A DNA stretch of 64,000 nucleotides from a virus (taxonomy: Duplodnaviria > Heunggongvirae > Uroviricota > Caudoviricetes). Under the pieces are notes generated by a model, which was not told the origin of the DNA, did not search any database, and saw nothing but the letters and a program-made list of their open reading frames with translations. The position numbers were made by a program, and so were the translations under genes. This document shows, piece by piece, positions 1-64,000 of the stretch. Numbering within the stretch: the first letter of the stretch is position 1; each line of letters starts with the position of its first letter. The DNA is taken from positions 13,578 through 77,577 of IMG/VR virus record IMGVR_UViG_3300042352_001190; one strand, written 5' to 3'.

Positions 1-126
1 CGCTTTGGGGCCTTTGATGAAATTATCCTAAACCCAAAGGATGCTGATAAACTACAGAGAGTAGTTAATCATCTCAAAAATATAAAGAAACAACGTGAAA
101 AGAAAGTTAAGAGAACTGATGGATAA
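1..126 (+). CDS. 3' end of an upstream ORF (partial)
   Basis: Frame 1 is open from the window edge to TAA at 124-126. It overlaps 95..298 in another frame, so only one of the two may be real. Confidence 0.25.
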   Translation, partial: RFGAFDEIILNPKDADKLQRVVNHLKNIKKQREKKVKRTDG

Positions 127-298
127 ACTTGCTAAGAAGGCAGGATATCTAACAGTTGCTGAAGCTGAGAAACTTGTAGTAGAACAGCGCGAAAAATGCG
201 CAGTTAGAGCAAGTCACAGATTCCAACATGCTAAAAGCAATAGAGACATGTTTGGTGCAGTAATAAACACATGGTTAGTAACAGAAAAACACGACTAA
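95..298 (+). CDS. hypothetical small basic protein
   Basis: ORF track only; no recognisable motif. Confidence 0.3.
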   Translation: MKRKLRELMDKLAKKAGYLTVAEAEKLVVEQREKCAVRASHRFQHAKSNRDMFGAVINTWLVTEKHD

Positions 299-669
299 AA
301 AACATGCAAATTGCCTTAATTGCACACGATGGAAAAAAAGCCGAAATGGTTGCATTCCTAATGGAAAATCGTGATGCACTAAATGGAATTAATCTTATCT
401 CAACCGGAACTACCGGAAAATTCGTTGAGCAGGCAGGACTTCAGGTAACGCGAGTCCTGTCTGGCCCAATGGGTGGAGATGCACAAATTGCAACTAAGGT
501 TGCAGAAAAAGAAATCGGCGCTGTTATATTTTTTAGGGATCCGCTTGATGCCCATCCACACGAGCCCGATGTACAAATGCTTATGCGTATTTGTGATGTA
601 CATAATGTTCCACTTGCAACAAATCCTAGTTGCGCTCGCCTTATCCTAAAAGGCCTTCACAGTAATTGA
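271..669 (+). CDS. mgsA: methylglyoxal synthase
   Basis: IALIAHDGKK matches the His19/Asp20 region. GTTG is present. GPMGGDAQI carries the catalytic Asp. DPLDAHPHEPDV matches the PHDPD motif. The 132-aa length fits E. coli MgsA. Confidence 0.75.
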   Translation: MVSNRKTRLKNMQIALIAHDGKKAEMVAFLMENRDALNGINLISTGTTGKFVEQAGLQVTRVLSGPMGGDAQIATKVAEKEIGAVIFFRDPLDAHPHEPDVQMLMRICDVHNVPLATNPSCARLILKGLHSN

Positions 670-684
670 TAAATATTTCCAGTT

Positions 685-936
685 ATGCAATTTATAGAAT
701 TTTATATCACAACCTATAACTCAACCACAGAACGAGTTATTGATACTATCCTTACTCAATTAGCAGAGGGCGGTCATGTTAAAAAATGGAAAACCCATGC
801 TGACGAGTCAACTCTGCACTGGACGGTAACTGGTAGCTGGGCTGCCTATTCAACAGTTTCAGCTATTGATAAAAAGAAATCATTTTCTGAAGTAGAACCT
901 ATCCAGTTTAGTCTAGAACATTTCGAGGAAGATTAA
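685..936 (+). CDS. hypothetical protein
   Basis: ORF track only; intergenic spacing fits. Confidence 0.4.
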   Translation: MQFIEFYITTYNSTTERVIDTILTQLAEGGHVKKWKTHADESTLHWTVTGSWAAYSTVSAIDKKKSFSEVEPIQFSLEHFEED

Positions 937-1009
937 TAAACATAGTGTTAATAATTTGATAATCTCAAAGACAGTTATCAAATTAGAAGTTGGCAATAGA
1001 TAACACTAT

Positions 1010-1714
1010 ATGATTAGTACCAAATTAACAGTAGTTATTCCATGTAAAAACGAGGGCAATACAATTTATGCCTGCTTACTTGCTATCTCAAACCAAGTAA
1101 ATTCCCAAGATCTTTCCATCATTATTGCAGACAGTTCAGATAATCAAGAGTCTCTTGATATTTTAGCTAAATGTAAATCCGATTTTTCCAATTTAAATAT
1201 TCAAATAATTAGAGGTGGTTTTCCAGCTAAAGCTAGACTTGAGGGTTCTAAATTAGTTAAAACTGAATATCTTCTTTTTTTAGATGCAGATATTATGTTG
1301 ACAAATAAAGAAACCTTAACTCAATCTATTGTTTATTGTTGCGCAAATCCACATATTGATTTAGTAACAATTCCATTCTATACAGATCCTAAATGGAATT
1401 GGGTATTTAGAGCCTTTGAATTCTTTCAAAAGATTGGTCCAACTTTTGCAATTGGCGGATTTCAATTATGGAAAACTTCAGCATATTGGAGAGTTGGTGG
1501 ATACGATCCATCTGAAATCTTTGCAGAAGATTACTCAATTTCTTCTAAAGTAGATCGCTCTAATTTTAAAATGTTGAGATCCAGTTTTGCCTATACTTCG
1601 CCAAGAAGATTTGAAAATAAGGGGATCTTCTATATGTTTAGGTTAATGATATTAAGTTACTTTAACCGAAATAATCCAGAGTTTTTTAAAAAACACCATA
1701 ATTACTGGACATGA
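1010..1714 (+). CDS. family 2 glycosyltransferase (GT-A fold)
   Basis: N-terminal VVIPCKNE motif and a DAD (DxD) motif in LFLDADIML. Confidence 0.75.
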   Translation: MISTKLTVVIPCKNEGNTIYACLLAISNQVNSQDLSIIIADSSDNQESLDILAKCKSDFSNLNIQIIRGGFPAKARLEGSKLVKTEYLLFLDADIMLTNKETLTQSIVYCCANPHIDLVTIPFYTDPKWNWVFRAFEFFQKIGPTFAIGGFQLWKTSAYWRVGGYDPSEIFAEDYSISSKVDRSNFKMLRSSFAYTSPRRFENKGIFYMFRLMILSYFNRNNPEFFKKHHNYWT

Positions 1715-2454
1715 TGTATCAGTCAATAATTGTATCAGATCTTCATCTTGGTACAAAGGATTCTAAATGCGAAGAATTCTTAGAATTTTTAGATAAGCAT
1801 AAAACACAACAGCTAATTCTCAATGGAGATATTATAGATGGTTGGGCAATTAATAGAGGAGGCAAGTGGAGAAAAGAACACACTAAAGTTTTAGGTAAAC
1901 TCTTAAGACTCTCCAATGATATTCAAATTATTTGGATTAGAGGAAATCACGATGAATTCTTAACAGAATTTATTGGTAATGCCTTTGGCGGTATTGAGTT
2001 TAGAGAAGATTATCATCTACAATATTCTGAATGGATTGAATCTGATGTGTGGCAACGTAAAAACTATTATGTTTTTCATGGAGATGTAATTGATGTTTTT
2101 ATCACAAACTACAAGTGGTTAGCTAAAATTGGAGCAGTCGGTTATGACTTTGCACTATGGCTAAATCGAATCTATAATGGATATAGAAAATGGAGAAATC
2201 TTCCATACCAATCTATTTCACAAAAAATAAAGGCTGGCGTTAAAGTTGCAACTAATTATGTTAATGATTTTGAAGTAACTGCTCTACGAATGGCAGAAAA
2301 GAAAGGCTGCCATGGAGTTATATGTGGACATATCCACCAACCAGCTGACCGCTATATCAATGGACATCACTACCTAAACTCTGGAGATTGGGTCGAAAAC
2401 ATGTCTGCAATCCTAATTGATAACAAGGGGCACATCAAATTATATCAAGCTTAA
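1711..2454 (+). CDS. LpxH-family calcineurin-like metallophosphoesterase (UDP-2,3-diacylglucosamine pyrophosphatase-like)
   Basis: Motifs SDLHLG, GDIIDGW, GNHDE, FHGD, GHIHQP and GDW. A helical insertion sits between the GNHDE and FHGD motifs, as in LpxH. A 4-nt overlap with the GT2 gene suggests an operon. Confidence 0.65.
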   Translation: MMYQSIIVSDLHLGTKDSKCEEFLEFLDKHKTQQLILNGDIIDGWAINRGGKWRKEHTKVLGKLLRLSNDIQIIWIRGNHDEFLTEFIGNAFGGIEFREDYHLQYSEWIESDVWQRKNYYVFHGDVIDVFITNYKWLAKIGAVGYDFALWLNRIYNGYRKWRNLPYQSISQKIKAGVKVATNYVNDFEVTALRMAEKKGCHGVICGHIHQPADRYINGHHYLNSGDWVENMSAILIDNKGHIKLYQA

Positions 2455-2485
2455 ACTCTTTTAAATTGAGCCAGTATAATATTCC

Positions 2486-2590
2486 ATGAAATGGAAAAAA
2501 TATAACTGGTCATTTGCCATTACTTGGACACTAGTGCTAATTATCGGCGGCCTTATTTGGTGGAAAATAATTTCCTGGCTAATCTCTTAG
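2486..2590 (+). CDS. possible 34-aa single-TM micropeptide
   Basis: ATG-to-TAG frame in a 180-nt intergenic gap, hydrophobic core ITWTLVLIIGGLIWW. It is directly preceded by an agtataata promoter-like motif. Below the ORF-track cutoff. Confidence 0.25.
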   Translation: MKWKKYNWSFAITWTLVLIIGGLIWWKIISWLIS

Positions 2591-2638
2591 CCCAAACCCA
2601 AGATCATTGGGTATATTAATTTAAATTACGTCTAATAG

Positions 2639-4474
2639 ATGGCATCAACTAAAGAAATAAGTAAGAAATACCAGCTACTCGATGAGATCGAGCACGTCCT
2701 AAAAAGACCTGGCATGTATATTGGTTCAACTAAACCTCATACAAGTCAGGAATGGATTCTTAAAGATGGTATGTATGAGAAAGAGGAATTGACTTACAAT
2801 CCTGGCTTTCTAAAGTTATTCGATGAGATTATTTCAAACTCAGTCGATGAGCATAAACGCTCAGGTAAAATTAACCAAATCAAAGTTGTTATTAAAGACA
2901 ACCTAATTTCTGTTTGGGATAATGGTGGAATTCCAGTAGTTCAGCATCCCGAACATAAGGTTTGGATTCCCGAATTAATCTTTTCTAATCTTAGAGCAGG
3001 TTCTAATTTCAATGATGACGAAGGCCGAACTGTGGCTGGAACAAATGGAGTCGGTGCTTCGCTAGTTAATATCTTTTCTAATAAATTTAAGATTGAAACG
3101 GCTGATGGTAAAAAGAGATTAGTTCAGCTCTTTACTAAAAACATGTCAGTTAAAGGAGATGCAAAGATTTCTGCATCAAATCAAGGTTTTACTGAAATTT
3201 CATATGAACCAGATTTAAGTAGATTTGAAATGAAATCTCTTGATGAGGCTCATATTAAAATGATGCGTAAGCGCGTTATTGATATTGCAGCAGCAAATCC
3301 TGGCCTTAAACTAGAATTTAATGGAGAGAAATTTAGATTTAAGAATTTTAAAGAATATGTTGAGCTCTATGTTCAAGCTCCAATTTGGGAAAAGAGCGAG
3401 CACTGGGAATTTGCAGTAGGACATTCAAAAGATGGTTATCAATCTATTTCATTTGTTAATTCAATTGAAACTAAAGATGGTGGTACCCATGAAAATTATA
3501 TCCTAAATCAGGTAATTGAAGATTTAAGAGTCCTAATTAAAAAGAAACATAAAGTTGAAGTTAAACCTTCAGAAATCCGTAATCATGTTTTCTTATTCAT
3601 AAACTGTACAGTAATTAATCCTGCATTTTCGTCTCAAACTAAAGAGAAACTAATTACAGAACCTAAAGAATTTGGAACATCTCATACTGTTTCAGAAAAA
3701 TTTGCTAAAGCAGTTTTTGCATCAGAAATTATTGAATCTCTTTTAGATTGGATTCAACAAAAGAAACAAGCTGAAGAACGTGCAGAATTACGCAAGCTTA
3801 ATAAATCTCTTTCAACAACAAAGGTTCTTAAATTAATTGATGCTAAAGGAAAGGACCGAAACAAATGTTCGCTTGGAATATTTGAAGGTATGTCAGCTCT
3901 TTCGGCAGTTCGTAAGTTTAGGGATCCTCAAGTATTTGGCGCATTTCCACTTAAAGGTAAATTCCTAAATGTGAGTGAAATGAAGAATACTGAAGTTATT
4001 AAGAATGATGAGGTAGTTCAGTTAATGGCATCGCTAGGAATTAAATTAGGCGAGGAACCTAAAGAGATGAGATACAATAAAATCTTAATCTATACTGATG
4101 CTGATCCAGATGGAGACTCTATTGCTGGTCTCTTAATTAACTTCTTTAATAAGTATTGGCCAGAACTGGTAACTGAAGGAAAGATCTTTAAGGTAATGAC
4201 TCCATTGGTTGTAGCAAAGAAAGGAAAAGAAATTATGCCATTCTATACAGCAGATGATTATCTAAAATGGGAAGCTAAAACAAAGATGGCTGGCTGGAAT
4301 GTTGAATACAAAAAAGGTCTTGCTGCTCTAGAAGATGATGAGTATCGCGAAATTATTCATAACCCAAATTTAGTACAATTAACTAACGATAAACAAGCAA
4401 AGCAATCTTTAGAAGACTGGTTCGGAAATGATTCAGCTCCTCGTAAAGAACGTCTTTTACAATTTTCAATATGA
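2639..4474 (+). CDS. type II DNA topoisomerase large subunit (T4 gp39/gp60-like, GyrB-like ATPase plus Toprim)
   Basis: YQLLDEIEHVLKRPGMYIGS is a GHKL ATPase N-terminus. DADPDGDSIAGLL is a Toprim motif. The 611-aa length fits a fused gp39/60. Confidence 0.85.
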   Translation: MASTKEISKKYQLLDEIEHVLKRPGMYIGSTKPHTSQEWILKDGMYEKEELTYNPGFLKLFDEIISNSVDEHKRSGKINQIKVVIKDNLISVWDNGGIPVVQHPEHKVWIPELIFSNLRAGSNFNDDEGRTVAGTNGVGASLVNIFSNKFKIETADGKKRLVQLFTKNMSVKGDAKISASNQGFTEISYEPDLSRFEMKSLDEAHIKMMRKRVIDIAAANPGLKLEFNGEKFRFKNFKEYVELYVQAPIWEKSEHWEFAVGHSKDGYQSISFVNSIETKDGGTHENYILNQVIEDLRVLIKKKHKVEVKPSEIRNHVFLFINCTVINPAFSSQTKEKLITEPKEFGTSHTVSEKFAKAVFASEIIESLLDWIQQKKQAEERAELRKLNKSLSTTKVLKLIDAKGKDRNKCSLGIFEGMSALSAVRKFRDPQVFGAFPLKGKFLNVSEMKNTEVIKNDEVVQLMASLGIKLGEEPKEMRYNKILIYTDADPDGDSIAGLLINFFNKYWPELVTEGKIFKVMTPLVVAKKGKEIMPFYTADDYLKWEAKTKMAGWNVEYKKGLAALEDDEYREIIHNPNLVQLTNDKQAKQSLEDWFGNDSAPRKERLLQFSI

Positions 4475-5823
4475 TTAAAGCAGAATTAAAATCAGTATCG
4501 CAATTTCTAGATCAAGACTATGCAGCTTATGGTATGTATACTCTTGAAAATAGAGCTATTCCTTCAGTTATTGATGGATTCAAACCAACTCAGCGTAAAA
4601 TTATTTTTATTGCAGACAAAGTTTGGAAAGGTTCTAATGATAAACCACTAAAGATATTTCAATTAGGTGGTCGAATTGCAGCCGATGCTCACTATCACCA
4701 TGGAGATGGATCTCTTAATGGAGCTATTATTGGAATGGCTCAATCATTTAAGAATTCCCTTCCTCTATTAGATGAGGTTGGTCAGTTTGGATCTCTTCGT
4801 TCGCCAGAAGCTGGAGCTCCTCGTTATATTTCAACGAAACTTACCCCTAATTTTAGATTACTCTATAAGGATTTTGAACTCTTAACTTCTCAAATTGAAG
4901 AGGGTAATGAAATTGAACCTAAATATTTCTTACCAATTATTCCAACTGTTCTCCTAAATGGAAGTTCTGGTATTGCAGTAGGATTTGCAACTAATATCTT
5001 AAATAGAAATCCTGTTCAACTAATTGATGCATGCACTAAAGTATTAGATGGCAAAAAGATTGGCGAGCTACTTCCTTGGTTTAAAGATTTTAATGGACCA
5101 ATCTCTAGAATTGGAGATAATCAATATCAATTTAAAGGAGTTGCTCGAGTAGTTAATACTACAACTGTTGAAATTACTGAACTACCTCCATCAATGACAT
5201 TCCAAAAATACGAGAATCATCTTAATGCTTTACAGGAAAAGGGAATTATTTTCTCTTATGAAGATAATTGCTCTAATGGAATTTCATATACGCTAAAGTT
5301 TCAAAGAGCCAAGCTTGCTGAATTAGTTGCTAAAGACAAATTGGAGTCTACTCTTAAATTAGTTGAGACTGAAAGCGAAAACTTAACTTGTCTTGATGAA
5401 AGAGGTAAGCTTAAAATATTTTCAAGTCTACCTGAATTAGTTGACTACTTTGTAAAATTCCGTTTAACTTATTATGATAAGCGTAAAGCCTACTTAATTG
5501 ATACTCTAGAAAAAGAATTAGTGTATCTTTCAAATAGAGCTCGATTTATCAAGATGATTATTGATGGTAAACTTAAATTAGGTAATCGACCTAAACAAGA
5601 AATCGTTACTGAATTAGATGAACTTAAGTTCGACAGAATTAATTCAAGTTTCGATTACTTATTAGGTATGCAGATTCAAACCTTAACTAAAGAAAAATAC
5701 GAGCAATTAGTAAATGAAGTTAAAGACAAAACTGCAGAATTAGTAGTTGTAAAGAAGACTGCTCCTATTGATATGTATAGAACTGATCTTGCAGAATTAA
5801 AGAAGAACCTTAAGACTAAATAA
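4471..5823 (+). CDS. type II DNA topoisomerase medium subunit (T4 gp52-like, GyrA-like)
   Basis: NRAIPSVIDGFKPTQRKII matches the GyrA/ParC breakage-reunion motif. Overlap with the upstream gene suggests translational coupling. Confidence 0.8.
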   Translation: MIKAELKSVSQFLDQDYAAYGMYTLENRAIPSVIDGFKPTQRKIIFIADKVWKGSNDKPLKIFQLGGRIAADAHYHHGDGSLNGAIIGMAQSFKNSLPLLDEVGQFGSLRSPEAGAPRYISTKLTPNFRLLYKDFELLTSQIEEGNEIEPKYFLPIIPTVLLNGSSGIAVGFATNILNRNPVQLIDACTKVLDGKKIGELLPWFKDFNGPISRIGDNQYQFKGVARVVNTTTVEITELPPSMTFQKYENHLNALQEKGIIFSYEDNCSNGISYTLKFQRAKLAELVAKDKLESTLKLVETESENLTCLDERGKLKIFSSLPELVDYFVKFRLTYYDKRKAYLIDTLEKELVYLSNRARFIKMIIDGKLKLGNRPKQEIVTELDELKFDRINSSFDYLLGMQIQTLTKEKYEQLVNEVKDKTAELVVVKKTAPIDMYRTDLAELKKNLKTK

Positions 5824-6047
5824 TGTACGATTACGAGATTATTATTAGAAAGAGAGGATTAACTCCAGATGAAACCGTTCAAGTTGCAGTTAGACTAACA
5901 GAAGAAATGGTTGAGAACTCGTCAATTGATATTTTAGACATGTCATTTCAAAAGTTAAAGGAGGATCTTTATAAAAATCTTCCAGTAAAATTTAAAACAA
6001 TATACAAACGTGAAGTTTTTGAATCAACACCCTATCAAGAAATCTGA
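5823..6047 (+). CDS. hypothetical protein
   Basis: ORF track; start abuts the upstream stop. Confidence 0.35.
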   Translation: MYDYEIIIRKRGLTPDETVQVAVRLTEEMVENSSIDILDMSFQKLKEDLYKNLPVKFKTIYKREVFESTPYQEI

Positions 6048-6417
6048 TCTAGGATTTCATGGTAATCTATTTGGAGGTAAACTCCTAGCTTGGATTGATG
6101 CAGCAGCAGCCGGTTATGCAATGGAATATGCACATAATCGCAGAATGGTTACAGTTAAAATTGATGAGTGCGTCTTTAAGAAGCCAGCAAAAGAAGGAAG
6201 TCTACTTAAGATTTATGGTTCTATAACAAAGGTTGGAAATACTAGCATTACACTCTACATGGAGGCACGATCCTTTAATGTCTATACGCACGAAGAAGAT
6301 ATTGTTTTATCTACTCACATTACATTTGTTAGAATAGATGAAGATGGCAATCCTATTCCAATTTCAGATAAGGTTCGAAATGGCTTCCATTATGAAGTAG
6401 CAGCAGAAGATAAATAA
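6010..6417 (+). CDS. hotdog-fold acyl-CoA thioesterase (YciA/4HBT-like)
   Basis: GNLFGGKLLAWIDAAAAGYA resembles the YciA-type hotdog thioesterase core. Confidence 0.6.
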   Translation: MKFLNQHPIKKSDLGFHGNLFGGKLLAWIDAAAAGYAMEYAHNRRMVTVKIDECVFKKPAKEGSLLKIYGSITKVGNTSITLYMEARSFNVYTHEEDIVLSTHITFVRIDEDGNPIPISDKVRNGFHYEVAAEDK

Positions 6418-6439
6418 TTCTGAAAAAAGCATTAAATAT

Positions 6440-7327
6440 ATGTCAATCGTAACCAATTTCGATAAGTTTAACGTAAACGAGGAAGATAAAGAAGTTCCTA
6501 CTCCAGCGGCAGCTCCGGCTGAAGATCCTGCAGCTGAACCAGGTGCAGCACCTGCTGAAGAACCAGCCCCGGCTGAAGAGCCTACCGCTGAGGATGCTCC
6601 AAAAGAAGAAGTTAAAGCTGACGAGCCACAAGCAGAAGATCATGACTACTATTTTACATGGTATGGTTGGGTTCCTAGCTATGGAGATTTTGATCAAGAT
6701 TGGATGTTAGTTAAAGCCAAATCTGATACTGAAGCTATTGAAAAATTATCAGAGTATAAGCCTCTTCAATATTCTAAAGGTGGAGTTGGACTTGATACAC
6801 TAGATGGAGAAAAACCTAAAGGTGCAACAAGCGGTGGATGGGAAGAACAAGAAGATGGATCTAAGATTTCAAAATCAATTGAAGTTGATTTTAAAAATAA
6901 GAAATTTGTTCTAAACGTTACAACATATCCAAAGGATCACTTTACAAATCCTAAGGAAAATCCTAAGAAAAACGAAAAGCAAGACATTGAACCATTCTTT
7001 AGCGGAGATGGTAAAGCAAACGAAAGTATTGAAGAGCCAATGGCAATTTCTCTTGAAGAAAAATACGATGCATTTGTAGATGCAATCCGCCAAAGTGGTA
7101 AAGGTGCAAAGATTACTTTAACACCAAATGATATTATTGTTGAATTTGGATTTGATTATCCAGATGAATTAGCTGAACTTGCATTTGAAGCAGCTGAACA
7201 ATTAGGAATTTCAAGTAGAGAACTTTCAGTTTGTGCAGAATCTAGTGGACATAAATCTATTAAGATCGATAGAGTTAATGGTGGTCCTAAAAACTGGAGT
7301 ATGCTAAACAGATACGGTCGTCGTTAA
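6440..7327 (+). CDS. acidic protein with a Pro/Ala/Glu-rich low-complexity N-terminus
   Basis: PAAAPAEDPAAEPGAAPAEEPAPAEEP tract; no enzymatic motif. Confidence 0.5.
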   Translation: MSIVTNFDKFNVNEEDKEVPTPAAAPAEDPAAEPGAAPAEEPAPAEEPTAEDAPKEEVKADEPQAEDHDYYFTWYGWVPSYGDFDQDWMLVKAKSDTEAIEKLSEYKPLQYSKGGVGLDTLDGEKPKGATSGGWEEQEDGSKISKSIEVDFKNKKFVLNVTTYPKDHFTNPKENPKKNEKQDIEPFFSGDGKANESIEEPMAISLEEKYDAFVDAIRQSGKGAKITLTPNDIIVEFGFDYPDELAELAFEAAEQLGISSRELSVCAESSGHKSIKIDRVNGGPKNWSMLNRYGRR

Positions 7328-7397
7328 TAATTTAATTGTCCAACTTTCGTAATCTAATCTTTCTTTTTTAGTATAATATCTTAACATACTAATTATA

Positions 7398-8129
7398 ATG
7401 ATTATGAAACTTGGACAATTTTTCTGTTCTTTGGTTGGCATTAAAAAGAGATCCTTTTATGTAGGAGAACTCTATTTTACAATTACAAAGGAATCTCCAT
7501 ATTATAGATCAGGCGGAGATATTTTAAACAATGTACATTTTGAATTTCTTGGTCTCTACTTTGCAAGTAGGTTAAAGAAGCGTAAAACTAAAAACGGTTT
7601 TAGAAAAGATCAGAAGCTCATTCGAGTTTTTGAATCAACTTGTGGAGTTAAGGTAGGTAATTACCGAGTTAATGATAATTCTGGAAATTCATATGATGAT
7701 TGGACTCTACCTGATGCAGTAACAACTCCAACTAGCAATCGCTTTGTTGGAACTCTTGATGATTGTTATTGGCTTCTTGAACAATCAATAGTTGTATGTA
7801 ATGAATTTCCCAGTGCAGGATATTCCCTAAAGAATAATTCATGGATCGGTTGGTCGCATAGAGCTAAAGCAGCTTTTAAAAAAGGCGATAGACTTTTTGA
7901 TCAAACCTATAAACCAGTTGAGTCTGATTATACTGAAGAAGAGTGGACTAAATATTCGAAGGCCTATCAAAAAAGTCTAAATAGTGCAGTTGACGAGTTA
8001 GATAAAAAATGGATTATCGAAGATGGAATTTCTCATGTGATTCCATTTAAACAAAGAGGCCCAAAGATTATTGAAACTAATCAAGAAGCTAAACAAGCCG
8101 CAATTAATTTTTCTAAATACGTATCATAA
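7398..8129 (+). CDS. hypothetical protein
   Basis: ORF track only. Confidence 0.45.
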   Translation: MIMKLGQFFCSLVGIKKRSFYVGELYFTITKESPYYRSGGDILNNVHFEFLGLYFASRLKKRKTKNGFRKDQKLIRVFESTCGVKVGNYRVNDNSGNSYDDWTLPDAVTTPTSNRFVGTLDDCYWLLEQSIVVCNEFPSAGYSLKNNSWIGWSHRAKAAFKKGDRLFDQTYKPVESDYTEEEWTKYSKAYQKSLNSAVDELDKKWIIEDGISHVIPFKQRGPKIIETNQEAKQAAINFSKYVS

Positions 8130-8434
8130 TGAATTTAACAAATGAATTCCAATCAATTAGAGATTGGGCAGAAGACAAAGGAATCTACGCTAAAGGCGAT
8201 CCTAAAACACAATACATTAAACTATGCGAAGAGATGGGAGAGCTTGCTCAATCCCTCTTAAAACAGGATGAAGCTGAATTTAAAGATGCAATTGGAGATT
8301 GTGTCGTAGTCTTAACTAACCTTGCCAAATTAAAGGGTTATACAATTGAAGAGTGCATTAACGGATCATATGATGTTATTGCAAAGCGTACGGGTAAAAT
8401 GGTTAATGGAACCTTTGTTAAAGAACAAAACTAA
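8129..8434 (+). CDS. MazG-like nucleoside triphosphate pyrophosphohydrolase
   Basis: All-alpha NTP-PPase signature KLCEEMGELAQSL ... EEFKDAIGDCVVVLTNLA, including the EExxE/D metal-binding pattern. Confidence 0.7.
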   Translation: MNLTNEFQSIRDWAEDKGIYAKGDPKTQYIKLCEEMGELAQSLLKQDEAEFKDAIGDCVVVLTNLAKLKGYTIEECINGSYDVIAKRTGKMVNGTFVKEQN

Positions 8435-8436
8435 TA

Positions 8437-9405
8437 ATGAAAGAATATAAACTTTTCTCAATCGACGGTCGTCCAATTGCAAGCGAAATTTGCGAGCATC
8501 TTTCACAACTAACTGAATCCGATATTAGAGTCGGTAAATTTAAAATTGATCAATTTTCTGATGGAGAATTTAGCCCTCAGTTTTTAGAATCAATTAGAGA
8601 CAAGTCTGTATTTTTAATAACTACTTTAACTAGCTCAGATGCAATTGTTAAATTAGTTCTTTCAATCGATGCCGCTAAACGTGCATCAGCCTCGGAGGTT
8701 ATTGTAATACTTCCATATATGGCATACTCAAGACAAGATCGAAGAGAGGGTCATCGTGGTGCAATTGGAGCAAAGGCTATTGCCGATCTTATTAAAAATT
8801 CTGGAGCTGACAAAGCAATCCTATTTGATCTACATTCAGAACAAATTCAAGGTTTCTTTGATATGCCAGTTGAGCATATTCCAGGTTGGGTTGCATTTAC
8901 TGAATATGTTCAAGAACTAGATCCAACTTGTGATTGGACAGTCTGCTCGCCAGATGCAGGTGGAGTTAAACGTGCAAATCGTTTTTATCAACACTTTGTT
9001 AAAACTCATGAGACTGCAACCTTTTCAATGCTCTCTAAACTAAGAGACAAACCAAATTCAATTGAGCGCATGGATCTAATCGGAGATGTTAATGGTCGCT
9101 GTGTAATCTTAATTGATGATATGGTCGATACAGGCGGAACTCTTTTGCTTGCCGCAAAACTCCTAAAAGAAGCAGGTGCGCTGAAGGTTCACGCAATCTG
9201 TACACATGGAGTCCTATCTGGACCAGCTTATGAAAGACTAAGCGGAGAAAATGGCAAGTACCTAGATTCTCTCGTAATTAGTACTTCAATTCCAACTAAC
9301 TTCCACGAAAAAATCAAAACTATAAGCTGTGCAAAACCCATTGCTAAAACTATTTTTGCAATGACCAAATCTGTATCAGTTGCACAAACACTATTACCAG
9401 TATGA
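8437..9405 (+). CDS. prs: ribose-phosphate pyrophosphokinase family protein (PRPP synthetase or a related pyrophosphokinase)
   Basis: KFSDGEFSPQFLESIRDKSVFLI matches the Prs N-domain. VILIDDMVDTGGTL matches the PRPP-binding loop. Confidence 0.8.
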   Translation: MKEYKLFSIDGRPIASEICEHLSQLTESDIRVGKFKIDQFSDGEFSPQFLESIRDKSVFLITTLTSSDAIVKLVLSIDAAKRASASEVIVILPYMAYSRQDRREGHRGAIGAKAIADLIKNSGADKAILFDLHSEQIQGFFDMPVEHIPGWVAFTEYVQELDPTCDWTVCSPDAGGVKRANRFYQHFVKTHETATFSMLSKLRDKPNSIERMDLIGDVNGRCVILIDDMVDTGGTLLLAAKLLKEAGALKVHAICTHGVLSGPAYERLSGENGKYLDSLVISTSIPTNFHEKIKTISCAKPIAKTIFAMTKSVSVAQTLLPV

Positions 9406-10136
9406 AGAAATTAATTTTTATATTAGCCCTATTGCCAAGTTTGGTAATAGCTCAAACCCAAACCTATTCGCTTAATGGCATGTTAAATATTGGAAACCGT
9501 GCTGGTTACTTGATTGGAGCTAAAGGCGAATACAAATCAAAGGACACTGGCAAACTTGGTTTAATTAGTAATGCAGCTGGTCAAATTCAATATGCATCAG
9601 TCAATGATGTAATGGTTTTACAAAGACGTGATATTAACCTTTCTGTTTATGGCTGGAAGACTCTGGATAAGGTCCAGTCACTTATATTATTTAGCGAAGG
9701 GGAACATTCATATACCAGAAAGGTTGAATTCAGGGTGACCGGAGGGGCTGGTTATAAGCGAGTTTTAGTAGATGTTCCTGGTAAAAAGATAGAAGTTTCT
9801 CAAGCAGTTACGACCGAGCAGCTTCAGCTAATAGATGGAAATCGTACTTGGACTATCCGTAGTTCGACCAGAGGTAAGATTGTTTTGGGTACATTAACTA
9901 AGTTAACCATTATTGCTAATCTACAGCCGCCATTGGCCTCCAATACTGGAGCAGACGTTCGTAATAACATGGTAGGCAGAGTTATTGCTCAATTGGAGCA
10001 CCCTCTATCAAAAAGCCTATCATTTTCAATTGGCGGAGATGTAAACTATCAAACCTATCAGTCTTGGGTTAAACCTGAGGTCAAGCCTTATGACGGGGTT
10101 ATCCAGCTCGGCCTGGTATGGAAGCCGAATAAATAA
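9402..10136 (+). CDS. secreted beta-rich protein, possible outer-membrane beta-barrel
   Basis: Signal peptide MKKLIFILALLPSLVIAQTQ, then alternating hydrophobic/polar strands to the C-terminus. Confidence 0.5.
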   Translation: MKKLIFILALLPSLVIAQTQTYSLNGMLNIGNRAGYLIGAKGEYKSKDTGKLGLISNAAGQIQYASVNDVMVLQRRDINLSVYGWKTLDKVQSLILFSEGEHSYTRKVEFRVTGGAGYKRVLVDVPGKKIEVSQAVTTEQLQLIDGNRTWTIRSSTRGKIVLGTLTKLTIIANLQPPLASNTGADVRNNMVGRVIAQLEHPLSKSLSFSIGGDVNYQTYQSWVKPEVKPYDGVIQLGLVWKPNK

Positions 10137-10142
10137 TTTTAT

Positions 10143-10757
10143 ATGCCAACCGCTAATCGACTAGAACATCCACGTATTAAAGCATTCATCAAACATGTAA
10201 GATCTGAATGTAGGCGCACTGGAATCAAAGTCGAATTAAGACAAGTTAAATATTTAAAATTAGGCCAGGGTATGAAATGCTCTGGCTATTTTGATGAAGA
10301 AAACAGGAAACTTGTTGTAGCAATGCTAAATCCAGTATCAGTTGAAGTATTAGTTCATGAATTTGGTCACTTTACTCAATGGGATGAAAGGATTCCTATT
10401 TGGAAAGATGCGGGTTGGGCAATGGGTCATATTGAAGAGTGGTTAAATGGAAAAACCAAACGCAATATTGAAAAATGGATGGCCCTATCTAGAGATCTTG
10501 AATTGGACAATGAAAAACGTAGTGTTCAGTTAATAAAAGATTTCAATCTTCCAATTAATACTGAGAAATATACGAAAAGCGCTAATGCCTATGTACTTTT
10601 CTATAATTGGATGCTAACTTCAAGAAAATGGTGTAAACCTGGTAATACTCCTTATTCAAATAAGACTGTTCTTAATGCATGTTCTCCTAAATTTAATATG
10701 AGATACGATCAGCTCTCAGCAAGAATGAGACAAGCATTTGAAGAGTCAGGAATTTAA
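10143..10757 (+). CDS. HExxH zinc-metallopeptidase-like protein
   Basis: VLVHEFGHFTQWDE contains an HExxH plus a downstream E. Confidence 0.4.
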   Translation: MPTANRLEHPRIKAFIKHVRSECRRTGIKVELRQVKYLKLGQGMKCSGYFDEENRKLVVAMLNPVSVEVLVHEFGHFTQWDERIPIWKDAGWAMGHIEEWLNGKTKRNIEKWMALSRDLELDNEKRSVQLIKDFNLPINTEKYTKSANAYVLFYNWMLTSRKWCKPGNTPYSNKTVLNACSPKFNMRYDQLSARMRQAFEESGI

Positions 10758-10812
10758 AACCAAAATGCCCAAATTGGGTATAATATATCTACAAAACAAA
10801 AACAACAACACT

Positions 10813-10983
10813 ATGAAGAAGTACGCAATCGTAATGCTTTTAGTCGCTGCAGTAGGATTTACTGCATGTGGAAATGGTTCAACTGGCGCTGACGCCACTA
10901 CTGCTGACTCTACTAAGGTAGACTCAACTGTAGTCGCAACAGACTCAACTGCAACTGTAGACACAACTGCTGCTGTAAAGTAA
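10813..10983 (+). CDS. small Thr/Ala/Asp-rich lipoprotein
   Basis: MKKYAIVMLLVAAVGFTAC has a signal peptide and a lipobox Cys. Start moved to the internal ATG at 10813. Confidence 0.5.
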   Translation: MKKYAIVMLLVAAVGFTACGNGSTGADATTADSTKVDSTVVATDSTATVDTTAAVK

Positions 10984-11010
10984 TCAAGAGTTAATACACT
11001 CTGACTAAAA

Positions 11011-11040
11011 AGAGGAACTTTTTGTTCCTCTTTTTTTATT
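11011..11040 (+). terminator. rho-independent terminator
   Basis: agaggaac tttt tgttcctct hairpin followed by a T7 run. Confidence 0.7.
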
Positions 11041-11097
11041 TTCGTGGGCCTGGACCAAAGTTGTTTAGATAAATAATAAGAAATGGTCTAGATTTAA

Positions 11098-13029
11098 ATG
11101 AAACATTGGTTAAAAGCCGTTGTGCTTGCCGTGCTGGCATTCGCAGCAACTTCAACTTACGCCCAAACGGGTCCCCCAGCTCCCTCCTCTGGTGCTTGGG
11201 TAATTATTGACACCAACTATACAGTTGGATCATCGCTTATTGGTCAAACAAAAGCAAGAATTACTTACAAAAATAACACTTCAACCTTAGTAACAGGTCT
11301 TCAGTTTAGAGTATTCTACGACAAGACTGCGTTTATTGATGCATCGGTTGCTGCAGTTAACCCTGCTTCAAACGAAGTTTTAGCATTCAAAAAGGACACG
11401 GTTAACGGTCACATTACTATTTCACTAGTTTATACTGGTTCAAGTAGCACATGGACCCTAGCTGAGGGTGAAACATTTGAGATTACATTTACTCACGCAG
11501 CGAATACAACATTCCAAGCTCTATCTGCAATTTCAAACTTAACTTGGTCTGCAACTCCAGGATTTACATTTCCTCAATTGCTAGCTAAACAAGATGGTAC
11601 TGATGGTACACTGAGCCAACATAACTATGGTGGTATCTTCCTTCGTCCTTCTCTTAATTACCACGGTACCTTTACTAACGTAACTGGTTCTGGTTCAAAA
11701 GATATTATTGTTCAATTACAACAACGTCCAAAAACTGGAGGTACTTGGACAACTATTAAAATGGATACGACTAGTGTAGCTGGACAATTTGCTTTCAACA
11801 ATGTAGTTGTCGATACAACATTCTTTAATGCTCGCCTCTATGTTAAAGGTGATACCTTAACTGTAGGTAATACAATTTCAACAGCAGATGCTGCCAAAGT
11901 AAACCAATGGGTTTTAGGTCAAGCTGCTCCAACTGGATTTGAATACTATGCAGGTGACGTAAACTCAGATAACTCTATCTCAATTACAGATGCTTATGGT
12001 ATCTATGGTAGATTAGCTGGAAGATTCTCAGCATGGCCAAACAGTACAGCTGATGTTAAATTCTTCTCTGCATCTGAATATGCAACAATTAATGGTTCAA
12101 CTACAAACTACACTTCAACTATCCCAGGTGTAACTGAACTTACTTTCAATATTATTGCAGGTCAACCTGATTCTGTAACATTCTATGTATTAGGTAAAGG
12201 TGATGCTAATGGTACTGGTTTCCACATGGCACGTATGGTTCCAATTCAAATTGTTAACCCTAACAATGCGCCAAACCATATCATTGACGTAACTACTCAA
12301 TATGATAATGCTGCTCAATTAGAAACAGTTGAAATCAATATGCCAGAAATTACAGTTGATGCTGGAAATCTTTTAACAGTTCCAGTTAAAGTTGTATCAA
12401 ATGGTATTAATTTAGGAGCTTTACAATTAGCCCTAAAATACGATCCTCAACTTTTAGAGTTTAAATCAATCTCTGCGACTGAAGGTGTTGCACACTGGCT
12501 ATCTTTTGTAAACCCACAAGATGGAACAGTTGAATGGGGAGGAGCTGATTTTACAACAACTCATCCAATTGCAGATGGTCAAACTGCATTTAATTTACAA
12601 TTTTTAGCTCTTGTTCCAAAAAATCAATGGAACAAGAGTCCTCTTTATGTAACTCGTAAGTATGCCGGAATTAATACTACCCTTAGAGATTTAAATATAA
12701 CTCCAACTGATGGAATTATTCAAGTCCTAATTGTTAATCCAGGATGGGGAGTAGGTACGATTGAAAATGACTTAATGACAGTTAAGCTTGCGCCTAACCC
12801 AACTCAAGGTCATGTTGCAGTAACTTTCAATGTATTAGAAGATGCAATGGTTAACTTAACATTCAGGGATCAACTTGGAAATCCTGTTAAAACTTTAGTT
12901 AATCAATTTATGCCAGCTGGAACCTATACTTATAACACAGACTTAGGTAATTATGCAGGTGGAATTTATTATGCAATTCTACAAGCGGGAAAGAAAGTTG
13001 CATCAGCAAAAGAAATCGTTAACAAGTAA
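11098..13029 (+). CDS. secreted multidomain protein with cohesin-like and dockerin-like modules and a T9SS type-A C-terminal sorting domain
   Basis: Signal peptide present. A GDVNSDNSISITDAYGIYGRLAG dockerin-like repeat is present. The C-terminal ~80 aa (LAPNPTQGHVAVTF, VNLTFRDQLGNPVKTL, AGTYTY, GGIYYAIL, KKVASAKEIVNK) matches the Por secretion-tail consensus. A paralogous C-terminal block is shared with 16756..19059. Confidence 0.7.
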   Translation: MKHWLKAVVLAVLAFAATSTYAQTGPPAPSSGAWVIIDTNYTVGSSLIGQTKARITYKNNTSTLVTGLQFRVFYDKTAFIDASVAAVNPASNEVLAFKKDTVNGHITISLVYTGSSSTWTLAEGETFEITFTHAANTTFQALSAISNLTWSATPGFTFPQLLAKQDGTDGTLSQHNYGGIFLRPSLNYHGTFTNVTGSGSKDIIVQLQQRPKTGGTWTTIKMDTTSVAGQFAFNNVVVDTTFFNARLYVKGDTLTVGNTISTADAAKVNQWVLGQAAPTGFEYYAGDVNSDNSISITDAYGIYGRLAGRFSAWPNSTADVKFFSASEYATINGSTTNYTSTIPGVTELTFNIIAGQPDSVTFYVLGKGDANGTGFHMARMVPIQIVNPNNAPNHIIDVTTQYDNAAQLETVEINMPEITVDAGNLLTVPVKVVSNGINLGALQLALKYDPQLLEFKSISATEGVAHWLSFVNPQDGTVEWGGADFTTTHPIADGQTAFNLQFLALVPKNQWNKSPLYVTRKYAGINTTLRDLNITPTDGIIQVLIVNPGWGVGTIENDLMTVKLAPNPTQGHVAVTFNVLEDAMVNLTFRDQLGNPVKTLVNQFMPAGTYTYNTDLGNYAGGIYYAILQAGKKVASAKEIVNK

Positions 13030-13056
13030 TTAAATAATAAAAAACACATATTAACC

Positions 13057-13383
13057 ATGTCTGAAGAAACACAAAACGATGGCACTTGGTCTGGTCTTAA
13101 AAAGACTATTATTGGTACAATTTCAACTGCAGTTTTAGCAGGTGGAACCTATGTAACTACTACCCTTTTTGGTGGTGGAAATGATAAGGAAGAAACAAAA
13201 ACTGAACAAGCTGCACCTGCTGCTGCTCCAGTTGTAATCAACCTTGAAAACAATAATACAAACCAACAAAAACAATCTGGTGGTACTAACACTATTATCA
13301 AAGAGCGTGTTATTGAAAAACCTGCTGCAACTGAGCCAGCAAAGCCTAAGGCTGAACCTAAGAAAGAAGAAGAATCTTGGTAA
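13057..13383 (+). CDS. single-pass membrane protein
   Basis: TM segment IIGTISTAVLAGGTYVTTTLFGG, then a Pro/Ala/Lys-rich tail. Confidence 0.4.
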   Translation: MSEETQNDGTWSGLKKTIIGTISTAVLAGGTYVTTTLFGGGNDKEETKTEQAAPAAAPVVINLENNNTNQQKQSGGTNTIIKERVIEKPAATEPAKPKAEPKKEEESW

Positions 13384-13405
13384 TTAAAAAATAAAAAGAA
13401 ATACA

Positions 13406-13765
13406 ATGTCTATTAAAGAAACGGTTAAAAATGCTCTTGGCTTCGGCAAAGAGGAATTTGTAAAAGTAGATGATAAGAACAGATTCTATTATATGCTTCA
13501 ACAAATGCAAGCAAACAGATGGAGAATCACTGCAATTGTTTTAGGTTTATTCACCTTAATTATTGTAGGAATTAATGCTGGTGTATTTATGGGAGCTACT
13601 ATCGGTGAAGACTGGAAAGAAATGTTATTGATTCTTTTAGGTGCATTCGTTGGTAACCTTAATAAAGTAGTTGACTATTGGTTTAACTCTGAAGATCGCG
13701 ATAAAATGTTGATCCAAAAAGTTGACGAAGAAGATGGTCAATCTTTATCTAATACTGCAGAATAA
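13406..13765 (+). CDS. two-TM membrane protein
   Basis: Hydrophobic segments ITAIVLGLFTLIIVGINAGVFMGA and MLLILLGAFVGNL. Confidence 0.45.
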   Translation: MSIKETVKNALGFGKEEFVKVDDKNRFYYMLQQMQANRWRITAIVLGLFTLIIVGINAGVFMGATIGEDWKEMLLILLGAFVGNLNKVVDYWFNSEDRDKMLIQKVDEEDGQSLSNTAE

Positions 13766-13882
13766 AAAATTAAAAAAATCTATGAAAAAGGTCACTGCCT
13801 TTTTTGAGGAACATTGGACAATACTTTTAGTAGTAGCCGCTTGGTTTGGTACTATTGGATTTATTGCCTACAAATTTGGAAT

Positions 13883-14596
13883 ATGAAAAAGTTAATCGTA
13901 ATTTGCACCATGCTGTTATTGGCAGTGGGTGCTCAAGCTCAAACAATTGGTTCAACTAAAACTGAAACCTACCAGGCTGATTTTGAAAAGAAACAGTCAA
14001 TAAACCTTGTTGCAAATTACGATGATACTATTGTAATTCCTATTCAAGTATTAAAAATTGGTATTAACGAAGAGCTTTACGCAATGTACCCTGAATTAAA
14101 GGACAATCGCGTAGGACTTGGAGTTGCCAATATTGTTCTTGAATTTTTAGAATCAACTGACAGATTTAAATTCACTGAGGACAAGGAAGAGATTAAACAA
14201 AAAATGATTGCTCAACAAAAAGCGTCTGATAAGGGAATCTCAGCAAATACAATTCAAGTAAAAGGTAATGTTATTCTTGCCAAATACTTTGTTTATATCG
14301 AAGTTTATGACTTTGCAATCAGTGAAGACGAAGAAATTCAAGTATCTGGTGCTGAAGTTAAACAAAAAACTACAATCGGCCTTCAAGTAAGATTTGTAGA
14401 CGCTGAAACAGGCGAAATTATTACTGGCTCCGGTCTTGGCGAAGCCATTACTGTTAAGAAAGCAAGTCTATTGGATGGCGTTGATGAGGTTAAATTTAAT
14501 CAATCAACAATCGGTATATCGACTAAGAAATCCCTTGAGACTGCTGCTTCACGAGTTGTGAGCAAGTTGATCAAAAAGGGAGTATTTAGACGATGA
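13883..14596 (+). CDS. CsgG-like secretion channel family protein (curli-type)
   Basis: Signal peptide present. GVANIVLEFLESTDRFKFTEDKEEIKQKM resembles the CsgG block ATAMLVTALKDSRWFIPLERQGLQNLL. GLQVRFVDAETGEIITGS resembles LRVVNVSTGEILSS. The track ORF begins at a TTG at 13814; the ATG at 13883 starts the signal peptide. Confidence 0.55.
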   Translation: MKKLIVICTMLLLAVGAQAQTIGSTKTETYQADFEKKQSINLVANYDDTIVIPIQVLKIGINEELYAMYPELKDNRVGLGVANIVLEFLESTDRFKFTEDKEEIKQKMIAQQKASDKGISANTIQVKGNVILAKYFVYIEVYDFAISEDEEIQVSGAEVKQKTTIGLQVRFVDAETGEIITGSGLGEAITVKKASLLDGVDEVKFNQSTIGISTKKSLETAASRVVSKLIKKGVFRR

Positions 14597-16293
14597 GACA
14601 CCTAATCTTACTGTTATCTTTACTTGCCTTTTCAACTTTAGCTAAGGCACAAAGCTACATTTATCAATATGTAGATCCCTGTACAAAAAATCTTAAATTT
14701 GTATCAGTTCCACTTAATGGAGCAAGTATTGCTGTGACCTATTATGGTCAAGTTGGAACATTTAGTAATGCAGATTTTAGTAATGGTAATTTTATTTCAT
14801 GGCTAAATCAAACATCTGGCGCAAATGCTGGAAAACCTTGCGACCAAGCTACAACACAAGCTGTTACTTCAACTAATTTAATAGTTACAAATAATATTAT
14901 TTCAACCTTAACTAATATTACATCAGTTTCAATGATGGCATCAAGTCTTGCTTCCAATGTTGCAGGCGCTTCGAGTATGGTTGGAGGAAATCTTGGAAAT
15001 ACTGTTAATAATGGTTCAAGCGGAGATGGATCGGGTAATGGAGGCAGTTCAAGTAATAAAGAAGAGAAGAAAAATAATGGCGGAAATGGAAACAGCAGCA
15101 GCGGTAATAACAATAATTCTAATGGTTCCTCTAGTTCTAATGGGGGTAATCAGTCTGGTAGTTCAACTCAAGGAGGAAGCTCGTCGAACTCGTCAGGATC
15201 AGTAGGATCAACAAATAATCAAGGAAATGGATCATCTAATAATAACGGAGGAAATACAACAGGTTCTAGTGGAAATACTGGAAGCGGAAACACTGGATCA
15301 GGTTCAGGTTCTGGCCAAGGAGGTGGAAACCCTGCTTCAGGCTCGGGAGGAAGCGGCTCAGGTTCAGGTAGTTCAACTCAAGGAGGAGGTTCGTCGTCTC
15401 AGCCGCCTGTAGGTAATACAGGATCATCTGGCGGAACTGGAACTGGTGGTAATGGTAACACTAATGGAGGCGGAACGGGATCCTCTGGTGGAACAGGAAA
15501 CAACACAGAATCAGGCGGGTTAACTCAATCTAATTCAAGTGGCGGTAATGGAGGAACAACTAACTCTGTATCAAATGCAGCCGAAGCAACCTCAAGCGGA
15601 GGAAGTAGCGGAGGTTCTAGTAGTGGCGGAGGAAGTTCTAAAAATGGAGATAAAAACCGTGCAAGAACTGGAGCCTTAATTGGAACTGGAGATATTGTAG
15701 CGGTACGAAGCGCAGAAGAAGGAGAAAAGGATCAGTTTAAGTTTACTATGAGTATGACTAAATCTAATACTAAAAATACCTTTGCTAGAGGATTTTTAGG
15801 AAACTTTACTACTCAAATTAATAATTCAAACATTACATTCTACGGTGCGTGGACCTTACCTAAAAGTAAAACTACAATTATTGTTGCAAACTCTTCAATG
15901 GTAAATCCAGCTAGAGATTTCTTTAATACAACAACTCTACTTGGATCAAAGAGATTTACTAAATTATCCCTTATGGGTGGTTTAAACTTTACAGCGGGTT
16001 CTATTGGAGAAACTGGTTTCCAAAACCTATCAGCAGTTGGAGGTGGATTTTACATGTTTAATGCTGGTAAAAAAATAACAGGAACTCTCTTAGTACTTGG
16101 AGTTTATTCTCCATTTACTCAATTCTATGAAGGAAGTTGGTGGAGTTCAGGATTATTAGTAGTTCCATTTAGTTCATGGGATTATTCAGTTACAAAGAAA
16201 TTTAAATTTAACATAAGTTTCTCTGGAACTTATGAACTAAATAAAAATATGCTTAACTATCAGGTCTTAACTGGTGGTAAAGTTATGCTTTAA
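14593..16293 (+). CDS. secreted Gly/Ser/Asn-rich low-complexity protein with a structured C-terminal ~200-aa beta-rich domain
   Basis: Signal peptide MRHLILLLSLLAFSTLAKAQS, then ~230 aa of GS/GN low complexity, then alternating-hydrophobic strands. A 4-nt overlap with the CsgG-like gene indicates coupling. Confidence 0.5.
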   Translation: MRHLILLLSLLAFSTLAKAQSYIYQYVDPCTKNLKFVSVPLNGASIAVTYYGQVGTFSNADFSNGNFISWLNQTSGANAGKPCDQATTQAVTSTNLIVTNNIISTLTNITSVSMMASSLASNVAGASSMVGGNLGNTVNNGSSGDGSGNGGSSSNKEEKKNNGGNGNSSSGNNNNSNGSSSSNGGNQSGSSTQGGSSSNSSGSVGSTNNQGNGSSNNNGGNTTGSSGNTGSGNTGSGSGSGQGGGNPASGSGGSGSGSGSSTQGGGSSSQPPVGNTGSSGGTGTGGNGNTNGGGTGSSGGTGNNTESGGLTQSNSSGGNGGTTNSVSNAAEATSSGGSSGGSSSGGGSSKNGDKNRARTGALIGTGDIVAVRSAEEGEKDQFKFTMSMTKSNTKNTFARGFLGNFTTQINNSNITFYGAWTLPKSKTTIIVANSSMVNPARDFFNTTTLLGSKRFTKLSLMGGLNFTAGSIGETGFQNLSAVGGGFYMFNAGKKITGTLLVLGVYSPFTQFYEGSWWSSGLLVVPFSSWDYSVTKKFKFNISFSGTYELNKNMLNYQVLTGGKVML

Positions 16294-16306
16294 AAAATCA
16301 AATACT

Positions 16307-16753
16307 ATGAAAAAGTTATTATTAGTTTTATCAACACTTACTCTACTTTCTTTTACTGAACCTTGTTATAAAGTAACAAGCGTTATAGCAAGTGCCGATG
16401 CGCCTGATATGAAAAAAGAAAGAGTAATCTTTGGTATTAAACAATTAGCAGAAGAAATTGTTTCTGAAAAATATACAATTTGTAATGATGGTTCCCCAAT
16501 TACAGTTGATGTATTTTCAATTGAAGCGCCAACTACTGGAGTTTCAATAGGACCTTTTACTGCAATTAAGAAAGAAACTATTATTAAAGTTAAAATTACC
16601 AAAGATGGTAAAGAATATATTGGAGAAGGTACTGCTAAAACTACAGTTAAATCTACCCTAATTGAATTAAAGGATGAGAACCTTCCATTTGAAAAAACAA
16701 CTTTCGCTAGTGCTGTAAAGAAAAGTTTATTGGATGCAGTTAGCAAAATGTAA
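16307..16753 (+). CDS. small secreted protein, third gene of the CsgG-like operon
   Basis: Signal peptide MKKLLLVLSTLTLLSF; overlaps the upstream gene end. Confidence 0.45.
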   Translation: MKKLLLVLSTLTLLSFTEPCYKVTSVIASADAPDMKKERVIFGIKQLAEEIVSEKYTICNDGSPITVDVFSIEAPTTGVSIGPFTAIKKETIIKVKITKDGKEYIGEGTAKTTVKSTLIELKDENLPFEKTTFASAVKKSLLDAVSKM

Positions 16754-16755
16754 TT

Positions 16756-19059
16756 ATGTTTAAAAAACAACTCTACATATTATTAGGAATTGCCCTATTC
16801 TTAATTCCATCATTGGGTTTTGCACAAGCAACAACTGTTAATCTTGGAACAAGTAGTAGTGGGGTTGTCTCAGTTAGTTATAATACATGGACTAAAGTAG
16901 ATCCAAACGTGACAGTAACTGCAAATGGTACAATTACTGGATTTAGGGTTCAAGTATCTCAAGCCTATGCAAGTGGTGCAAGTGGAGATCAATTAAGATC
17001 TACTGTAACCCTTCCTAGTGGAGTAACAGTTTCAGCATTTAATACAACAACTGGAGTCTTAGTATTTAATGGTTCAACTACTGCGGCTAACTGGCAAACT
17101 ATTCTAAGGGGCGTTGAATTCAGATCGACTACTTCTACGTGTTATGCTCTACAAAGAAGAGTTACATTTGTCGCAGGTTCAGTATTCTATAATCCTTTAA
17201 CTGAACACTTCTATGAATATGTTTCGGGTTCAGCCTCATGGACAGGCGCTAAAACTTCAGCAGAAGGTCGATCTTATTTTGGTAGAGCTGGATATTTAGC
17301 AACAATGACGTCAGAAGCTGAAAATAACTTTGTTTGGAAATTAATGGCAAACGATGGTTGGTTTGGTGCAGCAGATGAGGTCGGTCTAGTTAATACTGCA
17401 AAGGGAACCACTGCATATGCTTCACAAGCGGCAGTTGAACAAAAATGGCACTGGATCACTGGACCTGAAAAGGGAACTCAATTTTCCAATGGAAGCACCG
17501 CTACAACTGGTCAATATGCAAAATGGGCAGGCGGCGAACCGAATAATTCAGGCGGCGAGCACTATGGCCAATTTTATTCGGGTAATAATGGTATGTGGAA
17601 TGATTTACCTAATACAAATTTACCAGGATATCTTTGTGAATATGGAGATATGCCAGGGGATATTACGTCAAGTACTACAATCCTAACACGTAATATTGAG
17701 ATTAGTGGAGCATCGAGCGGTTATATTTCAGGTGGAGATATTAATGTTTGTTCTGGTTCAAATAGCACAACCCTAACTCTTAACAGTTATACTGGAAGTA
17801 TTGTTAGATGGGAATCTTCATTTGATAACTTCTTTACTGCAGGTACCACAATTTCAAGCACCTCAGCAAGTATTACTGTTACAAACTTAACTAAAACAAC
17901 TTATTATAGAGCAATTGTAAACTCAACTAGTCCAACCACTTGTTCAAACCTATCAACATCTAGTGTTGCTCTATCAGTTAAACCAACTACAGCAGGTTCA
18001 ATCTTTGCAGTAAATAACTCGATTTGCGCTGGAGGTCAAGTTGAGCTAACTCTATCTGGTCAACAAGGTAATATTAATAAATGGCAAAGATCAACTGATA
18101 ATGTTAACTGGACAGATATTACAAATATTACTGCAAGTTTAAATCAAACGGTTAATACCGCCGGAACCTATTATTATAGAGTTCAAGTACAAACTCCAAA
18201 CTGTGGAGCTGCAGTTAACTCAGACGCTAAAACTATTACTGTTACATCAGGAACTCCACCGGTTGGAGGTTCAGTTTCATCAGCAGTCCATGCAACCTCA
18301 ACCAATTCAGGTTCCCTAACTCTTAGTGGTCATACTGGAACTATTATTAAATGGCAACGTTCCGCAAATGATGGAGTAACTTGGACAGATATTGTAAATA
18401 CCTCTACTACAAATTCATATTCAAACCAAACTGATGGTATTTTGTATAGAGCTCAACTACAAAATGGAACGTGTGGATTTGCCTACTCAACTGCAGGTAT
18501 GATTACAGTTGCACCATTTACCTATTCAGGAACAGTTTATAATTCAGAAGCAGCAGCTTTACCTGGAGCTGAAGTTAAATTATATTCTAAACTTAAATCA
18601 GATTCCAATTATTCTTTTCATAGCACGTCTACTACAAATTCAAGTGGAGTCTATTCATTTACAACTTCGCTAAGCGTAAACAAATACGATTTTAGAGTGG
18701 CAATAGAATCTATTACAGTTCCTAATCCAACTACAGCAGATGCTCAAGCATTTACAGAAAAGGTTCTAACTCAAACTTTTAATTCAAAAGATTATTATAG
18801 AGTTGATGCAAACAATAATAATACACTATCAATAACTGATGTGTTTCTTACATATGCTAAAGCAAATGCTAACTTATCAAATTGGCCTAACTCAACACCA
18901 ACTTATAGAATATTTTCAGCAACTCAATGGTCTACTATTAATAGTGGAACAACCAATGTAAAATCAACTTTACCTGGCCAAACGACCTTAGTTGTAGACA
19001 GCCTAGTTTCAGGCGGAACTACGAATTTCTATATTATAAGAACTGGAATTCGCCAGTAA
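16756..19059 (+). CDS. secreted protein with a C-type lectin domain, three ~100-aa tandem repeats and a dockerin-like C-terminal module
   Basis: WAGGEPNNSGGEHYGQFYSGNNGMWNDLPNTNLPGYLCEYG carries the EPN and WND motifs. Three repeats have the pattern GxIxKWQRSxD..WTDI...YYR. The C-terminal block LSITDVF...NWPNST..FSATQWSTIN...TNVKSTLPG is paralogous to 11098..13029. Confidence 0.7.
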   Translation: MFKKQLYILLGIALFLIPSLGFAQATTVNLGTSSSGVVSVSYNTWTKVDPNVTVTANGTITGFRVQVSQAYASGASGDQLRSTVTLPSGVTVSAFNTTTGVLVFNGSTTAANWQTILRGVEFRSTTSTCYALQRRVTFVAGSVFYNPLTEHFYEYVSGSASWTGAKTSAEGRSYFGRAGYLATMTSEAENNFVWKLMANDGWFGAADEVGLVNTAKGTTAYASQAAVEQKWHWITGPEKGTQFSNGSTATTGQYAKWAGGEPNNSGGEHYGQFYSGNNGMWNDLPNTNLPGYLCEYGDMPGDITSSTTILTRNIEISGASSGYISGGDINVCSGSNSTTLTLNSYTGSIVRWESSFDNFFTAGTTISSTSASITVTNLTKTTYYRAIVNSTSPTTCSNLSTSSVALSVKPTTAGSIFAVNNSICAGGQVELTLSGQQGNINKWQRSTDNVNWTDITNITASLNQTVNTAGTYYYRVQVQTPNCGAAVNSDAKTITVTSGTPPVGGSVSSAVHATSTNSGSLTLSGHTGTIIKWQRSANDGVTWTDIVNTSTTNSYSNQTDGILYRAQLQNGTCGFAYSTAGMITVAPFTYSGTVYNSEAAALPGAEVKLYSKLKSDSNYSFHSTSTTNSSGVYSFTTSLSVNKYDFRVAIESITVPNPTTADAQAFTEKVLTQTFNSKDYYRVDANNNNTLSITDVFLTYAKANANLSNWPNSTPTYRIFSATQWSTINSGTTNVKSTLPGQTTLVVDSLVSGGTTNFYIIRTGIRQ

Positions 19060-19075
19060 TCCAATTCCCATTTCA

Positions 19076-19086
19076 TAGTATAATAA
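19076..19086 (+). promoter_or_regulatory. TTAGTATAATA-type promoter-like motif
   Basis: catagtataataac lies 19 nt upstream of the 19105 ATG. Confidence 0.4.
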
Positions 19087-19104
19087 CTAAAATAATCAAT
19101 CGTA

Positions 19105-19332
19105 ATGATAGATTTAAAGGAAGTATCAATTGCGTGGTTTAGGTCATTTAATCCAACCCCAGAACAAAAAGCAATAGCAGATGAGCGCCTTGCTATTTGT
19201 GAAGCTTGCCCAGAAGCTAAAGTCAATCAATTAAATATTCACTATTGTGGTGCATGCGGTTGCCCACTTAACAAGAAAATTTTTACACCAAAAGGTCCAA
19301 GCGCTTGTCCTCAGCAAAAATGGCCAGTTTAA
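19105..19332 (+). CDS. small Cys-rich zinc-finger-like protein
   Basis: CEACPEAK ... YCGACGCPLNKK ... SACP. Confidence 0.4.
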   Translation: MIDLKEVSIAWFRSFNPTPEQKAIADERLAICEACPEAKVNQLNIHYCGACGCPLNKKIFTPKGPSACPQQKWPV

Positions 19333-19349
19333 TAGTATATTAGTTTCAA

Positions 19350-19577
19350 ATGGCAAAGTTAAACCTAAAGTTATTTAAAGAAACCATGGACGAGTTCAAA
19401 GACAAGATCGAAAACGATCCGTTTAAAGCTGGTGCAATTCTTCGTGATCAATATCCCGATGAAATTTCAGAAATGTTGGAATTGCTATTTTGGGCAAAGG
19501 GCGCTAGGGAAGTAACATTTAAAGTTTCCCAAGATTCTGATGACCTACTTAAAGTTGAAATCTTAAACCGAAAATAA
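19350..19577 (+). CDS. hypothetical protein
   Basis: ORF track. Confidence 0.4.
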   Translation: MAKLNLKLFKETMDEFKDKIENDPFKAGAILRDQYPDEISEMLELLFWAKGAREVTFKVSQDSDDLLKVEILNRK

Positions 19578-19578
19578 A

Positions 19579-19860
19579 ATGCCAGATTTTTACACAGAAA
19601 CAGAAATTGATATCGATCCATCAGAGTATTGGAGCGAATGTTCAAACAGAGAAAAAGAAGAATTAGCTGAGTTTGCAATTGAAGATGGTTATGCTCAAGC
19701 AAATCGACCAGTTTCACCATCCGATGTATTTGGTAGTTCAACCTATACCGAAAATGAATTAGGTAAATTGTTAATTGAAATTTGGGAAAGCCGTAATTGG
19801 TTTAGTATAAAAGAAATTGATGCACTACGCAATCAATTAAGAGAAGATAAAAAGATATGA
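19579..19860 (+). CDS. hypothetical protein
   Basis: ORF track; tightly packed with neighbours. Confidence 0.4.
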   Translation: MPDFYTETEIDIDPSEYWSECSNREKEELAEFAIEDGYAQANRPVSPSDVFGSSTYTENELGKLLIEIWESRNWFSIKEIDALRNQLREDKKI

Positions 19861-20309
19861 TTAGAATTTATTTAGATGATGTACGAACTCCAGTTGAAAC
19901 TGAATGGGTTGTAGTCAGAAATTACGAAGAGTTTATAAACCTAGTTAAAGAGACTGGGTTAGAGAATATTGAAGTAATTTCTCTCGATCACGACCTAGGC
20001 GATTCTGCTATGAGTGAGTATTTCAATAATGTAAGTCCTAATTATATTTTAGATTACACTCATATCAATGAGAAAACTGGATATGACTGTGCTAAATGGC
20101 TAGTTAACGAGTTTTACAATAAGAACCCAAAGTGGAGTGACTTATCAAGAGATGTAAAGAGAGGAAAACCTTTTCCATTTCCACTAGTCTATACTCACTC
20201 AGCCAATCCAATCGGTAGTGCCAATATCATGGGTTATATTAATAACTTCTTTATGAATGAGGCTCAAGCCCAAACCTGTGTACGAGTAAATATTGCTCAC
20301 ACAGCATAA
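19857..20309 (+). CDS. hypothetical protein
   Basis: ORF track; 4-nt overlap with the upstream gene. Confidence 0.45.
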   Translation: MIRIYLDDVRTPVETEWVVVRNYEEFINLVKETGLENIEVISLDHDLGDSAMSEYFNNVSPNYILDYTHINEKTGYDCAKWLVNEFYNKNPKWSDLSRDVKRGKPFPFPLVYTHSANPIGSANIMGYINNFFMNEAQAQTCVRVNIAHTA

Positions 20310-20323
20310 AATATTTTTAAATT

Positions 20324-20464
20324 ATGGGAATAATTACCGGAGTTGTGGTATGCGCAATATGTGCGGCTGTCATATACATTGCATTTAAACATGTATCATA
20401 TCATGAAAAAAATGATAGGAAGCTAGTTAAGTCAATAATAAAAAACAAAAAAAGTAAAAAATAA
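20324..20464 (+). CDS. possible 46-aa single-TM micropeptide
   Basis: MGIITGVVVCAICAAVIYIAF followed by a Lys-rich tail. Below the ORF-track cutoff. Confidence 0.25.
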   Translation: MGIITGVVVCAICAAVIYIAFKHVSYHEKNDRKLVKSIIKNKKSKK

Positions 20465-20665
20465 TATGCAAAGTATTAAAAACTTTTTGTATATTAGCAG
20501 ATATAAATAACTATACAAATAACAAAAGTGATGCAAACACAAATGAACCATATTATCGAGAATTGCTTTAGCCAAGTAGCGTATGCTAAGTGGACAGGCA
20601 ATGACCGTGACTTAGGGTTCAGGAGTTGATAGGTATTATAAAGTTAGTAGCTATGAAAACACTGA

Positions 20666-20699
20666 GCCCGAACCCAAAAAGTTCGGGTTTTTTATTTTT
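20666..20699 (+). terminator. rho-independent terminator
   Basis: cccgaac ccaaaaa gttcggg hairpin followed by a T run. Confidence 0.7.
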
Positions 20700-20710
20700 A
20701 TAGAGTTTGT

Positions 20711-20735
20711 TCTTTGACATGTTGGAAAGTATTTT
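20711..20735 (+). promoter_or_regulatory. conserved 25-nt motif immediately 5' of a tRNA (copy 1)
   Basis: tctttgacatgttggaaagtatttt matches 23066..23090 at 21 of 25 positions. It contains a TTGACA-like hexamer. Confidence 0.4.
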
Positions 20736-20808
20736 GGACAGGTAGCTCAGTAGGTAGAGCACAGGACTGAAAATCCTGGTGTCGGCGGTTCGATCCCGCC
20801 CCTGTCCA
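20736..20808 (+). tRNA. tRNA-Phe (GAA)
   Basis: Acceptor ggacagg/cctgtcc. Anticodon arm caggaCTGAAAAtcctg. T-loop ttcgatc. Confidence 0.8.
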
Positions 20809-20884
20809 CGGAGTCCCGAATTAACGGGGTACCCCCACTCCCATATGGCAGCCAGTCCGTTAAGCTGGTGAAGTGGGGTTTTAT

Positions 20885-20959
20885 GGTAGTTATAGTGTTA
20901 ATGGTTAGCACGTCAGATTGTGGTTCTGCTAGTATGGGTTCGAATCCCATTAATTACCC
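20885..20959 (+). tRNA. tRNA-His (GTG)
   Basis: Acceptor ggtagtt/aattacc. Anticodon loop ttGTGgt. T-arm atggg ttcgaat cccat. The anticodon stem has one mismatch. Confidence 0.65.
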
Positions 20960-20963
20960 CATC

Positions 20964-21048
20964 GGAAGTTTGTCAGAGTGGTCTATTGTGCAGCTTTGCT
21001 AAAGCTGTGGATGTCAAAGTCCCGAAGGTTCGAATCCTTCAGCTTCCG
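20964..21048 (+). tRNA. tRNA-Ser (GCT)
   Basis: Acceptor ggaagtt/agcttcc. Anticodon arm cagct ttGCTaa agctg. Long variable arm. T-arm gaagg ttcgaat ccttc. Confidence 0.8.
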
Positions 21049-21069
21049 CTAATTAAAAAATAAAATGAT

Positions 21070-21498
21070 ATGGAAAATATCGATAAGGAGTTTATAAAAC
21101 TCAAAATACAGAAACAGTTAGAACACGAACGGGAAGAACGTGTTAAAAGAATTAAGGAATATTGGGAAACTGAAACTACTCCATTTAAGGAGCCACACGA
21201 AGTTCCAACTATTCCAAGAGCAGAACCAGAAGAATATAAAAACTTCTATGTTCCTAAACTTATACAAAGAGGAGCGATTCCAAAACGCGACCTGATCCAT
21301 GGTCAAGTTTATATTGGCGACACTCGTAATGCCACCACAGCTAAATGGAATGCTGAGAAGCAGGAATTTGAATATTGGAGATATAAGTTCGGTAACACTT
21401 ATATTGATACCTGCAATCATTTTGAAGATGATAATGGTTTCGCCCTCTTTGTTCCTATTAGATTAGGCGAAGAAAAAGATTGGAAAAAAGTTGATTAA
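21070..21498 (+). CDS. hypothetical protein embedded in the tRNA island
   Basis: ORF track; fills the gap between tRNA-Ser and tRNA-Ile. Confidence 0.5.
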   Translation: MENIDKEFIKLKIQKQLEHEREERVKRIKEYWETETTPFKEPHEVPTIPRAEPEEYKNFYVPKLIQRGAIPKRDLIHGQVYIGDTRNATTAKWNAEKQEFEYWRYKFGNTYIDTCNHFEDDNGFALFVPIRLGEEKDWKKVD

Positions 21499-21545
21499 AA
21501 ATTTTTTAGTGTCAAATATTTGTTTTATATTTGCTCTAATTCAAT

Positions 21546-21619
21546 CGAACTGTAGCTCAGTTGGTTAGAGCACTCGCCTGATACGCGAGTGGTCGATGGT
21601 TCGAGTCCATCCAGTTCGA
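21546..21619 (+). tRNA. tRNA-Ile (GAT)
   Basis: Acceptor cgaactg/cagttcg. D-arm tagctcagttggttagagc. Anticodon arm ctcgc ctGATac gcgag. Confidence 0.8.
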
Positions 21620-21624
21620 CTCAT

Positions 21625-21696
21625 AGTTTCTTAGTTCAATGGATAGAACACTTGACTACGGATCAAGAGATAAGGGTTCGAGTCCTTTAGAAACTA
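21625..21696 (+). tRNA. tRNA-Arg (ACG)
   Basis: Acceptor agtttct/agaaact. Anticodon arm cttga ctACGga tcaag. Confidence 0.8.
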
Positions 21697-21702
21697 CCAT
21701 AA

Positions 21703-21772
21703 GTACAGGATGATCGTGGTGGTCGGATGGTCTGCAAAACTATTGGTGTTGGTTCGATTCCAACCTTGTACT
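21703..21772 (+). tRNA. tRNA-Cys (GCA)
   Basis: Acceptor gtacagg/cttgtac. Anticodon arm atggt ctGCAaa actat. T-arm gttgg ttcgatt ccaac. Confidence 0.7.
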
Positions 21773-21780
21773 CAACATAC

Positions 21781-21851
21781 ACGTCTGTGGTGAAATGGTA
21801 TCATGTCGGTCTCCAAAACCGCTGTTAGAGGTTCGAATCCTTTCAGGCGTG
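21781..21851 (+). tRNA. tRNA-Trp (CCA)
   Basis: Acceptor acgtctg/caggcgt. Anticodon loop ctCCAaa. T-loop ttcgaat. Confidence 0.7.
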
Positions 21852-21856
21852 CAAAA

Positions 21857-21928
21857 GTCTCAGTAGCTCAGTGGTAGAGCAGTTGACTGTTAATCAACTG
21901 GTCGTAGGTTCGAATCCTGCCTGGGACG
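21857..21928 (+). tRNA. tRNA-Asn (GTT)
   Basis: Acceptor gtctcag/ctgggac. Anticodon arm gttga ctGTTaa tcaac. Confidence 0.8.
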
Positions 21929-21935
21929 CCAATAT

Positions 21936-22010
21936 TGCGGGATGCGTAGAAAGTGGCTATCTCGTCAGTCTCATAAGCTGAAGTTCTGGGTTCGAGTCCC
22001 AGTCCCGCAA
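21936..22010 (+). tRNA. tRNA-Met (CAT), elongator type
   Basis: Acceptor tgcggga/tcccgca. Anticodon arm tcagt ctCATaa gctga. T-arm ctggg ttcgagt cccag. Confidence 0.7.
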
Positions 22011-22014
22011 CCAT

Positions 22015-22090
22015 GATCTCGTAGCTCAGTTGGTAGAGCACCTCACTTTTAATGAGGGAGTCGCAAGTTCGAGTCTTGCCGGGATCACAT
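22015..22090 (+). tRNA. tRNA-Lys (TTT)
   Basis: Acceptor gatctcg/cgggatc. Anticodon arm cctca ctTTTaa tgagg. Confidence 0.8.
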
Positions 22091-22191
22091 ATGCTTCATA
22101 CACAATTCTGCAATCTCTCAGTTAAAAGCTGTTGCAGACGTAAATGAATAATCCAATATGGTTATTAGTTGTGAACAATATGAAGCGCCAT

Positions 22192-22266
22192 GCTTTCTTA
22201 GCTCAGTTGGTTCAGAGCATCTGCCTTACAAGCAGAGGGTCACTGGTTCGAATCCAGTAGAAAGCA
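22192..22266 (+). tRNA. tRNA-Val (TAC)
   Basis: Acceptor gctttct/agaaagc. Anticodon arm tctgc ctTACaa gcaga. Confidence 0.8.
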
Positions 22267-22268
22267 CA

Positions 22269-22293
22269 TAGTATAATTAAATTAGTATAATAA
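22269..22293 (+). promoter_or_regulatory. tandem TTAGTATAAT-type promoter-like motifs upstream of clpP
   Basis: tagtataatt followed by ttagtataataa; the ATG is at 22298. Confidence 0.45.
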
Positions 22294-22297
22294 CTGT

Positions 22298-22969
22298 ATG
22301 AGAAACGAATTTGAAAAATACGCAATGAGTAATCATGGAATTTCTTCACTGAACATGCATTACCATAAAAAGCAGATTGAGTCATCAATGACTCCTTATA
22401 TTTTGGAAGAGCGCGAACTACGTGCAACTCAAATGGATATTTTTTCCAGATTAATGATGGAAAGATTAATTTGGGTAGCCGGTCCAGTCAACGATCATAT
22501 GTCAACGATTGTTCAAGCTCAACTAATGTTTTTGGACTCAGTTGATGGATTAGATATTACAATGCATATTGATAGCCCAGGCGGAAGCGTCAAGAGTGGT
22601 CTTTCAATGGTTGACGTAATGGATTATATTAACTGTGATATCCGAACAGTTAATACTGGAATGGCAGCATCAATGGGATCAGTGCTATTAGGAGCAGGAA
22701 CTAAAGGAAAACGTAGTTCACTAAAGCACTCAACTACAATGTTGCATCAAAGTTCAGGTGGTTTTAGCGGAAATATTCAAGATGCTGAAATCGATTGGAA
22801 AGAGTGGCAAAAAGTAAATGACGAGCTATTTGTTTTACTAGGTGGATATTGTGATAAAGACCCAGAACAGGTAAAAGCAGATGCAACTCGAGACTTTTGG
22901 TTAAATGCTGAAGAAGCAAAGGCATATGGAATTATCGATGAGGTAATTTCTAAAAAGCCTAGAAAATAG
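22298..22969 (+). CDS. clpP: ATP-dependent Clp protease proteolytic subunit
   Basis: DIFSRLMMERLIWVAGPVNDHMSTIVQAQLMFL, IDSPGG and GMAASMGSVLL (active-site Ser) align with ClpP, followed by conserved His and Asp blocks. The true start may be an internal Met at 22391. Confidence 0.85.
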   Translation: MRNEFEKYAMSNHGISSLNMHYHKKQIESSMTPYILEERELRATQMDIFSRLMMERLIWVAGPVNDHMSTIVQAQLMFLDSVDGLDITMHIDSPGGSVKSGLSMVDVMDYINCDIRTVNTGMAASMGSVLLGAGTKGKRSSLKHSTTMLHQSSGGFSGNIQDAEIDWKEWQKVNDELFVLLGGYCDKDPEQVKADATRDFWLNAEEAKAYGIIDEVISKKPRK

Positions 22970-22975
22970 AATAAT

Positions 22976-23057
22976 GCCTGTATCGCATAGCGGCAATTGC
23001 GGCTGACTGTAAATCAGCTCCCTTACGGGTTCGGTGGTTCGAGTCCATCTGCAGGCA
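22976..23057 (+). tRNA. tRNA-Tyr (GTA)
   Basis: Acceptor gcctgta/tgcaggc. Anticodon arm gctga ctGTAaa tcagc. Long variable arm, as in bacterial Tyr. Confidence 0.8.
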
Positions 23058-23065
23058 CAAATTGG

Positions 23066-23090
23066 TCTTTGACGTATTGGAAAGTATACT
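23066..23090 (+). promoter_or_regulatory. conserved 25-nt motif immediately 5' of a tRNA (copy 2)
   Basis: tctttgacgtattggaaagtatact; see 20711..20735. Confidence 0.4.
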
Positions 23091-23161
23091 GTCCTGTGGT
23101 GTAACGGCAGCACATCTGGTTTTGGTCCAGAGAATCGAGGTTCGAATCCTTGCGGGACAAC
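23090..23161 (+). tRNA. tRNA-Gln (TTG)
   Basis: Anticodon arm tctgg ttTTGgt ccaga. T-arm cgagg ttcgaat ccttg. Acceptor tgtcctg/cgggaca with wobbles. Confidence 0.75.
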
Positions 23162-23278
23162 AAAGGGGCTAGTGGAAGCCCAAGAGTAGGCGATGAGTCT
23201 ATATCCACAATGGTGAAGAGCACCCTTAATTTATAGGTGGTTACTATAAATCGAGTAGACGTCATACTTCACACATTT

Positions 23279-23351
23279 GCCTCCTTAGCTCAGCTGGTAG
23301 AGCAACTGATTTGTAATCAGTAGGTCGTTGGTTCGATTCCGACAGGAGGCT
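23279..23351 (+). tRNA. tRNA-Thr (TGT)
   Basis: Acceptor gcctcct/aggaggc. Anticodon arm actga ttTGTaa tcagt. Confidence 0.8.
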
Positions 23352-23373
23352 CAATGCAATTATTTGCTATTCT

Positions 23374-23386
23374 ATAGTATAATAAT
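23374..23386 (+). promoter_or_regulatory. TTAGTATAATA-type promoter-like motif
   Basis: tatagtataataa lies just upstream of tRNA-Ala. Confidence 0.4.
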
Positions 23387-23396
23387 TATATTAAAT

Positions 23397-23470
23397 GGGG
23401 ATGTAGCTCAGTTGGCTAGAGCATCTGCCTTGCACGCAGAGGGTCGCAGGTTCGATTCCTGTCATCTCCA
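23397..23470 (+). tRNA. tRNA-Ala (TGC)
   Basis: Acceptor ggggatg/catctcc carries the G3:U70 Ala identity pair. Anticodon arm tctgc ctTGCac gcaga. Confidence 0.85.
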
Positions 23471-23664
23471 CTACAAATCTTACATAAGACGGATTAGCAC
23501 CGTTGAAAGAGACCTTGGCTTTGTGGGAGTAGCTACCCAATAAAGTATACATGACCCAAGGTATTATGTGATGGACCCTGCTCTTTGGTGCACTCAAAAC
23601 AGGTGAACAGTAAACTATGTTCAATCAAATCCACAAGCATGGTGAGCATGCAAGATTTGTCCTT

Positions 23665-23736
23665 GGCCCGTTAGTCTATCGGTTAGGACACGCCCCTTTC
23701 ACGGGTGAGAGACGAGTTCGATTCTCGTACGGGCTA
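23665..23736 (+). tRNA. tRNA-Glu (TTC)
   Basis: gtctatcggttaggacacgcccctTTCacgggtg closely resembles E. coli tRNA-Glu. T-arm acgag ttcgatt ctcgt. Confidence 0.8.
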
Positions 23737-23883
23737 CAAAGATAATGGTCTCTCCAATCAATGTGATGTCGACAATCACGATTGGATCAAGAGTTCAGCA
23801 CCCTCAGCCTGGGCCCAGAGAAAACTCTGATGAAGCTGTTAAGAATGGAGCGAGATGGGTACTCCATCATTATCTTTACTTAC

Positions 23884-23957
23884 GGACCGGTAGTTCAGCT
23901 GGTTAGAATGCCGCCCTGTCACGGCGGAGGTCGCGGGTTCGAGTCCCGTCCGGTCCG
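23884..23957 (+). tRNA. tRNA-Asp (GTC)
   Basis: Acceptor ggaccgg/ccggtcc. Anticodon arm ccgcc ctGTCac ggcgg. Confidence 0.85.
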
Positions 23958-23961
23958 CAAA

Positions 23962-24064
23962 TAGTTAGGAGTCCATTGGTTGGAGGCACCTCCCCAAGGT
24001 TGAGTAACAGTTAGGCTGACTCTTTATGGCAAAGCTGGAATAGGTTCGAATCCTGTCCTAACTA
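23962..24064 (+). ncRNA. atypical ~100-nt tRNA-like element (8-bp acceptor plus canonical T-arm, no canonical anticodon arm)
   Basis: 5' tagttagg pairs with 3' cctaacta. T-arm atagg ttcgaat cctgt. No 5-bp/7-nt anticodon arm is found by manual scan. agttagg is repeated internally at 24010. Confidence 0.35.
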
Positions 24065-24071
24065 CAAATAA

Positions 24072-24144
24072 GCGGATGTCGTATAATGGCTTATTACTCC
24101 AGCCTTCCAAGCTGGAGATGAGAGTTCGATTCTCTCCATCCGCT
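24072..24144 (+). tRNA. tRNA-Gly (TCC)
   Basis: Acceptor gcggatg/catccgc. Anticodon arm ccagc ctTCCaa gctgg. T-arm gagag ttcgatt ctctc. Confidence 0.85.
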
Positions 24145-24197
24145 CAAATTTTTTAGACATATTAAAAACTATTATTAACTAAGTAATACAATAAAAC

Positions 24198-24626
24198 ATG
24201 AATATCACAAAAGCACTTAAACAGAAAAACAAATTAGTTTCAAAAACTAATGAGCACATTTCGCATGTTTCAGCGTATAACTCTATTCAAGAAGGAACTA
24301 CACGTCCTTATGATGCAAGAGAAGCGTTGGAAAAAGCAATGGCATCGGTTGATGAATTAGTTGCATTAAAAACAGCTATTCACAAAGCTAATGCAAAGGT
24401 TTATGATAAAATCTTTAAGTTGGCTGAACTAAAATCTTTGGTTTCTAAATTGAAAGGTTTAGATTGCAAAGAGGGAACGCACCAATCATATCGAATGGAT
24501 GCTCCAGTAAAATACACTGCGCAAATCTCAATTGTTGAGAAAGACCAGTGGATCGAAAAATTGGAGTCTCAAATCGAGATGTTGCAAGAGGAGCTAGAAG
24601 CTCACAATGCAAAAACCAAAATTTAA
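24198..24626 (+). CDS. hypothetical coiled-coil protein
   Basis: ORF track; heptad-like C-terminus LESQIEMLQEELEAHNAK. Confidence 0.5.
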   Translation: MNITKALKQKNKLVSKTNEHISHVSAYNSIQEGTTRPYDAREALEKAMASVDELVALKTAIHKANAKVYDKIFKLAELKSLVSKLKGLDCKEGTHQSYRMDAPVKYTAQISIVEKDQWIEKLESQIEMLQEELEAHNAKTKI

Positions 24627-24866
24627 AATATAGGGGAGAGAAAAGAGTGAAGGAGGATTAGTAGCACCGAATAGCTGCAAGCTATTTCTTACATATTCTG
24701 CTATCCAATCGATGTTAAGACGAGGACTCTGGATTCAAAGTTCAAGATTTAAGAAATTCAAAAATGGGCGAGTCAAAACACAACAATCTTTCAGCGAAAT
24801 TTTTTTCGGATCTCTTTTCAAACCCTTAAATTTTTTTTTTACTTTTATTAAACCAAAATTGAAAAA

Positions 24867-24881
24867 GTTAGGTATAATAAA
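24867..24881 (+). promoter_or_regulatory. TTAGGTATAATAA promoter-like motif inside the ORF-free region
   Basis: gttaggtataataaa; the nearest downstream features are the structured region and tRNA-fMet. Confidence 0.4.
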
Positions 24882-25817
24882 TAAGTAAACACAAAACAAG
24901 TTCTTTGAATCTTATTGATATATGTAGCCTAGCTTGCTAGGTTGCAAAACGGTCGCCTATGATCGTCAAATAAATCTGGAAACAGATATAAAGTGGAGCT
25001 ATATGACTTATCAGCTCTGCGGTTTCGCAAGGAACTCGAGTAGGCAAGCAGGATATCAGAAGTCCTGAGTATCTGAGGGTAACACTGTAGGAGAAATGGA
25101 ATGCTGACTAAGCGATGTGGGTCGTTTAGTTGAGAGGGGAACCTCAATAAGATTAACCTGTAGGATATTTGCAAGGAGTGGAATCATCCGACTCCATGAT
25201 TGCGAACTCCAATTTAATGGGAGCCTTAAAGTCGAAAGACAAGTTGGTGTACAGGTGGTGCTGTTACTAACCTTATCATCAGTCTACCAAGACTGCAGTT
25301 AAGAGGAATCCAGAAAAATTGAGGTAGGGATATCTCAGAGAGTAGTTAAGTATCGACCCTGACAAAATCGGGGCTGGCCTAGTGACGAGCCACTACTTTC
25401 ATAATCCACAGAGTCAATAAACTTTGGAAATAAAAAGTTCTTTTGGTGAATAACTAAAATCCATTTTAAAGCAAAGCTTAAGCGCTCGTCAGCTGCGAAC
25501 GAAAGGTGCCTACCTAGTAACTGGTTGTCAGTTGCCGTAAAGGATCGCAAGTCCAATACGAGTTCTCAGAAAAATCTATAGCCTCGCAAGGGTTAACGGG
25601 ATCGGCAGGTTCTGGTAGATATAATATGAGGAGAGTAGTTCAAACCCGCAGCTCAAGGAGTGGTACACCTAAAAAACCGGCACTGTTAGAGTAGAGATCA
25701 AAAGTCTCTGGATAAGTAGGGAAACAATAATCCTATGTAAAGATCTAACGTTAAAACGTATAATCTCAGCGTTTTTCTTTTTTACTTTCCAACAATCACA
25801 TACTGAAAATATTATAG
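24882..25817 (+). ncRNA. candidate large structured non-coding RNA (function unknown)
   Basis: About 1 kb with no ORF above 85 codons on either strand. GC is visibly higher than in flanking coding DNA. Many local hairpins, e.g. cctagc ttgc tagg. It is bounded by a promoter motif and by tRNA-fMet plus a terminator. Confidence 0.35.
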
Positions 25818-25892
<75 letters not shown>

Positions 25893-25895
25893 AAA

Positions 25896-25924
25896 AGAAA
25901 AAGCCGCGAATGCGGCTTTTGTTA
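25896..25924. terminator. bidirectional rho-independent terminator
   Basis: aaaaagccgcgaatgcggcttttt has A and T tracts on both sides. It sits between the + strand tRNA and the convergent minus-strand genes. Confidence 0.75.
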
Positions 25925-26128
25925 TTTACAGGCTTTTACGAAATCTTCATAATTAAGAATAATCTTTTCTCTCTTTAATTGCTTAACCATATTGGTTGCA
26001 ATTTCTTCTCGATTATCTTTATCTTTGACTTGTTTGATAATATCGACTATTCCATCGACCATATCTTTATCTTGTGGTTTAATATCCCTGATCTTCATAT
26101 TACGCAATAACTTTACTATTAATTTCAT
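25922..26128 (-). CDS. hypothetical small protein
   Basis: ORF track; downstream of the minus-strand glucosaminidase. Confidence 0.4.
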   Translation of the reverse strand: MKLIVKLLRNMKIRDIKPQDKDMVDGIVDIIKQVKDKDNREEIATNMVKQLKREKIILNYEDFVKACK

Positions 26129-26939
26129 CGATCAATTTCAATAAGCCCTCTTCATAAGCTTTACCACTTGCATAACGATTTCCATGAACATTAACGAATT
26201 CTCCAAGAACAAGATCATCAGCCGTACGTTTACCAGGTACAAGATACCTATCAGCTAATATGTTAAAGTAAGCAATAATACCACCCTTCCAAGTTCTTTT
26301 AGGATCGTCTCCAGCTAATGGCTTACCATTACTATCAAAACTTCTAGTTGAACCATCATCAGTATTACCAACATTAAATATATTTTTAGTATTAATTGGT
26401 TTATTCTTTTCTTTAGCAAAACCTCCTTCTAGAGTAGCTTGCGCCAAAACCAATTGAGGTGGAACATAAACACCACTTTTTCTATAGACTGCTTCAGCTG
26501 CTTCTGCAAAATCATCTCCAGTAATTGGATCATCTATTTTTGCAGCAAGTGGCTTTCTAATATCAATCCACTCTTGGCAGATTCTACCATATAGATCAAC
26601 ATTTTCTGGCTTATTTAAATCTAATGAAATAAAAATCTTGCTATTTGGATCAACTGTTTTAATATTTTCAGAATCTCCTAATTTAGTAGACAGTGCCTGA
26701 ATTTTTTCAGTATACGGTTTATCTTTAATTTCGTCTTTAGTAATTGGCTTAACTTCTTCCTTTTGTTTAGCTGCATCAGTTTCAGCAGCCTTTTTAGGTT
26801 CTTCTGCCTTTACCTCTGGTGTATCTTCTCCAGTAAAAGCATCTCCAACTTTACTTGAAAGATCTGAAAGTATAGTTAAGAATGATTGTGATTCATTGAC
26901 TCTTTTCCAAGAGTTAAAATCCTTAATGTTTAGTCCCAT
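26100..26939 (-). CDS. peptidoglycan hydrolase, N-acetylglucosaminidase (GH73/FlgJ-like)
   Basis: PPQLVLAQATLEGGFAKEKNKPINTKNIFNVGNTDDG matches the GH73 block LAQAALESGWG....NNLFG. The N-terminal half is Lys/Glu-rich. Confidence 0.6.
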   Translation of the reverse strand: MGLNIKDFNSWKRVNESQSFLTILSDLSSKVGDAFTGEDTPEVKAEEPKKAAETDAAKQKEEVKPITKDEIKDKPYTEKIQALSTKLGDSENIKTVDPNSKIFISLDLNKPENVDLYGRICQEWIDIRKPLAAKIDDPITGDDFAEAAEAVYRKSGVYVPPQLVLAQATLEGGFAKEKNKPINTKNIFNVGNTDDGSTRSFDSNGKPLAGDDPKRTWKGGIIAYFNILADRYLVPGKRTADDLVLGEFVNVHGNRYASGKAYEEGLLKLIDEINSKVIA

Positions 26940-26996
26940 TAATAATTGAATTATTTCTATAAATATTTATCTGCGACAGATAACCCAGTTAACAAT

Positions 26997-27010
26997 CTTA
27001 GTATAATAAC
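26997..27010 (+). promoter_or_regulatory. TTAGTATAATAA promoter-like motif
   Basis: cttagtataataac lies upstream of tRNA-Leu. Confidence 0.45.
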
Positions 27011-27018
27011 TTAGTTAT

Positions 27019-27107
27019 GCCGACGTGATGAAATTGGTAGACATGAGAGACTTAAAATCTCTTGGGCCGTAATGCCCGTGCCGGTTCGACTCCGGCCGTC
27101 GGTACCA
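27019..27107 (+). tRNA. tRNA-Leu (TAA), CCA encoded
   Basis: Acceptor gccgacg/cgtcggt. D-loop has ggtagac. Anticodon arm agaga ctTAAaa tctct. Long variable arm. T-arm gccgg ttcgact ccggc. Confidence 0.85.
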
Positions 27108-27124
27108 AAAATAACCTCAACTAA

Positions 27125-27412
27125 ATGTCAGAGGATCTTACTAGAGAAGAGCGAGGAAAACTCCTTGCTGAAATGATGAAATTGGATCAAGAGGCTGGTT
27201 TATATGATGAGCCGTTTGATAATCCACTAATCAAAGAAAAATTAAAAGACTCAAACTATTACAAATTTGCTGGTATTGCGCCAGACGGCTTTGTCCTAGT
27301 TCCGACTGAAGTTATTGATATGTTAGATGACTTTGAAGAATGGAAGGATTTTAAATATAGAAAACTTGAATGGATTGAAGAAAAATCTAAACAGGTTTTA
27401 AGAGTAAAATAA
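27125..27412 (+). CDS. hypothetical acidic protein
   Basis: ORF track. Confidence 0.45.
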   Translation: MSEDLTREERGKLLAEMMKLDQEAGLYDEPFDNPLIKEKLKDSNYYKFAGIAPDGFVLVPTEVIDMLDDFEEWKDFKYRKLEWIEEKSKQVLRVK

Positions 27413-27423
27413 AATAAAAAGAA

Positions 27424-27696
27424 ATGGTAAACGTACTTTATTTTTCAGCACCATGGTGTGGACCTTGTAGAACATTTGGACCAGTTATGGAAAAGGTTGC
27501 TGAACACTTTAATGAAAATGATTTAGTTGAAATTACTAAAGTAAATGCAGATGAAGATCCTGATACTGCTGCTCTGCATGGTATTAGATCAATTCCTGCG
27601 CTAGTCTATTTAAAAGATAGCGAAACTGTGCATCAAACAGTTGGTGTAAAAGCACAAGCTGATATTATTGAAAAAATTAATGAGCTGTTAGCTTAA
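27424..27696 (+). CDS. trx: thioredoxin
   Basis: APWCGPCR active-site motif in a ~90-aa thioredoxin-fold protein. Confidence 0.8.
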   Translation: MVNVLYFSAPWCGPCRTFGPVMEKVAEHFNENDLVEITKVNADEDPDTAALHGIRSIPALVYLKDSETVHQTVGVKAQADIIEKINELLA

Positions 27697-27703
27697 TTAG
27701 TAT

Positions 27704-28747
27704 ATGAGTGAACCTATATTAGGAGTACATGCATTCTATGCAACTGATGTCGATGAGGGTATGTTTAAATCAGTTGAACTATTGTGTCAACTAACGTCGG
27801 CTCTCTATTGGAGAAAAAACTTTGGGCCAATAGGATTATACATTAGCCCAGAAAGAGAAGCTCAACTATTCCACTATGGTCTACATAATGCCTATTCCTT
27901 TGTTGATACAATTCATCATGAACAAGTATTAATGAATGGTAGCCCTAGATTTTGGGCCTATCCTAAAATGATGATTGCAAAACACGTTTCGCTTGACTTT
28001 AACAGATTTTGCATGATTGATACGGATCTCTATATTAAGTCTAGAGATTTTTTTAATACTGATGCAAAGATCCTAACTTTTCATGGTGAAATAACAAATT
28101 CTACCAAATATCCAGATGTGGGATATGTAGATGGACCAGACCTATACAAAATTGCAGAATTGGAAAGTCCAGTTGATAAGTGGTCACCTAGAGCAGTTAA
28201 CACTGCAATTCTCTATTGTAATGGAGCTAGCGAATTTATTCATGAGTGGATGTATCATGTTGATCAAATTGTAGAAAACAGCTATAAGTGGGAACCTATT
28301 ATTGGAGCAGGCGATCAAATTTTTGTAGAACAATATTTGTTAGCGAATTTAGCTGAGGCTAGAGGAATCGATATTGAAACTTACCTTAAATCTGATTGGA
28401 TTCCTGGTGCAAAAATTAATGTTACGCATCTTGATCCAGAAATGGAGGCATGGATTCACAATGAACCGATTGAACTAGCTAAACAAAAATTTGATAATGT
28501 CTTACATATTTGGGGTCTAAAACATAATTTAAATTATGCAGTAGTTAGACTTCAAATTTTAGGTAGAATTCTAGAAGATTTAGATCGAGATTTTCCAGGC
28601 ATTGATCAGTCATATCCAATTCTATTAGCAGAGGCTAGAGAATTGTATAAAGACCAACGCGACCATTACTTAGGTATATTATCTAAAGATAAACCTAAAC
28701 AAAGAAAAAATGGAAAATCAAAAAAACTTCGCCCAACAACTAGTTGA
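27704..28747 (+). CDS. hypothetical protein with a DxD motif
   Basis: CMIDTDLYI could be a GT-A DxD, but no other support was seen. Confidence 0.45.
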   Translation: MSEPILGVHAFYATDVDEGMFKSVELLCQLTSALYWRKNFGPIGLYISPEREAQLFHYGLHNAYSFVDTIHHEQVLMNGSPRFWAYPKMMIAKHVSLDFNRFCMIDTDLYIKSRDFFNTDAKILTFHGEITNSTKYPDVGYVDGPDLYKIAELESPVDKWSPRAVNTAILYCNGASEFIHEWMYHVDQIVENSYKWEPIIGAGDQIFVEQYLLANLAEARGIDIETYLKSDWIPGAKINVTHLDPEMEAWIHNEPIELAKQKFDNVLHIWGLKHNLNYAVVRLQILGRILEDLDRDFPGIDQSYPILLAEARELYKDQRDHYLGILSKDKPKQRKNGKSKKLRPTTS

Positions 28748-29039
28748 GAAAGCAACATCTCTTCTTAAGAGAATTGGAACAGTTGCAGTTTTAGCCAGTG
28801 CACTAATCGCAGGATTCTGTATTGGTTATTATTATGAACTAGCCTTAAACAAAGTCAAAGGAGAAGCTTGGAGAGAGGCTAAAACTCTTAAAAGTACGTC
28901 GATTGCCGTGAATGAAAAGGAAGAGCTATTGCTTATCGATAGAAAGACTGGGGTTTATACAATCTATTCTGATTCAATTGGACGTGTTATTTTTAACATA
29001 TATGCTCAAAAGGCATATGTAAATGCAACTGGCCACTAA
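28710..29039 (+). CDS. single-TM membrane protein
   Basis: VAVLASALIAGFCIGYYY. Confidence 0.4.
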   Translation: MENQKNFAQQLVEKATSLLKRIGTVAVLASALIAGFCIGYYYELALNKVKGEAWREAKTLKSTSIAVNEKEELLLIDRKTGVYTIYSDSIGRVIFNIYAQKAYVNATGH

Positions 29040-29048
29040 AACTAAAGT

Positions 29049-29549
29049 ATGGGAGTAAGATCATTTAAGACTCTCATTGTATTGGCTGGAATCTTGGCAT
29101 TCGGTTTCCTTTGGAGACTATTACACACTGAAAAACCTAAAGAGCTAAACAGCGGAACAATCGATGAGAAGTCACCGCCAAGTTTAGCTCTTTATTATTA
29201 TTTAGAAAAGTATTCTGAAGAATATGGTGTGCCATTCCACATTGCAATAGGAGTAGCTCGAGAAGAAACAGGTTATAAGGGACCATTTCATTGGAAATAC
29301 AATCCTAAACTAACCTCATCTGCGGCAGCATATGGTGCAATGCAGATTCAGGTCCCAACCGCAAATTTTATTTGGGATAAACCTGTGACTAAGAAACAAT
29401 TACTAAACAATCTTGAACTAAATGTTCAAATTTCAATGAAACTTTTAGCATATTTGTATAAAAGATATGATAACTGGGCGGTTGCATTGGGTTGTTATAA
29501 TACAGGAAGGCCCCTAGTTAATGATTATGCAAGACGCATAGTTAAATAA
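29049..29549 (+). CDS. membrane-anchored lytic transglycosylase (SLT domain)
   Basis: N-terminal TM. EETGY ... SSAAAYGAMQIQVPTA matches the SLT ES...AGA.GLMQ motif. Confidence 0.65.
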   Translation: MGVRSFKTLIVLAGILAFGFLWRLLHTEKPKELNSGTIDEKSPPSLALYYYLEKYSEEYGVPFHIAIGVAREETGYKGPFHWKYNPKLTSSAAAYGAMQIQVPTANFIWDKPVTKKQLLNNLELNVQISMKLLAYLYKRYDNWAVALGCYNTGRPLVNDYARRIVK

Positions 29550-29695
29550 ACTAAAAGCCACATGGAAAACTGGGATCCAAATGACCATCAAGGTCGTAGT
29601 AAAGAGCAAGTTGAAGCAAATGAAAAAATCGCTACTGTTGCAGTTGCAGCTTTACTATTACTGATAATTGGTTTTACTATTAAAATACTATTCTA

Positions 29696-29935
29696 ATGAA
29701 AGAAACAGCTAAAGCAAAATTGCACTCGTTCCTAAACATCATATTTTATGTGATGGTTACTGTAAATTTCATTGTTCCTATTTCTCTGCTTGCACTTTGT
29801 ACAATCGCATTAGGACACCTAGAAAATCAACACTGGTCTATTAATTGGGCAGTTAGAGTTTCACTATGTCTTGCTATTGTAGAAACCTGTGCACAGATAA
29901 TTAGAACTGTGAAACTTTTCAGGAATAAGAAGTAA
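29696..29935 (+). CDS. small two-TM membrane protein
   Basis: Hydrophobic segments IIFYVMVTVNFIVPISLLALCTIALG and VSLCLAIVETCAQI. Confidence 0.35.
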   Translation: MKETAKAKLHSFLNIIFYVMVTVNFIVPISLLALCTIALGHLENQHWSINWAVRVSLCLAIVETCAQIIRTVKLFRNKK

Positions 29936-29957
29936 ATAATACTGAAGAAGAGAGAAT

Positions 29958-29969
29958 TAGAGCCTCTCC
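29958..29969. repeat. left arm of a 12-bp perfect inverted repeat flanking gene 30044..30835
   Basis: ttagagcctctc is the reverse complement of gagaggctctaa at 30847..30858. Confidence 0.5.
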
Positions 29970-30043
29970 TTGTTCGCCTCGGGTTAATAGCCCTTGAATG
30001 ATCCCATGGTCATGAAGAGGTAAGCAAAAAATATAAATCTAAA

Positions 30044-30835
30044 ATGTATACACTACAAGAACAAAAGAAGTGTTCGGTGAATATCACCAGCAACAAAAAT
30101 CGTATTAAACAATACGAAAGTTCAGTCTACTTAAAAGACGGTCAACAATTTGAATTGGAAATCTTTAATCCTCACCAATTCAAAGTCTTAGCAAAAATTT
30201 CAATTAACGGTAGAGAAATTTCTCAAGCCGGTTTGGTAATCAGACCTGGCCAAAGAATTTACCTTGAGCGTTATATTGACGTTGCTAAAAAATTCAAGTT
30301 TGAAACTTATGAAGTTGAAGACTCTAATGAATCCAAAGAGGCAATCGCTAAAAATGGAGAAGTTAAAGTTGAATTCTTTTATGAGCAAAACTTAAGAGGA
30401 AATTACTGGTATGGTAATTCAATGACAATTAATTCAAATAATTGGAATGGATCACACACTACTACAATTAACCCAAATACATTCTTTACCACGACTGGAA
30501 CTAGTCAACTTGGATCAAATATTAGTTATACAAGTTCAAGCAGTGTGGGTAGTTTGAGTTATGGTGGAACCACTGTTAATAATATTTCAATGCCAGTCGC
30601 TGGCTCGCTTGAAACAGGCAGAATTGAAAAGGGTTCTAATTCAAAACAAAAATTCTCTGAAGAAAACGGATCCTATAATTGGTGGGTTAATGAAACTGTA
30701 ATTATAAAACTCCTACCACTTTCTAAAAAACCAGTTGAAGTTACTGAAATACGTAACTACTGCTGTGGATGCGGCTCACGTATCAAAAAATCTAGTTGGA
30801 AGTTTTGCCCTAGCTGTGGCGAATCTTTAGACTAA
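30044..30835 (+). CDS. hypothetical protein with a C-terminal zinc ribbon
   Basis: CCGCGSRIKKSSWKFCPSCG at the C-terminus. The gene is flanked by inverted repeats. Confidence 0.5.
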   Translation: MYTLQEQKKCSVNITSNKNRIKQYESSVYLKDGQQFELEIFNPHQFKVLAKISINGREISQAGLVIRPGQRIYLERYIDVAKKFKFETYEVEDSNESKEAIAKNGEVKVEFFYEQNLRGNYWYGNSMTINSNNWNGSHTTTINPNTFFTTTGTSQLGSNISYTSSSSVGSLSYGGTTVNNISMPVAGSLETGRIEKGSNSKQKFSEENGSYNWWVNETVIIKLLPLSKKPVEVTEIRNYCCGCGSRIKKSSWKFCPSCGESLD

Positions 30836-30846
30836 AATCAGAACAG

Positions 30847-30858
30847 AGAGGCTCTAAC
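30847..30858. repeat. right arm of the 12-bp inverted repeat
   Basis: gagaggctctaa. Confidence 0.5.
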
Positions 30859-30898
30859 TCACTTCTTTTTAGTATATTAGTTTTAAATCAAAATAGGA

Positions 30899-31237
30899 AT
30901 GGAAGATTTACTATACAAACTAGGCTGGCCAGGTAGAATGATCTCAGCAAGCAAAAGCGGTTATCGTGAGCAATACCCAGATAACTTGTCAATCTTTAAT
31001 GCTAATGTGTGCACTAATGAGGGAAAGATTTGGTGGGGAGATATTGATGTTACTCTTAGCAAAGAAGATTTAATTAATTTGGCAGTAGGCACTGGCAAAA
31101 CTATCTATGTACTCTATGAAATGGACGGTCGATTTGAAAATGAAGACAATCCAAAAATTGGAGAAGCTGCTGTTAAGTTTTTACCAGATGGTACAGTTGA
31201 ATTAAAAGAGAGCCTTAGGGAATACTATACACTTTAA
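30899..31237 (+). CDS. hypothetical protein
   Basis: ORF track. Confidence 0.45.
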   Translation: MEDLLYKLGWPGRMISASKSGYREQYPDNLSIFNANVCTNEGKIWWGDIDVTLSKEDLINLAVGTGKTIYVLYEMDGRFENEDNPKIGEAAVKFLPDGTVELKESLREYYTL

Positions 31238-31311
31238 GGTCCTTTAGCTCAGTTGGTTAGAGCAGCTCGCTCATAACGAGAAGGTCACAGGTTCGAGTCC
31301 TGTATGGACCA
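31238..31311 (+). tRNA. tRNA with CAT anticodon (elongator Met or lysidine-modified Ile2)
   Basis: Acceptor ggtcctt/atggacc with one mismatch. Anticodon loop ctCATaa. T-arm acagg ttcgagt cctgt. It is the third CAT tRNA in the window. Confidence 0.65.
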
Positions 31312-31333
31312 CTAATTTTTTAACAAAACAAAT

Positions 31334-31564
31334 ATGAAAATAGCGTCAACCTTAGGACTAGTCATACTATATTTTTTAGTGGCAGTCGGAGCAGTCTCAA
31401 CTATTGAGTTTGCATTTACATTAATGAATAAAGCAGATACTCTTTCGTTTATCGGAGGTCTTGGACTATTCATTATTACTGGAGCTTTTATTGTAGCATT
31501 AATTATACATATGATTAATGAATATAAGGGAGCCAAAGAATTTACTAACAAAAACGAAAACTAA
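31334..31564 (+). CDS. small two-TM membrane protein (possible partner of the SPFH protein)
   Basis: LVILYFLVAVGAVS and LGLFIITGAFIVALIIHMI. Confidence 0.35.
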   Translation: MKIASTLGLVILYFLVAVGAVSTIEFAFTLMNKADTLSFIGGLGLFIITGAFIVALIIHMINEYKGAKEFTNKNEN

Positions 31565-31565
31565 C

Positions 31566-32489
31566 ATGGCAGAAAAAAGCTATTGGGAACTCGAAAGAGA
31601 ACGTGAAGAACAAGAAAAATTAAATAAACAACTAAAAATTAAAAAAATGGTAAAGAAAATCGTAATCGGAATTGCTGCATTTATTGCACTAATCGTATTG
31701 TTTCAATCATGTGAGCGAATTGACGCTGGACATGTAGGTGTAAAAGTTAATTTGTATGGAACTGGAAAGGGCGTTGATGATGTAACTGAGTGTACAGGTT
31801 GGGTATTTTACAATCCAATCTCTACAAAAATCTATGAATTTCCAACATTTATTCAACATAAAGAATATAAAAAGACAGAGGACATTGATAATTCATTTGT
31901 AGTCAATTCCAAAGATGGTAGTGAATTCCAAGTTTCTCCTATTATGAACTATTCAGTTCAGCGAGAAAAAGTACCCGCAATCTTTGCTAAATATCGCAGA
32001 AGCCTACCTGAAATTGAAGAAGGTTTCTTAAAGACAGCAGTATATGATGCGTTCCGTTTAGCTACTAACAAATATACAGCAGACGAGCTAATTTCTAATA
32101 GAGCAGTATTTGAAGTAGAGGTACGAAGATTATTGGAGGGCCAATTACTTAAAGAAGGCTTTATTATTAATCAATTTACATCTAACTTAATCTATCCTGA
32201 AACATTTAAGAAATCTATTGAGGCCAAGAATAACGCAGTGCAAGCAGCGCTTAGGGCAGAAAATGAAGTTAAAACAGCTGAAGCACAAGCCAAAATTAAA
32301 ATTGCAACGGCAAATGGTAATGCTCAGGCAATGTTAACTGCGGCCAAGGCTGAAGCAGAAGCAAATAGTCTAAAACAGAAAACTATTACTCCAATGCTAT
32401 TACAATTAGAGTGGATTAACAAATGGAATGGTAGATTGCCTGAAACAATGTTAGGTGATAAATCCAATACAATGATTGGACTTAAGTAA
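31566..32489 (+). CDS. SPFH/band-7 domain membrane protein (HflC/prohibitin-like)
   Basis: N-terminal TM. DAGHVGVKVNLYGTGKGV..GWVFYNPISTKIYEFP matches the SPFH core. The C-terminus is an Ala/Glu/Lys-rich coiled coil. Confidence 0.6.
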   Translation: MAEKSYWELEREREEQEKLNKQLKIKKMVKKIVIGIAAFIALIVLFQSCERIDAGHVGVKVNLYGTGKGVDDVTECTGWVFYNPISTKIYEFPTFIQHKEYKKTEDIDNSFVVNSKDGSEFQVSPIMNYSVQREKVPAIFAKYRRSLPEIEEGFLKTAVYDAFRLATNKYTADELISNRAVFEVEVRRLLEGQLLKEGFIINQFTSNLIYPETFKKSIEAKNNAVQAALRAENEVKTAEAQAKIKIATANGNAQAMLTAAKAEAEANSLKQKTITPMLLQLEWINKWNGRLPETMLGDKSNTMIGLK

Positions 32490-32490
32490 A

Positions 32491-32994
32491 ATGAAAGCAG
32501 ACGACCTACTTAAATTAATAGAGTCTGAACCAAACAAAGTTAAATTGCTGATTGAGGCACTAGACCAGCTTAAGGCTGGTTTAGGCTTTCAGCAAGATTT
32601 GTTAACTCCAGGTTTTATTAAAGAATGGATGATTTCTGAAATTCTTGGACATAAGTGCCATACTACTAAGCATGGAGCTGATGCCTATTCACAATGTGGT
32701 AAGGAGCAATATGAATACTTATCATGTAAAGAGGGTGGCGGATTTCAGTTAGATCGAATTCATGATGGTAATCTTGTTAGAATAACTAGAAACTCTGCAT
32801 TTTTCTTTGCAGAATTCGATGTCAAAACTGGCTTAATTTGCCAGAGAATTTGGAAAGGTTCTACTCAAGTTTTCTTAAATGAAGCCCTTCGTAAACTAGA
32901 GAAAATGTCAGCTTCATCTAATCACTTAACATTTCCAATTAAGTGGGTAAAAACCAATTGTGAATTAGTATATTTAAATCCAGATATAACTTAA
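32491..32994 (+). CDS. hypothetical protein, possible 2H-family cyclic phosphodiesterase (tentative)
   Basis: Two H-x-T motifs (CHTTK and NHLTF) lie ~85 aa apart in a ~170-aa protein. The stop is 1 nt before the kinase start. Confidence 0.3.
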   Translation: MKADDLLKLIESEPNKVKLLIEALDQLKAGLGFQQDLLTPGFIKEWMISEILGHKCHTTKHGADAYSQCGKEQYEYLSCKEGGGFQLDRIHDGNLVRITRNSAFFFAEFDVKTGLICQRIWKGSTQVFLNEALRKLEKMSASSNHLTFPIKWVKTNCELVYLNPDIT

Positions 32995-32995
32995 T

Positions 32996-33409
32996 ATGAA
33001 GAACTTAATTTTATTAAGAGGCGTACCAGGATCTGGTAAAAGTACAACTGCTAAGCTATTGGGAGCAGGTGGAGCAGGCTATGCTCATTTTGAAGCTGAC
33101 CAATATTTTATGGAGGATGGCGAATACAAGTTTGATCCTACTAAATTAAAGGAGGCCCATGCTTGGTGTAGAAATAGTGTTGAACATGCAATGCTGCTAA
33201 ATCATACAACTGGCTATAATAGTACAATTATAGTATCTAATACATTTACTCAAGAATGGGAAATGGAAGCTTACTATGATTTGGCAAAATCTTGGGGTTA
33301 TACTACATTTAGTCTTATTGTTGAAAATAGACACGGTGGAGTAAATGAACATGGAGTACCTGATGAAGTACTAACTAAAATGAAAGATCGTTTTGAAATA
33401 AAATTATAA
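32996..33409 (+). CDS. P-loop polynucleotide 5'-kinase-like protein (T4 Pnk kinase-domain-like)
   Basis: LILLRGVPGSGKSTTAKLL is a Walker A motif in the first beta-strand. The size and pattern fit the T4 Pnk kinase domain. The stop abuts the ligase start. Confidence 0.65.
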   Translation: MKNLILLRGVPGSGKSTTAKLLGAGGAGYAHFEADQYFMEDGEYKFDPTKLKEAHAWCRNSVEHAMLLNHTTGYNSTIIVSNTFTQEWEMEAYYDLAKSWGYTTFSLIVENRHGGVNEHGVPDEVLTKMKDRFEIKL

Positions 33410-33410
33410 A

Positions 33411-34538
33411 ATGGAAAATCAAAATTCAGTTTGCTATGTAGCAAAAATTAATGAAATTAAACCTATTGAAGGTGCTGATAAAATTGAATTAGCTGTAGTC
33501 GGTGGGTGGAATGCTATCATACAAAAAGGTCAATATGCAGAAGAAGATCTAATTGTAGTTGCTACCACTGATGCAGTTATTCCAAAAGAATTGTCTGATG
33601 CAATTGATGTAACTAGCTACCTTAGAAAAGGTGGACGAGTACGTACCATTAAATTGAGAGGTGTATATTCTGAATGCTTAATTATCCCATTGAAGCATAT
33701 TCCATTTATGGAAAATTACTATGAAGGTAAGGACATGATGTATGCAATGGATATTTGGAAATACGAACCTCCAGTTAAGCAAGTTCAATTGGCTAGTGGT
33801 AAAAAAATTAGATATTCCGAAAATCCAAACTTTCATATCTACTATAAATTTCCAAATGCAAAGAATGTGCCAGATCTTTTTACTGAAGAAGATTGGGTTG
33901 AGATTTCTCGTAAGATCCATGGAACTAATGCGCGTTATGGTATTGTAAAGAAAAATAAACTTTCTCTATTTGATAAGGTAAAGAAATTGTTTGGTGCCAA
34001 ATGGGTTGATTATGAATTTGTAGTCGGTTCCCATAATGTAGAAAAGGGAAGTGATTCACAGGGGTTCTACGATACAAATGTATGGTATGAAATTGCCGAT
34101 AAATATAACATTAAGGAAGTTTTATGGAAGTTCGCCAAGGACACCGAAAGATTCCCAGACGGTATTGGCACAGGCGTAGTTTTATACGGAGAGATTTATG
34201 GAGCAGGCATTCAAAAGAATTATGATTACGGACTAAAGGAAATTGAATTTGCAGGATTTGACCTGGAAATTAATGGAAAATACTGTTCAACTGACGAGTC
34301 TTTTAATTTTGTTGGAATTGAAATGAACTTACCTTATGTTGATGTATTGTATGTTGGAGATTGGAATAAGGAAATTCAAGATATGTATGTTTTTGATAAC
34401 TTTATCTATGGCACCAAAGTTCCTCATGAAGGAGTTGTAGTTAAACACCATACTGGAGATCGCCATAAGGTTGCAAAAGTAATCAATCCAGATTACTTGA
34501 TCTATGCTGAGAACTGGGAAGTGGGAGACAGCCATTAA
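33411..34538 (+). CDS. ATP-dependent RNA ligase with an N-terminal tRNA-binding OB domain (Rnl2/Rnl5-like)
   Basis: N-domain KPIEGADKIELAVVGG ... IKLRGVYSECLII matches the Myf/EMAP-type tRNA-binding fold. The nucleotidyltransferase has motif I KIHGTN, motif IV EGVVVK and motif V KVAKV. Confidence 0.7.
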   Translation: MENQNSVCYVAKINEIKPIEGADKIELAVVGGWNAIIQKGQYAEEDLIVVATTDAVIPKELSDAIDVTSYLRKGGRVRTIKLRGVYSECLIIPLKHIPFMENYYEGKDMMYAMDIWKYEPPVKQVQLASGKKIRYSENPNFHIYYKFPNAKNVPDLFTEEDWVEISRKIHGTNARYGIVKKNKLSLFDKVKKLFGAKWVDYEFVVGSHNVEKGSDSQGFYDTNVWYEIADKYNIKEVLWKFAKDTERFPDGIGTGVVLYGEIYGAGIQKNYDYGLKEIEFAGFDLEINGKYCSTDESFNFVGIEMNLPYVDVLYVGDWNKEIQDMYVFDNFIYGTKVPHEGVVVKHHTGDRHKVAKVINPDYLIYAENWEVGDSH

Positions 34539-34625
34539 CAAAAATAATTAGGTATATTAGTATCATGAAGAACAAATTTACAAGCAAAGACGTTATTGTA
34601 GCTGCACTTATTGCACTATGGTTAG

Positions 34626-34994
34626 TTGGAGTTATTTGGGGAATTACACATTCAATTTAATTATATGAATTTATACATTTATCCAGGTATTAGACAAGTA
34701 GAAGACGCCCAATTCTTAGTTGTAACAGAGGAGGGCGAGGTTCTATATTCACATGTTTGCTCAAGTTATACCTTTGCCAAAAGCGATTTGGTCGAAGGTC
34801 GTCCTGAAAGGATTGATGAACTCAATCAAAAGTATGGTAAAGGCGGATGGTCTCTGCAGTTCATTGATGAAGAGGGTCAGACCGATATTACAATGGACGA
34901 ATTGTGGGAGCGCAATCAAGAATTTTATAAAGCATCAGAACTTCCAATCGAAGGTCCTCTTTCTGAGGATGCAGATTGTGGATGCGGTCAATAA
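34626..34994 (+). CDS. hypothetical acidic protein
   Basis: ORF track; the start may be an internal ATG. Confidence 0.4.
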   Translation: MELFGELHIQFNYMNLYIYPGIRQVEDAQFLVVTEEGEVLYSHVCSSYTFAKSDLVEGRPERIDELNQKYGKGGWSLQFIDEEGQTDITMDELWERNQEFYKASELPIEGPLSEDADCGCGQ

Positions 34995-35000
34995 TTTAAT

Positions 35001-35240
35001 ATGAATCCAGCAAATTTAAAAAGATATATGCCAGTAAGTAAAACTATAAAAGTCGCTGATGCATTCAGGACTAATGATTTGAGCTTGACTCCAGGAGGAT
35101 TTGAAGTTTCAATTACTCTAAATAATGGACAAACTTTAGTTTATGATAAAATTAAAAGTCCTAAACGATATATCCAAAGTTTGTCTAATTATAGTGATAT
35201 TGTATCAGTTACAGTTGATGGTAAACCTTTTAATTTTTAA
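35001..35240 (+). CDS. hypothetical protein
   Basis: ORF track; head-to-tail small-gene array. Confidence 0.4.
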   Translation: MNPANLKRYMPVSKTIKVADAFRTNDLSLTPGGFEVSITLNNGQTLVYDKIKSPKRYIQSLSNYSDIVSVTVDGKPFNF

Positions 35241-35243
35241 CAA

Positions 35244-35507
35244 ATGAAAACTTTTGAAGATTTAGAATTTAAAGATCATCCAAATGGAATGGGTGGAGTA
35301 CAAGCTAAAATCCAATTTAGTAATGGATTTGGGGCAAGTATTGTTAAAACCCCATTTTCGTATGGTGGATCTAAAGGCCTATACGAATTAGCAGTATTTG
35401 GAAAGGATGGCAGCATTACTTATGATACTCCAATTACTAATGATGTATTAGGTTACTTAAGTGAAGTGGCAGTAACCCAAACTCTATCTAAAATTCAAGC
35501 TCTATAA
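35244..35507 (+). CDS. hypothetical protein
   Basis: ORF track. Confidence 0.4.
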   Translation: MKTFEDLEFKDHPNGMGGVQAKIQFSNGFGASIVKTPFSYGGSKGLYELAVFGKDGSITYDTPITNDVLGYLSEVAVTQTLSKIQAL

Positions 35508-35508
35508 C

Positions 35509-35796
35509 ATGGCAAAGAAAAAATCTCCTGAAGAAATGGCTAAGATTCTCATTGATAAAATGTTTGAGATCGCTGGTCATGATGTGAAGTATGAAGATAT
35601 CGTTGAGCGTAAGGATAATTGGTTTTGGGATTGGACTATGACAATGGAACAGCGTAATCAATGGGTAGAATGGGGAGTTGACGTTTTACAAAAGAATAAT
35701 AAACACAGAACCCGAAAGCAAGCTGAAATTGATATGAGCTGGGTTGATATGCAATGGGGTCTTAAAGTATCAGATTATGAGCACACTAACAATTAA
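35509..35796 (+). CDS. hypothetical protein
   Basis: ORF track. Confidence 0.4.
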   Translation: MAKKKSPEEMAKILIDKMFEIAGHDVKYEDIVERKDNWFWDWTMTMEQRNQWVEWGVDVLQKNNKHRTRKQAEIDMSWVDMQWGLKVSDYEHTNN

Positions 35797-36085
35797 TACA
35801 GATTCAAGTCACTTGACTATGAAAGGATCGGGTAAAGTTACTATTAAGAGTAGTATTACTATTGCAGGTAGTGGGACCCATTTACCAATTGAGTGCACTG
35901 CAGATTTTAGTAATATTCCAACTAATCTACATCAAATTTATTTTGATGCATTTAAGTATCAATATGCAGGTCAAGTAAATGTTCACAATAATACTGAACC
36001 TTTGACTATTAAAGAACAAAAAAGTGAATGGCGCTTAAATAGAATCGCTGAGATTATTCTTGGTGCAATTAAATCAAAGAGGTAA
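35744..36085 (+). CDS. hypothetical protein
   Basis: ORF track; the start is probably an internal ATG near 35777. Confidence 0.35.
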   Translation: MICNGVLKYQIMSTLTINTDSSHLTMKGSGKVTIKSSITIAGSGTHLPIECTADFSNIPTNLHQIYFDAFKYQYAGQVNVHNNTEPLTIKEQKSEWRLNRIAEIILGAIKSKR

Positions 36086-36318
36086 TGAGTAGATACACTA
36101 AAAAACTAGATAACGGGAATACTATTGTATATGGTTGGGACCATGCACTTGGATATTTTTATGACGTCTGGGAAAATTATGATACCAAAGAAGAAAAATG
36201 CATCAAGGAAAGATGCTCGCTATTCGGAATGTCTAAAAACGAATTAGTGGATGCTATTAGCGAAATCAAGGCAAATCCAGATTTTATGCAAGCTCTTGCA
36301 TTGGACCTGCCACATTAA
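36085..36318 (+). CDS. hypothetical protein
   Basis: ORF track. Confidence 0.4.
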   Translation: MSRYTKKLDNGNTIVYGWDHALGYFYDVWENYDTKEEKCIKERCSLFGMSKNELVDAISEIKANPDFMQALALDLPH

Positions 36319-36327
36319 AATTAAATT

Positions 36328-36789
36328 ATGTACAAATTATTAATTGTGATAGGGATCACCTTTATCGCAAAGTTTTCATTTAGCCAAGACCTGGTTGAAG
36401 TTCCACCTTTTACAAAGGATTCAACTCTTAACAGTTTTATTCTTCATTGGATTGGTAAACCATATAAACTTGGTGGTAGTACTGAAGCAGGAATTGACTG
36501 TTCTCAATTTAATAAAAGGCTCTATCAAGATGTTTATGAAATTAAATTAGAGGGGGTTTGTTATAAACAATGGAACCAAACTATCCGAATTAAAAAGGAC
36601 AGTCTTGAAATTGGGGACTTAGTATTTTTTAGAAGTAGTCAATCTCCTTCGGGTTGGCACTGTGGAACCTATATTGGAGAAACTATGTTTGTTCATGCTG
36701 CAAATAGGGCTGAGGGTGTAAAGGTAAGTTCCTTAATGGAACCTCGATATAAGGCCGCCTACAAAGGGGCAGGAAGACTTTCAGATTAA
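36328..36789 (+). CDS. secreted NlpC/P60 family cell-wall peptidase
   Basis: Signal peptide present. GIDCSQF holds the catalytic Cys. GDLVFF and HCGTYIG with a downstream H fit the NlpC/P60 order. Confidence 0.65.
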   Translation: MYKLLIVIGITFIAKFSFSQDLVEVPPFTKDSTLNSFILHWIGKPYKLGGSTEAGIDCSQFNKRLYQDVYEIKLEGVCYKQWNQTIRIKKDSLEIGDLVFFRSSQSPSGWHCGTYIGETMFVHAANRAEGVKVSSLMEPRYKAAYKGAGRLSD

Positions 36790-36875
36790 TTTAGTGTTAT
36801 TTTTAAAAAAATATCACATTTTTAAAAACTTGTGGAGGAAGCGTTGTTAAATAACTAAAATTAACAGCTGCTACT

Positions 36876-37112
36876 ATGTCTACCCTACTAAAATCACCAG
36901 TTACCATTGACGATACTTATATCGGCAAACGCTTTACTATGGTAAATGCTAGAGGTGAGGAAGTAGAAGATACAGTTAAAGAGTTTGTAACCATTTGGAT
37001 GGCTAAAACTCATAGAAAAACTAATACTAGAGTTTATCGACCGCAGTTGTCAGTTAAAAGCCCCAGTGAAAAACTCTATTCACTAGCAGAGATCTATTTT
37101 CATCTCGATTAA
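36876..37112 (+). CDS. hypothetical protein
   Basis: ORF track. Confidence 0.4.
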   Translation: MSTLLKSPVTIDDTYIGKRFTMVNARGEEVEDTVKEFVTIWMAKTHRKTNTRVYRPQLSVKSPSEKLYSLAEIYFHLD

Positions 37113-37173
37113 TCCATTTCTTTTTTGTTAGTACAAGACCATTGTAGCTAAGACACAAAATAATCTTAAAACA

Positions 37174-37476
37174 ATGGAATTAACGTCATTTGCTTTAGGT
37201 ATGCTAACGATGGTTGCTGTTGCATTTGCAATAGTAGTTGTTATTGGTTTGCTTAAGGTTACTAAACAAGCAAAAGAGATTGAAAATCTCCACAAAGGTC
37301 TCGATCAAGCAACTCGAGATTACCACCAAGATCTTCAAGTATGGAGAACAGATTTAGAATTAGAAATAAAAAGAGTCGAATTAGAGTGCAAATCCTACAC
37401 TGATTCAAGACTTGATAAAAAATTAGGATTGACAGGTTCAAAGTCACAAAAAGAGAATACACTAATTAATAGCTAA
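37174..37476 (+). CDS. single-TM membrane protein
   Basis: FALGMLTMVAVAFAIVVVIGLL. Confidence 0.4.
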   Translation: MELTSFALGMLTMVAVAFAIVVVIGLLKVTKQAKEIENLHKGLDQATRDYHQDLQVWRTDLELEIKRVELECKSYTDSRLDKKLGLTGSKSQKENTLINS

Positions 37477-37478
37477 TT
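37467..37478 (+). promoter_or_regulatory. TTAGTATAATA promoter-like motif
   Basis: attagtataata lies upstream of tRNA-Pro. Confidence 0.45.
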
Positions 37479-37499
37479 AGTATAATAGTTTTAGCTACT

Positions 37500-37576
37500 C
37501 GGGATGTAGCGTAGTCCGGTATCGCGCCTGCTTTGGGAGCAGGAGGCCGTAGGTTCGAATCCTGCCATCCCGACCA
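37500..37576 (+). tRNA. tRNA-Pro (TGG), CCA encoded
   Basis: Acceptor cgggatg/catcccg. Anticodon arm cctgc ttTGGga gcagg. T-arm gtagg ttcgaat cctgc. Followed by A-CCA. Confidence 0.85.
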
Positions 37577-37579
37577 AAT

Positions 37580-37595
37580 TTTAGGTATAATATAA
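37580..37595 (+). promoter_or_regulatory. TTAGGTATAATATAA promoter-like motif
   Basis: Ends 3 nt before the ATG at 37598. Confidence 0.4.
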
Positions 37596-37597
37596 TT

Positions 37598-37786
37598 ATG
37601 GAGAAGATGAGTAAATTTTTAATTTGGACACAGATCGTAATTAACTTACTACTTATGGTAGTTTTAGTAATTGCAGCCTTTGACAAAACTATGTTAGATG
37701 TAGTTGATGTCAGATGGTGGACCCTGTTTATTTTAGTTAATTTGTACAGTGATAAACTGTGGAACGACTTAAATAAAATGCGCTAA
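37598..37786 (+). CDS. small membrane protein
   Basis: LIWTQIVINLLLMVVLVIAAF. Confidence 0.3.
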   Translation: MEKMSKFLIWTQIVINLLLMVVLVIAAFDKTMLDVVDVRWWTLFILVNLYSDKLWNDLNKMR

Positions 37787-37794
37787 CAAAACGA

Positions 37795-37869
37795 GGTCCT
37801 GTAGTTCAACGGATAGAACAACTGCCTTCTAAGCAGTGGATCCAAGTTCGATTCTTGGCGGGACTACCA
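37795..37869 (+). tRNA. tRNA-Arg (TCT), CCA encoded
   Basis: Acceptor ggtcctg/cgggact. D-arm gttc aacggata gaac. Anticodon arm actgc ctTCTaa gcagt. T-arm ccaag ttcgatt cttgg. Confidence 0.85.
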
Positions 37870-37881
37870 CAAAATTTAGAT

Positions 37882-38142
37882 ATGAAAAAAGTATATTTTA
37901 TAATTGGAACATTTCTTACTCTAGCTGCACTTGGCTGTGAATCACCTAAGGTTGCTGAAGTTATCGAAAAGGATTGTATTGTAACTGAAGTTGAATATTT
38001 TCAAATTGGAGAAAAACACACACTACAAATAGATCCTGAATGGAGAGTCACTACTGATTGTGGAACAACCTATACTTCTAGGCGAGCAATGAGAGTTGGT
38101 GACACTGTTCAAATTAAAATTGTAAAGTATAAGAAAAATTAG
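37882..38142 (+). CDS. small lipoprotein
   Basis: MKKVYFIIGTFLTLAALGCES has a signal peptide and a lipobox. The track ORF starts inside the tRNA; the ATG at 37882 is preferred. Confidence 0.45.
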   Translation: MKKVYFIIGTFLTLAALGCESPKVAEVIEKDCIVTEVEYFQIGEKHTLQIDPEWRVTTDCGTTYTSRRAMRVGDTVQIKIVKYKKN

Positions 38143-38151
38143 TATAATAAA
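38139..38151 (+). promoter_or_regulatory. TTAGTATAATAAA promoter-like motif
   Basis: Lies 15 nt upstream of the 38166 ATG. Confidence 0.45.
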
Positions 38152-38165
38152 TTAAAATCTATACA

Positions 38166-38375
38166 ATGAAAGAACATTTAGCAAATATGCTGAAATCAGC
38201 AGCTGAAGCAGATAGACAAAAGGCTCTTTTAACGCTTGAATTACTAAGTAATCATGCAGTAGGAATTGGAGACCATTCAACTGGAGATTTCTATAAAAAT
38301 GCCGAAGAGGCTATTACAATGTTAGTAGATGCAGACGATCGCATTGCAGCAGTTGAAAAGTATCTAACTAAGTAA
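38166..38375 (+). CDS. hypothetical protein
   Basis: ORF track. Confidence 0.4.
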   Translation: MKEHLANMLKSAAEADRQKALLTLELLSNHAVGIGDHSTGDFYKNAEEAITMLVDADDRIAAVEKYLTK

Positions 38376-38384
38376 TAAATCCAC

Positions 38385-38466
38385 GCCCCTTTGGTGGAAT
38401 TGGTAGACACGCTAGACTTAGGATCTAGTGCCGCAAGGTTTGAGAGTTCGAGTCTCTCAGGGGGTA
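38385..38466 (+). tRNA. tRNA-Leu (TAG)
   Basis: D-loop ggaattggtagac. Anticodon arm ctaga ctTAGga tctag. Long variable arm. T-arm gagag ttcgagt ctctc. Confidence 0.85.
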
Positions 38467-38473
38467 CTCAATA

Positions 38474-38586
38474 CAAGAGTGGCGGAAACGACACATGTGG
38501 CCACATGTCGATAGATAGACGTGACCTCGCCCAGAGGTTGGTTGATAGGTAACTAAACCGTGAAGGTGCAAGTCCTTCCTCTTGTA
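38474..38586 (+). ncRNA. tRNA-like structured element with an internal 16-bp palindrome
   Basis: 5' acaagag pairs with 3' ctcttgt. T-arm-like gaagg tgcaagt ccttc. Internal perfect palindrome acatgtggccacatgt. Confidence 0.3.
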
Positions 38587-38590
38587 CAAC

Positions 38591-38622
38591 AGGACTGAAG
38601 CAATTCAGTCCTTTTTAGTTTT
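38591..38622 (+). terminator. rho-independent terminator
   Basis: aggactgaa gcaa ttcagtcct hairpin followed by tttttagtttt. Confidence 0.7.
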
Positions 38623-38636
38623 AGATAAATAACTGT

Positions 38637-39014
38637 ATGAAGAATCAAGTTAAACAGTTCGGAGAATTTATCAATGAAGGAAAACTTCAAAAGGATCAAA
38701 AAAAGATCTTTATTGAATTTGATGAATCTCGATTAATGGGAGCAACTAAAATTGCAGAAAATGCAAAGGAACGTGGCGGTAATGCAATGCTAACCTATAA
38801 TCACTTTGTTGTTAAGTTGCCATATTACAAAAAAGCAAAAAAAGGTTGGACTGTTGAAGACCGTGATGCTGCAATAAAAGAGTACAATTCTTTGGTTGAT
38901 GAACTTACTTCAACTAAAGATACCTTAAAAATCAAGCAAACTGACTTTCAAAAGTTAGTTGGAAAAATTGAAGTTCTTGGAGAACTCATTATCAAATACA
39001 ATGAAATATATTAA
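38637..39014 (+). CDS. hypothetical protein
   Basis: ORF track. Confidence 0.45.
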   Translation: MKNQVKQFGEFINEGKLQKDQKKIFIEFDESRLMGATKIAENAKERGGNAMLTYNHFVVKLPYYKKAKKGWTVEDRDAAIKEYNSLVDELTSTKDTLKIKQTDFQKLVGKIEVLGELIIKYNEIY

Positions 39015-39558
39015 AGTATACGAAGATTTTGATCTTGATAAATTTATGCAAGATCCTGAAGCAGAGTTTCAGAAAAATGAAGAAAATCCTGAAATTGAGC
39101 CGGGAGATTATGTAACTAGCTATAGAGGGCCAGGGCAAGTAATTGATATGGATGACGATTTTATCAAAATTGAATTATTGGATTCTAGCAAAAAAATTGT
39201 TAGAGTTCCAAAGGACCTTGTTAGTAAAACCAAAAAGAAAGATGTCTATCATGACAATAAATCTCATGCTGAAGAAATTGCAGAGATTGGTGAAGAGGTT
39301 AGACGGTATGCTGAGATTATTTCTCCAGATGGAGAAGATCCAATGAATGTCAATGCTAAAGCAATTGCAGGTTTTATTGAAGATACCCTAATCGATGTAC
39401 TAAGAATGTATAAGAAAGATAAAAATGTCACATATCTTCCTGGTTACGATAATGTCGTAAATGGTATTGCACTAATTGCAGATATTGCTGAACAAGCAGA
39501 TCCATCTATTTCGGATAGAATTCAAGCTGCTCTTGAAAAATTTTATGAATTAGGATAA
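38959..39558 (+). CDS. hypothetical acidic protein
   Basis: ORF track; the start is likely the internal ATG near 39000. Confidence 0.45.
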   Translation: MEKLKFLENSLSNTMKYIKVYEDFDLDKFMQDPEAEFQKNEENPEIEPGDYVTSYRGPGQVIDMDDDFIKIELLDSSKKIVRVPKDLVSKTKKKDVYHDNKSHAEEIAEIGEEVRRYAEIISPDGEDPMNVNAKAIAGFIEDTLIDVLRMYKKDKNVTYLPGYDNVVNGIALIADIAEQADPSISDRIQAALEKFYELG

Positions 39559-39583
39559 CTAAATTAACATAAAGGATATAAGA

Positions 39584-39611
39584 AAGAGTAGCTAATCACT
39601 ACTCTTTTTTT
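39584..39611 (+). terminator. rho-independent terminator
   Basis: agagtag ctaatca ctactct hairpin followed by a T7 run. A tgtataataag motif follows immediately. Confidence 0.7.
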
Positions 39612-39645
39612 GTATAATAAGATTAAGTAAAAAGATAAAACTGTA

Positions 39646-40374
39646 ATGAGAATAACATTAATTTCAGACACCCACACAAAACACAATGAGGTAACATTGG
39701 ACTTACCAGGCGGAGATCTATTGATTCACGCTGGAGATATTATGAACTCTGGTCGAAACCCTGGCGATATCCAAAGCTTTTGCGAATGGTTTAATGGACT
39801 AGATCAATACGATCATAAAGTGTTTATTGCGGGTAATCATGATAGAATGTTTGAAGATTTTCCAGAGAAATCAATGGAAATAGTTAATTCATATAAGTGG
39901 ATTGATTATTTACAAGATGATTGGATTACAGTTGGAGATGGTGATCCACATGATGCAGATGTAAAAACAGCTAAAATCTATGGAAGTCCATGGCAACCAG
40001 AGTTTCATCATTGGGCATTTAATCTTCCTCGTCAAGGCGAAGAGTTAGCTGCTAAATGGGCTGCAATTCCAGCAGATACTGATATTTTGGTTACACATGG
40101 TCCAGCACAAGGTCACTTAGATGCAAGTGGTCCTCCATATAATGAGCCAAATTTAGGTTGTCCTCTTTTGAGAAATCATATTGATCAATCTGAAGCTAAA
40201 CCTAAAATTCATGTGTGTGGACATATTCATGGCGGATTTGGTTATAAGTTTGATGGACATACCCATTGGTTTAATGCATCAATCCTAAATGAATACTATG
40301 AATATGTTAATAAACCTGTAACATTTGATTGGGATCCTATTACTAACGAACTAACTTTTATTAATAATGACTAA
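39646..40374 (+). CDS. calcineurin-like metallophosphoesterase
   Basis: Motifs ISDTHTKH, HAGDIMN, GNHDRMF, THGP and GHIHGG. Confidence 0.7.
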   Translation: MRITLISDTHTKHNEVTLDLPGGDLLIHAGDIMNSGRNPGDIQSFCEWFNGLDQYDHKVFIAGNHDRMFEDFPEKSMEIVNSYKWIDYLQDDWITVGDGDPHDADVKTAKIYGSPWQPEFHHWAFNLPRQGEELAAKWAAIPADTDILVTHGPAQGHLDASGPPYNEPNLGCPLLRNHIDQSEAKPKIHVCGHIHGGFGYKFDGHTHWFNASILNEYYEYVNKPVTFDWDPITNELTFINND

Positions 40375-41440
40375 TACTGCACTCACATACGACGATATTC
40401 AATTGGTACCAGGTTATTCTGAAGTATCAAGTCGTCAAAACATTAACCTAAAAACTTTGGTAAGCCGCCGTTATGGTTTGCTAAGACCACTAGTCGCATC
40501 GCCAATGGATACGGTATGCGAAGAAGAAATGGCATTTAGAATGTTTCTTTTGGGTGGAGTTGGTTGTATTCACCGCTTTATGACAATTGAGGAGCAAGCT
40601 AAACAGGTGGCAAATCTTAATTATCGAATTTATGGAGAAGGTTTCGGCGGACCATACGAAGATTGGGGAATTATGTATGATGATTGGCATTCTGAAATAA
40701 AACAAATTCCAATTATGGCAGCAATTGGTGTAATGGCAAGCGATATGGATAGAGCAAAAGCCTTAGTCGAAGCTGGTGCAAATATTATCTTAATCGATGT
40801 TGCACATGGCCACCACGTAAATGTAAAAACCATGATTGGTTGGTGTAAGGAAAACCTACCTGACTATGTTGATGTTATTGCAGGAAATATTGCAACTGCA
40901 GAAGCCGCACAAGATCTAGAATCATGGGGAGCAGATGGTTTGAGAGTCGGTATAGGTGGAGGTTCTCTTTGTACAACCAGAATTAAGACTGGATTTGGTA
41001 TTCCAAACGTAACTTGTATTAATGATATTGTTGCGGTTGCAAAAACTCCAGTAATGGCAGACGGTGGTATTAAAACAAGCGGCGATATTGCAAAAGCCTT
41101 AGCACTAGGTGCAAGTTCAGTTATGTTGGGTTCTCTCCTAGCTGGAACGCAAGAAAGTCCTGGTCAAATTGTTGAAAAATCAACTGGCCTCTATAAAAGA
41201 TATCGTGGAGCGGCTTCACTTGAAACAAAAACCGTACATGGTCAAGCTCAACGAAATGTTGAAGGAGAGTCAACAATTGTTCCATATAAAGGCGGAGTAA
41301 AGTTTATCGTAGAGGGCCTTATCGATGGAGTTAAATCAGCACTATCCTATGCTGGAGCAGAGTCTCTTGCAAAATTCCATCCAAAATGGGTACAAATAAC
41401 TAATGCTGGTCAAACCGAAGCAAAACCACACTTACTATGA
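40367..41440 (+). CDS. IMP dehydrogenase / GMP reductase family protein without CBS subdomain
   Basis: LTYDDIQLVPGYSEV, VASPMDTVCEEEMAFRM, IDVAHGHH and catalytic-Cys loop GIGGGSLCTTR. The 357-aa length without a CBS insert favours GMP-reductase-like. Confidence 0.7.
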   Translation: MTNTALTYDDIQLVPGYSEVSSRQNINLKTLVSRRYGLLRPLVASPMDTVCEEEMAFRMFLLGGVGCIHRFMTIEEQAKQVANLNYRIYGEGFGGPYEDWGIMYDDWHSEIKQIPIMAAIGVMASDMDRAKALVEAGANIILIDVAHGHHVNVKTMIGWCKENLPDYVDVIAGNIATAEAAQDLESWGADGLRVGIGGGSLCTTRIKTGFGIPNVTCINDIVAVAKTPVMADGGIKTSGDIAKALALGASSVMLGSLLAGTQESPGQIVEKSTGLYKRYRGAASLETKTVHGQAQRNVEGESTIVPYKGGVKFIVEGLIDGVKSALSYAGAESLAKFHPKWVQITNAGQTEAKPHLL

Positions 41441-41544
41441 AAAGTATAATTAATAAGATCAAAAAAATCTGCAAAGAGATTCTATTGGGCTTTAGGATAG
41501 CCGAAGAAAATCGTCACCGCAGTGGATGGGGTAAATTTTAAATT

Positions 41545-41781
41545 ATGGCAGACTTTTGTGATAAATGCGCTCCCGAAATGTGGGGCGATGATATAGCAGC
41601 AGATATTGATACTGATCAAATCTTTGGTAGTCTAATGGACGAACATTATCAAGATGGATTTATTTGTGAAGGCTGTGGTCTAAGAGCAGTCGGTCGAGTA
41701 GGAGATGAAAAGATCCTAATCTACGATAACACAGATCTTCATAAGATGCATGAAATGATAGTGACTAAAGGTAAATACTAA
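41545..41781 (+). CDS. small Cys-rich zinc-finger-like protein
   Basis: CDKCAPEMW ... CEGCG. Confidence 0.4.
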
Positions 41782-41787
41782 CAGATT

Positions 41788-41872
41788 GGAGGCTTGGCAG
41801 AGTGGTTGAATGCACCGGTCTTGAAAACCGGCATACTGAAAGGTATCTGGGGTTCGAATCCCTGAGCCTCCG
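41788..41872 (+). tRNA. tRNA-Ser (TGA)
   Basis: Acceptor ggaggct/agcctcc. Anticodon arm ccggt ctTGAaa accgg. Long variable arm. T-loop ttcgaat. Confidence 0.85.
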
Positions 41873-41876
41873 CAAA

Positions 41877-41907
41877 GGAGAACTGAAAGGTTCTCCTTTT
41901 CTTTTTT
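41877..41907 (+). terminator. rho-independent terminator
   Basis: ggagaac tgaaag gttctcc hairpin followed by ttttctttttt. Confidence 0.75.
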
Positions 41908-41938
41908 AGATAAATAATAAAAATTAATAGAAAAACTA

Positions 41939-42322
41939 ATGCATAAGCATATCAAACCATTTAGCCAATATGTTAACGAATCGTATGGAGAGTATATGGA
42001 AGAACAATTAGGCCAGGATTTCTCTAAGCAGTTTGATGTTAGAGCCTATTCTACAACATATACAAATAGCGGCGAAATCACTATTCAACAAAGAGGTGAT
42101 ATACATCCGGAAGAATTTTCTCAAATGATGCAATGGGTTGAAGCTCAAGGATACGAAGTAGATAAAGAGCAATCATATAATGATTTTGATTATGATGATG
42201 ATCGTTACTGGTACCCTAGAATTAGATTTAAGAAATCAATTAGTGACGAGGAAATGGATAGAATGACAAAAATCCAAATGGATCATGATGAAGCACAATT
42301 ACGTCGTGAACAGGGATTATAA
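41939..42322 (+). CDS. hypothetical acidic protein
   Basis: ORF track. Confidence 0.4.
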
Positions 42323-42346
42323 TTACATAAATACTTAATTTTATAA

Positions 42347-42372
42347 AGGGCCAATTGGCCCTTTTTCTTTTT
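42347..42372 (+). terminator. rho-independent terminator
   Basis: gggccaattggccc palindrome followed by tttttctttttt. Confidence 0.7.
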
Positions 42373-42648
42373 ACCTGGCGTATAAATAACAAAAATAAAA
42401 CTGAAATAATGGATAATCGTATCATGAGTTTCGATGAGTTTGTAGCTAAAGATCAGCCTCAAGTTGATGCAATGCCGCAAATGCAACCCGAAATACAACC
42501 AGAAATGCCAGTTGCTCAAGAACAACCAATGGAAGAGCCAATGATGCCTCAAGCTGAACCAGCTATGATGCCTAGCATGGAACAACCTGCAGTTGAACCT
42601 GAACAAGGTGAAGAAGGTCTTCAAATGTTAGAAGAACCAACTGTTTAA
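42355..42648 (+). CDS. Pro/Glu/Met/Gln-rich low-complexity protein
   Basis: MPQMQPEIQPEMPVAQEQPMEEPMMPQAEP. The start is probably the internal ATG at 42409, because the 5' end overlaps the terminator. Confidence 0.35.
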   Translation: MALFLFTWRINNKNKTEIMDNRIMSFDEFVAKDQPQVDAMPQMQPEIQPEMPVAQEQPMEEPMMPQAEPAMMPSMEQPAVEPEQGEEGLQMLEEPTV

Positions 42649-42669
42649 TAAAAAACTAGAATAGAGTAA

Positions 42670-43065
42670 ATGTCAGATCAGCCTATCAGACGTCGAAAAA
42701 GCAATAACGAAGAGGTTAGCCAAATGATGGACGAAATCCTTGGTGCACTGGACCATATCCGCAAGCATATGCCCAATGGTGAACTAAAGATTATTCAAGA
42801 AAAGGTTGAGGCAATTGAGGAATCTCATGAAAAATTGCATGATGATATTAGTCAAATTAAAAAGCTCTTACTTGATCCAGAAAATGGAGTTGTTGTTAGA
42901 GTAAACAAAAACACTCAATTTAGAGAAGATAACGAAAAAAGCATGCGCGAAAAGTTTGAAGTGCTTAATGAAGTTAATAAGTGGAAAGACGGAATTAACA
43001 AAGCAATGTGGATTATTTTTGCAGCTCTTATCGGAATTATCTTTGAATTATTCTTTAAAAAATAA
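42670..43065 (+). CDS. C-terminally membrane-anchored coiled-coil protein next to the endolysin (possible lysis accessory)
   Basis: C-terminal TM AMWIIFAALIGIIFELFF; its position directly upstream of the endolysin. Confidence 0.4.
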   Translation: MSDQPIRRRKSNNEEVSQMMDEILGALDHIRKHMPNGELKIIQEKVEAIEESHEKLHDDISQIKKLLLDPENGVVVRVNKNTQFREDNEKSMREKFEVLNEVNKWKDGINKAMWIIFAALIGIIFELFFKK

Positions 43066-43076
43066 ATTTTAAAACA

Positions 43077-43913
43077 ATGTCAGTACTTAAAGTCGGTTCT
43101 ACCGGAGACTTGGTTAAAAAACTTCAAGAAAAATTAGGAGCTGGTGCAGATGGATCGTTTGGTCCTGGTACAGAAGCTAAATTAAAAGCATGGCAAACTG
43201 CAAACGGTCTTACTGCCGATGGTATTGCTGGACCTGCTACACTTGCAAAATTAGGAATTAGCGAGTCAGCTACTCCAGTTGCTGCAGCACCTGCTGTTGC
43301 AATCCCAGCTTCATCTTTTAAATTAGCTGCACTTAAAGGTCATGTACCTGATGCAGTTCTTGCTCAAATCCCTGATACAGCTGCTAAATTTAATATTACA
43401 ACTCCTCTACGTTTAGCACACTTCTTAGCACAGTGTGGTCACGAAAGTGGTGGTTTCAAAGCTGTTCAAGAAAATGTTAATTATTCAGCAGATGGTCTTA
43501 AAAAGATCTTTGGTAAATATTTTCCAGGTAATTTAAATGAGTCTTATGCTCGTAATCCTGAGAAAATTGCTTCAAGAGTTTATGCAGATCGTATGGGTAA
43601 TGGTAATGAAGCTTCTAAAGATGGTTTCAAATTCCGCGGTCGTGGTTATATTCAATTAACTGGAAAATCAAACTATACAAACTTTGCTAAATTTATTGGT
43701 GAAGATACAGTAGCTAATCCAGATCTAGTTGCAACTAAATATCCTTTGGCTTCAGCCGCATTTTTCTTTGATTCAAATAAACTTTGGTCAATTTGCGATA
43801 AAGGTGCAGATACTGCAACTGTTACGGCTGTAACTAAAAGAGTAAATGGCGGAACAATTGGTCTTGATGATCGTATTAAACACTTTAACGAATATTACAA
43901 TCTATTAAAATAA
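43077..43913 (+). CDS. endolysin: N-terminal peptidoglycan-binding domain plus GH19 (chitinase-like) muramidase domain
   Basis: PG_binding_1-like LVKKLQEKLG...DGSFGPGTEAKLKAWQ. GH19 blocks LAHFLAQCGHESGGF and FRGRGYIQLTGKSNY. Confidence 0.8.
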   Translation: MSVLKVGSTGDLVKKLQEKLGAGADGSFGPGTEAKLKAWQTANGLTADGIAGPATLAKLGISESATPVAAAPAVAIPASSFKLAALKGHVPDAVLAQIPDTAAKFNITTPLRLAHFLAQCGHESGGFKAVQENVNYSADGLKKIFGKYFPGNLNESYARNPEKIASRVYADRMGNGNEASKDGFKFRGRGYIQLTGKSNYTNFAKFIGEDTVANPDLVATKYPLASAAFFFDSNKLWSICDKGADTATVTAVTKRVNGGTIGLDDRIKHFNEYYNLLK

Positions 43914-43931
43914 TTTCGAGGAATTTTTTAA

Positions 43932-44315
43932 ATGTTCACTCCTAATCATCTTCATCTTTTGGTACGAGGGTACCTACAAAACCCACCAAAAGATGAAGCT
44001 ATTTTAAATCAGTGGTTAACTGATCTTGTTAAAAAAGTTAGAATGGTCGTTGTAGCTGGTCCAACCTCAATCTATGTAGATGAACCTGGAAATGAAGGTA
44101 TTACTGGTACAGTTACCTTAGCTACATCGCACGCAGCCATTCACGTTTGGGACAAAGCCGACCCAGCATTTTTTCAATTTGATATTTACTCTTGTTCTGA
44201 ATTTTCAGCAGATGAAGTTTTAGATCACTTTGAACAATTTGGTTTGGTATCATGTGAATACATGTATATTGACCGAAATCATGGACTAAAGGTAGTTCAC
44301 GAAGGAAAAAGATAA
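43932..44315 (+). CDS. speH: S-adenosylmethionine decarboxylase proenzyme (SpeH-like, pyruvoyl-dependent)
   Basis: VTLATSHAAIHVWDKADPAFFQFDIYSC matches the AdoMetDC block LLAESHLSIHTWPE...DLFTCG, including the ESH/TSH serinolysis site. Confidence 0.55.
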   Translation: MFTPNHLHLLVRGYLQNPPKDEAILNQWLTDLVKKVRMVVVAGPTSIYVDEPGNEGITGTVTLATSHAAIHVWDKADPAFFQFDIYSCSEFSADEVLDHFEQFGLVSCEYMYIDRNHGLKVVHEGKR

Positions 44316-44321
44316 AACAAA

Positions 44322-44606
44322 ATGGCAGAAAAGCAAAATCCAATCGGTGGGCTCACTGATACGTTTTTTTCAAAGTTAAAGGAACAATCATTTACAATCA
44401 TACTTATGGTTGGAGTTATTTGGTATCAGGGCAAATTGATGGAAGAGCGAGTTGCATATTGGCAAAAACAATATGAAGATCAAAAAGCCTATATTCAAAA
44501 AACAGCTGATGAAGATCGAACTGAGCTTCTTGAAAGAATAAAATATCTTCAAGATCAACGGGACAAATATGTCGAAGATGCAATCCAAGAGTTAAAAAAC
44601 AAATAA
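44322..44606 (+). CDS. single-TM coiled-coil protein
   Basis: FTIILMVGVIWY followed by a charged helical region. Confidence 0.4.
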   Translation: MAEKQNPIGGLTDTFFSKLKEQSFTIILMVGVIWYQGKLMEERVAYWQKQYEDQKAYIQKTADEDRTELLERIKYLQDQRDKYVEDAIQELKNK

Positions 44607-44614
44607 TATAAAAA

Positions 44615-45859
44615 ATGGAAAACAATCAAGAAGTTAAGGTAGAGGCAGAAGTTTCAGTAGAAATTTCTGATTCAGTATCTACTCAAACTGGTAATGAAGA
44701 AGTTGGCGCAAGTGCTGACGCCTCATATGATGCACAGGTTGAAGCAAGCGCAAGTGCTGAGGCCGGTATTGATGGTGGAATGGCATACGCTGGAGCTGAG
44801 GCTCACGTAAGTGCTGAAGTATCAGCAGAAGCAAACGCTGAAGCCCATGCTAGTCAAGAACTAGGTGGAGGCGTAAGTGTTGAAGCTGAAACCGATGCTC
44901 ATGCAGAGGCTCACGCAAGCGCAGAAGCAAATGCTGAAGCTCATGCAGAAGCAGGTTGGAATGGAACAGATGCCGTAATTGAAGCTGGAGCTAGCGTTGA
45001 TGCTAGAGTAGAAGTTGAAGCTAGTGCTGAAGCCCATGCTGAAGCTGGATTAGACACTCCACTTGGAGAAGTTAAAGTTGGAGCAGAAGCTGAAGGTCAT
45101 GCTGGAGCTTATGCTGAAGCACATGCTGGAGTTGAGGGTCATGCCTCAGTTGGAGAGCATGGAGTTGATGTAGGTGGTGGCGCAATGGCTGGAGCCGGGG
45201 CAGGAGTTGAAGCTGGCGGATCTGCTGGTATCGATACTCCAATTGGTAACGCAGATGCAAGCGCTGAAGTTGGTGCAAGTATAGGAGTTCAGGTTGGCGT
45301 TGAGGGTGAAGCTCATGCAACGTATAATAATGGAGAAGTTTCAATTGGTATTAGTGGAGAAGCCGCCTTATTAGTAGGTTTGGATGCTGATATTAATGTT
45401 GATTTAGACTTAAATCCAGCAATTGATCTTGCAAATAACGCAGATGAAATTGCAAAAGCAGCAGCAGAAGAGGCACATAAACAAGCTGAAATCGCAGCTG
45501 AGGAAGCTAAGAAAGCAGCAGAACTTGCAGCAGCTGAAGCGCAAAGAGCAGCAGAAGAAGCTGATCGTATTGCAAAGGAAGCAGCAGAAGAAGCTAAAAG
45601 AGTAGCAGCTGAAGCTAAACGTATTGCCGATGAACAAGCCGCTGCTGCAGCTAGAGAAATTGAAAGACAGGCAGCTGAGGCTAAAAGAGTAGCAGATGAA
45701 GCAGCGAGAGTTGCAGCAGCTGAAGCTCAACGTGCAGCGGAAGAAACTAAAAGAGCTGCTGAACAGGCAGCAAGAGAAGCCGAAAATCTAGCAAATCAAG
45801 CAGCTAGAGAATTAGAAAAGGCCGCAAAGAAAGCCAATCCTAAAAATTGGTTTAGATAA
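44615..45859 (+). CDS. Ala/Glu/His-rich repeat protein with a C-terminal Ala-rich coiled coil
   Basis: Repeated AEAHA/EAHAEA units, then an AEEAKKAAELAAAEAQRAAEEADRIAKEAAEEAKR heptad-like tract. Confidence 0.5.
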   Translation: MENNQEVKVEAEVSVEISDSVSTQTGNEEVGASADASYDAQVEASASAEAGIDGGMAYAGAEAHVSAEVSAEANAEAHASQELGGGVSVEAETDAHAEAHASAEANAEAHAEAGWNGTDAVIEAGASVDARVEVEASAEAHAEAGLDTPLGEVKVGAEAEGHAGAYAEAHAGVEGHASVGEHGVDVGGGAMAGAGAGVEAGGSAGIDTPIGNADASAEVGASIGVQVGVEGEAHATYNNGEVSIGISGEAALLVGLDADINVDLDLNPAIDLANNADEIAKAAAEEAHKQAEIAAEEAKKAAELAAAEAQRAAEEADRIAKEAAEEAKRVAAEAKRIADEQAAAAAREIERQAAEAKRVADEAARVAAAEAQRAAEETKRAAEQAAREAENLANQAARELEKAAKKANPKNWFR

Positions 45860-45877
45860 AAATAAATTTTTTAAATT

Positions 45878-46471
45878 ATGAGTTGTTACACTAGAGAACA
45901 GATTGAAAATGCAGTAAAATCAAAGGGATATGTTTGGTTTGAAGGTGCAAAGGACTATGATCTTAATATTGTTGGAGTTAGAAATTCGGCAACTGGTCAA
46001 AAAGTTACAAATGCATTTGATGATTGCATTACTGTATCATATAAACTAGGAGGCGAATGGAAATCTCATTGCTGGATGGCCACAACGGATCCAGGTAAAA
46101 AGGGAGTTATGGAATACCATAATGCAGCGGGAGTTGCCAGACTAGTTGAAGGTCAATATAGAGGTTCACACACGTTAGGTTTACACCAAGGTAAGTACGA
46201 AGCTCTTAAGCAACAAAAACCTGTAAAAGTATATCGTGATGCAGACAAAGATCTAGAATACGATGAAAACAAAATTCAAGAAGGTATTTTTGGTATTAAC
46301 ATCCATAAAGCTGGAGCAGATTCTACCTATGTAGAAAACTGGTCAGAAGGATGTCAAGTATTTAAAAAGGCTGCTGAGTTTGAAGATTTTATGGCTCTTT
46401 GTAGAAAAGCCGCTGCAATCCATGGTAAATCATTTACCTACACTCTAATTGAGTCTAAGGATATTGTATAA
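45878..46471 (+). CDS. hypothetical protein with an L,D-transpeptidase-like His...SxGC motif (tentative)
   Basis: INIHKAGADSTYVENWSEGCQV resembles the YkuD catalytic H...(S/T)HGC arrangement. Confidence 0.35.
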   Translation: MSCYTREQIENAVKSKGYVWFEGAKDYDLNIVGVRNSATGQKVTNAFDDCITVSYKLGGEWKSHCWMATTDPGKKGVMEYHNAAGVARLVEGQYRGSHTLGLHQGKYEALKQQKPVKVYRDADKDLEYDENKIQEGIFGINIHKAGADSTYVENWSEGCQVFKKAAEFEDFMALCRKAAAIHGKSFTYTLIESKDIV

Positions 46472-47013
46472 TGATTAAGTACATTAAAGACATATTAACT
46501 ACAATTACACCAGGGCAGAGACTTTTTGCCCTGGTATTTTTACTAATTGCTATAACACTAATGACAGTTGGCCCACGCCTATTCGATAGTGTTACAATGG
46601 ACCATGAAGAACTCAACCTTAAGGTAAATCGTCAAAAAACTGAAATCTTTGAATTAAATTCACGAGTTGGAGAATTAACACAACAAGTATTAGACAATCA
46701 ACGTAGCTGCACAAATGACTTAATTGCAAAAGAAAAGGAAATTCTTGGCATTATTACTTCAATTGAAATTGAAATGGAACGTGGACAAACCACTATTACT
46801 AGAACTGAGAAACGAGCAGAAACTAGCAATCGAATGATAAGACGCTCGCCTAGCTCAACTGAAGATACTATTCAAGTTGCATATTCAATAATACCAGATG
46901 AACTTGAGCAGACTATAATTGAGACACGAACTGATAATAGTAAAGCTTTAAATTCAATTAAACAACTTAAAAAGAAAATTTCTTCTGATATTGAGGAGAA
47001 GAAAAAACAATAA
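46471..47013 (+). CDS. single-TM coiled-coil protein
   Basis: LFALVFLLIAITLMTVG followed by a long charged helical region. Confidence 0.45.
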   Translation: MIKYIKDILTTITPGQRLFALVFLLIAITLMTVGPRLFDSVTMDHEELNLKVNRQKTEIFELNSRVGELTQQVLDNQRSCTNDLIAKEKEILGIITSIEIEMERGQTTITRTEKRAETSNRMIRRSPSSTEDTIQVAYSIIPDELEQTIIETRTDNSKALNSIKQLKKKISSDIEEKKKQ

Positions 47014-47049
47014 AGGATTCCTTTGGAACCTAGAGCTCCAACTCTAAAT

Positions 47050-47076
47050 AAGCTGCTTTCGGGCAGCTTTTTTTAT
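47050..47076 (+). terminator. rho-independent terminator
   Basis: aagctgc tttcg ggcagctt hairpin followed by a T7 run. Confidence 0.75.
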
Positions 47077-47092
47077 GCATAAACTTTGGTAA

Positions 47093-47434
47093 TTGACTAT
47101 AGTAAAATATCTTAAACCTATTAATATGGAAAATCACGAAAATCTAGAGCCAATTGGCGAAGTTACATTAATTCAACCAATGCAACCGCAGTATCTTTTT
47201 ACAATCAATGATTCTGGCGAAAAACTAGTTGAAATTGATAAAACTGGTAATATTACCTATATGAAAGATGAAGAGGCTCTTAATGAAGCAAGTAGAGTTT
47301 TTTGGAATAGTATTCAAGGAAATTTTTTAGTAATTCAAACCAATCTACTTGATGAAACTCCAAACGATATGGAATTGGGTAAATTAGTTAGACAACTGTA
47401 CAATAAGAAAACTTCAGAAACAAAATGGATGTAA
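47093..47434 (+). CDS. hypothetical protein
   Basis: ORF track; the start may be the ATG at 47126. Confidence 0.4.
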   Translation: MTIVKYLKPINMENHENLEPIGEVTLIQPMQPQYLFTINDSGEKLVEIDKTGNITYMKDEEALNEASRVFWNSIQGNFLVIQTNLLDETPNDMELGKLVRQLYNKKTSETKWM

Positions 47435-47781
47435 TTGATATTGGTCATAAGGTATTTGATAGACTAGTCGATTCGTATGGAGAAGATCCTGCAAGTCGAC
47501 TTCTATTTTTAGCTGGTTGCACAACCGGTTTTGAATGGTTTGTTATTAATTCTGATAAGACTGTACTTGTTACTGATCATGGTATTTCAGCAAATTGGGA
47601 CGATGAAGTAATTACTCAAATTAACGCTGACATCCAAGCCGAAAAACGTAAACTTGACGAAGCTGCTGCAAAGAAATTTGCACAAGAAATGGAAAAGGGC
47701 CGCGATAAATTTAAAGATGGCGATACTTACCATTTTTGGAGTGATACTTCAAACAATATAAACATTGATATAAAATTTTAA
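47425..47781 (+). CDS. hypothetical protein
   Basis: ORF track. Confidence 0.4.
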   Translation: MDVIDIGHKVFDRLVDSYGEDPASRLLFLAGCTTGFEWFVINSDKTVLVTDHGISANWDDEVITQINADIQAEKRKLDEAAAKKFAQEMEKGRDKFKDGDTYHFWSDTSNNINIDIKF

Positions 47782-47783
47782 AT

Positions 47784-47978
47784 ATGAGCTACGTAATTGT
47801 AAAAATGGTAAAGACAAATGACGCTTCTTCGCATCTTCCAGTTATATTATTGGACAGTACTAGTGAGGTAATGGAATTTGAAACTGAACAAGCAGCAGAA
47901 GAAATGCGACGAAGATTTCAGGTAAACTCTGATTCGGGGTATTCCTATCAAATTAAAAAAATTGGAAACCATGAGTAA
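47784..47978 (+). CDS. hypothetical protein
   Basis: ORF track. Confidence 0.35.
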   Translation: MSYVIVKMVKTNDASSHLPVILLDSTSEVMEFETEQAAEEMRRRFQVNSDSGYSYQIKKIGNHE

Positions 47979-48264
47979 AAATCTAAAGCTAATTATTGAT
48001 ATTCTCCTAATTAGCACATTTGTTATGATATTTTCGTTTGTTCCAGAAAATGCAAGAGAGTTTTTTGGCGATTGGCTATGTCAAGGAAGCGGAGAAGCAA
48101 TCAAAGATACTTATCACTATGTTGGTTGTAATTATGCTGGAAATGGCTATCACGATCCCGAATGGCATTGGGGTTTTCGACACTATGTATGGATGTTAAC
48201 TGGATTGGCCATAACTGTAGTCAGAGTAATTAGCCTTATTTCAAAATACGAAAACACTAAATAA
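47962..48264 (+). CDS. small membrane protein
   Basis: LKLIIDILLISTFVMIFSFV and WMLTGLAITVVRVISLI. Confidence 0.35.
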   Translation: METMSKNLKLIIDILLISTFVMIFSFVPENAREFFGDWLCQGSGEAIKDTYHYVGCNYAGNGYHDPEWHWGFRHYVWMLTGLAITVVRVISLISKYENTK

Positions 48265-48626
48265 TGACAAAGGTTTTTTTAATTGATATAGATGGTACTA
48301 TTTGTGATGATATTAAGAATGAGGATTCTCATCTCTTTGCAAGCGCAAATGTATTCCCAGATTCACTAAGTATAATTAATAAATGGTATGACGAGGGCCA
48401 CGTTATTACATTTTTTACTGCTCGTGAAAGTAAAGACCGTAAGGTTACTGAAGATTGGCTAAATCAAAATGGTTTTAAATATCATGGATTAGTAATGGAT
48501 AAGCCAAGAATTAAGGATGACCAAGAATATGTGTGGATTGATAATCGAAAGGTTAGAGCAGTAACTTATCTTGGAACCTGGTCAGAATTAACAGAAGTTG
48601 ACGCTAAAATTAAAGTATTTAAATAA
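48264..48626 (+). CDS. small HAD-superfamily phosphatase
   Basis: N-terminal FLIDIDGTICDD is a DxDxT motif. It precedes thyA. Confidence 0.55.
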   Translation: MTKVFLIDIDGTICDDIKNEDSHLFASANVFPDSLSIINKWYDEGHVITFFTARESKDRKVTEDWLNQNGFKYHGLVMDKPRIKDDQEYVWIDNRKVRAVTYLGTWSELTEVDAKIKVFK

Positions 48627-48627
48627 T

Positions 48628-49800
48628 ATGAATAGTCTAGATACACAATACACAGATTTGCTTAAAACAATTTTAACTCATGGAGTTGAAAAGAGCGATC
48701 GAACTGGCACCGGAACCTTAAGCATTTTTGGCTATACTGTTCGTCATAATATGAAAGAAGGTTTTCCACTCTTAACTACTAAAAAGATGGCTTGGAAAAC
48801 TATGGTAACAGAATTAATTTGGTTTCTTCGTGGAGATACTAATATTCAATTCTTAGTTCAAAATGGTTGTAATATCTGGAATGGAGATGCATATAAAAAC
48901 TATGTAACTCAATTAGCAAAAGAGCATTCAAAATATTATATTCCAATGGAGATGCCAGCCTTTGTTGAACGTATTAAAACTGATGATGCATTTGCAAAAG
49001 AATTTGGAGAATTGGGTCCAATTTATGGTAGACAGTGGAGAAGTTGGGAAGGATTAAATTCCAATACAGATCAAATTGCGACTTTAATTAAAGACCTTAA
49101 AACAAATCCTGATTCAAGAAGATTAATGGTTAATGCTTGGAATGTTGGCGAGCTGAACAACATGGTTCTTCCTCCATGTCACTATGGTTTTCAACTCTAT
49201 ACGAAAGAATTAACTATTGCTGAACGAATTAAATGGGTAATGGAGAATACTGATGTTGAGCTAGAGAATGTTGCTATTACAGAACGAGCTTTTCATGAAT
49301 CAACTCCACAAAGATCAATCTCTCTAATGTGGAATCAGCGATCAGTTGATACATTCTTAGGTTTACCTTTTAATATTGCATCGTACGGTCTATTATTAGA
49401 GATTATTGCAAAGATGGTTAACATGGTTCCTGATCAATTAGTAGGAAATCTTGGAGATACTCATCTTTATCTAAATCATATTAATGCAGCAAAGGAACAA
49501 ATTGGATATCAATATAGTCTAGACGAAAGACGCGCAATGGTTACACAAGAGATGTTTAATGAAATTTATAATGGAGGAGACCCGAGTACCCTATCGCATT
49601 CAGAAATCGACCAGTGGGGTATTCCAAGAGTTAAGGATAGAGAATCTTTCTTTTTACCAACATTAAAACACATGAAGACCGATGAGTTTTATAAATCACT
49701 AGGCGAAGACCTAAGTTTAATTACACATTTAGATAATACTGATTTTGCAATTAAAAATTATAAATCTCACCCATCAATTAAAGCACCACTAAGTAATTAA
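48628..49800 (+). CDS. thyA: thymidylate synthase with three insertions
   Basis: DRTGTGTLSIFG, LIWFLRGDTN, DSRRLMVNAWNVGEL, LPPCHYGFQLY, FLGLPFNIASY and GDTHLY. Start set to the ATG at 48628 (MNSLDTQY). The product is ~390 aa versus 264 in E. coli. Confidence 0.85.
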   Translation: MNSLDTQYTDLLKTILTHGVEKSDRTGTGTLSIFGYTVRHNMKEGFPLLTTKKMAWKTMVTELIWFLRGDTNIQFLVQNGCNIWNGDAYKNYVTQLAKEHSKYYIPMEMPAFVERIKTDDAFAKEFGELGPIYGRQWRSWEGLNSNTDQIATLIKDLKTNPDSRRLMVNAWNVGELNNMVLPPCHYGFQLYTKELTIAERIKWVMENTDVELENVAITERAFHESTPQRSISLMWNQRSVDTFLGLPFNIASYGLLLEIIAKMVNMVPDQLVGNLGDTHLYLNHINAAKEQIGYQYSLDERRAMVTQEMFNEIYNGGDPSTLSHSEIDQWGIPRVKDRESFFLPTLKHMKTDEFYKSLGEDLSLITHLDNTDFAIKNYKSHPSIKAPLSN

Positions 49801-49801
49801 T

Positions 49802-50038
49802 ATGAAAACTCTTAAAATTAGATTTGTCAAAATATACGACTCATACACAGTTCAACAAAAAACTTGGTTTGGCTGGAAAGATCTTAGATATGTAGTTGAC
49901 ATGGGATATGGTTCAGTTTCCTATCCATATGGTGGAAAAACTAAAGAAGCTGCATTACTCGATGTGCTTGAAAATAAATTTAAGGCTGACCGAAGATTTA
50001 TTAAGGTTATTGAATATCCTACAATAAAAATATATTAA
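49802..50038 (+). CDS. hypothetical protein
   Basis: ORF track. Confidence 0.4.
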   Translation: MKTLKIRFVKIYDSYTVQQKTWFGWKDLRYVVDMGYGSVSYPYGGKTKEAALLDVLENKFKADRRFIKVIEYPTIKIY

Positions 50039-50060
50039 ACTTCAAGTTAAATAATCTTGA

Positions 50061-50306
50061 ATGCACATCCTAATATCGCCCGAAGAATTTGAACCAGAAT
50101 TTAGAAATAGTTGGAAAGCGGGAGTAATTTCACAGCCTTCTATCGACTATGCAACAAATGCAATCCATGTTTGGTTTGAGGGCAGGGACTGTATCTTATT
50201 TAAATTTAAAGACTATGGGTGGATTCATGATAATCGATTTAATACCTATACGATTGCAGCCGGTCCAGCTGGTATATTAATTCAAATAGCGAAAACAGGG
50301 GAATAA
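50061..50306 (+). CDS. hypothetical protein
   Basis: ORF track. Confidence 0.4.
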   Translation: MHILISPEEFEPEFRNSWKAGVISQPSIDYATNAIHVWFEGRDCILFKFKDYGWIHDNRFNTYTIAAGPAGILIQIAKTGE

Positions 50307-50314
50307 ATATTCCT

Positions 50315-50980
50315 ATGAAACGTATATTTTACATTTTGCTATTTTTGTTACCGGTGGTAGCATCAGCACAGACCCAAACCAAATTTGCTACAACTGATAC
50401 AGTTAGACTAAAGCATACAAACTACACAGCAGTTTTTTCAAAATCACTAAAGTACCCTATTCTTGTTGAATGGTGGACGACTAAAGCAATGGTAACTTGT
50501 CCAGCTCCACTTAAGAGAAAGGACGCATTTAAACCAGATCCACTTCTTCCAAATGAAACTAATATTGCTGCAGATTATGTTGGTTCAGGTACTGATAGAG
50601 GTCATATGATGCCAGCTGCAGACAATCTTTGCCAAACTCAATTGGTACAGGACGAATGTTTCTATTTTTCAAATATGTCAGCTCAATATCATTCGCTAAA
50701 TGCTGGAGACTGGAAGTCATTAGAGACTTATACTCGTCAAACTGCAGCCGTTGCAGATTCAGTTAAAGTATGGTGTGGCAATATTGGAGTTGCTAAAACT
50801 ATTGGTAAAGGTACAGCAGTTCCTACACATTGCTGGAAAGTCATCTATATTAAATCTAAAAATGAATGGCACGCTTATCTTTTTGCAAATACCACAAATA
50901 AACCAGATGGTATGCAAAATAACGAAGTCCCTGTAGCTCAAATCGAAAAGATCACTGGATTTAAGTTCAAAGTTAATTAA
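50315..50980 (+). CDS. secreted DNA/RNA non-specific endonuclease (Serratia NUC family)
   Basis: Signal peptide MKRIFYILLFLLPVVASAQ. GSGTDRGHMMPAADN holds the DRGH active-site motif. Confidence 0.7.
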   Translation: MKRIFYILLFLLPVVASAQTQTKFATTDTVRLKHTNYTAVFSKSLKYPILVEWWTTKAMVTCPAPLKRKDAFKPDPLLPNETNIAADYVGSGTDRGHMMPAADNLCQTQLVQDECFYFSNMSAQYHSLNAGDWKSLETYTRQTAAVADSVKVWCGNIGVAKTIGKGTAVPTHCWKVIYIKSKNEWHAYLFANTTNKPDGMQNNEVPVAQIEKITGFKFKVN

Positions 50981-50993
50981 ATTAGGTATAATA
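50981..50993 (+). promoter_or_regulatory. TTAGGTATAATA promoter-like motif
   Basis: attaggtataata lies 10-20 nt upstream of the next ATG. Confidence 0.45.
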
Positions 50994-51002
50994 TCCTAAA
51001 CA

Positions 51003-51650
51003 TTGACTGTTATGGATATTAAATTTGCAGATAGCTTTACTAAAAGCTTAAAAAAACTGATTTGGCACGAAAGTCGTGTCTATAAATTTTGGGCATTTTT
51101 TCGTTACGATATTTCCCGTTTTATTAAAAATGTTTGGCGGTTTAGAAAAGCCCTAAGCAACCACTATTGGTGGGATCATCATGGTACCTTAATGTTTATG
51201 GAAACTGCCTTGACCCACATGGCAGATAATCTAGAAAAACGAGGAATGGAAGTGGATGAATCTAGGCTAAAGAAGGTTTCTAAAATGCGCCGAGCAATTG
51301 AGATTATCAAAAACTACAATGAAAGTAATTATATTGAAATGGCTGAAGCTGAGTTAGGCCCAATTTATCATCATGAGTGGGAATTCGAACCAGTTCCAGA
51401 CAAACCGGAATATTTTCAATTGGTAGATAAAGATACGCCATCTGAACGTAAACACAATCGTAAAGTTTACGATAGAGCTCGCCAAATTGAAGAGCAGGAG
51501 TGGAAAGAATTATTTACAATCTTAGAAGGTCAAGACTATAAAAAGTTTAACACAATATTCAAAAAGGCCAGAAAAGAGGGTATGCGTGATGATCGCGATC
51601 TTTGGAATAATTGGTTTGACGGTAGTGGTTTAAAAGGCTGGTGGGACTAA
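51003..51650 (+). CDS. hypothetical protein
   Basis: ORF track. Confidence 0.45.
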   Translation: MTVMDIKFADSFTKSLKKLIWHESRVYKFWAFFRYDISRFIKNVWRFRKALSNHYWWDHHGTLMFMETALTHMADNLEKRGMEVDESRLKKVSKMRRAIEIIKNYNESNYIEMAEAELGPIYHHEWEFEPVPDKPEYFQLVDKDTPSERKHNRKVYDRARQIEEQEWKELFTILEGQDYKKFNTIFKKARKEGMRDDRDLWNNWFDGSGLKGWWD

Positions 51651-51651
51651 A

Positions 51652-51664
51652 ATTTAGTATAATA
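51652..51664 (+). promoter_or_regulatory. TTAGTATAATA promoter-like motif
   Basis: tttagtataatat. Confidence 0.45.
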
Positions 51665-51796
51665 TTATTATGGAAAAGCAACCTACTTTTAAAATATTTG
51701 TAAGAGAATACTGTAAGCGAAACAGCATTCCTCTATCTAAACTTATCCTAGATAGAAAATTGGCAACTAAAATCAGAAAAATTTATAACACAACAT

Positions 51797-52024
51797 ATGG
51801 AATCGAAATTAAAGAAATTGCCTAGTGGCGATATTACAGAGTTTGCAAAAGAGACTGCTCAAGCCATGATGCAGGCAATGGGTCAAGCTAAATTAATGGG
51901 TTTACTAAAAACCGATGATGATATGCTAGATCTTATGGCAGTTGGCATGGAAGAAGCATTTACTATATTAATTGAAAGAATGGAAGAACCAGAGGAGGGT
52001 ACTGAATCTAAAATTATTCTATAA
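51797..52024 (+). CDS. hypothetical acidic protein
   Basis: ORF track; an alternative 51-codon ORF at 51669..51824 overlaps it. Confidence 0.4.
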   Translation: MESKLKKLPSGDITEFAKETAQAMMQAMGQAKLMGLLKTDDDMLDLMAVGMEEAFTILIERMEEPEEGTESKIIL

Positions 52025-52653
52025 TGCGAAATTCCTCAACTCTTGATATTGTTCTTAAACGAACTCCCAAAAGCTTTTCGGCCAAGCCAAAACATGAGGA
52101 AGATACCGTAAAACCAAACTATGAATCATATGAAATTCTTAGTGAGGTTGCATTTAATTCTATTTTAACCCCACCCAAACTTGTGAAAACTCCAGGCTTT
52201 ATTAAAAGGTTCGTTAATCGTCTTGCATTTAAGTTTAAACGATATTTAGTTAATCAAAAACTAAAAAAGTTTTATTCAACTCGATCTGGAGTTGCAATTG
52301 ATGATAGAGCTGCTCTTGCAATAAAAGCCCTTGATGTTTCGCTTAAGGACCCAAAGAATACTCTGTTAATTGCACCAACAAGCGGTGCACGATATGTACA
52401 AACCCCAAACGCACATGTCTTTATTATTCTTAAATATCAGACTATAATTTTATCAAATCACCAATACTATTATGAAATTGCAATTTCACAAACGGTATTT
52501 GATTATCTACTTGATAGATTTGATAGAATGATCGAAAGTCGTCGCAGACAAATGGAGAAAAAAATGCTCCATAATTCAAAGACAACACTAGAACAAGCTG
52601 TTGCAAGTTTAGAAGGCAAAATGCTTAAACATACTAATAAAAATCCACGATAA
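52024..52653 (+). CDS. hypothetical basic protein
   Basis: ORF track; immediately upstream of the Clp ATPase. Confidence 0.45.
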   Translation: MRNSSTLDIVLKRTPKSFSAKPKHEEDTVKPNYESYEILSEVAFNSILTPPKLVKTPGFIKRFVNRLAFKFKRYLVNQKLKKFYSTRSGVAIDDRAALAIKALDVSLKDPKNTLLIAPTSGARYVQTPNAHVFIILKYQTIILSNHQYYYEIAISQTVFDYLLDRFDRMIESRRRQMEKKMLHNSKTTLEQAVASLEGKMLKHTNKNPR

Positions 52654-52659
52654 TATACT

Positions 52660-54651
52660 ATGTCAAAAAGAGACACACGAACACCAGTCCTAGATAATTT
52701 CGGAAAGGACCTTACCCAACTTGCGCTTGAAGGAAGAATGGATCCAGTAATTGGCCGTCTTGCTGAAGTTAAAAGATGCAGTCAAATCTTATCTAGACGT
52801 AAAAAGAATAATCCGATTCTAATTGGAGAACCTGGTGTTGGTAAAACTGCAATTGTTGAAGGTATCGCAAAGATGATTGTTGAAAAAACCTGCCCTAGAG
52901 TTCTTTTTGACAAAAAGATTATTGCACTTGAAATTAGCACATTGGTTGCAGGTACAAAATATCGTGGTCAATTTGAGGAGAGAATGGAGGCAATTATTAA
53001 TGAAGTAAGTGCCAATCCAAATATTATTCTATTCATTGATGAAATTCATACAATGGTTGGAGCTGGTTCAGCAAGCGGTTCCCTTGATGCAGCTAATATC
53101 CTAAAACCTGCACTTTCTCGTGGAGAAATTCAGTGCATCGGCGCAACTACTCTAGATGAATATAGAGAATCAATTGAAAAGGATGGAGCGCTAAATCGTC
53201 GTTTTCAACAAGTACTGGTTGAGCAATCTACGCCAGAACAGACTCGTCAAATTCTTGAAAATATTAAAGAATATTATGAAAGCCACCACTCAGTTAAGTA
53301 TAGCGATTCTGCACTAGACTCATGTGTAAAATTAGCCGATCGTTACTTAACAGAAAGATTTTTTCCAGATAAGGCAATCGATTTATTAGACGAAGCTGGC
53401 GCAAATGTACATATTGATGGCATTGTAGTTCCACAAAAAATTAGAGAATTAGAAGAAGAGCTTGGAGAAATTTCAAAAAATAAACGTAGTGCAGTTGAGT
53501 CACAAAAATACGAAGCTGCTGCTAAATTAAGAGATGCTGAGCGTGATCAACTTGCTAAAATTGATGAAGCTAAAGTTGAGTGGGAAAAAACCCTAAAGGA
53601 TAATCGTCTTGAAGTAGATGATCGTAAAATTGCTGAAGTTGTTGCAACAATGACAGGTATTCCTGTATCAAAGCTTACACAAACTGATCTTGAAAAAATT
53701 GCATCGCTTGAAGCAGACTTAACTAAAAGAGTTATTGGTCAAGAAGAGGCAATTAAAAAATTGGCTAGAGCAATTAAACGTAGTAGAGCAAATATTGCAT
53801 CTCGCAAAAAACCAATTGGAACATTTATGTTTTTGGGCCCAACTGGAGTTGGAAAAACCGAATTAGCTAAAGCTCTAGCTCATGAAATGTTTGATTCTGA
53901 AGAAAATATTATTAGGGTCGATATGAATGAGTATGGAGAGAAATTTACAGCTTCTAAAATGATGGGAGCGCCTCCAGGCTATGTTGGTTACGAAGAGGGT
54001 GGTCAATTAACTGAAAAAGTTCGTAGAAAGCCATATTCAGTAGTTCTATTAGACGAAATTGAAAAAGCCCATCCAGATATTTTCAATAATCTACTCCAAA
54101 TCCTTGATGAAGGCTATGCTGTTGATGGAAGAGGCCGAAAAATCAACTTTAGAAACACGGTTATTATTATGACGTCTAATGTTGGTGTAAAAGACATGCA
54201 AGATCGTGGAGTTGGTATTGGATTTGCAACCGCAAACAATATTGAAAAGGAAAAGGCACTTGCAAAGAGTATTTTAGACAAAGCTCTTAAAAATAAGTTC
54301 CAACCAGAGTTTCTAAACCGTGTAGATGATATTATTATCTTTGATTCTCTAGAAAAAGCTGAAATTGGTCAAATTTTAGAAATTGAAATTAAAGATTTGT
54401 TAGCAAGATCACTAGAAAATGGTTATACTTTTGAATTAGATCAAGCGGCTAAAGATTTTATTATTGAGCATGGATATGATGAGAAATATGGAGCACGTCC
54501 TATTAAAAGAATGGTTCAAAATCATATCGAAGATCTCCTAGCTGAACTTTGGATAGATGGTAAGCTAAAAGACAATGGTCATGTTAAGATTACTGTCTCA
54601 GAGGACAGTAATGGACTAAAAGAGTCAAGTATAGAGGACCGATCTAGATAA
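52660..54651 (+). CDS. Clp/Hsp100 AAA+ unfoldase with two ATPase domains and a ClpP-docking IGF loop, lacking the N-terminal Clp_N domain
   Basis: D1 LDNFGKDLTQLALEGRMDPVIGR ... GEPGVGKTAIVEGIA. D2 GPTGVGKTELAKALA. Sensor-2 GARPIKRMVQ. An IGF loop RGVGIGFATAN follows TSNVG, as in ClpA/ClpC. Confidence 0.8.
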   Translation: MSKRDTRTPVLDNFGKDLTQLALEGRMDPVIGRLAEVKRCSQILSRRKKNNPILIGEPGVGKTAIVEGIAKMIVEKTCPRVLFDKKIIALEISTLVAGTKYRGQFEERMEAIINEVSANPNIILFIDEIHTMVGAGSASGSLDAANILKPALSRGEIQCIGATTLDEYRESIEKDGALNRRFQQVLVEQSTPEQTRQILENIKEYYESHHSVKYSDSALDSCVKLADRYLTERFFPDKAIDLLDEAGANVHIDGIVVPQKIRELEEELGEISKNKRSAVESQKYEAAAKLRDAERDQLAKIDEAKVEWEKTLKDNRLEVDDRKIAEVVATMTGIPVSKLTQTDLEKIASLEADLTKRVIGQEEAIKKLARAIKRSRANIASRKKPIGTFMFLGPTGVGKTELAKALAHEMFDSEENIIRVDMNEYGEKFTASKMMGAPPGYVGYEEGGQLTEKVRRKPYSVVLLDEIEKAHPDIFNNLLQILDEGYAVDGRGRKINFRNTVIIMTSNVGVKDMQDRGVGIGFATANNIEKEKALAKSILDKALKNKFQPEFLNRVDDIIIFDSLEKAEIGQILEIEIKDLLARSLENGYTFELDQAAKDFIIEHGYDEKYGARPIKRMVQNHIEDLLAELWIDGKLKDNGHVKITVSEDSNGLKESSIEDRSR

Positions 54652-54675
54652 ATAACCATGAAATAACTATTTAAA

Positions 54676-55893
54676 ATGGGAAAATTTTCTAATAAAGACC
54701 TACCTTCTTTCTTAAAGAAGGCAAACTACTACTCAGAAGATGAGCAGTTTGATGGAGAAACTGGCAGAAATCCAGAAGTAACAGAAGACTGTGAAACTTG
54801 TGGTCAAGAACCTCAGGTTGTTGAAAATAAAGTATTAAGATTTGCAGATTTCTTAACTGAAAAGAAGAAATACAATCCTAAATACGATAAAGATGGTGAT
54901 GGCGATAATGACTTTGAAGATTACAAAGCATTTAAAACTGATGCTATCAAAAAGAAAAAGCCTGTTGCTATTAAAGAAGGCGTAATGTCTGAACTTGATA
55001 TTTTAGCAAAAGAATCTAAAACTTTCAAGAGTTTTGTTAGAGCATTTAAAAAAGAATACAGTAACCTAAATTCTGGTGATAATAAAGAGCTAGAAGGTTG
55101 GTTAAAATCTGTATACGATGCAGCAAAAGTAAATGAATCATGGGATCCTAGAGATGCTTATGAATATGGAGCTACTTCAAACTGTTGCGGAGCTTCAGTT
55201 ATGATGGGTGATATTTGTTCAGACTGTGGCGAACACTGCGAAGCTGAATATTGGGATGAAGAAGGAGATGGCGAAGAGCCAGAAACATTTGGACCAAGAA
55301 ATGAAGGTCATACTTGCCATGATGGTAAGAAAATGATGATATCTGAAGCTGCTCACCACTTAATTGAGTCAATTTGTGAATCTACTTGTTCAGATGCTTC
55401 AATGTACGAAGACGATGAAGATCCTGAACATAAATTTGAAGGTTATATTAATGAAGCTTGTGCATATATGGAAAAGTGTATGTATGAAATGGTTGATGAT
55501 GGTATGACAATTAATGAAGGTTGGAATAACGAATCAGCTTGTTATGAATCAACTTGCGAAATGGTTAAAGAAGTTTGCGAAAAACTTTGTAGCGAAGCTT
55601 TAGAAATTCATAATGATGAAACTCCAGTTGAATATAACGAGTATGTTGCTGAAGCAATTGGTTGTTATAAAAATGGTCTAATGGAATGTGGTTCAGGTTG
55701 GTCTGGAAACATGGGAATGTATGAGGCTGAAGAATCACATAAAGCAGTATATGCAAAAGTTACACAATGGTTAGCTGATCCAAAAAACCAAGAGCTTACT
55801 TTAAAAATGTCAAAGGAAGACCAGGCTGATATGATTGGTATTACACCAGAACAATATGAAAAAGCTGTTTCTCAACTTAAAACCTCAATATAA
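54676..55893 (+). CDS. acidic Cys/Met/Glu-rich protein (possible metal-binding)
   Basis: About 30 Cys in CxxC-type and CE/CY-type clusters: CETCGQEP, CCGASVMMGDICSDCGEHCEAEY, CESTCSDA, ACAYMEKCMYEM. Very acidic. Confidence 0.5.
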   Translation: MGKFSNKDLPSFLKKANYYSEDEQFDGETGRNPEVTEDCETCGQEPQVVENKVLRFADFLTEKKKYNPKYDKDGDGDNDFEDYKAFKTDAIKKKKPVAIKEGVMSELDILAKESKTFKSFVRAFKKEYSNLNSGDNKELEGWLKSVYDAAKVNESWDPRDAYEYGATSNCCGASVMMGDICSDCGEHCEAEYWDEEGDGEEPETFGPRNEGHTCHDGKKMMISEAAHHLIESICESTCSDASMYEDDEDPEHKFEGYINEACAYMEKCMYEMVDDGMTINEGWNNESACYESTCEMVKEVCEKLCSEALEIHNDETPVEYNEYVAEAIGCYKNGLMECGSGWSGNMGMYEAEESHKAVYAKVTQWLADPKNQELTLKMSKEDQADMIGITPEQYEKAVSQLKTSI

Positions 55894-55926
55894 GCAGATC
55901 TTACCAGTCGGAAGAACCTGATCGAA

Positions 55927-55956
55927 AAACGCAAGGCCCTAAGCTTTGCGTTTTTT
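55927..55956 (+). terminator. rho-independent terminator
   Basis: acgcaa ggccctaagct ttgcgt hairpin followed by a T6 run. Confidence 0.6.
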
Positions 55957-56029
55957 GCTTTTATTAGTCCAGAATTAGTATATTTACATTGAATAACTGG
56001 CTAAATAAATAACAAAAAATAGTAGGCCA

Positions 56030-57373
56030 GTGCAAAGAGTAAACGAAATGGCATTTTCTAGAGATAATTCAATTATTATATTCGATTTAGATGATACGCT
56101 AGTTGTCACTAATGCAAAGATTATAGTTAAGGACGCCTTGACTGGCAAAACATTTGATCTTACTCCACAGGAGTTTAATGAATATGAAAAGGAACCTCAT
56201 CATGAGGTTGACTACAACCAATTTAATGATGCTAATATCTTAAAGGCTGGTCGATTGGTTGAATGGGTACTTAATATATTACGTACTGCGTATGAATCTG
56301 GGACCGCTGTCGGGATTATTACAGCTAGAGATAATAAGAAATTAGTCAGAGAATTCCTATTGTCCCATGGTATCGATATTCACCCTAATTTAATTTACGC
56401 AGTAAGCGATCCAGACTTTGGATTTGATGGAACTATTGCAGAAAAGAAAAAAGAAGCATTTCGTAAATTAATGGCAAAAGGCTTTACTCATTTTACATTT
56501 TATGATGATGATCGTAAAAACCTAGAACTTGCAAAAAGTCTAGAAGACGAGTTTAGCGAAATTACAATGAAGACCAGAAAAATTGGTCGTACTCAAGTTC
56601 CAAAATTAGATATTAAAACTGTAGGTATATTTAGTGGTAAATTCAAACCACCTCATGCCGGTCACTATGAAGCAATTGCAAAAATTGCAGAAGAAAATGA
56701 CGAGGTACATGTGTTTATTTCCAAGACAGAAATGGCTGGAATTACTGGCAAAGCTGCAATGGATGTACTTGATTATTACTTAGAAGATTTTGATAACGTT
56801 GAATTACACCTATCAGAAGTTACGCCAGTTAGAAGCGGATATGAATTTGTTGAAGCTCTAGGCCAAACTCAATATGCTCCAAATACAGTTGTAAATCTTT
56901 ATGCAACTGAACAAGATATGCCTAGATGGGCTGCCATGGAGAAGTGGAGAGGATCTATTTCTAAAATTAACCGAATTACAACAGAAAGACCAGAATTTGG
57001 TGGAAACTCTGGAGCAGAAGGAGATGACGATGGAGTTTCTGGAACCTTAATGAGAGAGTTTTGGTTAGCTCAAGATTTTGATAGTTTTGCACAGGGGATC
57101 CCTGAAGGAAAGGATCCTAAAAAGGTATGGATGATATTAGGTGGAAAGATTGAAGAGGACCTGCTAACCCCAGAGTTACTCAGAGACCGCAAGAAAAGCA
57201 ATCCAGATATGGATGATATGCCACCGGAAAGAGCTCCACAAAGAGTTGCCGGAACTATGAGAGTACCATCTCAATGGGGTGCATATAGAGGAAGTCGTCA
57301 AGAACTTGGAGCAAATCCTGGTTCTGGAACAACCCACGTAAAAAGTTTTTCGGACTATCTTTCCGATAAATAA
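56030..57373 (+). CDS. bifunctional HAD-family phosphatase / nicotinamide-mononucleotide adenylyltransferase-like (NadM-type) protein
   Basis: N-domain IIIFDLDDTLVV is a DxDxT motif. C-domain VGIFSGKFKPPHAGH is the GxFxPxHxGH motif, and GVSGTLMRE is the ISGTxIR motif of archaeal-type NMNAT. Confidence 0.6.
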   Translation: MQRVNEMAFSRDNSIIIFDLDDTLVVTNAKIIVKDALTGKTFDLTPQEFNEYEKEPHHEVDYNQFNDANILKAGRLVEWVLNILRTAYESGTAVGIITARDNKKLVREFLLSHGIDIHPNLIYAVSDPDFGFDGTIAEKKKEAFRKLMAKGFTHFTFYDDDRKNLELAKSLEDEFSEITMKTRKIGRTQVPKLDIKTVGIFSGKFKPPHAGHYEAIAKIAEENDEVHVFISKTEMAGITGKAAMDVLDYYLEDFDNVELHLSEVTPVRSGYEFVEALGQTQYAPNTVVNLYATEQDMPRWAAMEKWRGSISKINRITTERPEFGGNSGAEGDDDGVSGTLMREFWLAQDFDSFAQGIPEGKDPKKVWMILGGKIEEDLLTPELLRDRKKSNPDMDDMPPERAPQRVAGTMRVPSQWGAYRGSRQELGANPGSGTTHVKSFSDYLSDK

Positions 57374-57393
57374 TAAAAAGAACTAAATTAAAA

Positions 57394-57621
57394 ATGGTTA
57401 AGTCATTTCAAAACTACTTTGGTCTAAATGAAGATGCAGCAGCAGATTTAGTTGCCTTAAATCAACAAGAAGCAACTGCAATGCAAAAAGTATTAGATTC
57501 TCAAAAAGAACTTGATGCAATTAGATTAAAGATTGCTGAGGCTAATAAACTTAAGACTGAAGAGGACAAAAAGAAAGCAGAAGCCGCTAAACTTACAGCA
57601 GCTCAGGCACCAGTTGCCTAA
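57394..57621 (+). CDS. small coiled-coil protein
   Basis: ORF track; Ala/Lys/Glu-rich helix. Confidence 0.4.
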   Translation: MVKSFQNYFGLNEDAAADLVALNQQEATAMQKVLDSQKELDAIRLKIAEANKLKTEEDKKKAEAAKLTAAQAPVA

Positions 57622-57640
57622 CTAAAATAACGCAAAACGC

Positions 57641-58375
57641 GTGACTAGACAAGAATTAATATCAGATATTATCGATGAAGTAACGTTTTCGGGATCCCTT
57701 CCATATCAACTTCCAACTAAAGAGGTAGAAAGGGTTATAAAAAATGCCGAAGCCTTTTTCTATGATAATTGGCAATATGCTCTAGATAAAGCGTATTTGC
57801 AAATCCCAATCGAGGTATTTAGTGCAGCACAATTTAAAGATAGTCGTACTATTACTTTACCAGATTGCGTACAGTTTGTACATAAAGCAGTTGAACCAAC
57901 TGGAGCTTCTGTATTCTCAACAATGGATAGAGACTTTGGTGAAAACAAATTTGTTGGAGCAGAAATGTTTTTAACGCCATTTGTTGGAGAATCATTAATG
58001 TATAGAACTGTAATGTTTTCATTCCTAGATTTAACCAGAGCATTTCTGTTAGATACTATTGCATACGATTATAATAAAAACACTAAACAATTAACAGTTC
58101 TTGGTAGAACTCCAAAAAGAGGAGCTGTTCTAGAAGTTGCAAAAAAGATTGATCCATCTAATCTATATGAAGATGAAATGTTTCAGCGTTATTGTAGAGC
58201 AAAGTCTAAACAACGCCTTGGTGAAATGATTACTACATTTGATTATGTTTTACCTGGAGATGTTAAAATAAATTACACCAACTTAGTAACAAAAGCTGAT
58301 ACTGAAATGACAGCAGTTTTAGAAGCAATTAAAGGAGAAAACTCTGCAGGTTGGATGTATACAATGAGATTCTAA
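57641..58375 (+). CDS. hypothetical protein (GTG start)
   Basis: ORF track. Confidence 0.45.
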   Translation: MTRQELISDIIDEVTFSGSLPYQLPTKEVERVIKNAEAFFYDNWQYALDKAYLQIPIEVFSAAQFKDSRTITLPDCVQFVHKAVEPTGASVFSTMDRDFGENKFVGAEMFLTPFVGESLMYRTVMFSFLDLTRAFLLDTIAYDYNKNTKQLTVLGRTPKRGAVLEVAKKIDPSNLYEDEMFQRYCRAKSKQRLGEMITTFDYVLPGDVKINYTNLVTKADTEMTAVLEAIKGENSAGWMYTMRF

Positions 58376-58376
58376 T

Positions 58377-58754
58377 ATGATTACTGATATCTACATAAAA
58401 CACGAAAATGATCCTGGATATAATGCTGAGTCAATAGTTGAACAGGAAGAAATTCAGATTCTACTTGCTCAAATTAAAATGACCTTAATGACGCCAAAAA
58501 ATTCAGTATTGGGAGAAAATCAATATGGAGTAGATGAAGATAAATTTTTGTTTACATTTTCAAACTCATTTGATACGATTGGAATCGAAAATACAATTAG
58601 AACTCAATTACAAGATCACTGTACTCTTCTAAAAAATAGAAACTGGACAGCAAAGGCTTATATTATGCCAGATGGAATTGACCAAAATAGAGATGCGATT
58701 CATATTATGCTAACAATTGACGAAAGTGTTAGGTTTGTTATTGCATATTCATAA
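58377..58754 (+). CDS. hypothetical protein
   Basis: ORF track; its size class resembles small baseplate/lysozyme-like structural proteins, with no motif support. Confidence 0.4.
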   Translation: MITDIYIKHENDPGYNAESIVEQEEIQILLAQIKMTLMTPKNSVLGENQYGVDEDKFLFTFSNSFDTIGIENTIRTQLQDHCTLLKNRNWTAKAYIMPDGIDQNRDAIHIMLTIDESVRFVIAYS

Positions 58755-58775
58755 TTAAAACTATTATAAAAAGAA

Positions 58776-58800
58776 AAAGCCGCATTAGCGGCTTTTTTTA
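58776..58800. terminator. bidirectional rho-independent terminator between convergent gene blocks
   Basis: aaaaagccgc atta gcggcttttttt. Confidence 0.8.
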
Positions 58801-58820
58801 TGTAGTAAATGATGGATTAA

Positions 58821-60530
58821 TTATAGAGCGCCTGGTGCACCTACTTCAGATGCAGTTTCTTTTCCAGCTGCGGCTTCAGCACCTGCTCCACCTTCTGGGG
58901 CAGAACCTGCTTCAGGGGCAGCGCCGGCTGCAGCGGCTTCTCCAGCTTCACCCTCTCCAGTTGGAGTTTGGTTCATATAGTCCTTGTTTTTCAAAAGATC
59001 TTCATCACTCATTTTTAAATACTCTTTAACCAAGTATTCAGTAGAGAAGTAAGGCTTACCTTCATCATCAACAACTCCTTTAAGAGCGTTAAGTGTAGCA
59101 AGACGTTTGTTAAGTAGATCCTGTTGCTTGATTTCTTCAAATACGTTATCATCATGCCAGTTAATACCAACTGCATTTTTAAAACGATAATCGTCTTTTA
59201 AGTCTTTAAAATCAAGGCACATTTGAAGATATAAAGGCTTAGTTAAAAGCTCTTTAAAGGCTGAACGAAGACGAGTTACAAATTTATTATAACGAATCTC
59301 TTCACGACGAATACCTTCAGCATTCATTGTATATTGACCTGCACCATTTGCTGAATCCCATCTTGAATAAGGGATTTTAGAGTCCATTTTCAACTTCTCT
59401 TTAAAATAGTTAAGAAGTTCAGATCCTGACATGTTAGGACCTGCATATTCCAATGGAGCAATTTCAATTGCCTGGTTTTGGTCATTAACTGGTAAAATGT
59501 AATTCTTATAGAATAATAGGTTAGGACGACCATCTACTTGAATTTCTCCAGTATTAGTATCAAAGAAAATATCCTCTTTTAATTGGTTTGCAAATTCTCT
59601 AACATCTTCTTTTGCTTTATTTAGAGACTTACTTCCAATAGGAACTTTAGTAGTTAAACGAATTGGAGCATTCATTGTATGCCAAATAACTTTAGAGTGT
59701 TCAATAACACGCATTAAGTTAAATGATCTAACCATTCTTTCTACAAACGAAATACGCTTTGTTCTAAAGTGATTTGAATAAGATAAGTATAGAACTTGAG
59801 AATCAGTAAGGGTTCTTACTTTAGATTCGCCTGGAACTTTTTGTGCCCATTCTAAAAATATCTTTCCAAGAGAATCCTTTTTGATTTGTGGATATAGAGT
59901 AGATGGATCAATTTCTTTAAATCCAATAATTTCTCTTGGGTTTTGTAAATCATCATAGAGAATTTCAAAGGCCAAGTGACCTTCAATTAACCATTGATAA
60001 AAATACTGCCATGCAGAAATTCCTTCGTTGAAACCCCATGCATTGTAGATTTTCTCAAAATTTTCATTATATTTTTCAATAACTTTCTCTTGATACTTAA
60101 GACGCTGTTCTTTGTTTTTACCTTTATAAAGCATTTCTCCAACTAAATCATTGGGATATGCAAAACGGTTATCTTCGTCAAAAACAATAACATCATCTGT
60201 AATAGATTCAATAACAAATTCTATTTCACCATTAGATGCAAGATCTCTTAATCTTTCTCTTTTGGTTGCATAGTCTAATTGAAAAAATGCAATAGCTTTA
60301 GTCCTAAGGGCAGAAGTCGTATCTGAAATTGCCATAGTTGCTCTTGCTAAAGAGTCAGTTTGACCTCCAGGTAAAGCACTACCTCTAGCTTGCATTAGTT
60401 GACTTTCAATAAATCCAATTGATTGTGAGTTCTTAATTAAAAGATCCTCGTACTTCATACCAACTCGGCTTAAATCTGATAGTCTTGATTTAATTCCGCC
60501 TAAGCCGATATTGTCTAGAAATCCTGCCAT
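58821..60530 (-). CDS. portal vertex protein (T4 gp20-like)
   Basis: Block similarity to T4 gp20 recalled from memory: IESITDDVIVFDEDNRFA versus SEIVSDAIVYEDDTEVVA, and KIPYSRWDS...GIRREEIRYNKFVTRLRSAFKELL versus VPLSRIPQ...[24 protein letters not shown]. Acidic Ala/Gly/Glu C-terminal tail. Confidence 0.5.
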   Translation of the reverse strand: MAGFLDNIGLGGIKSRLSDLSRVGMKYEDLLIKNSQSIGFIESQLMQARGSALPGGQTDSLARATMAISDTTSALRTKAIAFFQLDYATKRERLRDLASNGEIEFVIESITDDVIVFDEDNRFAYPNDLVGEMLYKGKNKEQRLKYQEKVIEKYNENFEKIYNAWGFNEGISAWQYFYQWLIEGHLAFEILYDDLQNPREIIGFKEIDPSTLYPQIKKDSLGKIFLEWAQKVPGESKVRTLTDSQVLYLSYSNHFRTKRISFVERMVRSFNLMRVIEHSKVIWHTMNAPIRLTTKVPIGSKSLNKAKEDVREFANQLKEDIFFDTNTGEIQVDGRPNLLFYKNYILPVNDQNQAIEIAPLEYAGPNMSGSELLNYFKEKLKMDSKIPYSRWDSANGAGQYTMNAEGIRREEIRYNKFVTRLRSAFKELLTKPLYLQMCLDFKDLKDDYRFKNAVGINWHDDNVFEEIKQQDLLNKRLATLNALKGVVDDEGKPYFSTEYLVKEYLKMSDEDLLKNKDYMNQTPTGEGEAGEAAAAGAAPEAGSAPEGGAGAEAAAGKETASEVGAPGAL

Positions 60531-60532
60531 AA

Positions 60533-61198
60533 TTATGCGTTAAATTGTGATATTACTGAGTCCATGCTTAAAGATCTTGTCTGAATTCCATCAAAGATAT
60601 TGGTTTGAGCAATTCTAGGGGCCAGATGGAACGGAATAAGCGTAGGATTTGTAATATTTGCTTTTTGATATTTATTTACTGCGTAACGAATGTTAAATCT
60701 ACCTCCGCTCGCCTTTTGAAAAAGGTCAGCCATCATAAATGGTTCTGCATTGAATCTCATAAGTGGAGTATATTCAGGTAATTGATACAGCTTCCTGGTA
60801 TCACTTATAAACTCACCTTTATCACTATATGATTTACTTATAATATTATTAAAGGTCTGCCAGAGTATATTCAGGATAACCTGGGTCGACCCTACGGGCA
60901 TTACTTTAAGGTTTAGTATAGTAACATCTGCTAAATCATTAGATAGACAGATACCAATTGGGCGCTGATCGTAGTACGGGCGTTTAATTGGATAATTGGC
61001 CATTTCCCTAGCATCAAGATATTGATCTGCAGTTGGAATTTGCGAGTCATCTACTGGTTGTGCAAAAAATGTATAGATATGACCTGGAATAAAGATAGAT
61101 TCAGGTAAAGGCTGGATGCTACCAAAAAATGGGTCATCCATCTTTTCGCCTTTATTTCTAAAAAAATCTATTTGGTCACTAAATGTTGGCTTGATCAT
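60533..61198 (-). CDS. hypothetical protein
   Basis: ORF track; lies between the primase-side genes and the portal. Confidence 0.45.
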   Translation of the reverse strand: MIKPTFSDQIDFFRNKGEKMDDPFFGSIQPLPESIFIPGHIYTFFAQPVDDSQIPTADQYLDAREMANYPIKRPYYDQRPIGICLSNDLADVTILNLKVMPVGSTQVILNILWQTFNNIISKSYSDKGEFISDTRKLYQLPEYTPLMRFNAEPFMMADLFQKASGGRFNIRYAVNKYQKANITNPTLIPFHLAPRIAQTNIFDGIQTRSLSMDSVISQFNA

Positions 61199-61207
61199 CT
61201 TTATATT

Positions 61208-61720
61208 CTACAAACTTTTGAATAAGAAGTTTTCGGTAATAATACCGAACTTAATGCCCTTTTGCGCAGCATAGTCCCTAGCTGCTTCAAACTTAGCTTG
61301 ATTCATAATAAACTGCTTTGCAGCATAAACATAATTTGCAGTTTGTTTATCAGTCATTCGCTTTGGTTTGGTTGGAGGTGACACATATTTGTTTGGTTTA
61401 ATTTCAATTAACCAATTTTCTTCAGTTTCTCCAGGCCCAACCAATTTAACAAAAAAGTCAATATAGTAAATATGTCCGCGTTTGTCCATTGGATTATAGT
61501 ATGGAATACCAAACGGTTCAGACGAATATTTAAGAACGGATGGACTTGAATCTAACCATTTTAGGAATTTGTATTCCCAACTGGATCTATAGATGATTTG
61601 ACTTGGATCGCCCATATAGCGATCAGGTTGTTGAGGTCTAAAATAACCTTGCTTAACAGATCCTCCGACTCTTGGCTTAAGAAATGTTTTTATATTCTTC
61701 TTTTGATTAGGATCCTTCAT
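61208..61720 (-). CDS. hypothetical protein with a possible PD-(D/E)xK nuclease fold
   Basis: SEPFG ... YIDFFV ... WLIEIKP gives an E...D...ExK spacing. Weak. Confidence 0.3.
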   Translation of the reverse strand: MKDPNQKKNIKTFLKPRVGGSVKQGYFRPQQPDRYMGDPSQIIYRSSWEYKFLKWLDSSPSVLKYSSEPFGIPYYNPMDKRGHIYYIDFFVKLVGPGETEENWLIEIKPNKYVSPPTKPKRMTDKQTANYVYAAKQFIMNQAKFEAARDYAAQKGIKFGIITENFLFKSL

Positions 61721-61727
61721 ATAATAT

Positions 61728-62834
61728 TTATAGATAAACGATATCGTATACTGAATTACTAAAGTGCTTACCTATTAATTCCTGAAATTGTGTAATTGTA
61801 AGAGACGGATCCTGTTTATTTAAGAAAAGAAATAGGTCGTTAATATCTTTAATTTTTGATAATTTAATAATTTGAGTTGGAAATCTTTTCTTTAACTCTT
61901 CCATTAAACTATTCCATAAAAACACTGAATATCCATCTTTAATAAAAGCCAGCATTGAATCTTTACCAGCTTTATCACGGTCAAATATGATCTTAATATC
62001 AACGGCGCCCATTGACTTTAGAATAGATTTAGCTTTGGAAACTCCAGAGGTTGCCAAACCATTCTTTAAAAACATTGAGTCAATTTGACCTTCGGCTACC
62101 ATTAGGGGCTGAGTAAAGTCTACATTTAAGATATTAAAATAGTTATTGAGATAGTTTGCATCATCAATAATTTCTGGTGTATCTTTATTAGTAAAGATTT
62201 TAGAAACCTCATTATAGGATTTAATTAAGTATTTTCGATCAGTAAATGGATCTAAACTTCTAGTGGCAAGACCTAGGATTTTACCAGAGCGATGGTCAAA
62301 GTTAAAAATATAAACTTTATTATCCATTGCATCTGCATACATAATATCGCCAAAGTTTTGAACTTTAGTTAATCCTCTGGATTGAGCAAACTTATATGCA
62401 GCAGAATTTTCTGAAATTTGATCTAATCTTCTTAGCGAAAAACGGTTAATTACATCACTAATTGAAATCATACCCTTTCGGTTAGATGTTAAGAATCTAA
62501 CAAGATGATTTTCAGTAGTTTTTTTATAATTAACCTCAAGATCCTTTTCTTCTAAGAATAGAGAAGAGATAATTCCATATTGATTACTTAAACTTGCAAC
62601 AAACTCAGCAAGGCTCATCCATGCCATGCAACCATCGTTAAAGCACTTATAAGTTTTTGTTTCCATGTAGAGGTGACCTCTTTTTTTGGAAGCTTTAACT
62701 TTAGAGTCTCCACAGAATGGGCATGCAAAATTTAATTTGCCATCGCTCTCTTCAATAGTCTGCTTATCATGAATGCCAGGAAATCTGGCGCTCATGACAC
62801 TTTTTACAAACTTTGAAACCTCATTTATTTCCAT
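61728..62834 (-). CDS. DNA primase (T4 gp61-like: zinc ribbon plus Toprim)
   Basis: CPFCGDS...CFNDGC zinc-binding region. Toprim acidic motifs AEGQIDSMFL and IFDRDKAGKD. Confidence 0.75.
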   Translation of the reverse strand: MEINEVSKFVKSVMSARFPGIHDKQTIEESDGKLNFACPFCGDSKVKASKKRGHLYMETKTYKCFNDGCMAWMSLAEFVASLSNQYGIISSLFLEEKDLEVNYKKTTENHLVRFLTSNRKGMISISDVINRFSLRRLDQISENSAAYKFAQSRGLTKVQNFGDIMYADAMDNKVYIFNFDHRSGKILGLATRSLDPFTDRKYLIKSYNEVSKIFTNKDTPEIIDDANYLNNYFNILNVDFTQPLMVAEGQIDSMFLKNGLATSGVSKAKSILKSMGAVDIKIIFDRDKAGKDSMLAFIKDGYSVFLWNSLMEELKKRFPTQIIKLSKIKDINDLFLFLNKQDPSLTITQFQELIGKHFSNSVYDIVYL

Positions 62835-62839
62835 CTAGA

Positions 62840-64000
62840 TTAATCTTCTACTTCTTCTAGCTCGTCCTCTTCGACTACAACTGCTTTAGAAGCTTTCTTT
62901 TTCTTAATTTTATCAATATATTTAGTAAGCTCTGCTTCTGGAACAACCACTGTATTTAGGCCATATTTAGAAACAATACTTAAATATTGTGGCATCAATT
63001 GGGGCGGAATTGCTAGATCTGGATTTGCAATAAAATCTTGAAGAGCTTCTGGGACTAATGTATTTTCAAATGTTTCAGAATCTACAATATGGATAGGGAA
63101 ATCTTGGATTTCTTGACCCTTTTTAGGTTTATGCTTAACTACTTCGATTGCACGACGTAATTGTGGATTAATTTGAGGTAATCCCATTGCAAGAAGTAGT
63201 TTATTTAAAGGTTCACAAATCAAGCGAAAGAATTGTTGATCTTTATCCATCGGTAGGGCAAATTCAGTTGGATAAACTCCTGGAGAAAATGCAAAAATAT
63301 CAAATTCATATGGATTAGGTGCAGCATAATAGAATTTAACTTTACCGCTTATTACACGATTGTATTTCTTATTACCTGTTTCTTTTAGCATAAAATTATG
63401 ATATGATGCAGCTCGTGTATAGATTGGAACACCCTTATCTAATTTTAAAGGATGCTCGCTCTTAACATACTTATCATATGTACGAACAGAAAACGAGAAA
63501 CAAATATCATCGGGTGAAAGAGTTTCCATCTCAGCTCGTAAAGCTTGTAATTTAGGAATAAGCTCATCTTCAAGATCTAAGTCATAACCACGATCTAAGA
63601 AAAAGTCATATAGTTTTTCAAGGTGAGCTCTTGCCCAGATTGGATAAGAAGATTGAACCTTTTCAAGACCTTTTACAATTTGACTTTCTTTTTCTGCTAA
63701 TTCTTCAGCTGGATTGTCTTCATAACTTACCTTAAGGACGTATTTCTTTTTAGCACACCAAATTGCAGCTCTTGAAAGATTCTCCATTTCAAACTCTTGA
63801 CGATTATCAGTATTAAATGCAGTTGCATATTTTTGAAAGGCTGCTCTAAAATAACCGCTTAGTCTTTCGCGATTAATTGCCAAACAAAACTTAAGAGCTT
63901 CTGTATCAGTTAAGGAAAAACCTTCAATTGATTTAATTGCTGGATGAAAACTAACATAACATGAGTCTGTGTCAGTATAAATTGCAGCATCTTCTTTAAC
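62840..64000 (-). CDS. family B DNA polymerase, C-terminal part (runs off the window end)
   Basis: The reverse complement of 63884..64000 stays open and reads IYTDTDSCYVSF (motif C, YxDTDS). AKKKYVLKV (KKRY-type motif) is downstream. The real start is beyond 64000. Confidence 0.75.
   Translation of the reverse strand, partial: VKEDAAIYTDTDSCYVSFHPAIKSIEGFSLTDTEALKFCLAINRERLSGYFRAAFQKYATAFNTDNRQEFEMENLSRAAIWCAKKKYVLKVSYEDNPAEELAEKESQIVKGLEKVQSSYPIWARAHLEKLYDFFLDRGYDLDLEDELIPKLQALRAEMETLSPDDICFSFSVRTYDKYVKSEHPLKLDKGVPIYTRAASYHNFMLKETGNKKYNRVISGKVKFYYAAPNPYEFDIFAFSPGVYPTEFALPMDKDQQFFRLICEPLNKLLLAMGLPQINPQLRRAIEVVKHKPKKGQEIQDFPIHIVDSETFENTLVPEALQDFIANPDLAIPPQLMPQYLSIVSKYGLNTVVVPEAELTKYIDKIKKKKASKAVVVEEDELEEVED

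What the first reader, a model, noticed from the sequence alone, without database searches (positions are those of the whole stretch)
32491..34538. Translationally coupled three-gene RNA-repair cassette: 2H-like protein, polynucleotide kinase, RNA ligase with tRNA-binding OB domain
Three genes are separated by 1-nt gaps at 32994/32996 and 33409/33411. They encode, in order: a ~170-aa protein with two H-x-T motifs ~85 aa apart, which is the 2H cyclic phosphodiesterase pattern, with tentative support; a P-loop kinase resembling the T4 Pnk kinase domain; and an Rnl-type ligase (motifs KIHGTN, EGVVVK, KVAKV) with an N-terminal Myf/EMAP-type tRNA-binding OB domain. Together this is the full healing-and-sealing chemistry for broken tRNAs. 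It is split into three proteins and ordered differently from T4 Pnkp/Rnl1 or fungal Trl1. It sits in a genome that carries its own 25-tRNA set. A phage countermeasure against host anticodon nucleases is the obvious hypothesis. The OB-domain ligase plus a stand-alone 2H enzyme would be an unusual combination.
Basis: partly seen in the sequence, partly recalled or inferred. Interest (0 to 1): 0.8.

Follow-up and report, generated by a model that had tools for sequence, protein, structure and literature searches.

The report
RNA-repair gene pair plus stray restriction nuclease
The supposed three-gene RNA-repair cassette is really an ordinary phage kinase-plus-RNA-ligase pair sitting next to an unrelated, methylase-less restriction-type nuclease, and phages that carry this nuclease almost completely lack the DNA word TATATA.

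Summary
The three ORFs, the 1-nt gaps and the ligase and kinase motifs are real. The "2H phosphodiesterase" reading of the first gene is wrong.

The likely 3'-end healers lie elsewhere in the window: a cREC "cyclic-phosphate processing" protein (19857..20309) and an MPPED2-like metallophosphoesterase (39646..40374). Both recur near this ligase in other phages.

Unexpected result: genomes carrying ORF1-family genes are almost free of TATATA. The window has 0 sites against about 33 expected, and 80 further loci have 7 against 181 (z -18). Cellular relatives sit directly behind an N6-adenine methylase in 77 of 80 loci, whereas 134 of 142 phage or metagenomic ORF1 loci have none. ORF1 is therefore probably a solitary TATATA-cutting endonuclease protected by site avoidance.

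The repair pair is a known kind. The nuclease is the interesting part.

The parts
32491..32994 (+). ORF1: solitary PvuII-fold (PD-(D/E)xK) type II restriction-endonuclease homolog. Catalytic D64 and E75 are retained. The canonical Lys position is L77, with K60 as the probable relocated Lys. Not part of the RNA-repair pair.
32996..33409 (+). ORF2: stand-alone polynucleotide 5'-kinase of the T4 Pnk kinase-domain type (P-loop K15/S16, D35, R112). It has no phosphatase domain.
33411..34538 (+). ORF3: Rnl5/DraRnl-type ATP-dependent RNA ligase. N-terminal OB domain (aa 10-94, nt 33438..33692) plus NTase domain (aa 163-358, nt 33897..34484). Motif I K168, III E261, IV E340, V K353/K356. No C-terminal appendage.
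   Evidence: PF21189 1e-13 plus PF09414 8e-12. TIGR02306 9e-29. phrog_968 8e-57. NgrRnl 5cot E 4e-13. Motif positions and conservation in 120 homologs.
19857..20309 (+). cREC-domain protein: candidate 2',3'-cyclic-phosphate / 3'-end healing enzyme for the repair pathway (predicted activity only).
   Evidence: PF20274 cREC_REC 6.7e-22, 78 bits against a cutoff of 27. Found within 3 kb of the orthologous ligase in 15 of 80 viral loci and next to Metallophos in L040. Prediction and ligase linkage described in PMC7824862.
39646..40374 (+). MPPED2-like binuclear metallophosphoesterase: second candidate 3'-end healing enzyme.
   Evidence: Metallophos 4e-14. PDB MPPED2 3rl4 E 1e-40. Within +-10 kb of the orthologous ligase in 29 of 80 loci, 13 of them within 3 kb. 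Cultured-phage precedent of phosphoesterase-ligase-PNK blocks.
31238..31312 (+). tRNA with CAT anticodon (tRNA-Ile2-like acceptor stem). It marks the upstream edge of the variable insert that carries ORF1. The same tRNA precedes ORF1 in relatives L013 and L007 and is absent from that position in L043.
   Evidence: ARAGORN. Alignment A3. Synteny.
31518..32489 (+). SPFH/Band-7 gene: an insertion specific to this window between the tRNA and ORF1. Context only, not part of either system.
   Evidence: Band_7 6e-22. Absent at this position in L013, L007 and L043.

Best explanation
The locus holds two independent things in a gene-swapping hot-spot of the tRNA region of a large T4-like phage (probably of Bacteroidota). 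(1) ORF2 and ORF3 are a conserved phage RNA end-healing and sealing pair. The Pnk-type kinase phosphorylates 5'-OH ends. The Rnl5-type ligase is adenylylated at K168 and seals 3'-OH/5'-PO4 breaks, by analogy with NgrRnl and DraRnl preferentially nicks held in a duplex such as a tRNA stem. Removal of the 2',3'-cyclic or 3' phosphate is supplied in trans by the cREC protein (19857..20309), the MPPED2-like metallophosphoesterase (39646..40374), or both. (2) ORF1 is not a repair enzyme. It is a solitary type II restriction-endonuclease homolog of the PvuII fold, inserted sporadically. It most likely cuts the palindrome TATATA with a D64/E75 metal site and a relocated Lys (K60). The phage protects itself by having purged TATATA from its genome rather than by methylation, so AT-rich host DNA or competing phage DNA would be cut. 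Shown here: folds, family assignments, gene linkage, presence/absence polymorphism, TATATA depletion, and the methylase partner in cellular relatives. Inferred: all enzymatic activities, the RNA substrate, TATATA as the actual cleavage site, and the biological target.
Against: No activity was assayed. ORF1 lacks the canonical ExK lysine (L77), so it could be inactive or non-canonical. ORF1 itself does not hit Pfam Endonuc-PvuII or any PDB sequence. Some ORF1-bearing loci keep TATATA sites: L007 has 3 of 4.3 expected, L222 has 5 of 6.3, and L129 has 2. The closest relatives without ORF1 (L043-47) also have zero TATATA, so avoidance can persist without the gene and might be imposed by a host R-M system. 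Rnl5 enzymes are nick-sealing ligases whose physiological substrates are unknown (PMC4408790), so tRNA repair is not established. The kinase lacks the T4 R38 equivalent (F38). The ligase scores below the TIGR02306 cutoff (100 against 151 bits). The kinase is absent from relatives L007-9, so the ligase may not strictly need it.
Confidence: 0.75

Rival explanations
1. One reading: a translationally coupled three-gene healing-and-sealing cassette in which ORF1 is a 2H cyclic phosphodiesterase that opens 2',3'-cyclic phosphates for the kinase and ligase.
For: Two H-x-T triplets 88 residues apart in ORF1. 1-nt gaps between the genes. ORF1 abuts the ligase or kinase in the three closest lineages.
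Confidence: 0.03
2. ORF1 is a free-standing homing endonuclease (a selfish gene) that targets a long site in the phage tRNA region and spreads among co-infecting phages. TATATA avoidance would be unrelated.
Confidence: 0.12
3. TATATA depletion is imposed from outside, by a host restriction-modification system or a lineage-specific sequence constraint. ORF1 has another specificity, or is a non-catalytic DNA-binding protein.
For: Phages commonly purge host R-M sites (PMC6286503). L043-47 lack ORF1 yet have zero TATATA. L007 and L222 carry ORF1 but keep sites. The canonical catalytic Lys is missing. Some pools also avoid other palindromes such as GTGCAC and CTTAAG.
Against: TATATA is the single top outlier in five independently drawn ORF1 pools from diverse phages. 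Ligase-bearing phages of similar GC from the same kind of metagenomes show a ratio of 0.81. D64, E75 and K60 are under strict conservation. The partner methylase in cellular relatives is adenine-specific, which is compatible with a site made only of A and T.
Confidence: 0.22
4. The kinase-ligase pair does not repair tRNA. It seals RNA-ended nicks in duplex nucleic acid, for example RNA:DNA hybrids or ribonucleotide patches arising during phage DNA replication or repair.
Against: The pair recurs with predicted cyclic-phosphate processing enzymes (cREC, metallophosphoesterase), which fits 2',3'-cP/5'-OH RNA breaks made by ribotoxins (PMC7824862). The pair sits within the phage tRNA region. A TROVE/Ro60 RNA-quality-control homolog lies near the ligase in L036.
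Confidence: 0.3

Closest known systems
R.PvuII and type IIP restriction endonucleases of the PvuII family (Pfam PF09225)
   Different: Only about 20% sequence identity and no direct Pfam hit. The ExK lysine is replaced by Leu, with a conserved Lys four residues before the Asp. The phage copies have no methylase. The inferred site is TATATA, not CAGCTG, which occurs 24 times in the window. The partner methylase in cellular relatives is N6-adenine (M.MboIIA-like), whereas M.PvuII is, from my own knowledge, an N4-cytosine enzyme.
T4 Pnkp plus Rnl1 tRNA repair (countermeasure to the PrrC anticodon nuclease)
   Different: The kinase is a bare 137-aa domain without the HAD phosphatase. The ligase is Rnl5-type (N-terminal OB, nick-sealing), not Rnl1. 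3'-end healing is predicted to be done by separate cREC and metallophosphoesterase proteins encoded kilobases away. No cognate ribotoxin is known.
Rnl5 family: Naegleria gruberi NgrRnl and Deinococcus radiodurans DraRnl (TIGR02306)
   Same: N-terminal OB plus C-terminal NTase with no C-terminal appendage. D54 and K117 align with NgrRnl OB residues D53 and K121. Motifs I, III, IV and V are present. Full-length match to TIGR02306.
   Different: Motif I is KIHGTN (Rnl2-like His) instead of KxDG. The NgrRnl R4 equivalent is absent. The TIGR02306 score (100 bits) is below the trusted cutoff (151). It belongs to a large metagenomic phage clade of at least 5,279 sequences.
Phage phosphoesterase - RNA ligase - PNK blocks (for example Pseudomonas phage Pyxpy02 and Aeromonas phage phiA009) and the cREC-linked RNA-ligase systems of Iyer et al. 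2021
   Same: The same 137-aa kinase family (45-49% identity) abuts an RNA ligase. HD, calcineurin-like or cREC phosphoesterases lie nearby.
   Different: In those phages the order is ligase then kinase, and the ligase belongs to another family (annotated Rnl1-like). Here the order is kinase then Rnl5-type ligase, and the phosphoesterases are dispersed.

Membership tests
2H phosphoesterase (LigT / CPDase) | Two strictly conserved catalytic H-x-(T/S) motifs | tested here: not met
   H57-x-T59 is invariant only in the close family. H57 becomes I, N or V in wider relatives. In the second motif T147 is Gly in most homologs.
2H phosphoesterase (LigT / CPDase) | 2H fold with the two His motifs juxtaposed | tested here: not met
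PvuII-type PD-(D/E)xK restriction endonuclease | PvuII fold | tested here: met
PvuII-type PD-(D/E)xK restriction endonuclease | Catalytic Asp and Glu (PvuII D58, E68) | tested here: met
   D64 and E75 are the only invariant columns in a 22-sequence superfamily alignment that includes PvuII. Each is present in 215 of 227 sequences.
PvuII-type PD-(D/E)xK restriction endonuclease | Catalytic Lys in the (D/E)xK motif (PvuII K70) | tested here: not met
   This position is an invariant Leu (L77). K60 is present instead and is mutually exclusive with K77 (183 / 20 / 0), which suggests migration of the lysine.
PvuII-type PD-(D/E)xK restriction endonuclease | Match to Pfam PF09225 above the gathering score | tested here: not met
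   ORF1 gives no hit at E <= 1. Relatives reached by its profile do hit: P0502 scores 29.8 bits against a cutoff of 25, and P0369 scores 24.3.
Type II restriction-modification system | Cognate DNA methyltransferase encoded alongside | tested here: not met
   No methylase among about 60 window ORFs. Only 8 of 142 phage or metagenomic loci have one. The feature is met for cellular relatives, 77 of 80.
Type II restriction-modification system | Sequence-specific cleavage at a short palindrome | not testable with these tools
   Indirect evidence only: TATATA is the most depleted hexamer in five ORF1-bearing pools.
Rnl5 (DraRnl/NgrRnl) RNA ligase | N-terminal OB domain plus C-terminal NTase, with no C-terminal appendage | tested here: met
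   PF21189 covers aa 10-94 and PF09414 covers aa 163-358. The protein ends 18 residues after motif V. NgrRnl OB homology E 4e-13.
Rnl5 (DraRnl/NgrRnl) RNA ligase | NTase motifs I, III, IV and V with the motif I lysine | tested here: met
   K168, E261, E340 and K353/K356. Conserved in 115-120 of 120 homologs.
Rnl5 (DraRnl/NgrRnl) RNA ligase | NCBIfam TIGR02306 equivalog cutoff | tested here: not met
   100.4 bits against a cutoff of 151.15, although the alignment is full-length, 5-339 of 341.
Rnl5 (DraRnl/NgrRnl) RNA ligase | Seals 3'-OH(RNA)/5'-PO4 nicks in duplexes | not testable with these tools
   Biochemical property of NgrRnl and DraRnl (PMC4408790).
T4 Pnk-type polynucleotide 5'-kinase | P-loop Lys/Ser and the catalytic Asp (T4 K15, S16, D35) | tested here: met
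   K15, S16 and D35 align with T4 Pnk. K15 and D35 are invariant in 21 homologs.
T4 Pnk-type polynucleotide 5'-kinase | Kinase-domain fold closest to polynucleotide kinases | tested here: met
T4 Pnk-type polynucleotide 5'-kinase | Arg contacting the acceptor nucleotide phosphate (T4 R38), and a fused 3'-phosphatase domain | tested here: not met
   Position 38 is an invariant Phe. The protein is 137 aa with no second domain.
Trbp/EMAPII/Myf-type tRNA-binding OB domain (Pfam PF01588) | Match to tRNA_bind above the gathering score | tested here: not met
   E 0.02-0.04 and 14-15 bits against a cutoff of 27, in 2 of 5 N-domains. PF21189 is strong in all five. In NgrRnl the OB domain contacts the ATP gamma-phosphate (PMC7261155).
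cREC (cyclic-phosphate processing receiver domain) | Match to PF20274 above cutoff, and linkage to RNA ligases | tested here: met
   78.4 bits against a cutoff of 27 for window 19857..20309. Within 3 kb of the orthologous ligase in 15 of 80 loci. Its activity is a published prediction only (PMC7824862).

The most novel reading that the evidence does not exclude
ORF1 founds a widespread, unannotated family of methylase-less, phage-borne type II restriction endonucleases with a relocated catalytic lysine. These enzymes cut TATATA. The phages protect themselves purely by having eliminated the site from their genomes, and they use the enzyme to shred AT-rich host DNA or the genomes of competing phages. 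From my own recall, which I could not check against REBASE, no characterised restriction enzyme recognises TATATA, so this would also be a new specificity.
Probability: 0.5. Interest if true: 0.75.

Novelty: new variant of a known kind. Interest (0 to 1): 0.5.

Why it matters
For the finding as written, the result is corrective. The kinase plus Rnl5-type ligase is one more example of a known phage RNA-repair module, and the '2H' gene is a misreading. Annotators should look to the cREC and metallophosphoesterase genes for the missing 3'-end healing step.

The by-product is more interesting. A conserved ~165-aa family has no Pfam, PHROG or NCBIfam annotation and is absent from all 50,697 deposited phage genomes. 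It is a restriction-type nuclease carried without a methylase by many uncultured aquatic phages. Its presence goes with near-total loss of one hexamer (7 sites against 181 expected).

That gives a directly testable prediction of an enzyme specificity. It also suggests a self-protection strategy for a virus-encoded nuclease, site avoidance instead of modification, and a possible tool enzyme for AT-rich DNA.

Tried and rejected
- **ORF1 family scans:** ORF1 against Pfam, PHROGs, NCBIfam, PADLOC and PDB sequences, singly and as a profile, gave no significant hit. Only fold comparison and a transitive profile search resolved it.
- **hhalign to PvuII:** the family alignment against the PvuII sequence was statistically weak (E 0.027). 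I used it only for residue register, which alignment A4 later corroborated.
- **PvuII site:** I tested whether CAGCTG is avoided. It is not (24 copies).
- **Zn site:** a possible Zn site formed by H54, H57, H61 and C79 was rejected as a family feature, because H57, H61 and C79 are not conserved in wider relatives.
- **L007 137-aa gene:** I considered that the 137-aa gene at L007:10287 was a displaced kinase. It is instead the homolog of window 38637..39014.
- **Deposited phages:** a nucleotide search of deposited phages found no close relative of the window.
- **NgrRnl structure paper:** it could not be retrieved, so what its authors say the OB domain resembles was not checked.
- **Archaeal-like contig:** L125 (GC 0.53) was uninformative for TATATA, with 0.1 expected.
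Full report
**1. Observation**

The three + strand ORFs exist exactly as described: 32491..32994 (167 aa), 32996..33409 (137 aa) and 33411..34538 (375 aa), with 1-nt gaps. The ligase motifs KIHGTN (168-173), EGVVVK (340-345) and KVAKV (353-357), the kinase P-loop, and two H-x-T triplets in ORF1 (H57, H145) are all present. ARAGORN finds 24 tRNA genes in the window, on both sides of the locus.

The 1-nt gaps are not special. 27 of 78 same-strand gene junctions in the window have gaps of 2 nt or less, and the upstream SPFH gene is also 1 nt from ORF1.

**2. ORF3 and ORF2**

ORF3 matches the PHA02142 OB-fold domain (PF21189, aa 10-94) and RNA_ligase (PF09414, aa 163-358). It aligns end to end with TIGR02306 (DRB0094/DraRnl family), though below the trusted cutoff at 100 against 151 bits, and it matches phrog_968. 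Its closest solved relative is the Naegleria gruberi ligase NgrRnl, the Rnl5 exemplar, at E 4e-13 through the OB domain.

Rnl5 is defined by an N-terminal OB plus a C-terminal NTase with no C-terminal appendage. It seals nicks whose 3'-OH strand is RNA, and it is already known in phages (PMC4408790, PMC7261155). ORF3 fits this architecture. Motif I is of the KxHGxN (Rnl2-like) type rather than KxDG.

tRNA_bind scores E 0.02-0.04, below its cutoff, in 2 of 5 N-domains.

**3. ORF1 is not a 2H enzyme**

No profile library recognises ORF1. It belongs to a conserved ~165-aa family with 138 hits. In that family the second 'H-x-T' is usually H-I-G.

A profile search of 1.8 billion representatives reaches relatives that hit Pfam Endonuc-PvuII, one of them above the cutoff.

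In a superfamily alignment that includes PvuII, the only invariant columns are D64 (PvuII D58) and E75 (PvuII E68). The PvuII K70 position is Leu in the ORF1 clade, which instead has K60. Over 227 sequences, K60 and K77 never co-occur (183 / 20 / 0). This is the pattern expected for a migrated catalytic lysine, although it may reflect a single evolutionary event.

**4. ORF1 is not part of the repair system**

Of 32 loci with an ORF1 homolog, only the closest clade has the ligase nearby (L013, L007-9), and L007-9 lack the kinase. Of 80 viral contigs with orthologs of the ligase (63-91% identity), one has ORF1, and it is the L013 contig again.

Four collinear relatives show four arrangements at this exact spot:

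| Genome | Arrangement |
|---|---|
| L043 | 112aa-KIN-LIG |
| L013 | 112aa-tRNA-ORF1-KIN-LIG |
| Window | 112aa-tRNA-SPFH-ORF1-KIN-LIG |
| L007 | 112aa-tRNA-ORF1-LIG |

The kinase allele in L043 is only 59% identical, within flanks that are 80-94% identical. This is an accessory-gene hot-spot in the tRNA region.

**5. The real repair module**

Counts for the 80 ligase loci:

| Gene near the ligase | Within +-10 kb | Within 3 kb |
|---|---|---|
| Kinase | 57 | 53 |
| MPPED2-like metallophosphoesterase | 29 | 13 |
| cREC-domain protein | 17 | 15 |

The kinase abuts the ligase in 18 loci, is always co-oriented, and is upstream in 56 of 57. L040 shows ligase..Metallophos-cREC within 3 kb.

The window encodes both phosphoesterases, but dispersed:
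- cREC at 19857..20309 (PF20274, E 7e-22).
- The metallophosphoesterase at 39646..40374 (PDB MPPED2, E 1e-40).

cREC is a published prediction of a 2',3'-cyclic-phosphate processing enzyme linked to RNA ligases (PMC7824862). Lambda-type metallophosphoesterases are known to have 2',3'-cyclic phosphodiesterase activity (PMC2190708, abstract). Cultured phages already show HD - phosphoesterase - RNA ligase - PNK blocks with this same kinase family.

So the pathway is a known kind: kinase for the 5' end, cREC or the metallophosphoesterase for the 3' end, and an Rnl5-type ligase for sealing. Whether the substrate is tRNA is inferred only.

**6. What ORF1 probably does**

The window contains no TATATA at all. 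The expectation is 32.6 +- 6.4 from dinucleotide shuffles and 13.3 from a Markov model, while ATATAT and the PvuII site CAGCTG are present at normal levels.

I scanned all hexamers without preselection. TATATA was the most depleted word in every ORF1-bearing pool:

| Pool | TATATA observed / expected | z |
|---|---|---|
| 16 dereplicated contexts | 5 / 68 | -10.8 (runner-up -4.8) |
| 4 held-out contexts | 0 / 11.9 | -4.9 |
| Distant family members (35-44% identity), three sub-pools | 0 / 30.4, 0 / 6.8, 0 / 9.2 | -7.8, -3.7, -4.3 |
| 80 further metagenomic loci | 7 / 181 | -18.1 |
| Control: 75 ligase-bearing loci without ORF1 | 834 / 1031 (ratio 0.81) | -8.7 |

Among the 80 further loci, 23 of the 25 with at least 3 expected sites have none.

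Cellular genomes hold 128 relatives at 33-53% identity. In 77 of the 80 fetched, a ~270-aa gene ends about 2 nt before the nuclease gene. That gene encodes an N6-adenine DNA methyltransferase (M.MboIIA E 4e-26, M.RsrI, CcrM). This is a classical M->R type II operon.

Only 8 of 142 phage or metagenomic ORF1 loci have any such methylase, and the window has none among about 60 ORFs scanned.

The simplest reading is that ORF1 is a solitary restriction endonuclease that cuts TATATA, and that its carriers are protected by site avoidance.

Caveats:
- L007 (3 sites), L222 (5) and L129 (2) carry the gene but keep sites.
- The ORF1-less close relatives L043-47 also have none, so an external agent could maintain the avoidance. 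That agent could be a host R-M system, or attack by ORF1-bearing competitor phages.
- No cleavage was measured.

**7. Further association**

In 9 of about 15 distinct contexts the ORF1 homolog lies within 250 nt of a tRNA gene. It is often directly behind a tRNA(CAT) with a tRNA-Ile2-like acceptor stem. This fits either a general hot-spot for accessory genes or selfish, homing-like spread. I rank the latter as a minor rival.

**8. Genome context**

The window comes from a large T4-like phage with a Gp20-type portal, topoisomerase II, ThyA, PRPP synthetase, ClpP/ClpB and a Tad6 anti-Thoeris homolog. One protein has a T9SS Por_Secre_tail, which points to a Bacteroidota host. No close relative exists among deposited phages.

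**9. Verdict**

- **Observation:** partly confirmed.
- **Interpretation:** partly supported. The kinase-ligase repair pair holds. The 2H enzyme and the three-gene cassette do not.
- **Novelty:** the repair pair is a new member of a known kind. The solitary PvuII-fold nuclease with TATATA avoidance is a new variant of a known kind, and it is the part worth following up experimentally.

Noticed in passing
window 1..64000: The hexamer TATATA is completely absent from the 64-kb window (dinucleotide-shuffle expectation 32.6 +- 6.4). ATATAT occurs 14 times. CACGTG is also absent (expected 3.3-6.6).
   Followed up: yes
window 19857..20309: A 150-aa protein with a cREC 'cyclic-phosphate processing receiver' domain (PF20274, E 7e-22) sits directly upstream of the main tRNA cluster. 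Homologs lie within 3 kb of the orthologous ligase in 15 of 80 viral loci.
   Followed up: partly
window 39646..40374 and 1711..2454: Two calcineurin-like metallophosphoesterases. The first is MPPED2-like (PDB E 1e-40) and recurs near the ligase in other phages. The second was not examined further.
   Followed up: partly
window 31238..31312; L013:5696-5770; L007:5697-5771; L001:5995-6068; L025:5913-5986; L026:5912-5988: ORF1-family genes often lie directly downstream of a tRNA with a CAT anticodon whose acceptor stem (GG(N)CC...) resembles tRNA-Ile2 rather than initiator or elongator tRNA-Met. In 9 of about 15 contexts the gene is within 250 nt of a tRNA.
   Followed up: partly
window 31518..32489: An SPFH/Band-7 gene (phrog_200) is inserted between the tRNA and ORF1 only in this window. 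It is absent at this position in collinear relatives L013, L007 and L043. Band_7 genes also occur near the ligase in L040 and some other loci.
   Followed up: partly
L043:9535-10011 against window 32996..33409: The kinase allele in the closest collinear relative is only 59% identical while flanking genes are 80-94% identical. L087 has an 82%-identical kinase next to a 67%-identical ligase. The kinase gene appears to be exchanged independently of the ligase.
   Followed up: no
L036:2154-3785 and L037:2154-3785: A TROVE (Ro60-like) protein is encoded about 1.2 kb upstream of an orthologous Rnl5-type ligase. This may be a link between Ro-type RNA quality control and RNA ligation in phages.
   Followed up: no
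window 7398..8129: Homolog of Tad6, a type I Thoeris inhibitor (PF25188, E 1e-15), which points to an anti-defence gene set in this phage.
   Followed up: no
window 61211..61720 (-) and 50315..50980 (+): Two further nucleases: a TnsA-like endonuclease N-terminal domain protein next to the T4-like portal gene, and a DNA/RNA non-specific endonuclease (Endonuclease_NS, E 1.5e-37).
   Followed up: no
window 11098..13029: A 643-aa protein with a cohesin domain and a T9SS Por_Secre_tail sorting domain. It suggests a Bacteroidota host. No Shine-Dalgarno-like motifs are visible upstream of the genes examined.
   Followed up: no
L003:3535-6570 and 6691-9726: A block of about 3.1 kb containing the ORF1 homolog and five upstream genes is tandemly duplicated on this contig. 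This is either a real duplication or an assembly artefact.
   Followed up: no
L134-L147 (pooled 94 kb): Besides TATATA, these phage contigs also lack GTGCAC (0 of 18) and CTTAAG (0 of 12), and nearly lack GCATGC (2 of 18). That suggests additional restriction pressures.
   Followed up: no
L125:10001-10465 (Marine Group II-like archaeal contig; also L232): A 53%-identical ORF1 relative lies on a cellular-looking contig with Topo VI, aconitase and a giant CARDB protein. The family spans phages, bacteria and archaea.
   Followed up: partly
window 22298..22969: A ClpP protease gene is embedded inside the tRNA gene cluster.
   Followed up: no
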